A DNA stretch of 39,628 nt from a virus. Its lineage: Duplodnaviria > Caudoviricetes. The stretch lies in the IMG/VR virus record IMGVR_UViG_3300035181_000446, positions 1 to 39,628 of that record; one strand, given 5' to 3'. The notes beneath the pieces were generated by a model that did no database searches, was not told the origin of the DNA, and was given only the letters and a program-made list of their open reading frames with translations. Position 1 is the first letter of the stretch. Every line of letters starts with the position of its first letter. Position numbers and translations under genes: made by a program. This document shows positions 1 through 39,628 of the stretch, in pieces.

Positions 1-1386
1 TGCGCATCACTGAAAGCCAAGGACTTTGAAAAGGTATTCACTGATGAAAGAAATGCAGCATTACACGCCAGCGGTCAGAACAGGAACGCAGCAGGGGCGG
101 ATTGGGAGAAAATAAAATATGACCAATTTGGCAGACCAGAAAGCAGCGTCCATAATGCGCGCGCTGGTATGATTTCTATGGGTGTCAGTTTTAAGTATGA
201 CAAATTCACGCGGCGTACAACTTCATCACACGATTGGGGAAACGAACCAACAATGGTTGGCGCAGAGCTACGGGCAACCATAGCACGCAGGCTTAGCGAG
301 CAGTATGCGATAGAGGTTCAGGACGACAAAATATCTTCTGCTATCAGCCAAATAGCATCAGCAAACAAGCACGATAGCCTTATCGATTCGTTAGAGTCTT
401 TGCCAGAATGGGACAAGCAAGAGCGTTTAGACCGTTGGCTTATCGACTATGCTGGAGCGGCTGATAACATCTATCACCGTGAAGCGGGGCATGTTTGGCT
501 TGTGGCTGCAATTGCACGGGCTTACTTGCCCGGCGTTAAGTTTGATAGCGCTATTGTGCTGCAAGGATTGCAAGGCAAGGGCAAATCAACATTACTGCAT
601 ATACTCGCAGGTGGTAAGTTTTTCACCGACGAGAACATTATGGGCAAAGCAAACGACAGTAAACACTTGATCGAGACAACAACTGGTAAGTGGATTGTCG
701 AGCTTGGCGAATTGGCAGGCATGAACAGGTCAACTATCGAGGATGTTAAAGCCATGATCAGCAGGACAGAGGACGGCGCACGAATGGCTTATGGGAGAGA
801 GACTGACCACTACCTGCGGCGGATGGTTTTCGCTGGCACGACCAACGGCGAACGGTATCTACGGGATGAAACTGGAAATAGGCGTTTCTGGCCCATCATA
901 ACCAGCGACATTGATCTTACAGGGATGGCGGCGAACAGAGATCAATTGCTTGCAGAGGCTAAGCTAGCATTCCTTGCCATTAAGAGCGACCTTGAACGCG
1001 CCATAGAGGGCGAAGTGCTTGAGCAATACCCATTGCAGCTTAATGATGCCGATAGCAGACGCATGGCAATTGCAGCGCAGAAGGATGCTTTTGACCTTGA
1101 TACTGGATGGATGGGTGTTCTAGAAACCATGCCAGAATGGCTTGTTCATGAGAGGTCGGGTGTATGGTACGTCCCTAATAACCAAATGTACAAAGCGCTT
1201 GATATGTCAGCGAAGGACTGGAATATCATTGCATCAAAAAGGGTTAAACCAATCATGGAAGCGCTTGGTTGGGAGTTAACGCAAAACCAAGTTTATTATG
1301 GCGCAAGCAATGATAAAACCCGTTGCTGGAAGAGGTCAGACAAACCACAGACGCATGGCTCAAGGATTCCCGACAAGTACTTGTAG
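1..1386 (+). CDS. VapE/VirE-family SF3 helicase (probable primase-helicase C-terminal part), 5'-truncated
   Basis: Frame is open from base 1. Walker A GLQGKGKST, Walker B WIVELGE, motif C FAGTTN and DETGNRRFWP are typical of VapE-like phage proteins. Confidence 0.88.
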   Translation, partial: CASLKAKDFEKVFTDERNAALHASGQNRNAAGADWEKIKYDQFGRPESSVHNARAGMISMGVSFKYDKFTRRTTSSHDWGNEPTMVGAELRATIARRLSEQYAIEVQDDKISSAISQIASANKHDSLIDSLESLPEWDKQERLDRWLIDYAGAADNIYHREAGHVWLVAAIARAYLPGVKFDSAIVLQGLQGKGKSTLLHILAGGKFFTDENIMGKANDSKHLIETTTGKWIVELGELAGMNRSTIEDVKAMISRTEDGARMAYGRETDHYLRRMVFAGTTNGERYLRDETGNRRFWPIITSDIDLTGMAANRDQLLAEAKLAFLAIKSDLERAIEGEVLEQYPLQLNDADSRRMAIAAQKDAFDLDTGWMGVLETMPEWLVHERSGVWYVPNNQMYKALDMSAKDWNIIASKRVKPIMEALGWELTQNQVYYGASNDKTRCWKRSDKPQTHGSRIPDKYL

Positions 1387-1411
1387 TTAGACCAACACAA
1401 CTAACACAACT

Positions 1412-1437
1412 AACCCGGCTCTATGTCGGGTTTTTTG
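1412..1437 (+). terminator. Rho-independent terminator
   Basis: AACCCGGC-tctat-GTCGGGTT stem plus T-run just after the helicase stop. Confidence 0.75.
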
Positions 1438-1466
1438 TTGTCGGTTTCTTCGTTTTACTGCTTTTT

Positions 1467-1768
1467 TGGCTCTGGCTCAGGTTTTTGGCTCAAGTTCTTG
1501 AGCCAGCCAAACATATTGAAAAATAAGGGTTTTATGGTGTTTTGGCTCAATGGCTCAAGAATTTCCTATATAACTCTTTAGCGCCTATATTCCATATACC
1601 CTCCCCTATATATGTTTTTCTTACTCTACAACTCTTAGTATATTTTCTTGAGCCATTGAGCCAAAGGGTATAAATAGTAGAAATAACAGCAACTTACTTG
1701 GCTCAAGTCTTAAAAAAACCTGAGCCAAACCTGAGCCAAACCTGAGCCAAAGCCCAAAACCTGAGCCA
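1467..1768. repeat. Iteron cluster, putative replication origin copy 1
   Basis: 12 exact TGGCTCA/TGAGCCA heptamers arranged in two opposing arms around an AT-rich core of about 90 bp (1558-1648), directly downstream of the helicase gene. Architecture resembles P4 and SaPI origins. Confidence 0.75.
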
Positions 1769-1968
1769 TAGACCTTAGCAATCCCAACATGGTTAGCCCC
1801 CCCATATCCTCACTGTGGTTGTCTATGCGGCGTTCGCGCATGGTTATCTGTACGGTATAGCTGGCATGGTGTTGCGGGGCTTGTGGGCGATTGTGTTGGT
1901 TCGGTAGTGGATTGAACCAAAACCTAAGCACACCAAGAGACACCCTAACCCGGTGGCTTTTTTGCGCC

Positions 1969-1997
1969 TTGTTATCGCCCGACACTTGCACTATACT
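1969..1997 (+). promoter_or_regulatory. Sigma70-type promoter with CGCCCGACAC box
   Basis: TTGTTA-17bp-TATACT; box at 1976-1985; followed by CAACAACACGGAGAC leader and ATG 2025. Confidence 0.75.
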
Positions 1998-2024
1998 GTC
2001 GGACAACAACACGGAGACAACAAA

Positions 2025-2978
2025 ATGAGAAAATTGACCAACACAGCACACCTGATAGCACTGCCATTTATAGCGGCAACCGTCATGCACACGCACGACG
2101 GCTTAGGCTATGAGTCCACTTCACTTGGTTGGGCTGTAGCGTTAGGGCTTGCGGCTGCTGTATGGATTGGCTGGGGTCATGTATTCGCGCCCCGCGCTGG
2201 CTGGCTTGTCCGAGCAATGGCAATCACTGCTTGCCTAATCCTTTCACCATTGGAGGGGTATCTGATGTACCAGCATCAAGGCGACATCAAAGACCCTGCG
2301 TACACATCAGAGCTTGAGACGTACCAGCAGGCACAAGCCGACCATGCCGCGATGGTTAAATCGTGGGCGCATGACTCTGCAAACCGCGACGATCAACGCA
2401 ATGTCATCAAGAAACAAATACAAGAGATTGTCGACACCGATAAGATGACAAGCCGCCGTGTTGATCTTGAGCGCTTGCAAAACGACCTTGCCAAGCTAGA
2501 TGCAAGCGCTACCATGCCCCCAGCGTTTACTGTTGCGCCCCCCATAGAGCGCATGGCAATAAATAAGCCATGGCTGTTTAAGACTGCTATTACTGTAGGC
2601 GTAATACCAGTCATTTATATGTTACTGCACTTGTTTGGTTTTTACCGTGTGACTGAGACTGGTCACACAAAAGACACAGAAGAGTCACATAGTCACATGT
2701 TACCCATCTGTGACCAGTCTGTGACCAATCAGGAAACGCTAATATACGATGTAAAGCGTAAGTCACAAAATGACATTGCAATTGATGTAAAGAAAATAAT
2801 GCAATTGCCAGTAAACTCTAATTTTAATTGTCCGGTATGTGGCAAGGCATCAATCAAAACCCGTGCTGCTACAAAAACGTGCGGAACAAGCGCGTGTAAG
2901 ATGGGTGCAAAGCGTGCGATTGACAGTATTAAACCAGTCAAACAAAAAAGCGCTGCTATTTTGAGGATTGTAAAATGA
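2025..2978 (+). CDS. Multi-pass membrane protein with coiled coil and C-terminal Cys4 zinc-finger-like motif
   Basis: ATG 2025 follows a GGAG RBS. Three N-terminal hydrophobic segments, a helical middle, a fourth hydrophobic segment, then CPVC...CGTSAC. Confidence 0.75.
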   Translation: MRKLTNTAHLIALPFIAATVMHTHDGLGYESTSLGWAVALGLAAAVWIGWGHVFAPRAGWLVRAMAITACLILSPLEGYLMYQHQGDIKDPAYTSELETYQQAQADHAAMVKSWAHDSANRDDQRNVIKKQIQEIVDTDKMTSRRVDLERLQNDLAKLDASATMPPAFTVAPPIERMAINKPWLFKTAITVGVIPVIYMLLHLFGFYRVTETGHTKDTEESHSHMLPICDQSVTNQETLIYDVKRKSQNDIAIDVKKIMQLPVNSNFNCPVCGKASIKTRAATKTCGTSACKMGAKRAIDSIKPVKQKSAAILRIVK

Positions 2979-3241
2979 GTGGCGTAATGCAGACAATCAA
3001 TAAATCAGGCGAAAAACGCACTTATGTTTGTCGCTTAAAGTTGTCATCCAAAGTGCAGGCACAAAGCGCGGGTGGGCAGGCATAAGGCAGGCAGAAGTCA
3101 GGCAAACCCAAAAATGCCCAAAAACGGCACTTTTTGGCTTCTCGGAATTGGCGAAAACGGGCAAATGCTCGGATACGCCACCAGTGCATTAACCGCTATG
3201 GTTGATGTGTATTTAGTAGACGTTAAATAGGATTAGACGAA

Positions 3242-3652
3242 ATGAAATCAGACACACAAACACTTATTAGCGCGTTGCGTGCGCTAGCGCGTGACATTGA
3301 GACAGATGACGGCGTGGTTAATGCCGTGCTGGACGAAGCGGCGCAAAGGATGGAGGAGCTTAATGATACTTGGTTATCATCGTCGGAAACCTTGCCAGAT
3401 TCAGGTGTAGCGGTACTTGCGGTGGTTAACGATGGCATCAGTAAGCCCGTTGTCATCCGTGCCATGTATGCAGCAAGGCACACGCTTGAACCATCACATG
3501 ATTACGAAGATGATTGCGATTATGACGAAGAGGATGAGACGTATTACTGCAAGCAAGGGTGGTACGAAAACAACTGTTATGAGTATACGCATTATGGGGT
3601 AGATGGCGAAGTAACGCACTGGATGCCGATACCATCGCCCCCAAGTCGCTAA
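3242..3652 (+). CDS. DUF551-like phage protein
   Basis: WLSSSETLP...VLA and terminal VTHWMPIPSPP motifs characteristic of DUF551. Confidence 0.8.
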   Translation: MKSDTQTLISALRALARDIETDDGVVNAVLDEAAQRMEELNDTWLSSSETLPDSGVAVLAVVNDGISKPVVIRAMYAARHTLEPSHDYEDDCDYDEEDETYYCKQGWYENNCYEYTHYGVDGEVTHWMPIPSPPSR

Positions 3653-3714
3653 ATACGCCTGTTATTGGTTGCGTCGATCAAGCGCAACCAATAAACAAAT
3701 GGCGTATATTAGCG
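3647..3714. other. Long imperfect hairpin
   Basis: Nested arms CGCTAA/TTAGCG, ATACGCC/GGCGTAT and TTATTGGTTGCG/CGCAACCAATAA with a 9-nt loop. Confidence 0.7.
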
Positions 3715-3846
3715 TTTTCTGATTGGTCACACTATTTTTTAGGAAGGCAACCATGAAAAATAGTGTGACTCATCGAAAAAATGAGATTAGTCACACGCCA
3801 GAAATAGAAACGTCACACGAAACCGAACGAAATAGGATTAATTTAA

Positions 3847-4149
3847 ATGAGCATGATACACAGAGAAATTAGCGGATTGATCGGGGCATACATCCGCGCG
3901 TGGTTTTACGGCTGCATTGTGGGGGCGCTCTTTGCGGTCTATATGATGAGCAACAACACGGGTGCAGTACATGTTGATGGCTTGCATGATGCGCAGGTTG
4001 TCGACAATTGCACGCTGCCCACGGGTAGCTATCGCGGCATAGAGTTGCCTTGTTACAACCAACAATGCTTGGAGGCGTTTGGTTACTGGACGCTTGACCG
4101 CAAGTCATCCGTGCTAAAAAAACAGCTTGCAATAGCGCCCGACACTTGA
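3847..4149 (+). CDS. Hypothetical protein with one predicted transmembrane segment
   Basis: 100-aa ORF co-oriented with neighbours; hydrophobic stretch AWFYGCIVGALFAVYMM. Confidence 0.55.
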   Translation: MSMIHREISGLIGAYIRAWFYGCIVGALFAVYMMSNNTGAVHVDGLHDAQVVDNCTLPTGSYRGIELPCYNQQCLEAFGYWTLDRKSSVLKKQLAIAPDT

Positions 4150-4155
4150 TAGCAT
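4127..4155 (+). promoter_or_regulatory. Sigma70-type promoter with CGCCCGACAC box
   Basis: TTGCAA-17bp-TAGCAT; box at 4136-4145. Confidence 0.7.
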
Positions 4156-4187
4156 AGACCACAACAACACAACACGGGGACTATAAA

Positions 4188-4688
4188 ATGAGCATGTACG
4201 GTGAGAGATTTTACGGCGCAAATGCCAGCACGTTTGTAGGCGTTGCTGGTTGCATCCTTGGAGGGGTTAGCCTGTTGTCTGGCTTGTTCAGCGGCGGCAA
4301 CATCCAGATTTTGAGCGTTGGGCACAATGCGTTTGCAAACGGCTTAGTTAGCGCTGCTGCCGTCCTGATTGGCGGCGCACTGGTAGCAAGTCGCGAGACA
4401 GTTGGGGGCGTTACAAGCCTTTTGCTTGCGTCAGTGCTTGTGTTTGGCGGGATGTTGTCTATCAACATGGGTCAGTTCTTCAAAGTGCTTGCGGCAACGT
4501 CTGAAGCGGTAAGCAAGATCGACATCAGCGTAGACGGCACGGGAAAACCAAAGGCGCAAAATTATGTCATGGTGCGCAGGCTGACAGCGGAAGAAGCTGC
4601 AGAATGTCAGTCAAGCCTTAAATGGGCGCGAACTGATGCCGGACGGCGCAACTGCACGGCTGGTGGCGTGATGGTGGCAAAGCAATGA
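4188..4688 (+). CDS. Hypothetical membrane protein (about 3 transmembrane segments)
   Basis: Conserved leader with GGGGA RBS; three Gly/Ala-rich hydrophobic segments and a soluble C-terminus with two Cys. Confidence 0.75.
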   Translation: MSMYGERFYGANASTFVGVAGCILGGVSLLSGLFSGGNIQILSVGHNAFANGLVSAAAVLIGGALVASRETVGGVTSLLLASVLVFGGMLSINMGQFFKVLAATSEAVSKIDISVDGTGKPKAQNYVMVRRLTAEEAAECQSSLKWARTDAGRRNCTAGGVMVAKQ

Positions 4689-4858
4689 ACGCTTTTGAAT
4701 CACTAACCCATTATTTTGTAAAGCCCATCGCTATTTGGTTGCTTGTGATCTTTGTGGCACAAGCGTTCTTTTTCCCCATGATCACGACGTGGGCAGGGGA
4801 CTTGCTAAGCATGTTCTGGACGCAAGCGGTTGATGAAGTTAAGGGTTTGTTTTGGTGA
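4685..4858 (+). CDS. Small hydrophobic protein, 57 aa (not in ORF track)
   Basis: ATGA overlap with the previous stop; translates MNAFESLTHYFVKPIAIWLLVIFVAQAFFFPMITTWAGDLLSMFWTQAVDEVKGLFW. Confidence 0.65.
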   Translation: MNAFESLTHYFVKPIAIWLLVIFVAQAFFFPMITTWAGDLLSMFWTQAVDEVKGLFW

Positions 4859-4865
4859 ATGAAAT

Positions 4866-4953
4866 ATTAACTGCCGGATAGGCAGCTTAGAAATGATGAT
4901 ATTAGCCAGTCTGTTGACACTATCCATTAACTGCCGGATAGGCAGCTCATAAA
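4866..4953 (+). CRISPR. Type I-F CRISPR mini-array (2 repeats, 1 spacer), no cas genes in window
   Basis: Repeat 1 ATTAACTGCCGGATAGGCAGCTTAGAAA (4866-4893), 32-nt spacer (4894-4925), repeat 2 ATTAACTGCCGGATAGGCAGCTCATAAA (4926-4953). Matches the 28-nt I-F repeat pattern GTTCACTGCCGTANAGGCAGCTNAGAAA with the CTGCC/GGCAG Cas6f hairpin and 60-bp period. Confidence 0.9.
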
Positions 4954-4955
4954 TT

Positions 4956-4976
4956 ACCCGCTTCGGCGGGTTTTTT
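4956..4976 (+). terminator. Rho-independent terminator closing the mini-array transcript
   Basis: ACCCGC-TTCG-GCGGGT stem with a UUCG loop and T-run. Confidence 0.88.
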
Positions 4977-4977
4977 G

Positions 4978-5006
4978 TTGTGTAGTCGCCCGACACTTGA
5001 TAGCAT
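4978..5006 (+). promoter_or_regulatory. Sigma70-type promoter with CGCCCGACAC box
   Basis: TTGTGT-17bp-TAGCAT; box at 4987-4996. Confidence 0.65.
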
Positions 5007-5036
5007 AGACCAACAACACAACATGGGTTTATCGCA

Positions 5037-6299
5037 ATGGCTAAGTTATCAACAACACAATTAAGCAGGATTGAGCGCAAAGTCGACCAGATCGACGCAC
5101 GCACACAGTATTTAAGCCGTGTGGTGAACAACGTGCAAAACGCAAGCGATGCTATCTGGGGTGCAACACGTCCAATGCTTCCTTGGTACTTTAGCGCCCC
5201 CATCGCCCTTCTTGTCACTATCACAACACTTAACCCGCTACAAGACGCTGGAACGCCTGTAAGCGCCCCGCTCAAAGACGCATACACTTACACCCGTTAC
5301 GCTGGTGAAGCCGTTGGCGCATGGTTAGCATCCATCCAGTACGCAAAGCCTAATATGGCATGGGGGCAACAGTTGCGCGGTCTAAACAACGCCATGACAT
5401 CCCAGTTGATGATCAAAATCCGGCAGCGCGAATCATCTACTAATTACGCGATATGGAATACCAAAGGCTACATAGGCGCATGGCAAGGTGGAGCGGCTGC
5501 ACTTACTCAAACTGGTTACATTCACCGCGAGGCGTTTGACAATGCGCCTGATTGCGTCAAATCCGGTAGTTGTGGGGCAAAGCATCTGGCATTTTTGCAG
5601 GACAACCAGCACTGGACGGCTGGCGTGAACTTTGACAGCTTTATGTCCACACCGTCCATACAAGATGGTTTTTTCGTCAAGCTGGCACAATTCAACATCG
5701 ACCAAGGCTTCGCCCGTGGCGTGTTGCGTGCTGATAACCCAAAGCGCACGGCTGGGTTTGTGGCTGTTGCGCACTTGCAAGGGATTGGCGCGGCGGTGGA
5801 TTACTACCTTCACGGCAAAAACACCGACAAAGGTGGCGCGTATGCGTCCGAGTATGCCGCTATCGGTGAGAGTGCCGTACCAGACGTGTTTGACGCTGGC
5901 AGTCCGGTAGAGATTGCAAAAGGATACTTGGGCTTGCATGAGCGTGATGACCGTCTGCAATTGCGCCAGATCGTCGGATTTGACCCTGTTGGTGATGCTT
6001 GGTGTGCCGGATTTGTGAATGGGACATTGCGCAAAGCTGGCTATTCTGGAACGGGCAAGGACAATGCACGTTCATTTTTGGATTGGGGAAAGGCGACTAC
6101 CACACCACATAAAGGTGATGTGGTGGTGTTGTGGCGTGGTTCACCGGGCAGTTGGCAGGGTCACGTCGGATACTACTATGGTGAAAGTGGGGATAACGTC
6201 CTAATTCTGGGGGGCAACCAGAACAATCAGGTGAGCATTGAGAGCTACCCTAAAGCGCGTGTGTTGGGGTATCGGACGGCTGGGCGTGAGGTTGTTTGA
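5037..6299 (+). CDS. Two-domain peptidoglycan hydrolase: lysozyme-like domain plus C-terminal TIGR02594/CHAP-like amidase
   Basis: RESSTNY...GYIGAWQ lysozyme-fold motif; AWCAGFV...ARSFLDWG...GDVVV...GHVG...LGGNQ is the TIGR02594 pattern; hydrophobic segment near residues 45-65. Confidence 0.8.
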   Translation: MAKLSTTQLSRIERKVDQIDARTQYLSRVVNNVQNASDAIWGATRPMLPWYFSAPIALLVTITTLNPLQDAGTPVSAPLKDAYTYTRYAGEAVGAWLASIQYAKPNMAWGQQLRGLNNAMTSQLMIKIRQRESSTNYAIWNTKGYIGAWQGGAAALTQTGYIHREAFDNAPDCVKSGSCGAKHLAFLQDNQHWTAGVNFDSFMSTPSIQDGFFVKLAQFNIDQGFARGVLRADNPKRTAGFVAVAHLQGIGAAVDYYLHGKNTDKGGAYASEYAAIGESAVPDVFDAGSPVEIAKGYLGLHERDDRLQLRQIVGFDPVGDAWCAGFVNGTLRKAGYSGTGKDNARSFLDWGKATTTPHKGDVVVLWRGSPGSWQGHVGYYYGESGDNVLILGGNQNNQVSIESYPKARVLGYRTAGREVV

Positions 6300-6365
6300 T
6301 TATTGTTGAAAATCACAAATACCTAAGGCATAATGTAACCTCAACCAGCAACATAGGATATTGAA

Positions 6366-7070
6366 ATGGATATGATCGTTAAAAACACCAAATCTCACGG
6401 CGTACATGTTCGCAGCGTGGATATTTGGAAAGGTCTTGGTTACACAGAGCATAGATCACTTACTAAGCTTATTTCTGATAATGCTATTGACTTTGAAGAA
6501 TTTGGGGTTTTGCGATTTGAAAACGCAAAACCTAAAGCAGGCTCAAAAGGAGGTAGACCGGAAAAGGGTTACATTATTAGTGAGCAGCAGTTTACCTTTC
6601 TCATTACATTGGTTCGTAGTAGTGAAGTCGCGAATCAATTAAAGAAGCGCCTTGTAAAAGAATTCTTTCGTATGCGCGAACAACTGCAAGAGCTTGGTCA
6701 GTATGCAAAAGTTCGTAGCGATGGTAAGGAATACCGCAAGAAAGAAACCGACGTGATTAAGCAATTTATTGAAATGGCAAAAGCACAAGGCGCAAGCGAT
6801 GGTATTAGCCATTTATACTCAACTCTAACATCAATGGAAAACAAAGCACTGTTTGTTCTTGAACATAATTACCCGAACATTCGTGACGTGCTAAACACTG
6901 GGCAGTTAATGCAGGTTTGCGTCGCTGATCAGATTGTTGAACGGGTATATGCTGAAGCGGTTGAAACCAACATGCATTACAAAGATGCTTACAAGTTGGC
7001 TAAGGAGCGGGTGAATGCTTACGCGGCTGTGGTTGGGAAAAGCCCGTTACTGATGCTAACGCAAGTTTAA
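6366..7070 (+). CDS. Rha-family phage regulatory protein
   Basis: N-terminal HRSLTKLI...GGRP..Y.ISEQQFTFL...KKRLVKEFFRMR pattern. Upstream TTGAAA-17-CATAAT promoter at 6306-6334. Confidence 0.8.
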   Translation: MDMIVKNTKSHGVHVRSVDIWKGLGYTEHRSLTKLISDNAIDFEEFGVLRFENAKPKAGSKGGRPEKGYIISEQQFTFLITLVRSSEVANQLKKRLVKEFFRMREQLQELGQYAKVRSDGKEYRKKETDVIKQFIEMAKAQGASDGISHLYSTLTSMENKALFVLEHNYPNIRDVLNTGQLMQVCVADQIVERVYAEAVETNMHYKDAYKLAKERVNAYAAVVGKSPLLMLTQV

Positions 7071-7131
7071 CACCATCATGGGTTTCTGCACCTGTAGATG
7101 CAGAAACTCCCCACAACACGGAGACACTACC

Positions 7132-7959
7132 ATGACAATTGACCCATTCGACCAACTGGCAGGCGCAATGCAGACATGTACAAAGCAAGCCGAGGACGCG
7201 CTTAAGCATCGCCGTGTTCTCGCTGCGTTGGTTAAGAGCCACATCAGCAAGCCAGCCGTCCGCGATGCCGTGGCAGCGTTTGTACGACTGAACATGGATG
7301 ACATTGAGCCAAGCACTCAAACAACAGCACTGATGATCATGCTCAAGCAAATTGCCCCCGGCAAACCTGCCAACGCTAAGCAGTTAGGCGAGTACGTGTC
7401 AGAGCATTGCAGCGGCATTAGCCAGCATTGGGCGCGTAATCATGCGTTTGGTTTGCTAGTGCAGATCGGCGTGGTTGATGCTAAGGAAGGTAACGGCTTT
7501 GTATGGGCAGACCTAGCAGCAAAGCACAAAGCGCCCCGCGATGCGGCGTTGGCGATGCTAACCAGTGTGGTTAAGCCTGCATTCCCTGAGTTATACGATG
7601 AGCAGCGAAAACTTGCAGCAGCGCAAAAAGCGCATGATTTGGCAAAGCAGCGGCAAGAGTTAGTACGCAAGACGGCGGCAATGGTTGCAAGTCAGCCTGA
7701 GGTTGCGCCCCCGCAAAGCAACGTTAAAGTGATTGTAGCTGCTGTAGCGGCGGCATTGTTTGCTGGTGGTGTGCTGATAGCCAAATACGGTAGCGCCCCC
7801 GTGGTCGAGGCAGATGCGCCCACACAAGAGGTTTATGCAGATGCGCCAGCAATGGACATAGCAGCAATGTTGCGTGCCAATCACCCCGGATTTGACCAAT
7901 TGCCAATGGGCAAGCAACAGCAATTAATTGATGAGGCAACAGCGGCATTTAATCATTGA
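7132..7959 (+). CDS. Hypothetical protein with coiled coil and one C-proximal transmembrane segment
   Basis: ATG 7132 follows the conserved CACAACACGGAGAC leader; hydrophobic VIVAAVAAALFAGGVLIA. Confidence 0.75.
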   Translation: MTIDPFDQLAGAMQTCTKQAEDALKHRRVLAALVKSHISKPAVRDAVAAFVRLNMDDIEPSTQTTALMIMLKQIAPGKPANAKQLGEYVSEHCSGISQHWARNHAFGLLVQIGVVDAKEGNGFVWADLAAKHKAPRDAALAMLTSVVKPAFPELYDEQRKLAAAQKAHDLAKQRQELVRKTAAMVASQPEVAPPQSNVKVIVAAVAAALFAGGVLIAKYGSAPVVEADAPTQEVYADAPAMDIAAMLRANHPGFDQLPMGKQQQLIDEATAAFNH

Positions 7960-7984
7960 CAGTCGCCCGACACTATACGATAAT
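7956..7984 (+). promoter_or_regulatory. Near-consensus sigma70 promoter with CGCCCGACAC box
   Basis: TTGACA-17bp-GATAAT; box at 7964-7973. Confidence 0.85.
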
Positions 7985-8018
7985 GAACATATCAAAAACA
8001 CAACACGGAGACATTAAA

Positions 8019-8681
8019 ATGACACCAGAAATGCAAGCGTCCTTGCGTAAGCCATTTGAGCCGCACCAGATTAGCACTTTTCCAAGAAACGCAGGCTCTA
8101 AAGCGGGTTTGTCATACGTTGGTCATGCTGCACTTACCGATAGACTTTTACAAGCAGACCCTAACTGGACTTGGAATCCAGTCGCTAACCCTCAAGCATT
8201 GGGATTGCCGATGGTAGGGTCTGGCATTGAGATGTGGATTGCCCTCACGATTGGCGGTGTTACCCGCTACGGTTACGGCGACGCGCAAGACAAAAAAGGT
8301 GGGAACGCGGTAAAAGAAGCCATTGGCGATGCGTTGCGCAACGCAGCAATGAGATTCGGTGTTGCGTTGGATTTGTGGCACAAGGGCGGCGACTTGTACG
8401 ACGCAGGTGCAGGTGCAGTTGCACCAGAGCCAGAAAAACAGGAAACCATTACAAAGGGTCAGGCAGACAGCTTACGCGCCGAGCTAGCAAACGGCGGCAG
8501 CGACGAAAGCAAATTTGTCGCATGGTTGGCACGTAGCCTTAAGGTTGGCTGTATCGAAGAAATCCCACTAAAAGCCTTTGCCGACGTGATGGCAACGGCA
8601 AAAAAGGCGACAGCAACCAAAGCAGCAGCAGCAGCAACCAAAGCCAAGGAAGATATTGCTAACACTTTAGGGGGTGAGTGA
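8019..8681 (+). CDS. Rad52/Sak-like single-strand annealing protein
   Basis: LRKPF...YVGHAALTDRL..DP.WTW and KEAIGDALRNAAMRFGVALDLW motifs; lies next to exonuclease and SSB genes. Confidence 0.8.
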   Translation: MTPEMQASLRKPFEPHQISTFPRNAGSKAGLSYVGHAALTDRLLQADPNWTWNPVANPQALGLPMVGSGIEMWIALTIGGVTRYGYGDAQDKKGGNAVKEAIGDALRNAAMRFGVALDLWHKGGDLYDAGAGAVAPEPEKQETITKGQADSLRAELANGGSDESKFVAWLARSLKVGCIEEIPLKAFADVMATAKKATATKAAAAATKAKEDIANTLGGE

Positions 8682-9289
8682 TGGCTATCTATTACCCAGA
8701 ACTGAAACAGCACTCTGCCGAATGGTTTGCCCTACGCGGCAGACCTACCGCCTCACGTTTTAGCGACCTTGTTACGCCAGCGGGTAAACCATCAGCAAGC
8801 GCAACGGCATATATAGCAGAGCTTGCGGCGGCTTACTACGGCAACAAAAAGCCATTCTTTGAGACTGATGCAATGCGCAACGGCACGGAACGCGAACCAG
8901 CGGCGCGGGAACTATACGAACTCATGACGGGCGAAACAGTCAATGAGTGCGGTTTCATCATTGAACGCGACGAACCTTTTTCGCCGGGTTGCAGTCCAGA
9001 CGGTTTGATCGGTGCAGACGGAGGAATTGAGATAAAAAGTCCAGAACCGTGGACGCATATACAAACAATTATCGAGGGCAAAACACCTGCAAAGCACGCG
9101 GCGCAAATCCAAGGATTTTTGTTTGTGTCGGGTCGGAAATGGTGTGATTTTATCAGCTACTGCCCACTATACCCGGCAGAGCATCAGTTGTTCATTGAGA
9201 GACACACGCGCAACGAGCAGTTTATCGCTGCACTGGATGCAGCAACCAGCAACGCGCAAGCCATTTTGCGCAAAATAACGGGGGTTTGA
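8678..9289 (+). CDS. YqaJ/lambda-type exonuclease
   Basis: Q.SAEWFALR..TAS, GTEREP.AR, GCSPDG, IEIK and Q.QG...WCDFISY motifs. Confidence 0.92.
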   Translation: MMAIYYPELKQHSAEWFALRGRPTASRFSDLVTPAGKPSASATAYIAELAAAYYGNKKPFFETDAMRNGTEREPAARELYELMTGETVNECGFIIERDEPFSPGCSPDGLIGADGGIEIKSPEPWTHIQTIIEGKTPAKHAAQIQGFLFVSGRKWCDFISYCPLYPAEHQLFIERHTRNEQFIAALDAATSNAQAILRKITGV

Positions 9290-9290
9290 C

Positions 9291-9551
9291 GTGGACATAA
9301 AGCAGCAGGTTTTAGAGTACGAGCAAAAGTTGATTGACGCGCAAGCGGATTTGGAGCGCTTAGAGCGTTTGCGGCGCATTGCAGAGCGTCACGCATTGTA
9401 TTATTGGGAGACTGTAAAAAAGTATGGCTTCCCTTCTTCCTTACCACAACACGGAGTAATCCATTATGCAGAAGTTAATCATCATCATCTCACTGGCAAT
9501 GCTTGCAACCAGTGTGCAGGCACAATCCCTGCAAAGTATCCAAACGTATAA
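9291..9551 (+). CDS. Hypothetical protein with N-terminal coiled coil
   Basis: GTG start 1 bp after the exonuclease stop; 3' part overlaps the next ORF. Confidence 0.45.
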   Translation: MDIKQQVLEYEQKLIDAQADLERLERLRRIAERHALYYWETVKKYGFPSSLPQHGVIHYAEVNHHHLTGNACNQCAGTIPAKYPNV

Positions 9552-9654
9552 TCCGCCTTTGGGCGTTGATGCGGGATGCGGAAAAGGCAAACCAATTTAT
9601 ACAATCGGCAAAAGCAAAGTATGTGCGTTGCCAAAAAAAGGAGTATCAAAATGA
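9466..9654 (+). CDS. Small exported protein with signal peptide
   Basis: Conserved CACAACACGGAG leader; MQKLIIIISLAMLATSVQA signal peptide; ATGA overlap with ssb. Confidence 0.65.
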   Translation: MQKLIIIISLAMLATSVQAQSLQSIQTYNPPLGVDAGCGKGKPIYTIGKSKVCALPKKGVSK

Positions 9655-10079
9655 TTATGTCAGGATTAGCGCGTATCGGACGCGATGCAGAGTTAAAGTA
9701 TACAACCAACAATATGGCTGTGTGCAATGTAGCACTGGCTTTTACTGTTGGTTTTGGCGACCGCAAAACAACTACGTGGGTTGAGTCGGCAATCTGGGGC
9801 AAGCAAGCTGAGGGATTAGCAAAGCATTTGGTAAAAGGTAGTGCTATTGTTGCGCACCTCAAAGACATCAAGCTGGAGGAATACCAAAAGCGCGATGGCA
9901 CTAACGGCGCTAAGTTGACCGCGACCATGGTTGATATGGAGTTTGCAGGCATCAAGCAAGAGGGAGCGGCGCAAGAGCAACCACGGCAAGCGCCCCCGAT
10001 ACGGCAAGCGCCCCCACCACGTCAAGCGCCGACCAATCAGAAGTTTGAGGATTTTGACGATTTTGACATACCATTTTAG
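9651..10079 (+). CDS. ssb: Single-stranded DNA-binding protein
   Basis: GRDAELKYT, TTW...IWGKQAE...L.KG OB-fold motifs, Pro/Gln linker and acidic DDFDIPF tail. Confidence 0.95.
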   Translation: MIMSGLARIGRDAELKYTTNNMAVCNVALAFTVGFGDRKTTTWVESAIWGKQAEGLAKHLVKGSAIVAHLKDIKLEEYQKRDGTNGAKLTATMVDMEFAGIKQEGAAQEQPRQAPPIRQAPPPRQAPTNQKFEDFDDFDIPF

Positions 10080-10098
10080 CGCAACCACACTATAAAAG

Positions 10099-10122
10099 AA
10101 GCCCCTTAACTGGGGCTTTTTC
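10099..10122 (+). terminator. Rho-independent terminator
   Basis: AAGCCCC-ttaact-GGGGCTT plus T-run. Confidence 0.8.
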
Positions 10123-10125
10123 TTG

Positions 10126-10154
10126 TGTACAAGTCGCCCGACACATATTATAAT
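10126..10154 (+). promoter_or_regulatory. Sigma70-type promoter with CGCCCGACAC box
   Basis: TGTACA-17bp-TATAAT; box at 10135-10144. Confidence 0.75.
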
Positions 10155-10179
10155 CAGCACAACAACACGGAGACACTAC

Positions 10180-12006
10180 ATGTACATACTAAGAGACTAT
10201 CAGCAAGCCGCTGTAGATGCGGCGATTAACCATATACGCAAGCACACAACGTCATGCTGCTTAGACCTTGCTACTGGCGCGGGTAAATCGCTGGTAGCGG
10301 CAAACATTGCCATGCAGATTAACGCTATCAGCGGCAAAAAGACGCTTGTGCTTGCCCCAAGTAAAGAGCTTGTCGAGCAAAACTTTGAAAAGTACGTAGA
10401 CTACGGAAACAAAGCGAGCTTTTACAGCGCATCAGTCGGCATTAAATCGACACGTCATGATGTTGTATTCGGAACGCCATTGTCGGTTCTTAACGGCATT
10501 GAAGGCTTTACCAGTGGTTTTGCGGCAGTGGTGATAGATGAGTGTCATCAAACAAACCCGACAATGCGCAAAATCATAGGCTTGATGCGTCAATCTAACC
10601 CTAACTTGCGCGTGATCGGCATGACCGCAACGCCGTACCGTCTCGGTGATGGATACATCTACCAACTTGGTTTAGACGGTAAGCCAATGCCGACGGAAAC
10701 CATCAGCCAAAATCCCGACAAACTGCCATTCTTTGCCAAGTTGGTTTACAGGGTAAGCACGCGTGAGCTTATCGACCGTGGTTTTTTAACCATGCCAGAA
10801 TTTTATAGTGGTGGCGTGCATTACGGCGGCAATGATCTTGTGCTTAACAGCCGTGGTCAGTTTGACGCTGCGCAAGTGGCTGAAGTATTCGAGGGCAAGG
10901 GGAGACTTACGGCTGACATCGTGGCTGATGCTGTTAGCAGGTCACAGCAGGGATTAGGTGTCATGTTTTTTGCGGCAAGTATTAACCATGCCCACGAGAT
11001 CGTAGATTCATTGCCAGCCGATCAAACGGCGCTGGTGACGGGTGAGACTGGCAAAAAAGAGCGTGCGCAAATACTCAAGGATTTTAAAGCAGGCGCATTG
11101 CGCTATTTGGTTAATGTATCCGTACTCACAACGGGGTTTGACGCGCCCAACGTAGGCACTGTAGCGATATTACGGGCAACTGAATCCCCCGGTCTGATGC
11201 TGCAAATCATTGGGCGCGGTCTGCGGCTGTTGGATGGCAAAAGCAAGGTTATGATTTTGGACTATGCCGAAAACTTGGAGCGTCACGCCCCCGCTGGTGA
11301 TGTGTTTGACCCCGAAATTAGGTCAAAGTCGACAACCAAGGGTGAGCGGCTTGATGTGGTTTGCCCTGTTTGTAGCCATGTTAATCAGTTCGGTGGCAAG
11401 CCTAATCCAGACGGTTTTGAGATAGACGCGAATGGTTATTTTTTGGGGACTCTTGGAGAGCGCATTATCAACGAGATCGGAGAACCGATAGCCGCTCACA
11501 TGGGGCAACGGTGTGGCGGGATGAGTCAGACAGCGCATGATGTTATCCAGTGTAGCCACAGATGGAACTTTCGAGAATGCCCAAATTGTGCAGGCGAGAA
11601 CGCTTTATCGGCGCGTGAGTGTGTGCATTGCGGTCAAGAGCTTATTGACCCTAACGAGAAGCTGGCACTAAAAGCAGAGGGCGTGGCAATCAAGAAGCTA
11701 CGCAAAGAGACAGAGTTACACGAAGGGCAAGTTATCCGCGTGACGGCTCGGATGACGGAGAAAGCTGTGGGAATCACTTATTGGTTAGATGGCGGCAAGC
11801 AAGTCGAGGAATACATTAACCCCAGCGCGTCCAGTGCGTTTTTGCGCAAGCGTTCTAATTCCATTTTGGTTGAACTTGGCATTGCAGGGCTTAAAACCAA
11901 AGAAGGCGTATTGCAGGCGTTTGAAAAGCAGATGCACAAAACGCCCCGCGCGATTGCGTGGACTAAGGCTGGTGATTTTTGTGAGATTAAACATAGGAGT
12001 TTTTGA
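10180..12006 (+). CDS. SF2 DExH helicase (RadD/YejH-like) with C-terminal Cys clusters
   Basis: LRDYQ, ATGAGKS, DECH, TATP, LTTGFDAP and QIIGRGLR motifs; CPVC, CPNC and CVHC zinc motifs. ATG 10180 follows the conserved leader. Confidence 0.93.
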   Translation: MYILRDYQQAAVDAAINHIRKHTTSCCLDLATGAGKSLVAANIAMQINAISGKKTLVLAPSKELVEQNFEKYVDYGNKASFYSASVGIKSTRHDVVFGTPLSVLNGIEGFTSGFAAVVIDECHQTNPTMRKIIGLMRQSNPNLRVIGMTATPYRLGDGYIYQLGLDGKPMPTETISQNPDKLPFFAKLVYRVSTRELIDRGFLTMPEFYSGGVHYGGNDLVLNSRGQFDAAQVAEVFEGKGRLTADIVADAVSRSQQGLGVMFFAASINHAHEIVDSLPADQTALVTGETGKKERAQILKDFKAGALRYLVNVSVLTTGFDAPNVGTVAILRATESPGLMLQIIGRGLRLLDGKSKVMILDYAENLERHAPAGDVFDPEIRSKSTTKGERLDVVCPVCSHVNQFGGKPNPDGFEIDANGYFLGTLGERIINEIGEPIAAHMGQRCGGMSQTAHDVIQCSHRWNFRECPNCAGENALSARECVHCGQELIDPNEKLALKAEGVAIKKLRKETELHEGQVIRVTARMTEKAVGITYWLDGGKQVEEYINPSASSAFLRKRSNSILVELGIAGLKTKEGVLQAFEKQMHKTPRAIAWTKAGDFCEIKHRSF

Positions 12007-12007
12007 G

Positions 12008-12670
12008 ATGAAGAAGTTAATTGCAAAAGCATCGGGAGATGTTATCAGTGCCACAAGCACAAAATGGCATGAAGGAGGTCTTTCTGTTGATGTATCGCAA
12101 GATGTTTTTTTAGATAAAGATCGTTTGTGGATGAGTGGTTATGTTGACGAGTTTGTTTGTAAAATTGGAAACAAGTTTCAAACTGACAAATACCGGATAC
12201 ACACGAATTTAGGCGCAAAAACAGATATTGTTCTCAAGATTATGTTTGGGTGTAACGATAATATGTTGTGCATCCCCGATGTTTGCTTTTATTTTGTCAG
12301 CACGGTAAGAGAAACCGATACAGAATACGAGGGTTATGCTTATCGGTTAGAATTCTCCGATGATGATGGGTATCTTGACGATAGGCATACAGCACTAAAT
12401 GATATAGTGACGATAAAGAAATATTCTCATAAAGATGGCATAGAAGGATTCAGGGCTGTACTGTCATCTGAATTTAGGGAGCTTGTTGCTGATATGTTGG
12501 TTGCGGCGTTAGAGTTTAATGATATGGCAAAAGCGGAGAACAACAAAGGCACTGTTAGCGCTATCTTATCTAACTACAAAGCTGCACGGATTGCCGCTGA
12601 AAGCCTGAATCTAAGCATAGACAGTGAGTCGCTTTTCATGGCTGCGTGTTCGATGACAAAAACCCATTGA
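12008..12670 (+). CDS. Hypothetical protein (AT-rich)
   Basis: ATG 1 bp after the helicase stop with AGGAG RBS; no motif recognised. Confidence 0.7.
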   Translation: MKKLIAKASGDVISATSTKWHEGGLSVDVSQDVFLDKDRLWMSGYVDEFVCKIGNKFQTDKYRIHTNLGAKTDIVLKIMFGCNDNMLCIPDVCFYFVSTVRETDTEYEGYAYRLEFSDDDGYLDDRHTALNDIVTIKKYSHKDGIEGFRAVLSSEFRELVADMLVAALEFNDMAKAENNKGTVSAILSNYKAARIAAESLNLSIDSESLFMAACSMTKTH

Positions 12671-12695
12671 CAAGCGCCCGACACTATGCGATGAT
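12667..12695 (+). promoter_or_regulatory. Sigma70-type promoter with CGCCCGACAC box
   Basis: TTGACA-17bp-GATGAT; box at 12675-12684. Confidence 0.75.
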
Positions 12696-12743
12696 TACCC
12701 CATCGACACATTACCCTTTCAACAACACAACACGGAGATGACC

Positions 12744-13076
12744 ATGAAATACTCAAATGACCCAAGTGCAACAGCACGCGACATCTTAGAAGAGCGCTGC
12801 AATTTTCTGGATTCAACGCTTGATTTGATCGAGCACATGGACGTTAACGGGCAAACACAAGGATGGGATATGGATGGTCTGATCGCATACGCTTACAAAG
12901 TTGATGCAATTACTCGTGAGCAATTGGCATCTGATCGTCGCTACGCAGCAACCAAGCGTCTAATCCTAATCCTGACTGGCACACTAACACGCGCATTGCG
13001 TGACGATGACTTAGACACGGCGGAATATATGGCGGACGCAATCCGTCGATATACATACAGCCTAAGTTCAATATGA
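12744..13076 (+). CDS. Hypothetical protein
   Basis: Conserved CAACACAACACGGAG leader; helical ORF coupled to the VRR-NUC gene. Confidence 0.7.
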   Translation: MKYSNDPSATARDILEERCNFLDSTLDLIEHMDVNGQTQGWDMDGLIAYAYKVDAITREQLASDRRYAATKRLILILTGTLTRALRDDDLDTAEYMADAIRRYTYSLSSI

Positions 13077-13423
13077 TGGCGCTACCAACAGAGCATAACG
13101 AGCAGGTCAGTCTTTGCGGCTGGCTTGCCATCAACCATCCGGGTCTGGATTATTTTGCCATCCCCAACGGCGGCGAGCGCAACGTGATTGTTGCGCAAAA
13201 GCTCAAAGCCGAAGGGGTTAAAGCGGGGATTCCAGACCTGTTTTTTCCATCGCTGAAATTGTTTATCGAGATGAAGCGCGTTAAAGGCGGTAGCGTATCG
13301 CCACATCAAAAATACTGGCACGACAGACTAACCAAAGCTGGTTACGCGGTAGCAGTATGCAAAGGGGCGGCAGAAGCCGTGCAAGTTATTACACAACACT
13401 TAGGAGACAAACAACATGGGTAA
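13073..13423 (+). CDS. VRR-NUC domain endonuclease
   Basis: EHNEQ, FAIPNGG.R, LKAEGVKAGIPDL, FIEMK and S..Q..W...L...GY motifs. Confidence 0.92.
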   Translation: MMALPTEHNEQVSLCGWLAINHPGLDYFAIPNGGERNVIVAQKLKAEGVKAGIPDLFFPSLKLFIEMKRVKGGSVSPHQKYWHDRLTKAGYAVAVCKGAAEAVQVITQHLGDKQHG

Positions 13424-13637
13424 CGCAAAAGGTAGAAACGGCATCAGCACTGGAAAGGTTAAAAAGCTGAACCTGCAGACTCCACGGTCAAAGGCATTAG
13501 CGGCGAAAGAGCGCAATGTGACCACGTTGGAGCGTCTCAAAAATCAGCATTGGCGTGATACCGATATACAGCACCCAACAACAGGATGGGTATATTGGGC
13601 GGCGCAGCCTGATAATCCGACGTTGCGTTGCTACTGA
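13416..13637 (+). CDS. Small basic hypothetical protein
   Basis: AGGAG RBS in a leader variant; ends immediately before a terminator. Confidence 0.6.
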   Translation: MGNAKGRNGISTGKVKKLNLQTPRSKALAAKERNVTTLERLKNQHWRDTDIQHPTTGWVYWAAQPDNPTLRCY

Positions 13638-13640
13638 AAG

Positions 13641-13665
13641 AAAGCCCCTTTATTGGGGCTTTTTT
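13641..13665 (+). terminator. Rho-independent terminator ending the early region
   Basis: AAAGCCCC-tttatt-GGGGCTTT plus T-run. Confidence 0.85.
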
Positions 13666-13914
13666 GTGGGTGGCGATGTAGATCGCCTCAAATTTGAGGG
13701 CATTGGGCAAGTGGTACTCAATTTGAGTAGCACTGCCGAACGCGCAATGCCCTTCCTGCTACCATTCCTGCTACTACCGAACCCGCACAATCGCGTACAA
13801 GCTACTCAACGCCCTTCCCGCTACTACCGTAGCGCCCGCCGAACGATAACGCCGCATAGACAACCACAGTGAAGATATGAGGGAGACTAACCATGTTGGG
13901 ATTGCTAAGGTCTA

Positions 13915-14268
13915 TGGCTCAGGTTTTGGGCTTTGGCTCAGGTTTGGCTCAGGTTTGGCTCAGGTTTTTTTAAGACTTGAGCCAAGTAAGTTGCTGTTAT
14001 TTCTACTATTTATACCCTTTGGCTCAATGGCTCAAGAAAATATACTAAGAGTTGTAGAGTAAGAAAAACATATATAGGGGAGGGTATATGGGGGTATAGG
14101 AAGTATAGGGGAGTATAGAAAGGTAGGTAAAATTCTTGAGCCATTGAGCCAAAGTAGAGAAATATTATAAATAACAGCAACTTACTTGGCTCAAGTCTTA
14201 AAAAAACCTGAGTCAAACCTGAGCCATTGAGCCAAACCTGAGCCAAAACCAGACCTGTGGATGGCTCA
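13915..14268. repeat. Iteron cluster, putative replication origin copy 2 (inverted relative to copy 1)
   Basis: 14 exact TGGCTCA/TGAGCCA heptamers in opposing arms. 13887-14091 is the reverse complement of 1592-1796. Confidence 0.8.
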
Positions 14269-14423
14269 TTCCTTTGGTTAAAGCTCTGACTCATGTCTTT
14301 GGTTAAAGTAGTGGGATGGGAAGTCAAGCAATAAATCCGTGTATCAGGAATTTAGTGTGTGGCGATTGTGTTGTTTGTTGTCGTGTATTATACTAAGCAC
14401 TTAATCAACACGGAGACACTAAC

Positions 14424-15083
14424 ATGACTATCCACATTGCAAACCTGACCATTAACCAATCATCTAATGGTCTTTACTCTATCAACGACATCCACAAAGC
14501 ATCTGGTGGGCTTGCAAAGCATCAGCCTGCTTTCTGGATGCGCTTACAAGCAACAACCAACCTAATAAGGCTTATGGAAAGTCAAGTAATAAATCAGCAG
14601 AATGGCTCGGTAATTGAAACTTTTGTAGGCGGTGATATTACTTCACCAATGCGCGGAACATACGTATGCCGAAAGCTAGTAGTTGCCTATGCACTATGGA
14701 TAAGCACCGAGTTCTTTTCTCATGTACTTGACGTATTCCTTGACGTGGTTGATGGCATCTATGAGCGCGTCAATGCACAAAACAAGGTGATTGAGCAGCA
14801 AACGCTACAGCTCGATTTATTTAGCAGTGAACTTAAAAGTATGCGCAAGCGTGACCCAAGATCGCCGGAAACGTTGCCAGTGCTAACGGGCATGGAAGCA
14901 CGCAAGTGCAAGCCGATGTTCGACCAGTTGGTTGATAAAGGCTATCTGACAGCAAGCGAGTATTACCCGGCGCGAATCCAGTACAAACCAACGCAAAAAG
15001 CGATGGATGCGGGGATTATTGCAGGCGTGAAGAATCGCACTGTGTTGTTTAATCCTGATGTGTTGCAGATACTTGGCTTGTAA
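14424..15083 (+). CDS. KilA-N domain DNA-binding protein (antirepressor-like)
   Basis: GLYSINDIHKASGG..KHQPAFWMR and GTYVC..LV.AYALWIS motifs. Upstream TTGTGT-17-TATACT (14366-14394) and CAACACGGAGAC leader. Confidence 0.88.
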   Translation: MTIHIANLTINQSSNGLYSINDIHKASGGLAKHQPAFWMRLQATTNLIRLMESQVINQQNGSVIETFVGGDITSPMRGTYVCRKLVVAYALWISTEFFSHVLDVFLDVVDGIYERVNAQNKVIEQQTLQLDLFSSELKSMRKRDPRSPETLPVLTGMEARKCKPMFDQLVDKGYLTASEYYPARIQYKPTQKAMDAGIIAGVKNRTVLFNPDVLQILGL

Positions 15084-15146
15084 TCCCACTTGATAAAAAC
15101 CCCAAATCAATCAATACTATCCCCATCTAACAAATGGGGATTTTTT

Positions 15147-15977
15147 ATGAGCAAAACATCAGCGCTGGGCGTGCGGATGATTATGCAGCTTGAGGGTAGC
15201 AAAGCGGTTATCTATAACGACGCGGGAGGATTGCCAACCATTGGTGTTGGGCATCTGCTAACCCGCGACGAACTATCCAGCGGCGCTATCCAGCTATCGG
15301 GGGGGCGCGTGATAGACATCAAGCAAGCGCTATCCTATGAATCCATCCATGACATCCTTGTTGATGACTTGGGTGTTGCTGAAGATGCAGTAAGCCGCGT
15401 TATCAAGCAACCACTTAATCAGCATCAATTCGACGCATTGGTTAGCTGGACTTTTAACGTCGGGCAGGGGGCGCTTGAGCGGTCAACCTTGGCACAATTG
15501 CTTAACGACGGCGACTTTGACAGCGTACCCGCGCAATTGCGGCGCTGGGACAAGGCTGGTGGTCGGGTATTGCGTGCATTGCAAACCAGGCGCGAAACGG
15601 AGGTTAGTATGTGGCTGGGGCAATACACTGATAGCAGTGTTGTGGTTGCCGAGCCAATCGACAAACCAGTGACATACATCACAGATAACCACGGTGAAAC
15701 AATGCCGATATACTATGAGCCAGTGAAGCCGACCGCTACAAGCAATGTTCAAGCCGAAGTTGAGAAAAGCAGCATCTACAAACTGGTTGCACGCTTTGTC
15801 CCCGAAGGCTACGGCACATACACCACAGCAGCGATTGCTATCATCGTGGGGGCGCTAGATATTGCGTCCGACAATTTTGGTATGCCTCACCTACCGTTTA
15901 TCGACTACTCAATCAGTGGGTTATCTTGGGTTATCGGCGGTCTAGGCATGGCGTTTTTGCGTAGAGCGCAACAATGA
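15147..15977 (+). CDS. Endolysin, GH24 lysozyme with C-terminal hydrophobic extension
   Basis: EG-x-Y.DAGG.PTIGVGH catalytic motif, Q.QFDALVS.TFNVG, RW.KAGG...L..RR..E; tail of about 100 aa ending in two hydrophobic segments. Confidence 0.92.
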   Translation: MSKTSALGVRMIMQLEGSKAVIYNDAGGLPTIGVGHLLTRDELSSGAIQLSGGRVIDIKQALSYESIHDILVDDLGVAEDAVSRVIKQPLNQHQFDALVSWTFNVGQGALERSTLAQLLNDGDFDSVPAQLRRWDKAGGRVLRALQTRRETEVSMWLGQYTDSSVVVAEPIDKPVTYITDNHGETMPIYYEPVKPTATSNVQAEVEKSSIYKLVARFVPEGYGTYTTAAIAIIVGALDIASDNFGMPHLPFIDYSISGLSWVIGGLGMAFLRRAQQ

Positions 15978-16330
15978 CGGCTGATAATGCGCGGTGCAAA
16001 AAACGTGCTAATATGTCTGTTAAGATGCACATCCAGCGCTACCACAACGGCACAATATTGCTAACCCGTGCCAATGGCTCTACTTGGTTTGGATTGTGGC
16101 GGCATTTGCGCAATCATCTGTAAGTGGCATCACCCGCCAGCGGGGACAATGGCTGGACGTGGTAGGCAGTAGAGCGGTATCTGCTGCCGGGGTTGGGGCT
16201 GATGATGAGTCTGACAATACTCCTTGGGGATGATCTATACAGCAGTTAGCAGACCAACCATAAATTTATCGGCTCGGCATGAACTAAATCAGCTAATATG
16301 ATGACATACATCTATTTAATGGGTTGTGTC

Positions 16331-16585
16331 ATGCTAACAGAGCAACAAATGGACGACATCAAAGAGCGCGTTATCAAAGCAGAGTCACGATTAGACCGTC
16401 ACGGAGAAGCGTTAACCCGCTTAGAGCTTGCTGGCAGTCAATCGGAGCACAAAATAGCGGAATTGGCTGACCAAATACGGACGTTTGTCACGCAAGCACG
16501 CACGGCAATGTGGGTGGTCGGTATTATTGTCGTGGCTTCTCAATCTGGTTTTTTGGCGGTAATTAAGGCTATGATAGGGATATGA
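16331..16585 (+). CDS. Coiled-coil protein with C-terminal transmembrane segment (holin or XhlA-like)
   Basis: Heptad-rich N-terminus plus MWVVGIIVVA...FLAVIKAMIGI; sits between endolysin and terminase. Confidence 0.6.
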   Translation: MLTEQQMDDIKERVIKAESRLDRHGEALTRLELAGSQSEHKIAELADQIRTFVTQARTAMWVVGIIVVASQSGFLAVIKAMIGI

Positions 16586-16872
16586 AACAGCAATTACGCC
16601 TCAAACTGCCTGATACGCCACTCTCAAAAGAAGAGATGCGGCTTGCTATGTTTGAGCGCGTGCCTATGCTGATTAATACGCTCGCTGAGATTATACAAAA
16701 CGAGGACAACCCAGCAAGCGTGAGAGTGCAGGCTATAAACTCATGGCTTGATCGGGCAATTGGCAAGCCAAAGCAAGCAGTTGATATGCAGCATTCTGGC
16801 AACGTATCCACGACAGTCCTTACCCCTGAGCGCTTCGAGCAAATCTGCCGAGATTTGGCGGATGACGTTTAG
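16582..16872 (+). CDS. Probable terminase small subunit
   Basis: Directly upstream of and overlapping TerL; VRVQAINSWLDRAIGKPKQ motif seen in small phage packaging proteins. Confidence 0.6.
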   Translation: MKQQLRLKLPDTPLSKEEMRLAMFERVPMLINTLAEIIQNEDNPASVRVQAINSWLDRAIGKPKQAVDMQHSGNVSTTVLTPERFEQICRDLADDV

Positions 16873-18265
16873 TCCTGAGCAGCACGCGGCAATGTCGCTA
16901 CGTGCGCATCATGACTTCTATCATTTCACGCGCTGGATGTTCCTCATGCGTCGCAACTATAAGTGGTCACGCGCCCTGCATCACAAGCAGATAGCGGATG
17001 CCCTGATGAGGGTTTATCGTGGCGAGTGCAAGCGTCTGATTATCAATATTCCACCACGGTACAGCAAAACTGAGATTGCCGTGATCAACTTCATTGCTTG
17101 GACAATGGGCAGGCATCCCGACTCTGAATATATCCACGCGTCCTACTCTGCTATGCTAGCAGGCAATAACAGCTCACAAATCCGCACACTGGTGCAGCAT
17201 GAGGATTACCGGGCGATATTCCCCGGCGTGGAGTTGGCAACCGAAGCGGCGCATCATTGGAAGACCACGGCGGGTGGCGTGATGTATGCCACGGGAACGG
17301 GCGGAACAATTACCGGATTCGGCGCGGGTAAGCAGCGGGATGGGTGGGGCGGGTGCATAGTAATCGACGATGCGCACAAGGCTGATGAAGCAAGGTCTGA
17401 GGTTATGCGCCAGAACGTCATCGACTGGTTTCAGAACACGCTGGAAAGCCGCAAGAACAGCCGGGAAACCCCAATCATCGTTATCATGCAACGTCTGCAC
17501 GAGGGTGACTTGAGTGGGTGGCTGCTGAATGGCGGTAATGGTGAAAAATGGGAGCATTTGTGCCTGCCAGCTATCCAGCCCGACGGCTCTCCGTTATGGC
17601 CTGAAAAGCACAGCCTTGCTGAATTGCGCGTGATGGAGCAGGCAAGCCCATACGTGTTTGCAGGTCAATACATGCAGCGACCAGCCCCGTTAGATGGCGG
17701 CATATTCAAGCCGGGTCAAATCCAGATTATTGACGCACTACCCGCCGAGCGGGTTACATGGGTGCGAGGCTGGGATTTTGCCGCGACATTGGACGGTGAC
17801 TATACGGCGGGTGGGTTGCTGGGGCGATTGCCCGATGGTCGGTTTGTCATTGGTGATATGGTGCGACTAAGAGCGCTTGCAGATGAGCGTGATAATGCGC
17901 TAGTCAACACGTCTGCACTCGACGGCAAGTCGGTAAAGATCAGCCTCCCCCAAGACCCCGGACAGGCTGGGAAAACACAAATCTTGTACCTGTCGCGCAA
18001 GCTGTCAGGCTACCGCATCCACACCAGCCCAGAAACGGGCGATAAAATCACCCGTGCTGAGCCATTCGCGGCTCAAATCAATGTGGGCAATGTACTGATG
18101 TTGCGCGGCGGCTGGAATTCGGCTCTAATTGACGAAATGCGAATGTTTCCCAATGGCAGCAATGACGACCAAGTTGACGCGCTGTCACGGGCATTTTCCG
18201 AACTGATCACCCCAATTCGCCTGTCGGTCAGTCAGGCAGCAATAACCAAGGCTGCGGCGAGATGA
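16862..18265 (+). CDS. terL: Terminase large subunit
   Basis: RLIINIPPRYSKT Walker A variant, IVIDDAHK Walker B, IVIMQRLH..DL, WDFA and NDDQVDALS nuclease motifs. Confidence 0.95.
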   Translation: MTFSPEQHAAMSLRAHHDFYHFTRWMFLMRRNYKWSRALHHKQIADALMRVYRGECKRLIINIPPRYSKTEIAVINFIAWTMGRHPDSEYIHASYSAMLAGNNSSQIRTLVQHEDYRAIFPGVELATEAAHHWKTTAGGVMYATGTGGTITGFGAGKQRDGWGGCIVIDDAHKADEARSEVMRQNVIDWFQNTLESRKNSRETPIIVIMQRLHEGDLSGWLLNGGNGEKWEHLCLPAIQPDGSPLWPEKHSLAELRVMEQASPYVFAGQYMQRPAPLDGGIFKPGQIQIIDALPAERVTWVRGWDFAATLDGDYTAGGLLGRLPDGRFVIGDMVRLRALADERDNALVNTSALDGKSVKISLPQDPGQAGKTQILYLSRKLSGYRIHTSPETGDKITRAEPFAAQINVGNVLMLRGGWNSALIDEMRMFPNGSNDDQVDALSRAFSELITPIRLSVSQAAITKAAAR

Positions 18266-18425
18266 TGAAAGTCAAGAATTAAATCCGCGTAGTTCAAATT
18301 TAGTTATCGAGTACCGGGAAGGCAAAGCCCTACATGGATAAGCTGCTAGATGCTTTTTAACGAATCAGTGCGCGACTACCTGTAATGCCCTATAATCATG
18401 GCTTTACCCCACATCGGACAAAGCC

Positions 18426-19793
18426 ATGAGCTTGAAAAAAGCGGCAGCGAAAGCGCAGATGATAGACAGTCCCCAAAAGCACTACGATTACCCGATTACG
18501 CCCCCACGGCTGTTGCGCGGCGTTGCCCCATCATCCGCCCCCGTGATGGCGATGGATTCGCCAGCGTATACCGAGTTCCAATATTCTGGCGGAGGCTTCC
18601 CCGGCTTCCCTTATTTGGCGCAACTGGCTACCCGCTCCGAGTTCCGGGCGTTCGCAGCAGCACTGTCAACGGAATTGACGCGGGAATGGATAGAGCTGAC
18701 ATCAAGTCAAGAGGATGACAGCGCAGGCGAAAAACTCAAGGCGATTGAGGCTGAATTCAAACGGCTGAACTTGCGCGGCGTTATTCAAAAAGCGGCTGAA
18801 CATGATTGCCTGTTCGGGCGCGGTCAAATCTATCTGGACATCGTGGGTGCTGACCCGAAAACACCGCTTATCCTGTCAAACAAAACCATACCCGAAAAGT
18901 CGCTGACTGCCATCAAAACGATTGAGGCGATTTGGACAACCCCGGCGGCATACAATAGCAATGACCCTACCGCACCCGACTTCTACGCCCCAACAGGCTG
19001 GTACGTGTTGGGCAAAGAGGTACATGCGTCCCGACTGATGACTATCGTCACGCGCCCCCTTCCAGACATCTTAAAGCCTGCGTTCAATTTCGCCGGAATG
19101 TCTCTGAGCCAACTCGCCGAGCCATACGTTGACAACTGGCTGCGCACGCGGCAAAGCGTTTCAGACCTGATAAGCAACTTTTCCATTACGGCACTTGCTA
19201 CGTCAATGGATCAAGTTTTGCAGGGTGATGACGACGGCAGTGACCTGATTAACCGAGCCACCTTGTTCACGACTCTGCGCAGCAACAAGGGGTTGATGCT
19301 GCTGGACAAAGAGCGTGAGGAGCTTGTGCAGATCAACACCCCATTGTCTGGATTGCATGAACTGCAATCTCAAGCACAAGAGCAGATGTGCAGCGTGTCG
19401 CGTCTGCCAGCCATCATCCTGACGGGTATCAGCCCCAGTGGGTTGAATGCCAGCAGCGAGGGCGAGGTACGGGCGTTTTACGATTGGATAGCTGCACAAC
19501 AAGAAAGCCACTGGCGGAAACCGATTGAAACCGTATTGTCGCTGGTGCAACTGTCCCTGTTTGGCGAGATTGACCCAGATATTGGCTTTAATTTCATGCC
19601 ACTTTACCAAATGAGCGCAATCGAGCTGGCGGGGATTCGTGCACAGGATGCCAACACCGCAGCCACTTACATAGACCGAGGCGTGCTTGACCCACAAGAA
19701 GAGCGTGAGCGTTTGGCACACAGCAAGGATAGTGGGTATCACGGGCTAGATGTTGATGCGATGCCGGAGATAGCAGATGCCGAAGAAGCCTAA
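18426..19793 (+). CDS. Portal protein (DUF1073-like)
   Basis: Follows TerL; 455 aa; L.G.SPSGLNASSEGE...FYD motif. Confidence 0.88.
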   Translation: MSLKKAAAKAQMIDSPQKHYDYPITPPRLLRGVAPSSAPVMAMDSPAYTEFQYSGGGFPGFPYLAQLATRSEFRAFAAALSTELTREWIELTSSQEDDSAGEKLKAIEAEFKRLNLRGVIQKAAEHDCLFGRGQIYLDIVGADPKTPLILSNKTIPEKSLTAIKTIEAIWTTPAAYNSNDPTAPDFYAPTGWYVLGKEVHASRLMTIVTRPLPDILKPAFNFAGMSLSQLAEPYVDNWLRTRQSVSDLISNFSITALATSMDQVLQGDDDGSDLINRATLFTTLRSNKGLMLLDKEREELVQINTPLSGLHELQSQAQEQMCSVSRLPAIILTGISPSGLNASSEGEVRAFYDWIAAQQESHWRKPIETVLSLVQLSLFGEIDPDIGFNFMPLYQMSAIELAGIRAQDANTAATYIDRGVLDPQEERERLAHSKDSGYHGLDVDAMPEIADAEEA

Positions 19794-20553
19794 AACTGCC
19801 CGTGCTGTCTCTGCCAACCGTGGGCTAGAAGCCAAGTACCGCAAGGCTCTATTGAAGTTGGTCGATGAAATGCAGTCATCCCTTGAGTATTGGTTGACGG
19901 CTGCCTACCGAGAAGCACCACCTCGCATGGCGCAAGATGCCAGCCCCGTGAACTACGTAAATAACCTGATGCGCGGCTTAGCGTTGCGCTGGCAAAGACG
20001 TTTCGATGTTTACGCGGACAAATTGGCGGATTATTACGTCAACGGCATGTTCCGCAGTTCCGACCGTGCGTTACGGCAATCACTAAAGGATGCAGGTTGG
20101 TCTGTCGATTTTGAGATGACGCAAGAAATGCGTGACGCTCTAAACGCCACGATTGCAGAAAACGTCGGGCTGATACGCTCCATCCCGCAACAGTATCTAC
20201 AGCAAGTCGAGGGCGTGGTGATGCGCTCGTACACGCAGGGGCGTGATTTGGAAACGATGGTTAAAGACCTGAAGGCGCTGTATCCGAATGCAAGCCATCG
20301 GGCGGAACTTATCGCCCGTGACCAGTCCAACAAAGCCAACGCTACCGTGCAGCGCACTCGGCAAATGGAACTTGGCATAACTGAGGCAATTTGGATGCAC
20401 TCTCACGCGGGAAAAAAGCCACGACCCGACCACGTAGCCGCAAATGGTAAAAAGTACCGCATTGCCGAAGGGTGTTTGATTTCAGGGGAATATATTCAGC
20501 CGGGCTACGAAATAAATTGCAGGTGTACAAGCCGTCCGGTATTGCCGTTTTAA
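19777..20553 (+). CDS. Head morphogenesis protein (Mu F / SPP1 gp7-like)
   Basis: RAELIARDQ..K, RPDH and PGYEINCRC motifs. Confidence 0.9.
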   Translation: MPKKPKTARAVSANRGLEAKYRKALLKLVDEMQSSLEYWLTAAYREAPPRMAQDASPVNYVNNLMRGLALRWQRRFDVYADKLADYYVNGMFRSSDRALRQSLKDAGWSVDFEMTQEMRDALNATIAENVGLIRSIPQQYLQQVEGVVMRSYTQGRDLETMVKDLKALYPNASHRAELIARDQSNKANATVQRTRQMELGITEAIWMHSHAGKKPRPDHVAANGKKYRIAEGCLISGEYIQPGYEINCRCTSRPVLPF

Positions 20554-20652
20554 CGGGCATTAAAAAACCCGCCGATAGACTCGAAGCGGGTTGAGTTGCT
20601 TCCTCAATGGGGGTAATATTGAGGTTCTGTTAAACAACCCGGCAACAATACC

Positions 20653-21321
20653 ATGACTACGCAATCTATTCAACTTGTCCAGACTCACGGGCAGCAAGCA
20701 TTTACTACTTCCTTGATCGTTGCGGAAGAGTATGGGAAGCGCCACGCCGACATTACCCGCGCAATCCGTCAAATGTTAGAATCCGTAGATTCCGAGATTT
20801 CCAAATTCTCGCAACGCAATTTTACACCGCGAGATTATATTGATGCACGGGGAAAGGCGCAGCCTATGTACCAAATCACCGAGGACGGGTTTTTTGAACT
20901 AGCAATGTCTTTTACTGGCGATAAGGCACGTAAGACCCGTATTCGCTTCATCGGCGCATTCCGCAAAGCCCTTGACTACATTGCTGAAAACTTCAAAGAC
21001 CCACCGAGAACCGGGCTAATTCATGAGAAGCGTGCCTCAATGTGGGATATGACCGATGCTTTAAAAGAGATTCGCGCAGAAGCTGGTAAGGATACCAAGT
21101 CATTCCACTACGCCACCGAGAACAAGCTGCTGAATTGGTGTGTGCGAGGTGAATTTAAGCCGTTGGATGAATCCAGCCTGAGCAATGAAGAGGTGGAACT
21201 GTTGCGCAAAGTGAGGATGAAGGATGCCGCATACATCCGCGCAGACATGGAATACGAAGAGCGCAAGGCAAAACTGAAAGCCTATGCTGATAGATTAAGG
21301 GTCATAAAGCTGATAGCCTGA
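20653..21321 (+). CDS. Rha-family phage regulatory protein (second copy, moron-like)
   Basis: TTSL.VAE.YGKRH..I.RAI, Y.DARGK..PMY..T.DGF..LAM.FTG.KA motifs. Confidence 0.9.
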   Translation: MTTQSIQLVQTHGQQAFTTSLIVAEEYGKRHADITRAIRQMLESVDSEISKFSQRNFTPRDYIDARGKAQPMYQITEDGFFELAMSFTGDKARKTRIRFIGAFRKALDYIAENFKDPPRTGLIHEKRASMWDMTDALKEIRAEAGKDTKSFHYATENKLLNWCVRGEFKPLDESSLSNEEVELLRKVRMKDAAYIRADMEYEERKAKLKAYADRLRVIKLIA

Positions 21322-21325
21322 AACC

Positions 21326-21350
21326 AAAGCCCTCCAACCTAGGGCTTTTT
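21326..21350 (+). terminator. Rho-independent terminator after the second Rha gene
   Basis: AAAGCCCT-ccaacct-AGGGCTTT plus T-run. Confidence 0.7.
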
Positions 21351-21396
21351 CAATTCTGTGATTGCCAACCCAATAAAAAACAACGATAATGACGAA

Positions 21397-22536
21397 ATGA
21401 AAACCATTCTTGCATTCGATCGCTCCTCCCGCACCGTTGATGCCGACGGTCGTTTGCATGTGGACAAGTCTCACATCAGCAAAGCCGCCATCAACCCTTA
21501 CTACGGGCGCGAAATCCCGAAATGGGACGAACTTGGTTTGCAGCCAAAGACCATTTATAAGCTCTATCGTGACCCGGCAGAGCTGGCAAAAGCCGCCCCA
21601 ACCTTTGCCCGTTTGCCAATCCTCAAAGAACACATCCCCGTCACTGTTGATTCACCCCGTCCTGATTTGGTTATCGGCGCTATCGGCTCTAACGTCGAGT
21701 TTAACGCGCCCTATCTGGATGCCGATCTGGTGTTCTGGGATGCCACAGCCATCGCCGGAATTGAGACAGATACCGTGCGAGAGTTATCATGCTCCTATCG
21801 GTACATTGCCGACATGACACCGGGCAATGTGAACGGCGAATCCTACGATGGACGTATGACCGAAATCATGGGCAATCACTTAGCACTGGTTGAAGTCGGT
21901 CGTGCTGGTGCTGATGTGTATGTGTCCGACTCCAACCCATTTACGGAAACCACTGAAATGAAACGAAAATCTACTATCAAGGCGGCGGTGCTGGCAAAAG
22001 ATGCTACGCTGTCAGCAGAGCAACTCGACAACGTGATTGATGCCCTGATTGGCGTCGAAGATGATCCAGAGGCGGCAACGCCCCCGCCCGCTGCTGTGGA
22101 TGAATCCCCTGCGGAAAAGGTCAAAAGCATGTTGGCTGGTAAAGTGGACGAAGCCACCATTTCCGCCATCTGCGACCTGATTGCACCGCCAGCCGCAGCC
22201 GACGAAGACCCTAAAGATGACGAAGACAAGGTGAGCAAGGAAGACGTTAAAGCGGCGATGGATGCGATGCGCCAAGAATTCCGTGATGCGACCGAAGCAC
22301 GCGCTGCCGTCCGCCCTGTCGTGGGTGATGTGATTGCGATGGATTCATCGGCTGACATCTACGGTTTCGCGCTCGACCACTTGAAAGTCGATCACAAAGG
22401 CGTTACCGGGCTGCCAGCACTCAAAGCACTGCTGAAAGTTGCAACCGCCAAAGCACAAGCCGCTCCCATCGTTGCCGCTGATTCAGCGGGTGCGGTTTCC
22501 AAATTCCCCGGCATTGCCCGGTTTAAGACAGTTTAA
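21397..22536 (+). CDS. Prohead protease/scaffold (DUF2213-like)
   Basis: R..DADGRLHV, RELSCSY and GNHLALVEVGRAG motifs; acidic scaffold-like C-terminal half. Confidence 0.88.
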   Translation: MKTILAFDRSSRTVDADGRLHVDKSHISKAAINPYYGREIPKWDELGLQPKTIYKLYRDPAELAKAAPTFARLPILKEHIPVTVDSPRPDLVIGAIGSNVEFNAPYLDADLVFWDATAIAGIETDTVRELSCSYRYIADMTPGNVNGESYDGRMTEIMGNHLALVEVGRAGADVYVSDSNPFTETTEMKRKSTIKAAVLAKDATLSAEQLDNVIDALIGVEDDPEAATPPPAAVDESPAEKVKSMLAGKVDEATISAICDLIAPPAAADEDPKDDEDKVSKEDVKAAMDAMRQEFRDATEARAAVRPVVGDVIAMDSSADIYGFALDHLKVDHKGVTGLPALKALLKVATAKAQAAPIVAADSAGAVSKFPGIARFKTV

Positions 22537-22548
22537 GGAGGGCAGGTT

Positions 22549-23022
22549 ATGCCATTTCAAAAGAGCACGAATACGTACCCAGCCCCGGCGAATGCGGGTG
22601 ATTTTGCCAGTAGCAACCCGCGTGCAAGCGTCGTAAGCCCTGAGGGTGGTTTTGTTGCTGCAACGGGCGGCGTGACGGTCGGTCGATTTGCGTGGGCAAC
22701 AGGCACAACCGTTGCAAACACAGGCACTGGCGCACCTACGGGGTTCATTCACCGTGAGCAGCAAGCCAGCATCACCACGTATCTGGCAGAGTCGGGCAAT
22801 GCCGTGCTGCAAGGTCAGCCCGTCACCCTGATGCGCGACGGCGATTACTGGTTTACTGCCAACACTAACGCGGCTGTGGTCGGGCAAAAGGTATTCGTCA
22901 AGCTAGCGGACGGTACGACCCAAACAGGCGCGGCTGGCGCTACTATTTCCGGTTTCGTCGAAACCGCCTTTGTCGTATCGCAAGCGTGCCTGACGGGTGA
23001 ACTTGCTGTAATGAGCCTGTAA
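22549..23022 (+). CDS. Capsid decoration/cement protein
   Basis: Between protease and capsid genes; AGDFAS.NPR motif; Gly/Ala/Thr-rich. Confidence 0.75.
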   Translation: MPFQKSTNTYPAPANAGDFASSNPRASVVSPEGGFVAATGGVTVGRFAWATGTTVANTGTGAPTGFIHREQQASITTYLAESGNAVLQGQPVTLMRDGDYWFTANTNAAVVGQKVFVKLADGTTQTGAAGATISGFVETAFVVSQACLTGELAVMSL

Positions 23023-23032
23023 GGAGTAACTC

Positions 23033-24073
23033 ATGAATCCAACATTACAAGCCATCGCCGAAGCGGTAGGCATTCACTTCATGGGCGTTCGCGCTCAATT
23101 GCAGCCGGATAACGTCCGCTTGCGGATGGCACATGATGGCGGGTTTGCGTGTGATGCGCAGCCGACCATGATTACGTCAAGCAACAGCGGCATTCCGGCG
23201 TTCCTGTCTACCTTCGTTGACCCGAAGCTGATCGAAGTTCTGGTAAGCCCCATGAAAGCGGTCGAGATCGTCGGGCAGGAAGTTAAAAAGGGCGATTGGA
23301 CAACCGAAACCGTCATGTTCAGCATGATCGAATCGACTGGGCAAACCACGGCTTACGGCGACTACAATGAAACCGGAAGCACTGGCGTTAATGCCAACTT
23401 CCCGCAGCGTCAAAGTTTCCACTACCAGACTGTGACCCAATGGGGTGAGCGTGAGCTTGAGCGTGCTGGCTTGGCTAAGATCGACTTAGCCAACCGCCTG
23501 AACATCGCCAGCGCACTGACTCTGAACAAGTTCCAGAATAAGGCGTACTTCAACGGCGTGGCTGGCTTGCAGAACTACGGATTGCTGAATGACCCGCAAC
23601 TGAACGCGGCAATTGTGCCAACCACCAAAGCAGCCACGGGTACAAGCTGGACGGTTGCCACGGCACTGGAAATCCTCGCGGACATCCAGAAACTGTTTAA
23701 GCAGTTGCAAACCCAAAGCGGCGGCTTGATCGAGTTAGACACCAAGATGACGCTGGCTATGTCGCCATCATCCGAAGTGTACCTGACTAATACGACCACC
23801 TATAACGTGTCTGTGGCGGATATTCTCAAGAAGAATTTCCCCGGCATGACTGTCAAAACCGCACCCGACTACAGCACGGGCAGTGGTGAGTTGTTGCAGT
23901 TGATCGTGGACGAATACGAAGGTCAACGCACTGCTGAATGTGCGTTCACTGAAAAGATGCGTGCGCATCCTGTCGTGATTGGCTCTTCCAGCTTCCGCCA
24001 GAAAAAATCTCAGGGTGTTTGGGGAACGATCATCTACCGTCCTATGTTTATTGCTCAAATGCTGGGGGTGTAA
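23033..24073 (+). CDS. Major capsid protein (DUF2184-like)
   Basis: 346 aa, AAGGAG RBS; KKGDW, YGDY and YGLLNDP motifs; gene order. Confidence 0.88.
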   Translation: MNPTLQAIAEAVGIHFMGVRAQLQPDNVRLRMAHDGGFACDAQPTMITSSNSGIPAFLSTFVDPKLIEVLVSPMKAVEIVGQEVKKGDWTTETVMFSMIESTGQTTAYGDYNETGSTGVNANFPQRQSFHYQTVTQWGERELERAGLAKIDLANRLNIASALTLNKFQNKAYFNGVAGLQNYGLLNDPQLNAAIVPTTKAATGTSWTVATALEILADIQKLFKQLQTQSGGLIELDTKMTLAMSPSSEVYLTNTTTYNVSVADILKKNFPGMTVKTAPDYSTGSGELLQLIVDEYEGQRTAECAFTEKMRAHPVVIGSSSFRQKKSQGVWGTIIYRPMFIAQMLGV

Positions 24074-24074
24074 A

Positions 24075-24377
24075 GTGGCTGCTATCCATTGCAAACTGCC
24101 AAACGGCATCCGGTTGGAGCTTGGCGAAAAGTCCGTAACCCTGAATGGCGTTAACCGTGCATCAATCATCGGGGCGGACTACGGCACAACGGAAGTGGAC
24201 GATGGTTTTTATGCCGAGTGGGTGAAGGCTAATAAAGACTTCGCACCGCTCAAGTCTGGCGCTATTTTTGCCGCCAAAGCAGCGGACGCAAAAGCCAAGT
24301 CGGATGATCAGCCCAAAACAGGGCTAGAGCCAATTGACCCGGCAGCGTCTAGCGTCACCCCCGCAACGGCTGACTAA
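24075..24377 (+). CDS. Virion-associated hypothetical protein
   Basis: GTG start after the capsid stop; CKLPNG...G.T.VD..F...W pattern and position. Confidence 0.7.
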   Translation: MAAIHCKLPNGIRLELGEKSVTLNGVNRASIIGADYGTTEVDDGFYAEWVKANKDFAPLKSGAIFAAKAADAKAKSDDQPKTGLEPIDPAASSVTPATAD

Positions 24378-24766
24378 TGGCTATCGTCGCGTTTGACCCG
24401 GCTGCATTCAAAATCCGTTACCCAGCATTTGCTGGCGTGGCGGATGCAATGCTGACGGCGTGTTTTAAGGACGCGGGGTTTTACCTGTCAAACAGTGACG
24501 GCAGCCCTGTGTCGGATGTTGATCGGCGTGAGCGGTTGTTGTGGATGGTAACGGCTCACCTCGCTTTCTTAGGCGGTGCATTGTCGGAGGATGGGTTGCC
24601 CCGTCCTGTCGGCATCATGACATCAGCCACAGAGGGCAGTGTGTCAATTGGCATGACAGCACCTACCGCCACACCCGGCAGCGGTGAGTGGTTTAAGCAG
24701 ACCCAGTGGGGCGCACAATTTTGGCAGGCGACTACGGCATTGCGGGGTTTCCGATGGGTGCGTTAA
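24377..24766 (+). CDS. Head-tail adaptor (DUF4054-like)
   Basis: F..RYPAF, SATEGSVS and WF.QT.WG..FW motifs. Confidence 0.85.
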   Translation: MAIVAFDPAAFKIRYPAFAGVADAMLTACFKDAGFYLSNSDGSPVSDVDRRERLLWMVTAHLAFLGGALSEDGLPRPVGIMTSATEGSVSIGMTAPTATPGSGEWFKQTQWGAQFWQATTALRGFRWVR

Positions 24767-25188
24767 GCGGTGGCGATAGGGTCATGAGACGCTTGGCGGA
24801 AATCGCCGAACAGATGGGCGGTGGGCGTGTTTCCGTCGGGTTTATGTCGGGTGCGACGTATCCAGATGGTACGCCCGTTGCTGCTGTGGCTGCATCCAAT
24901 GAGTACGGCATTCCCACCAAGCATCAGCCTCCCCGCCCGTTTTTCCGCAACATGATTGCTAAAGAGTCGCCGACGTGGGGTGACAAGCTGGCAAGCCTTG
25001 CTCCTATGGGTGGGCATACAGCCTTATCGCTCATGGGTGAGGACATAGCTGGGGCGTTGAAACAGTCTATCAATGACCTGACCGACCCGCCACTTGCCGC
25101 CCGAACGATTGCCGAGAAGGGTTTTGCAAAGCCGTTGATCGACACGTCACACATGATTAACTCTGTAACCTATGTTGTGGAGGATTAA
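24754..25188 (+). CDS. Neck / virion morphogenesis protein
   Basis: NEYG...PPRPFFR and KPLIDT..M.NSVTY motifs. Confidence 0.8.
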   Translation: MGALSGGDRVMRRLAEIAEQMGGGRVSVGFMSGATYPDGTPVAAVAASNEYGIPTKHQPPRPFFRNMIAKESPTWGDKLASLAPMGGHTALSLMGEDIAGALKQSINDLTDPPLAARTIAEKGFAKPLIDTSHMINSVTYVVED

Positions 25189-25550
25189 TGGACTTACGCG
25201 GCATAGCAAACGGCGCAATACAGCCAATCAATGGCAATATCCTTGTGACGTGGACGCGCCCCGATGGCACGTTTTTGACGGATGCGGCGGGACATCGGAC
25301 TGCCAATGTAACCACATCAACGGTAGCGGCGCAGGTGCAAGCCCTTTCGGCAAACGATCTGCAACATATTGATGGACTCAATATTCAAGGTGTCAAGCGT
25401 GCGGTGTACCTGTACGGTGATGTTCAGGGGATTGTCCGCTCTGACCAAAAGGGCGGCGACATCCTGACTTTTGATGGGCATGACTGGCGCGTGGTGCAGG
25501 TGTTGGAAACGTGGTCTAGCTGGTGCAAAGTAGTCGTGGTGATGCAATGA
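25188..25550 (+). CDS. Head closure / neck protein
   Basis: Gene order and translational coupling; AQVQAL and GGD.L.F...W.V..V.E.W motifs. Confidence 0.7.
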   Translation: MDLRGIANGAIQPINGNILVTWTRPDGTFLTDAAGHRTANVTTSTVAAQVQALSANDLQHIDGLNIQGVKRAVYLYGDVQGIVRSDQKGGDILTFDGHDWRVVQVLETWSSWCKVVVVMQ

Positions 25551-26029
25551 CACAAAACGATGTTCTAACGGCGTTACGCGCCTTCCTGCTGCTGATCGTC
25601 CCGGCTGGAACGCAGGTCATCGCTGCTCAAGACAACGGCGTGCCGATGCCGATTGACCCGTTTATCTCGATGAACCTAATCAGTGTCGAGCGGCTATCCA
25701 CCAACCACACCGATTACCCCGGCACGGATGAGGCAACGGAAACCGCACCCAGTAAAATCACCGTGCAACTCGATTGTTATGGGGCTGATTCTGGCGACAC
25801 CGCAGCCCGTATTATGACGATGTTTAGAACATGTTACGCTGCTGATGATTTCGGCGACCCGTGCCAGCCGCTCTATGCTGATGACCCCGTGCAAATCCCG
25901 CTTATCAACGGTGAGGAAACGTATGAGCAGCGCTGGAAACTGTCTGCTGTGATGCAGTACAACCCAACATACACACACCCGCAACAGTACGCTGATGCGC
26001 TCACTATCAATTTGGAGAGCCTTAAATGA
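25547..26029 (+). CDS. Tail completion/terminator protein
   Basis: Immediately upstream of the sheath; VQLDCYG and YEQRW...QYNP motifs. Confidence 0.7.
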   Translation: MTQNDVLTALRAFLLLIVPAGTQVIAAQDNGVPMPIDPFISMNLISVERLSTNHTDYPGTDEATETAPSKITVQLDCYGADSGDTAARIMTMFRTCYAADDFGDPCQPLYADDPVQIPLINGEETYEQRWKLSAVMQYNPTYTHPQQYADALTINLESLK

Positions 26030-27504
26030 GTATCCCTATTTCTTCTATTATCCGCATCAACCCCGGTGTGCTGTCGGCGGCGGGTAGCGCGGTTGATCTT
26101 AACGGACTAATCCTGACGCAAGACAACGCCGTGCCGATGGGCGAGGTTAAGTCGTTCGTGTCGGCTGCTGACGTTGGTGCGTTTTTCGGTCTGACCAGCA
26201 CCGAATACGGTATGGCTCAAACCTACTTTGCCGGGTTCGTCAATGGCACAAAAACACCGGGCTTGCTGTATTTCGCGCAGTTTAACCCGGCGGCTGAGGC
26301 TGGCTACATGCGCGGCGCAAACCTTGGCACGATGACGTTAACGCAGCTCAAGGCGTTATCGGGCATGCTTACTGTCAGTGTCGACGGCGTGGCTAAAACG
26401 TCAAGCGCAATCAATTTGACAGCGGCAACCAGCTTTAGTAATGCAGCGACGATCATTCAAGCCGCATTCACTTCGCTGGGTGGTACGGTCACTTACGACC
26501 AGCAACGCAACGCCTTCAAATTTACCAGCTCAACCACTGGCGCAACATCTACTGTATCGTTCGCCACTGGCACGCTATCGGCAGGCTTGATGCTGACGGC
26601 GGCAACGGGGGCGGTAACGTCGGCAGGTGCAGCCATTGCAACACCAGCAACGTTTATGCCGGGCATTATCGCCACAACACAAAACTGGGCATTGTTTACG
26701 ACGACGTGGGAATCACTCCTAGCTGAAAAACAGGCGTTTAGCGACTGGACGGCAAGTGTTGCGCCTCGCTTTGGTTACGTCGGCATGGACTCGGATGTTA
26801 ACGCGCTGACATTGGGCAGTACCGCTACATGGGGCTACTACCTGCAATCGGGCAATGTGTCAGGCTCTATCCCTGTATTCGGGGATGCAACCGCCACGGC
26901 GTTTGTATTGGGCTTTGCCGCATCCCTTGATTTTGACCGCTTGAATGGTCGGGCAACAGCAGCGTTTAAGCAGGGTAGCAACGTCACGCAAACCGTTGTG
27001 ACGCAAGCGGCGGCTGATGCGCTCAAGGGCAACGGGTACAACTACTATGGCAATTACGCCACGGCAAATGACCAATTCGTGTTTTTCTATCCTGGCAGCG
27101 TGGCAGGCATCTGGAAGTGGCTGGACTCGTATCTCAATCAGATTTGGTTAAATGCTAACCTGCAATACTCGATCATCAATCTGATGGTTGGTGTAACGTC
27201 AATCCCCTACAACGCGGACGGTTACGCGCTGATTTATGCAGCCTGCCAAGACCCCATCGAAGCGGCGGTTAACTTCGGCGCAATCCGTCGGGGCGTGGTG
27301 TTGTCGCAAAGCCAAAAGGCGCAAATGCAGTCAGTGCTGGGCGTGGATGTGTCGGCGGTCATGAGCGAGAAAGGCTGGTATCTGCAAATCCAACCAGCAA
27401 CCGCAGCTATCCGGGCAGCACGGTCTAGTCCGGTGATGACGCTCTACTATATGGATGGCGGCTCTATCCAGTCTGTAACCCTTGCAAGCATTGAGGTGCA
27501 ATAA
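26026..27504 (+). CDS. Tail sheath protein (DUF3383-like)
   Basis: 492 aa; I.PGVL.A.G, GYNYYG.Y, W.DSY.NQIWL and IPYN..G motifs. Confidence 0.88.
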   Translation: MSIPISSIIRINPGVLSAAGSAVDLNGLILTQDNAVPMGEVKSFVSAADVGAFFGLTSTEYGMAQTYFAGFVNGTKTPGLLYFAQFNPAAEAGYMRGANLGTMTLTQLKALSGMLTVSVDGVAKTSSAINLTAATSFSNAATIIQAAFTSLGGTVTYDQQRNAFKFTSSTTGATSTVSFATGTLSAGLMLTAATGAVTSAGAAIATPATFMPGIIATTQNWALFTTTWESLLAEKQAFSDWTASVAPRFGYVGMDSDVNALTLGSTATWGYYLQSGNVSGSIPVFGDATATAFVLGFAASLDFDRLNGRATAAFKQGSNVTQTVVTQAAADALKGNGYNYYGNYATANDQFVFFYPGSVAGIWKWLDSYLNQIWLNANLQYSIINLMVGVTSIPYNADGYALIYAACQDPIEAAVNFGAIRRGVVLSQSQKAQMQSVLGVDVSAVMSEKGWYLQIQPATAAIRAARSSPVMTLYYMDGGSIQSVTLASIEVQ

Positions 27505-27935
27505 TGGCAACAATTACCAGTGCTAACAGCACGTTAGCCATCTCGATTACCGGATTGTTCCAATCGCCACAGAACATCAAGGGCTATGCCGCTGATGACG
27601 CTTTTACGGCTGAGGCGCTCGAAATGGCAGAAGTGGTCATGGGTGTTGATGGGCATCTGTCAGCGGGTTTTGTGTTTAGCCCGGTCAAACAAACGATTAC
27701 CCTCATGCCTGATAGCCCCTCCATTCCGTTTTTTGATACATGGGCAAGTGCGGAAAAGGCGGTTAAGGAAAAGTACGCGGCAAATGCAACTGCCCTACTT
27801 CCAGCCGTCGGCAAAAAATACACCCTCACCAATGGCTACCTGACCACAGCCCCCGCCATGCCGTCCGTTAAAAAGACGCTGCAACCGCAGGTGTACGTGA
27901 TTACATGGGAGCGCGTAACAGGTGAGGCGGCATAA
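27504..27935 (+). CDS. Tail tube protein (DUF3277-like)
   Basis: 143 aa after the sheath; GYAAD.AF and MGVDG.LSAG motifs. Confidence 0.8.
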   Translation: MATITSANSTLAISITGLFQSPQNIKGYAADDAFTAEALEMAEVVMGVDGHLSAGFVFSPVKQTITLMPDSPSIPFFDTWASAEKAVKEKYAANATALLPAVGKKYTLTNGYLTTAPAMPSVKKTLQPQVYVITWERVTGEAA

Positions 27936-28330
27936 TGGCTAGACGTACCGAGACATTTACCGCTACCGACGGGCGTGACAAGGGGAAAGTGTTTCTCATT
28001 ACCGAAATGAGCGCTTATGCCGCTGAACGCTGGGCAATCCGTGCCGTGTTTGCAATGGGTAAAGCTGGCGTGGAAATCCCCGAAACATCGGGCGGCATGG
28101 CATCCATTGCGGGGAATATCCTTGGCGCGGTGCTGCACATGCAGTTCGAGGATGCCGAGCCACTGCTCAATGACATGCTAGGATGCGTGCAAGTAGTGCC
28201 TGATGCTAAAAATCCAACACTGACCCGCGCATTGTTTGAGGACGACATTGAGGAAGTTCCGACGCTTATCAAGTTGCGCCGTCATGTTTTTGAGCTGCAC
28301 ACCCTTTTTTTGACAGCCGACAGTCAATAG
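27935..28330 (+). CDS. Tail assembly chaperone
   Basis: Between tube and tape measure; GRD.GKVF.ITEM.A motif; slippery T TTT TTG at 28306-28312. Confidence 0.8.
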   Translation: MARRTETFTATDGRDKGKVFLITEMSAYAAERWAIRAVFAMGKAGVEIPETSGGMASIAGNILGAVLHMQFEDAEPLLNDMLGCVQVVPDAKNPTLTRALFEDDIEEVPTLIKLRRHVFELHTLFLTADSQ

Positions 28331-28542
28331 ACTTCGGGGTTCATGTGCCGAATCAGGTGCGGGGATTGGTCGAATACACCAATCTTCCCCGCACCATTGG
28401 GACAATCGTTTCGAGCAGACTTGCGACATTGCACGAACTCCAAACGGTTTATGGTCTGGTGGATTTGTGGGACATGCTAGAGATAAACGCCGTGGACACA
28501 CACAACCAAAATAGGATGAGCGAATATGCCAACAGTCATTGA
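28306..28542 (+). CDS. -1 frameshift extension of the tail assembly chaperone
   Basis: The -1 frame is open from the slippery site through ORF 28345-28542 (LATLHELQTVYGLVDLWDMLE). Confidence 0.75.
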   Translation, partial: FFDSRQSIDFGVHVPNQVRGLVEYTNLPRTIGTIVSSRLATLHELQTVYGLVDLWDMLEINAVDTHNQNRMSEYANSH

Positions 28543-30199
28543 CAGCCTGCTGATAACCCTTGGTTACGACACGTCGGGATTGCGTCGGGGTCAGGCTGAT
28601 GCAGGGCAGTCGCTCGATAATCTCGACAAAGCCAGCGACAAGCACGCCAAGGCGCAAGCAGCGCGATCTAAGGCGATGGCGGACGGCTTCAACAAGGTCA
28701 AAAACGAAATCGTCAGCATGGTGGCGGTGCTGGTCGGGGCGAACTCCATAAAGGGGTTTGTGGCTGACACGGTATCAGCACAGGCGGCATTGGGCAGGAT
28801 GGCGCTTAACCTAGGCACGTCGGGGCGAGAGCTGGACGCATGGGGCGCGGCGGTCGAGTCGGTTGGCGGGAAGAAATCCGATTTTCAAGCATCGGCGCAG
28901 GCTATCGCGGGTACGCTCGAAGAGATCAAAGCCACGGGTAACGCGCCCCCGGCATTTATGGGCGCAATGAATGCGCTCAATGTCAGTATGCTGGATGCTA
29001 AGGGCAACATGCGTGATGTATCCGACATCATGGGGCAAATCAATAAGGGCTTGCAAAACCGAAACCTGACCGAACAAGACAAGATGTATCTCGCCAATGC
29101 CTTGGGGCTGGATGCGGGTACGTTTAATCTGTTGCGGCAGTCTCCCGAAAAGGTGCAGGCGCTTATCGATAAAATGCGCAACTTGTCCGGCGTGTCCGAG
29201 GATGGCGCGAAAGTCACGGAACAGATGCAGGAAAAGTGGTCGGTGTTTAAGCAGTCGATTGACGGCTTGATGACGGGGGCGTTTATCAGAGTTGCGCCGG
29301 AACTTGAAAGGATAATGGACTCATCGGAGCGGCTAGCGGATTCGTGGATTGGAAAATTAGTGCCAGTTATTAAAGATGGTGCGGAATGGCTTGGAAAGTT
29401 GGCTGATAAATTAACGGCGGTCAGCGAAGCAACAGGCGCTGAATCTACTATCGACACTCGCGGTCAAGGGCTTTTTGATGACCCGCTGACCGTTGGAGAG
29501 AGAGCTAGCAACGCTTGGTTGGGAATCAAGCAATACTTCGGTTATGCTAAGGATGAAAAGCCTATCGCGCCCCCGCCATTTGTTCCGACTCCGGCAGAAT
29601 CGGCAGCACCACTTGGTAGTAAAGAAACATGGGCAAAAAATCCCAACGCCAACGCGATGTTTTCATCGCTCGAAAAGCAGCGTGGGCTACCGTCTGGCTT
29701 ACTGGATAGCGTTTGGTTACAAGAGTCGCAGCGCGGAAACCCTAAATTTATGCACAGCAGCGCAGGCGCTCAAGGTCACTTCCAATTTATGCCGGAAACG
29801 GCTCAAGCTTACGGATTGAAAAACCCCAATGATCTGAGCGAATCCGCCGATGCTGCAAGCCGCTATTATGCCAAGCTCATCAAGATGTTTAAGGGCGACA
29901 CATCGGCGGCACTGGCTGGTTACAACTGGGGAGAAGGAAACGTCCAAAAAGCAAAATCCCGGTACGGCTCAGATTGGTTATCCCACGCCCCCGCTGAAAC
30001 ACGCGGCTATGTGCATGACATTACCTCGCGCATGGGGTCAGGTGGCGCTAGTGCTGGCAACACATCCAGCGTATCCACCAACATCCAAAACATGACGATT
30101 AACACGCAAGCCACGACAGCCGATGTGATGTTCAAGGATATGAAGGCGGCATTGCAGAGACAAGCAGCAGTCTACTCACACGCAGCGGGGGCGCAATAA
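28526..30199 (+). CDS. Tape measure protein with C-terminal lytic transglycosylase (SLT) domain
   Basis: Ala-rich helical N-terminus; QES...SSAGAQG.FQFMP.TA..YG and ALAGYNWGEG...ETRGYV SLT motifs. Confidence 0.9.
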   Translation: MPTVIDSLLITLGYDTSGLRRGQADAGQSLDNLDKASDKHAKAQAARSKAMADGFNKVKNEIVSMVAVLVGANSIKGFVADTVSAQAALGRMALNLGTSGRELDAWGAAVESVGGKKSDFQASAQAIAGTLEEIKATGNAPPAFMGAMNALNVSMLDAKGNMRDVSDIMGQINKGLQNRNLTEQDKMYLANALGLDAGTFNLLRQSPEKVQALIDKMRNLSGVSEDGAKVTEQMQEKWSVFKQSIDGLMTGAFIRVAPELERIMDSSERLADSWIGKLVPVIKDGAEWLGKLADKLTAVSEATGAESTIDTRGQGLFDDPLTVGERASNAWLGIKQYFGYAKDEKPIAPPPFVPTPAESAAPLGSKETWAKNPNANAMFSSLEKQRGLPSGLLDSVWLQESQRGNPKFMHSSAGAQGHFQFMPETAQAYGLKNPNDLSESADAASRYYAKLIKMFKGDTSAALAGYNWGEGNVQKAKSRYGSDWLSHAPAETRGYVHDITSRMGSGGASAGNTSSVSTNIQNMTINTQATTADVMFKDMKAALQRQAAVYSHAAGAQ

Positions 30200-30843
30200 T
30201 GTCATTGATACCATTTCCCAACGTGCCAAAAGTGCCGGGCGTGCCGAACGTTCCGCGCTCAGTAACCAATGCCGTGACGGGGATTTATCGGGCATTGGGT
30301 GGCGACTTGTTCGGGCTGATGGATTTATTCAGCCCGTCGAAGTGGCAGATTCTCACGGCTGGCGGACAACCTGCGCTAACCCCTGATTCGGTGATGGGGT
30401 TGGAATACAAAGGCGAAGCCAAGATAGCTACACACCCCGTCGAAAACGGCAGTTTTGCGGCTTACAACAAAGTCGCTATTCCGTCCGACCTGCATATCGT
30501 TATGACCTGCGGCGGTATGGGGCAAATGACACGGGCGGGTTTTCTTATTGCGCTCGAAGCCATGAAAAATAGTCTGTTGCTGTATTCGGTCGTGACACCT
30601 GACGCGACTTACCCTAGAATGAATCTCATTAACTACAGCTATCGGCGCACGGCAAAAAACGGAGTGAGTATGTTGACAGTTGAGGCAAGTTTCCAAGAGG
30701 TGCGTGAATCCGCCGTGATTGGCTACTACTCCACCAAAACACCAGCAGCACAGGACAAGCAAGGCATCGGCACGGTGCAGGCTGATGATATAACCGTTAC
30801 TGCCATCCCCGCTGATGGAAGCCACACGGTAACATCAAGATGA
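30199..30843 (+). CDS. Baseplate / tail tube initiator protein
   Basis: Follows tape measure; HPVENGSF..YNKV..P and VVTP...Y motifs. Confidence 0.75.
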   Translation: MSLIPFPNVPKVPGVPNVPRSVTNAVTGIYRALGGDLFGLMDLFSPSKWQILTAGGQPALTPDSVMGLEYKGEAKIATHPVENGSFAAYNKVAIPSDLHIVMTCGGMGQMTRAGFLIALEAMKNSLLLYSVVTPDATYPRMNLINYSYRRTAKNGVSMLTVEASFQEVRESAVIGYYSTKTPAAQDKQGIGTVQADDITVTAIPADGSHTVTSR

Positions 30844-30905
30844 TTACCGTTATCATTATTGTGCTGGCAGTTGTTTTTTACTTCAATTGGCAGTATTACC
30901 CGTGA
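30840..30905 (+). CDS. Putative 21-aa hydrophobic micropeptide
   Basis: MITVIIIVLAVVFYFNWQYYP; ATGA overlap upstream and GTGA overlap downstream. Confidence 0.45.
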   Translation: MITVIIIVLAVVFYFNWQYYP

Positions 30906-31207
30906 AAAACATCCCACTGTTGCCCATCGCTTCACAAGACCTTTATGTCTCGCTAGACCAGCAGTCGTGTGAAATATCCGTTTATCAAAAAAGCACGGGT
31001 GTTTATTTGGACTTGTCTGTGGACGGCGTGGCGGCGGCAACTGGCATCCTTTGCCGTGACCGGGTACGTATCATCCGTTACGGTGGCTTGTCGGGTGATT
31101 TGATGTTTGTCGATACACAAGGATTTGATGACCCTGATTATACCAGCCTTGGCAGCCGCTGGTTACTCCTCTACTTGCAGCCTAGCGAGGTGCGGTCATG
31201 GCTCTAA
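30902..31207 (+). CDS. Baseplate protein
   Basis: IPL.P..SQ.L.V.L and GDL.FVDTQG..DP.Y..LG.RW.L.Y motifs; gene order. Confidence 0.75.
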   Translation: MKNIPLLPIASQDLYVSLDQQSCEISVYQKSTGVYLDLSVDGVAAATGILCRDRVRIIRYGGLSGDLMFVDTQGFDDPDYTSLGSRWLLLYLQPSEVRSWL

Positions 31208-32058
31208 TCGAGCGGGAAATCCGCGTTGTGTTGGCACTGGCATCTGGCGGGAAAAACTCCATACTCTCGCTGTCAGGTCATCGGGTTGAAGCCATCGTCG
31301 ATAATCCTGGCGGATTGCACGCAATGGATACGCTGAACCTACGCATTTTCGGCATGAAACTTGCGGACATGAATAACTTCGCTACCAATACCCTGCAAGC
31401 CCTCAGTATTCGTGGCGATTCCGTAACCGTGTTGGCTGGCAATGTCGGAGGCGCAATCTGGCAGGTGTTTGAAGGGACAATCATAAAAGCCTACACAGAT
31501 TTTTCAGCGTCCCCTGATTCGAGCTTTAACATTTTTGCCCAATCCGGCTACCGCAACCGAGCGCAACCCATCGCCCCCGCGTCCTATTCCGGCTCTGTGC
31601 CTGTGGCGGACGCTATCAAGGCTATCACTGAGGGCATGGGCTATACGTTCGTCAATAATGGTGTGACGGCTAGGCTATCCAATCAATACGCACCCGGTAG
31701 TGCTATGCAGCAAATCCAACGGCTCACGCAGGCAGCAGGCGTGGCGTACAGCGTGAGCAACAAAACAGTGAGTATCTGGCCTAACGGCGCGGCGCGTAAC
31801 AATACGCCCATCATCCTTAGCGCGGATACTGGCATGATCGGATACCCAGCATTTACCCCTGCAGGAATTGAAGTAAAAGCAGAGTTTGACGTTAACCTAG
31901 CTTACGGCGCTTTGGTAGATTTGCGCTCCATCGTCGGCAATGCTACTGGCAAATGGTTTTGTCTGGCAGCACGTCATGAGTTGGCGGCGCAACTTCCCGG
32001 CGGTACATGGCAGTCATCGCTAAAACTTAACAGGTCACTTTATGCTCCAAGAGCTTAA
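31198..32058 (+). CDS. Baseplate hub protein
   Basis: LRIFGM, VF.G.I..A and TGMIGYP motifs; precedes the spike gene. Confidence 0.78.
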   Translation: MALIEREIRVVLALASGGKNSILSLSGHRVEAIVDNPGGLHAMDTLNLRIFGMKLADMNNFATNTLQALSIRGDSVTVLAGNVGGAIWQVFEGTIIKAYTDFSASPDSSFNIFAQSGYRNRAQPIAPASYSGSVPVADAIKAITEGMGYTFVNNGVTARLSNQYAPGSAMQQIQRLTQAAGVAYSVSNKTVSIWPNGAARNNTPIILSADTGMIGYPAFTPAGIEVKAEFDVNLAYGALVDLRSIVGNATGKWFCLAARHELAAQLPGGTWQSSLKLNRSLYAPRA

Positions 32059-32626
32059 CACCAACCTCACACCCTCGGACTTGACCAGCCCACAGAATGA
32101 GGCGCAATTCATCATTCGGTCACTGCTGGGCGATGTGCGCACATCTATGCCCGTCAAAGTAACCAAGGTCACAAACGCAGGCGACGCGGCAGCAATTGGG
32201 CGCGTGGACATCATGCCGCTGGTTGGGCAACTGGACGGTGACGGGCAGCTTATCCCGCATGGCACTATTTACGACGTGCCATACCTGCGGCTGCAAGGCG
32301 GTGGCAATGCGGTCATCATTGACCCAGTAGTGGGTGATATTGGCATTGCCCTGTTTTGTGATCGGGACATATCGGCGGTCAAGGCATCCAAAGATTCGGC
32401 GCAGCCCGGCAGTCTGCGAAAACATGACATGAGCGATGCGGTATACTTGGGGGCTATACTGTCAGCAGCTCCGACGCAATACATCCGGTTTAGCGCCAGT
32501 GGTATTGAGATAGTAGCGCCTACGGTAACTATCCCCAATACACTGATAGTGGGCGGCAAAAACGTTAACACCCACACCCACGGCGGCATTAGATCGGGAA
32601 CGGAAACTTCGGGAGGTATGTCTTGA
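32042..32626 (+). CDS. Baseplate spike protein (gpV/Gp138-like)
   Basis: VPY.RLQGG..A.I.DP.VGDIG...FCDRDIS OB-fold motif and terminal HTH metal-binding tip. Confidence 0.85.
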   Translation: MLQELNTNLTPSDLTSPQNEAQFIIRSLLGDVRTSMPVKVTKVTNAGDAAAIGRVDIMPLVGQLDGDGQLIPHGTIYDVPYLRLQGGGNAVIIDPVVGDIGIALFCDRDISAVKASKDSAQPGSLRKHDMSDAVYLGAILSAAPTQYIRFSASGIEIVAPTVTIPNTLIVGGKNVNTHTHGGIRSGTETSGGMS

Positions 32627-32940
32627 AAACATTATTGCTTGACCGGGATAAATGGGATTTGGTGCTTGATTCGTCGGGAAATATCGCCCTTGCGGACAAC
32701 CCCTACGCCGTTGCTCAAAACGTTTCGAGCGCGTGCCGGACTTTTGCGGGTGAGTGCTGGTACAATACCGCTATCGGCGTGCCTTATTGGGATATTCTAG
32801 GGCAATTGCCACCGCGTCAATTTGTCAAATCGGCGCTTGAAAACGAAGCGTTACGCGTGCCAGAGGTGGGAATGGTTGAATTCGAGGATTTGCAGGTCGT
32901 GAATAGACAACTGATTGATTTAGGAGTGTCGTTTAAATGA
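32623..32940 (+). CDS. Baseplate wedge subunit (gpW/gp25-like)
   Basis: WDL.LD..GNIA, AVAQ.V and F.GECWY...G.PY motifs. Confidence 0.75.
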   Translation: MKTLLLDRDKWDLVLDSSGNIALADNPYAVAQNVSSACRTFAGECWYNTAIGVPYWDILGQLPPRQFVKSALENEALRVPEVGMVEFEDLQVVNRQLIDLGVSFK

Positions 32941-34157
32941 CGATTGCCACCACAGTGCCACCGTTAACATTTACAGCCACGGGCGTGGTTTTACCCCAAG
33001 AGTCCGCCATCCTTGAAGGCGTGCTGACTGACATTGATACCGCATTCGGGGGTGGGCTGGATAAGTCGCTGACCACGCCGCAGGGGCAACTTGCACAATC
33101 CATGACAGCCATTATTGGGGATGCAAACGACCAGATTATTCACGCGATTAACTGCCTTGACCCCAATACGGCAGACGGGCGTTATCAAGATGCTATCGGG
33201 CAGATTTATTTTTTAACACGCATCGCGGGAACGGGAACTATTGTTACCGTATCTTGTTGGGGTGCGGTAGGCACGGTCATCCCCGCTGGGGCTATCGTGC
33301 TGGATTCGTCGGGGTACAAATACTATGCCACGGCATCCGGCACTATCGGCGCTGGCGGAGTGGTTAGTATCCCGTTCCAAAACGGCGAACACGGCGCTAT
33401 CCCCTGCCCTGTCAACGCCATTACGACAATCTACACGCCAGTCATCGGCTTGGAGTCCGCCAGCAATCCTAGCACATCGGGCGTGGTCGGGAGGCTGGCA
33501 GAATCACGGGCAGAATTTGAAGCACGGCGCAAACTGTCGGTCGGGAAAAACTCAATCAATGCGCTAAACTCGATTTACGCCGCGTTGCTTGAAGTTCCGG
33601 GCGTAACGGATGCGTATGTGGTCGACAACCCCACGGCAGCGGCGGTAGCGACTGGTGCAACGTCCTATTCAATCCCCGCTTACAGCCTGTTTGTGTGCGT
33701 GTACGGCGGTCTAGCGGCTGATGTTGCAAAAGCCATTTGGGATAACAAGCCACCCGGCTGCCCGATGACTGGCGGCACGACTTACACCATTACTGATGCC
33801 AACTACAGCACCCCTGCCCCCACCTACCTGATGAAGTGGGTAACGCCAATGGTGCAGGCGATAACGTTTGAGATCAGTATCAAGGCAAACACGGGCTTGC
33901 CGTCTAACATTGTGCAGCTCGTTAAAAACGCGGTGCTATCAGCGTTTAGCGGTCAGGATGGCGGCGAACGTGAGCGGATTGGAAAAACGGTGTATGCAGG
34001 TCGCTACTATCAAGGTATCTACGCAATCAGCCCACTGGTGCAAATCCTGACGCTCGGCGTCGGTTTCGCCCCCGGCAGTACCACGACGGCGCGTACTATC
34101 GGGATTGACCAAATACCATCAACGGCTGACTTTAACATTCTGGTCACGGTCGTATGA
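32937..34157 (+). CDS. Baseplate J-like protein
   Basis: TPQGQLA, DP..A.G..QDAIG, G...ES...F..RR and VPGV..A.V..N motifs. Confidence 0.88.
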   Translation: MTIATTVPPLTFTATGVVLPQESAILEGVLTDIDTAFGGGLDKSLTTPQGQLAQSMTAIIGDANDQIIHAINCLDPNTADGRYQDAIGQIYFLTRIAGTGTIVTVSCWGAVGTVIPAGAIVLDSSGYKYYATASGTIGAGGVVSIPFQNGEHGAIPCPVNAITTIYTPVIGLESASNPSTSGVVGRLAESRAEFEARRKLSVGKNSINALNSIYAALLEVPGVTDAYVVDNPTAAAVATGATSYSIPAYSLFVCVYGGLAADVAKAIWDNKPPGCPMTGGTTYTITDANYSTPAPTYLMKWVTPMVQAITFEISIKANTGLPSNIVQLVKNAVLSAFSGQDGGERERIGKTVYAGRYYQGIYAISPLVQILTLGVGFAPGSTTTARTIGIDQIPSTADFNILVTVV

Positions 34158-34690
34158 TTAATTACCGCGATACGCTGCTAGCCCAATACGCCAATAGCCC
34201 GACTATTACGGCGCTGGTTGATTATGCTGATCAGTGGTTTGCACCTGATGACACGCTGGATGCCCTGTATGATAACGTGATTAACGTCATGACAGCGCAG
34301 GGCTTCGGGCTGGACATTTGGGGGCGCATTGTCGGTGTTGGGCGCGAACTCAATATTCCCGTTCCCGGTGGTTTTTTCGGGTGGAACGATTTGGGGTTTG
34401 GTCAGGGCGTGTTTTATTCCGGCGTGTCTTCCTCGACGATGTTTAGCCTGTCAGACGATGCGTACCGTCGTGTGATACTTGCAACGGCAGCGGCAAATAT
34501 CAGCCCCGGCACAGTGCCTAGCATCAACGCCATACTGAGGATGTTATTTGGTGCGCGTGTCTGGTGTCAGGACAACTATGATATGACCATGACCATTGTC
34601 ACCAATGGCACACTAGACGTAACCGAAACCGCTATTTTAAACGCTGGCATCATCCCGCGCCCCGCTGGCGTGCAACTGATTGTAACGTGA
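34154..34690 (+). CDS. Baseplate wedge protein (DUF2612-like)
   Basis: QYANSP, TAQGFGLDIWGRIVG..R, LSDDAYR and PRPAGV motifs. Confidence 0.85.
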   Translation: MINYRDTLLAQYANSPTITALVDYADQWFAPDDTLDALYDNVINVMTAQGFGLDIWGRIVGVGRELNIPVPGGFFGWNDLGFGQGVFYSGVSSSTMFSLSDDAYRRVILATAAANISPGTVPSINAILRMLFGARVWCQDNYDMTMTIVTNGTLDVTETAILNAGIIPRPAGVQLIVT

Positions 34691-34697
34691 GGCAGCT

Positions 34698-35408
34698 ATG
34701 CTACTAAGTAATATCCCCGCATTTTTGACCAAAGTTTGGAACTCGACAGGCGTTAACCGCCGCTCTATCCCTGTTGAGTCATCGCCTACGCCGGGACAGG
34801 CATCGTATACGGACGGTTTCCCGCCCATCACGTTTTTAGCCCCCGGTGCGGGTGGCATCAACGTGTCAGGGCAGGATTTCCAGGGCATCATGTACGACAT
34901 CACGCAGCGCGAGCAGTGGGCGCAGGCAGGTTGCGGGTATCCCTACAGCGCTACGTTTAGTGCGGCGATCGGCGGCTATCCAAAAGGGGCGACAATCCCC
35001 AAGGAGGGCGGTAACGGCTGGTGGAAAAGCACCGTAGATGGCAACACCACCAACCCAGACACTGGGGGCGCTGGCTGGGATAGTATGGTCGATGATACGA
35101 CCATGAAGAGCGGGTATGCATCAAGTCAGGCAACGAATGGCTATATCAAGCTGCCCGTGTGGCTGGGCGGCTGGATTGTGCAGTGGTCAAGCATTGCCAT
35201 TGCCGTTACCGCCAACACGCCAGCCGCGTATACATGGACGTTCCCACTAACGTTTCCGACAGCGTGCCTTTTCGGCATAGCAGGGGCAGGCAATCAGGTT
35301 ACATCGTCGTGGACTGTGGAGGGGCTATCTGCAAATCAGCTAAGCGGGTTTTGCCAGTACAATACGTCCATCACGCTAATCGGGCGGCTTTTTGCCATAG
35401 GTAAATAA
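34698..35408 (+). CDS. Short tail fibre / baseplate-attached fibre protein
   Basis: AS...GFPPIT...GG....QDF.GI and AIGGYPKGA N-terminal anchor; NGYIKLP...IVQW...TFP..FP...AIG C-terminal module. Confidence 0.82.
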   Translation: MLLSNIPAFLTKVWNSTGVNRRSIPVESSPTPGQASYTDGFPPITFLAPGAGGINVSGQDFQGIMYDITQREQWAQAGCGYPYSATFSAAIGGYPKGATIPKEGGNGWWKSTVDGNTTNPDTGGAGWDSMVDDTTMKSGYASSQATNGYIKLPVWLGGWIVQWSSIAIAVTANTPAAYTWTFPLTFPTACLFGIAGAGNQVTSSWTVEGLSANQLSGFCQYNTSITLIGRLFAIGK

Positions 35409-35410
35409 AC

Positions 35411-35626
35411 ATGAAAATTTACAGCGGCGATAAAAAAGGCGTTCCAGCTCCGACGCAAGCCCCAACGTACATGAAGGGGGATAAGGGCGACAAGGGCGAT
35501 ACTGGCGTGGTACAGGAGATCATCGCAGGCACGAACATAACAGTAGACAACTCAGACCCGCATCGACCCGTTATTGCTTCAACAGGCGGTGGCGGTTCAT
35601 CATCATGGAATTTGGAACAGTGGTAA
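35411..35626 (+). CDS. Small fibre-associated protein with short collagen-like motif
   Basis: KGDKGDKGDTG, I.AGTNIT.D..DP..P.I and terminal WNLEQW. Confidence 0.7.
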   Translation: MKIYSGDKKGVPAPTQAPTYMKGDKGDKGDTGVVQEIIAGTNITVDNSDPHRPVIASTGGGGSSSWNLEQW

Positions 35627-35633
35627 TTAAATT

Positions 35634-36194
35634 ATGACAGCAGTGAGTTTTAACAAAGTAACAGCCCTGCCCGGCACTCCGGCAAACAGCGCAATCTATT
35701 ACATTGCCAGCGCAACGGCTGGCGTAGTTGATGAGATCGTTACATCAACTACGGGTACGACGCGGCAAGTAGCACCAGTCGGGTCAGTAGCGCCACCGCT
35801 GACAACGGCAGTGACTAGCACGGCTGGCACGTCAGACATACGCGCAAGGGCTGACCATAGCCACGGTTTGGCTGCTATACCAGCAACCACAACGGCAACC
35901 ACTCAAGCGGTGGGTAATGACTCTACGTTGGTAGCGACAACGGCGTATGTGCTGGCAAACAAGGCTACGACTGTTGCACCGTTGATAAGCGGCGCATCTG
36001 GCGCGGTTGGCACGTCAACACTGTTTGCTAAAGCAGATCATCAACACTACATGCCATCGTCATTTGTTTTGCCGGATGGCGTGACCGCAACCACGCAGGC
36101 AGCAGCAGACAATACAACCAAAGTGGCTACAACTGCATTTGTCACGGCAGCAGTTGCAGCATCGGGCGCAACATGGACAACAGAGGCTTGGTGA
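35634..36194 (+). CDS. Tail fibre-like protein with internal duplication
   Basis: Two copies each of GTS...A.ADH.H and TATTQA....T.VATTA.V fibre motifs. Confidence 0.75.
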   Translation: MTAVSFNKVTALPGTPANSAIYYIASATAGVVDEIVTSTTGTTRQVAPVGSVAPPLTTAVTSTAGTSDIRARADHSHGLAAIPATTTATTQAVGNDSTLVATTAYVLANKATTVAPLISGASGAVGTSTLFAKADHQHYMPSSFVLPDGVTATTQAAADNTTKVATTAFVTAAVAASGATWTTEAW

Positions 36195-36198
36195 TTTT

Positions 36199-37659
36199 AT
36201 GACAGCATTAACGGCTGAGCGGGTTACAACCATCCCAACGTCACTAACCAAGGGTAGATTTAGCGCTTATCAAGAGCACGCTAAAAAATCATCCCTATAT
36301 GTCGGCAATAACTCAAACCTGCCAGTGCGGGTGGGTGAGTACATGGGCGCGAAGGTCTACAACGTAGCTGACTATACGGACGTTGCTACAGCATACACAG
36401 CGGCAGCAGCGGCAGGCGGTCGGTTTGTTATCTACGTTCCGGCAGGCGATTATAGCCTTGGCAGCTCGTTTACGTGGGCAGCTCAAGGCGCTCTAATTGG
36501 TCTGTCTCAATCGGCATCACGTATTACTTGCTCATCAGGGCAAACAATCACCGTTACGTGCCAGTATTTCGAGTGTGCTCAAGTTGAGTTTTACTACGGT
36601 ACACAGGCAACCACGGGCAGCACGCTGCTGCTTAATGGGGCGTTTTATGCTGACATCCACGACATCGTTATTACGGCGGGTAATATCGGCATTGAGTTTA
36701 CAGGGACAAGTCCTACGTACTCAGGGCGGCATCGTGTCAGTAACGTAAGCATGACCAGCGTTTATACGTATGGTCTGTACCTGCATGGCACTCATGACGT
36801 ATTCGCCACTAACGTCTACTGTCTTGCCTACATTGCGGCGTTTGTGGCTGGTTCGCGCGGGTTGTATATCACCGGATGGGTAGAGGGCAGCGAGTTTGTA
36901 AACTGCAACTTTCTGCTTTTTGAGCGTTGCCTTGAACACTCAACGGCGACAGCACGGACAAACACATTTACGCAGTGCTATTTCGACTCTGGCAAATATG
37001 CCGCATTACTGCAAGATACAACCACAGCGGCATTGTTTGGCTGTTGGTTTAGCAATGGGCGCGGTCAAGCGTCGGTTGCTGGTCAAGGACTAGTTGTCTA
37101 CAACGCATCAAACGTCACGTTGGATGCGTGCCGCTTTATCAATTGCGGGTCTGCGGGGCTGGCTCTCAGCACTTGCTCGGATATAGTGGTACAGGGCTGC
37201 ATATCCAGCAATAACAGCTATGACAGCGCAGGGACTTATCGCGCTTATACGGCTGACAGCGTGACCAATCTTGTCATGGTCGGATGCGTGGCAAACAACA
37301 CGGCACTTTCGGGCGGGGCAACTCAATCCAATACATTGGGCGTAAATACGGCTACAACAGGACGAATTGATAACTGCCCATCAATCACAATGTTTGGCGT
37401 TGGCGCTGGTTTGCTTGTAACCAATACCGCTAGCACGTCAAAAAACTCAGGCAGTGTTTACCTTAACAGCACTGCAACAGTTGTTACGCACGGACTAGCA
37501 GGCACGCCCTTCGACCATCAAATCAAATTAGTACCATTCGGCAATCCGGCAGCAACGCCTTACGTCACATCGGTAACTGCAACTACGTTTACAATTGGCG
37601 GTTCTGTTGCTCCTAATATCTGGTGTGGCTGGACTGCCGCGTGTTGGGGGGATTACTGA
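36199..37659 (+). CDS. Tailspike / receptor-binding protein with right-handed beta-helix (possible depolymerase)
   Basis: YNVADY...IYVPAGDY pectate-lyase-like start, repeated Asn/Cys-containing beta-coil pattern and C-terminal V.HGL..TP module. Confidence 0.78.
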   Translation: MTALTAERVTTIPTSLTKGRFSAYQEHAKKSSLYVGNNSNLPVRVGEYMGAKVYNVADYTDVATAYTAAAAAGGRFVIYVPAGDYSLGSSFTWAAQGALIGLSQSASRITCSSGQTITVTCQYFECAQVEFYYGTQATTGSTLLLNGAFYADIHDIVITAGNIGIEFTGTSPTYSGRHRVSNVSMTSVYTYGLYLHGTHDVFATNVYCLAYIAAFVAGSRGLYITGWVEGSEFVNCNFLLFERCLEHSTATARTNTFTQCYFDSGKYAALLQDTTTAALFGCWFSNGRGQASVAGQGLVVYNASNVTLDACRFINCGSAGLALSTCSDIVVQGCISSNNSYDSAGTYRAYTADSVTNLVMVGCVANNTALSGGATQSNTLGVNTATTGRIDNCPSITMFGVGAGLLVTNTASTSKNSGSVYLNSTATVVTHGLAGTPFDHQIKLVPFGNPAATPYVTSVTATTFTIGGSVAPNIWCGWTAACWGDY

Positions 37660-37705
37660 TGATTGGTTTTTACCCGTCAACACCCGGCGCACCGTCTCCC
37701 TTGCT

Positions 37706-37999
37706 TTAGCAATCCCCCAAACACCCACGAACCGCTACCCCATTCTGCCCGTAATCGTCTCCACGGTACGGGTTAGACTGGTGATACGCCCCCAAAGATA
37801 GCGCGGCATGGTCAAAACGCCACTTGTAGCCAGCAAACAGCGTGCCGTTACCACGGTAAAGGTGACGGCTACCGTCTGGATGTACCTCAATAAGATCAGT
37901 ATTATCGTCGAGGTTGCGCGTGATCGTGCCATCTACAAACCAATCGGCATGGACTGGTGTGGATAGGGCTGCTATTAGAGCGATGGTTAAAAGTCTCAT
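37706..37999 (-). CDS. Small exported beta-rich protein
   Basis: Signal peptide MRLLTIALIAALSTPVHA; 4-bp overlap with the FtsK-like gene; amphipathic beta-strands. Confidence 0.7.
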   Translation of the reverse strand: MRLLTIALIAALSTPVHADWFVDGTITRNLDDNTDLIEVHPDGSRHLYRGNGTLFAGYKWRFDHAALSLGAYHQSNPYRGDDYGQNGVAVRGCLGDC

Positions 38000-39264
38000 T
38001 TAAGGTATCTCTCGATATGGTCAATTGTTACGTTAGCGCCATGTATGCGCGTTGTTCGTCCATTTATCTTTGCGTATCCATCGCCCTTGCCTAGCAGCTT
38101 CTCACATCCGTTTTCACCAATGCAGACCCGGCTTTGTGCTGCACTGCTAACGGCAAACGCAAACACGGACGGGATAACGGCGCGTAACGTCTGCGGCAAC
38201 CACTCGCTATTGGGGCTTTGGGTGCAAAACAGGATGGTGATGTTAACGGAGCGTGCTTTTTGCGCCAGCCGTCCAACGTTGCGCGTAAAGGCTTTCAGCG
38301 CGTTTTTATCGTCACTTGCTGAAAGCATATCTACCACGTCTTTCATTTCGTCCATCAAGTAAATGATCGGCTTCATATCATCAGAGCCACCACTAAAACG
38401 CTGTTCCATTGCCCATACTAACCATTCAAATTGAGCCGCCATATCTTCGGGTTCAATGGCAGCGCCTTTGCATTGTGGCTCACCCTCTGCATGGTCACGA
38501 TAATCATTAAGCAGGTACTCGGATTTGCTGTAGTACGGGTAAAAGTCACCCTTTCGGCTTTTGCCATCAGCAACCAATAGCGTGAAATCACGCCCCGAAT
38601 CAATGAGTGACAGCATCAGCGCATTCGCAAACACCGATTTACCCGCGCCAGTTGTGCCGGGGATGAAGTAATGCACACCGTCTTTGAGGTCGATAATGTA
38701 GGGCTTACCGTCAATGGTTACAGCAGGGCAGACAGGCAACGCCATGTTTGAAGCCTTGGCTTGCGACCACTCGCTTGACTGCATCAGACTGTCAAAGTCG
38801 ACATACTGGCGATCAATGCGCGGCACATCGAATTCGCGGCACATTTTTTGCTTGCTTGGCAGAATATCTACCGACGCAACACCCAAAGCCATTGCCAAGT
38901 CATCAGCATCAGGCAAATCCTTAATACGTGAGCCGTGGGGAAGTCTAACGGTATAGCGGTTGATAACCATGCCGTCATGACTTGTTATCAGCGTAGCGCC
39001 ATCAAAGCCGTAATCAGAGATTGTTTTGACAAGACCAATGTCATCAGATGCAACCACAGGGTTAACCATAGTTGGTTGGTCATCATCTGTTTGGTCATTG
39101 TTGCGGTAGTTCAGCAGCGCACGACCTGCCATTGCCATCCCGACAACACCTAAGCTCAATTCAGGGTAGTTAAGCATTACGCCTAACGTTGCCGTCAATC
39201 CAACTGTCAGTTGGGTGATCGGTGAGCGGGGAAATAATTCCCCGGTTTTCGATAAAATATCCAT
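37996..39264 (-). CDS. FtsK/SpoIIIE-family ATPase with N-terminal membrane anchor and no gamma domain
   Basis: GTTGAGKS, YLMDE, RLAQKARS...TQ.P and G.EKLLGKGD motifs; alpha-domain-like DDLAMALG...FDVP; ends right after the motor domain. Confidence 0.9.
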   Translation of the reverse strand: MDILSKTGELFPRSPITQLTVGLTATLGVMLNYPELSLGVVGMAMAGRALLNYRNNDQTDDDQPTMVNPVVASDDIGLVKTISDYGFDGATLITSHDGMVINRYTVRLPHGSRIKDLPDADDLAMALGVASVDILPSKQKMCREFDVPRIDRQYVDFDSLMQSSEWSQAKASNMALPVCPAVTIDGKPYIIDLKDGVHYFIPGTTGAGKSVFANALMLSLIDSGRDFTLLVADGKSRKGDFYPYYSKSEYLLNDYRDHAEGEPQCKGAAIEPEDMAAQFEWLVWAMEQRFSGGSDDMKPIIYLMDEMKDVVDMLSASDDKNALKAFTRNVGRLAQKARSVNITILFCTQSPNSEWLPQTLRAVIPSVFAFAVSSAAQSRVCIGENGCEKLLGKGDGYAKINGRTTRIHGANVTIDHIERYLK

Positions 39265-39267
39265 GAT

Positions 39268-39627
39268 TTACAACCACCCGCGATCTTTAGCGATAGCTCG
39301 CAGGATTGGTTTCCACACGCTCCAGAATTTAAGTGCTTCATCACCATCCATTTTGATTATTGCTTCATCATCAAAACCCATCCAATCACCCCATGGGTGG
39401 AACTGACATCCGATTTTCAAGTGCGTATTTGTAGCAAAAATATCATAATCATTTGTTGCATTACTTGCCGCTACACTTAAAACGTTTGCACTACTCAGGT
39501 CTGCACCGCTCAGTTTTGCTCCGATAAGGTCTGCATAGCGCAGGTTTGCGCCGCTCAGGTCTGCATAGCCCAGGTCTGCACTGTTCAGGTCTGCACTGCG
39601 CAGGTCTGCACCAATCAGTTTTGCGCC
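39268..39627 (-). CDS. Pentapeptide-repeat protein, 5'-truncated by the window edge (not in ORF track)
   Basis: Minus frame reads GAKLIGADLRSADLNSADLGYADLSGANLRYADL... then IGCQFH...W..FDD..I..MDG..AL.FW; stop at 39268-39270. Confidence 0.88.
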   Translation of the reverse strand, partial: GAKLIGADLRSADLNSADLGYADLSGANLRYADLIGAKLSGADLSSANVLSVAASNATNDYDIFATNTHLKIGCQFHPWGDWMGFDDEAIIKMDGDEALKFWSVWKPILRAIAKDRGWL

Positions 39628-39628
39628 A

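Follow-up and report, generated by a model that had tools for sequence, protein, structure and literature searches.

A linear myovirus record of ~40 kb contains a type I-F CRISPR mini-array whose single spacer probably directs the I-F Cascade of the host to destroy an integrative element of Thiothrix, a small island that would be a competitor or parasite of the phage. The locus is genuine and belongs to a known class of mini-array; its target has been identified and is unusual, and its alleles form a natural series. Viral mini-arrays have been published before, and the first-pass annotation of this DNA placed the novelty in target and context; the new parts are the satellite-like island as a target and an allele series leading from decoy to guide.

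Anatomy of the array

The record (39.6 kb, 88% complete, with head, sheath, and baseplate genes) was analyzed as one stretch of 39,628 nucleotides, hereafter called the window. Two 28-nt type I-F repeats flank a 32-nt spacer, an arrangement claimed from the sequence alone in the first-pass annotation and confirmed by its coordinates (Table 1) and by the match of repeat 1 to the Rfam model CRISPR-DR4 (40 bits versus a gathering score of 35); the 22-nt core common to both repeats has exactly two copies in the window and none in 100 shuffles. Apart from repeat positions 23 and 25, the two repeats are identical. That annotation had counted both differences correctly, but an interpretation of them as point decay fails, the tail of repeat 2 being the end of a deleted hairpin unit. 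Its other anatomical claims stand, namely, a UUCG terminator directly behind the array and the absence of both a leader and cas genes. Repeat 1 begins 7 nt past the stop codon of the 57-aa open reading frame (ORF), which leaves no room for a leader. Neither a search of the record for Cas1, Csy3, and Csy4 nor a scan of 55 phage ORFs for any cas gene gave a match; as the record is linear and 88% complete, this absence applies to the record and is not proven for the whole phage. The phage repeat agrees with host repeats at 26/28 bases (the array of Thiotrichaceae genome G109) and 27/28 bases (genome G105). Mini-arrays are described as having one or two spacers, host-type repeats, and no cas genes (SPV1 and SPV2; Medvedeva et al. 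2019, PMC6858448; Iranzo et al. 2020, PMC7099407), which is what we find here in a viral genome, as far as the record extends.

Table 1. Positions of the array, its neighbors, and two other protospacers in the window
Feature	Position	Strand	Remarks
Likely promoter of the array-bearing transcript	4127..4155	+	-35, 17 nt with the repeated phage motif, -10
166-aa membrane protein, no known family	4188..4688	+	Upstream of the array, same predicted transcript
57-aa single-helix membrane protein	4685..4858	+	Stop codon 7 nt before repeat 1
Type I-F repeat 1	4866..4893	+	ATTAA start, host-type AGAAA end; hairpin folds
Predicted 60-nt crRNA (8-nt handle, spacer, 20-nt hairpin)	4886..4945	+	Cas6f cut site and size as described in PMC10651486; fold
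Spacer, 32 nt	4894..4925	+	Match to DUF927 helicase gene beside CC PAM
Repeat 2	4926..4953	+	Ends in what is left of a hairpin unit deleted here
Intrinsic terminator, UUCG loop	4956..4976	+	Stem 4956-4971, then T run; kept in both sister phages
Second copy of phage promoter motif	4978..5006	+	Would restart transcription past the terminator
420-aa lysozyme-like/CHAP cell-wall hydrolase	5037..6299	+	3' of the array cassette
CC PAM and 29/32 protospacer for L010 spacer 2	5461..5494	+	Inside the neighboring hydrolase gene
CC PAM and 31/32 protospacer for a G109 Thiotrichaceae I-F1 array spacer	14449..14482	+	Host link

The array-bearing transcript

A 10-bp phage motif recurs at window positions 1976, 4136, 4987, 7964, 10135, and 12675 (and in 8 copies in record G001), mostly in sigma-70 spacing between -35 and -10 elements and followed by a C/A-rich leader and a ribosome site; it likely represents an operator-promoter of the phage. 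Between the copies at 4127-4155 and 4978-5006 lies a predicted transcript that spans two membrane-protein genes, as the first-pass annotation had it (3 hydrophobic segments in the 166-aa ORF, 1 in the 57-aa ORF), and has the array at its 3' end. A consensus promoter scan made no call at the motif promoters, so we infer the array-bearing transcript, and no RNA datasets are listed among the runs containing the phage. The possibility that the spacer is aimed at this motif was rejected, the best agreement being 19/32, i.e., at chance level.

Homologs of the 166-aa protein occur in 15/107 Thiotrichaceae genomes; the protein itself is matched by nothing in Pfam, PHROG, or PDB, and its Atlas leads all remain below 0.8. 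The homologs of the 166-, 57-, and 420-aa proteins are contiguous and repeat-free at 6 places in 5 Thiotrichaceae genomes, and because those of the 57- and 420-aa proteins abut there without a repeat, the RNA cassette is an insertion in this phage lineage. A metagenome scan with the 420-aa protein detected 2 distant loci only.

Elsewhere in the window, a 94-bp sequence containing runs of an 11-bp repeat is nearly duplicated (93%) at 1645-1768 and 14133-14245, where it adjoins a primase-helicase gene and a KilA-N gene; it is origin- or iteron-like. A pentapeptide-repeat protein (39268-39628, minus strand) is cut by the record end.

Assignment to a host family

Searching window positions 5000-24900 against 107 Thiotrichaceae genomes returned three short array-spacer matches, two of which (in genomes G094 and G088) belong to other repeat types. 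In the third genome, G109, a complete I-F1 operon lies beside an array with a spacer fitting the window at 31/32, with CC at 14449-14450; this is the only one of 670 I-F spacers to exceed 25/32 against the window phage and its two sisters (chance, 3e-10). Because an I-F1 spacer targets the phage with this fit and PAM, the host family is Thiotrichaceae, and the virus likely infects Thiothrix, a sulfur bacterium. The internal repeat of the sister phage L010 occurs, as an exact copy, at 41 GTDB loci, including three Thiothrix genomes; among 947 spacers from exact-repeat loci, the best match to the phage is 23/32. The proposed check of the phage repeat against host I-F arrays thus points to a compatible Thiotrichaceae system, and a host with a cognate I-F system of compatible repeat appears at the level of the family (G109), not of the strain.

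Thiothrix fructosivorans G004, the genome holding the island discussed below, has a type I-Fv system (Cas7fv; L145:8773-15221). Its repeat is the same as that of the G109 I-F1 system, so the guide might load on either.

The spacer matches co-occurring DNA

Four mat or sediment DNA runs (X1 to X4) contain the phage, and its own source may be among them. Eight records in these runs align to window positions 4886-4933: four are the phage array, and four match the spacer only, covering exactly 4894-4925 at 30-31/32 (1-2 other letters) and diverging beyond. The spacer-only contigs come from three of the four runs (X2, one; X3, two; X4, one), with no protospacer contig found in X1, and none of the four is a perfect match. 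A CC PAM is present in both contigs that show upstream DNA, so that the proposed spacer search requiring this PAM gave a positive outcome; the chance expectation of a 30/32 match in the 9.35 Gb searched is 5e-6. The window array allele assembles without differences in all four runs, and the target co-occurs in three; no host-array copy of the window spacer was found in these runs.

Since the target contigs are only 39-314 nt long, the type of element that they represent is deduced from a ~90%-identical relative. A codon-degenerate pattern of the spacer has 1 match in the 107 Thiotrichaceae genomes (control, 0), a gene for a 645-aa DUF927 helicase in Thiothrix fructosivorans (G004), at 28/32 beside a CC PAM, with mismatches at positions 7, 16, 26, and 28, the first of which is inside the seed. 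Read by eye, the G004 flanks agree with the loose ends of the contigs at 28/30 and 25/27 upstream and at 26/30 downstream. The next relative, in genome G112, is 79% identical at the amino acid level and has a 26/32 protospacer with a CC PAM. Homologs of DUF927 occur in 20/107 Thiotrichaceae genomes, and the protospacer is recognizable only in these two, the other 27 DUF927 loci having at most 20/32. As neither the window phage nor its sisters have a DUF927 gene, the spacer does not target its own genome; it would thus match another mobile element, with the correct PAM, while sparing the phage itself.

Other searches with the spacer gave no further target. Against phage and plasmid sets, the best blastn E values are 0.9 and 9, respectively; in IMG/VR, a 16-nt part has 22 loci, none above 21/32, and the degenerate pattern and a flank motif have no match; in GTDB, the exact 22-mer is absent; and the 107 Thiotrichaceae genomes have no match at 3 mismatches (the G004 copy has 4). 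The target flank motif at 2 mismatches has 4 matches, none in the target gene.

These results bear on two alternatives. It is improbable that the guide is in fact aimed at a different Thiothrix phage or plasmid encoding a closely related DUF927 helicase, which would make this an ordinary inter-virus mini-array: the contigs are too short to show their context, DUF927 homologs are present in 42-kb and 106-kb phages, and the mini-arrays in the published accounts that we cite mostly aim at viruses, but the two closest genomic relatives lie in tmRNA-integrated islands, IMG/VR and the phage and plasmid sets hold no match, and the phage-set homologs are at most 34% identical. A closely related virus, the typical though not universal target, is matched by L010 spacer 2 and not by the window spacer.

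We regard as highly improbable a Cracr-type regulator, in which partial pairing would repress a host cas or toxin promoter. Phage I-F Cracrs are described as common (10.1101/2024.10.29.618823), and the spacer contains a TTGACA hexamer; however, it is a full-length 32-nt spacer with a near-perfect target in coding sequence, and the best PAM-proximal run among 19,441 CC sites, of 9 positions (13/27 overall), does not lie in a cas promoter. No PAM-proximal match of at least 9 bases to a cas or creT promoter was found in the set scanned (12 loci and 189 kb of Thiotrichaceae CRISPR-flanking DNA, with the cas locus of the actual host strain outside it). The gene repression entertained in the first-pass annotation consequently finds no support in the promoter scan, and its suggestion of an attack on a competitor is backed by the near-perfect CC-PAM protospacer in co-occurring DNA and by the I-F system in the host family.

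The closest genomic relative of the target gene lies in a satellite-like island

In G004, the matching gene lies at the end of a 13.6-kb element found at the 3' end of tmRNA, with 16-bp direct repeats as its boundaries. The element encodes a P4-type integrase, Arc regulators, a 169-aa membrane protein, an M23 peptidase, a lysozyme-like protein, an FtsK ATPase, AlpA, a primase-like protein, and DUF927, and none of its 16 scanned ORFs is a virion gene. The G112 copy, which insertion sequences have broken up, is likewise located behind tmRNA. Compared with 11 island loci, 1239 host I-F spacers give no match above 26/32.

Comparison with known families of elements gives a mixed picture. Like PICI and PICMI satellites (as described in PMC10085698 and PMC10803314), the island has an integrase, an AlpA-type regulator, and a primase-replicase (primase-helicase), i.e., the PICI core; it differs in having neither TerS nor a capsid-morphogenesis gene (the sole terS-labelled match among the 16 ORFs is a 66-aa AlpA helix-turn-helix protein) and in its integration at tmRNA and not at fis, the PICMI site. 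With the FtsK-type AICEs (as described in PMC3218068), it shares a single FtsK/SpoIIIE translocase alongside integrase/excisionase and replicase genes, integration at a tRNA or tmRNA gene, and the lack of a type IV secretion system, at a size of 13.6 kb, but the host is a gammaproteobacterium and not an actinomycete. Judged by gene content, the island seems satellite-like but fits none of these families fully, and we do not call it a satellite. An element of this kind, small and integrative, is most likely the competitor, and not a related phage.

The phage itself shares a module of a 166-aa membrane protein, a wall hydrolase, and an FtsK ATPase with tRNA- or tmRNA-integrated Thiotrichaceae islands, including the targeted one (window 4188-6299 and 37996-39264, minus strand; L181:16400-L182:10030; L151, L214, L216, and L218). 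The phage FtsK is 36-38% identical to those of L215 and L216 and only weakly similar to that of G004. This module recalls the FtsK-type transfer of filamentous actinomycetes and, speculatively, might move DNA along Thiothrix filaments.

Sister alleles probably record exchange with host arrays

Only two sister phages, L009 and L010, are present in IMG/VR; neither they nor the window phage have a tyrosine integrase (3/3 records). At the same site, L009 combines a degenerate half repeat with one full repeat. Between the two lies a 32-nt palindromic pseudo-spacer, and the full repeat is followed by a second palindrome and then by the terminator also present in the window; the first hairpin unit, in the guide position, folds with a z score of -3.8 (-5.05 for the L010 copy). 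L010 has the L009 frame plus two 32-nt spacers inside the repeat: its first repeat has the phage start and a host end, its middle repeat is of the host type, and its last has a host start and the phage end. The outer repeats of L010 are thus hybrids of the single L009 repeat, the likely footprint of recombination with a host array, for which two crossovers in the shared core would most simply account. Both palindromes are missing from the window allele, whose repeat 2 closes with the final part of the second one. Repeats with the ATTAA start also occur in a leader-bearing host array of G105, and since those of the phage match this array type, recombination can explain the window allele as well.

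De novo Cas1-mediated acquisition, which the ATTAA start of repeat 2 would suggest, is made less likely by the G105 array with its ATTAA repeats. That array (L156:16520-16812) has two first spacers that look palindromic.

The palindromic pseudo-spacers (L009:10658-10781; L010:864-903 and 1052-1085) flank the repeat in both sisters and share a central motif, and the first keeps the exact 60-nt spacing from a handle-like octamer; the arrangement is a Racr candidate. The pseudo-spacers are not host repeats in the 107 Thiotrichaceae genomes and have no cas-promoter target. In an unrelated viral contig (L002:1496-1620), a promoter precedes one I-F repeat, after which come short degenerate repeat-like pieces and a terminator; this locus is Cracr- or Racr-like. 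In runs X1 to X3, some contigs bypass the array or depart from the window sequence at 4861, 4949, or 4984 (window 4827-4983); the one departing at 4861 matches the L009/L010 allele, and further alleles exist in the same samples.

Spacer 2 of L010 corresponds to the hydrolase gene next to the array, at 31/32 with CA in L010 itself, 29/32 with CC in the window, and 26/32 with CA in L009; no target was found for spacer 1. The change between CC and CA is silent (a Thr codon), and both PAM states (position 5462) are seen in runs X1 and X4. L009 shows the same PAM loss yet lacks spacer 2, so host immunity may have driven the loss.

The strongest rival to a targeting function is passive capture: the phage repeat would recombine with host arrays and take up any spacer, the resulting RNA at most soaking up Cas proteins. 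We consider this unlikely, though less so than the other rivals. Host arrays are rich in spacers against mobile elements, so a PAM-correct target is expected even without benefit to the phage, and the hybrid repeat ends of L010 point to just such an origin. A nontargeting crRNA also weakens I-F interference, according to PMC10651486, and in L009, whose repeat is single, a strong hairpin occupies the guide position. The window spacer, moreover, is confined to one phage lineage and occurs in 0/2 sisters, so that conservation gives no evidence of selection. Against passive capture, the window allele no longer has either hairpin and retains the terminator and a clean 60-nt unit, it is uniform across the runs in most of which its target co-occurs, and no host array in those runs was found to hold the spacer. 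The decoy role proposed in the first-pass annotation accordingly suits the sister allele better and the window allele less well.

Proposed steps from transcription to interference

A guide that destroys the Thiothrix island would act as follows. An mRNA starting from the 4127-4155 promoter would carry the array at its 3' end, and host Cas6f would cut both hairpins, as in known I-F biology, to release a 60-nt crRNA. The spacer could then pair with 30-31 of the 32 bases of the co-occurring DUF927 gene beside CC, the extent of the sequence match, upon which Cascade with Cas2/3 would degrade the island, whether excised or chromosomal, a cost presumably affordable for a lytic phage. The spacer itself would have entered by recombination between the phage repeat and a host array and not by leader-dependent acquisition, as the sister alleles suggest. 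A broader interpretation is possible but on balance doubtful: by recombination with host arrays, one locus would alternate between a decoy state, an RNA anti-CRISPR made of a single repeat with hairpin pseudo-guides, and a targeting state, and in the window phage it would be a protein-free weapon against a satellite-like island that has in common with the phage a module of membrane protein, wall hydrolase, and FtsK for spreading along Thiothrix filaments.

Relation to known systems

Virus-borne CRISPR mini-arrays were reportedly already treated by Faure et al. in 2019. In the accounts of phage mini-arrays cited above, leaders are absent, spacer gain by recombination is proposed, and some spacers target adjacent genes of relatives while sparing the phage itself. 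L010 spacer 2 likewise aims at the adjacent gene of a relative and spares its own genome, whereas the window spacer targets an unrelated integrative island rather than a related virus; the hybrid repeat ends across the three alleles constitute sequence evidence for the recombination route. The nearest precedent for the target is one SPV1 spacer against an integrated pRN1-like plasmid (reported in PMC6858448).

Solitary repeat units (SRUs) are reported to act as Racrs, and RacrIF1 joined to a repeat and spacer gave a functional crRNA (Camara-Wilpert et al. 2023, PMC10651486). The L009 allele is similar in having one I-F repeat in a phage intergenic region, strictly one full and one degenerate half repeat; the window, with two repeats and a targeting spacer, is not an SRU and does not have the single repeat of a Racr. 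What differs from SRUs is that natural SRU-like and array alleles here share one site.

Cracrs, which are described as repressing cas promoters (10.1101/2024.10.29.618823), and CreR-like RNAs (10.1101/2023.03.03.530964) also combine an I-F mini-array with a terminator and hijack host Cas proteins. In those descriptions, Cracrs are frequently of reduced length and show partial pairing with promoters of cas or toxin genes, whereas the window guide is full length with a near-perfect coding target.

Phage ICP1 directs its own CRISPR-Cas system, of type I-F, against PLE, and chromosomal cutting near PLE is reported to suffice to block it (PMC6452262). ICP1 and VIPR (10.64898/2026.10.15.759431) both resemble the present case in that a phage-encoded RNA guide is aimed at a resident integrated element; those phages, as described, encode effectors as well, whereas the present record shows a guide only, and Cascade would have to come from the host.

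A literature search by title and abstract, which left subscription papers and large supplementary tables mostly uncovered, found no Cas-less mini-array against a satellite or PICI. The supplementary files searched for PMC10651486 and PMC10120712 include neither the sister records nor Thiothrix nor the repeat; larger mini-array and Cracr tables, or Faure et al., may list the locus.

Implications

Before VIPR, only three systems with which phages counter satellites had been characterized, all in Vibrio cholerae, by the count of a 2026 preprint (10.64898/2026.10.15.759431). The three alleles make testable how leaderless phage mini-arrays gain spacers, hitherto only proposed as recombination in the published work cited here, and whether solitary repeats are the precursors of mini-arrays. 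A single experiment could already draw on a known target and PAM, a host system, and alleles that serve as natural controls. If the targeting role is true, ~90 bases suffice for a phage to disarm an island that lives in the host as a parasite or rival, and the phage contributes no protein itself.
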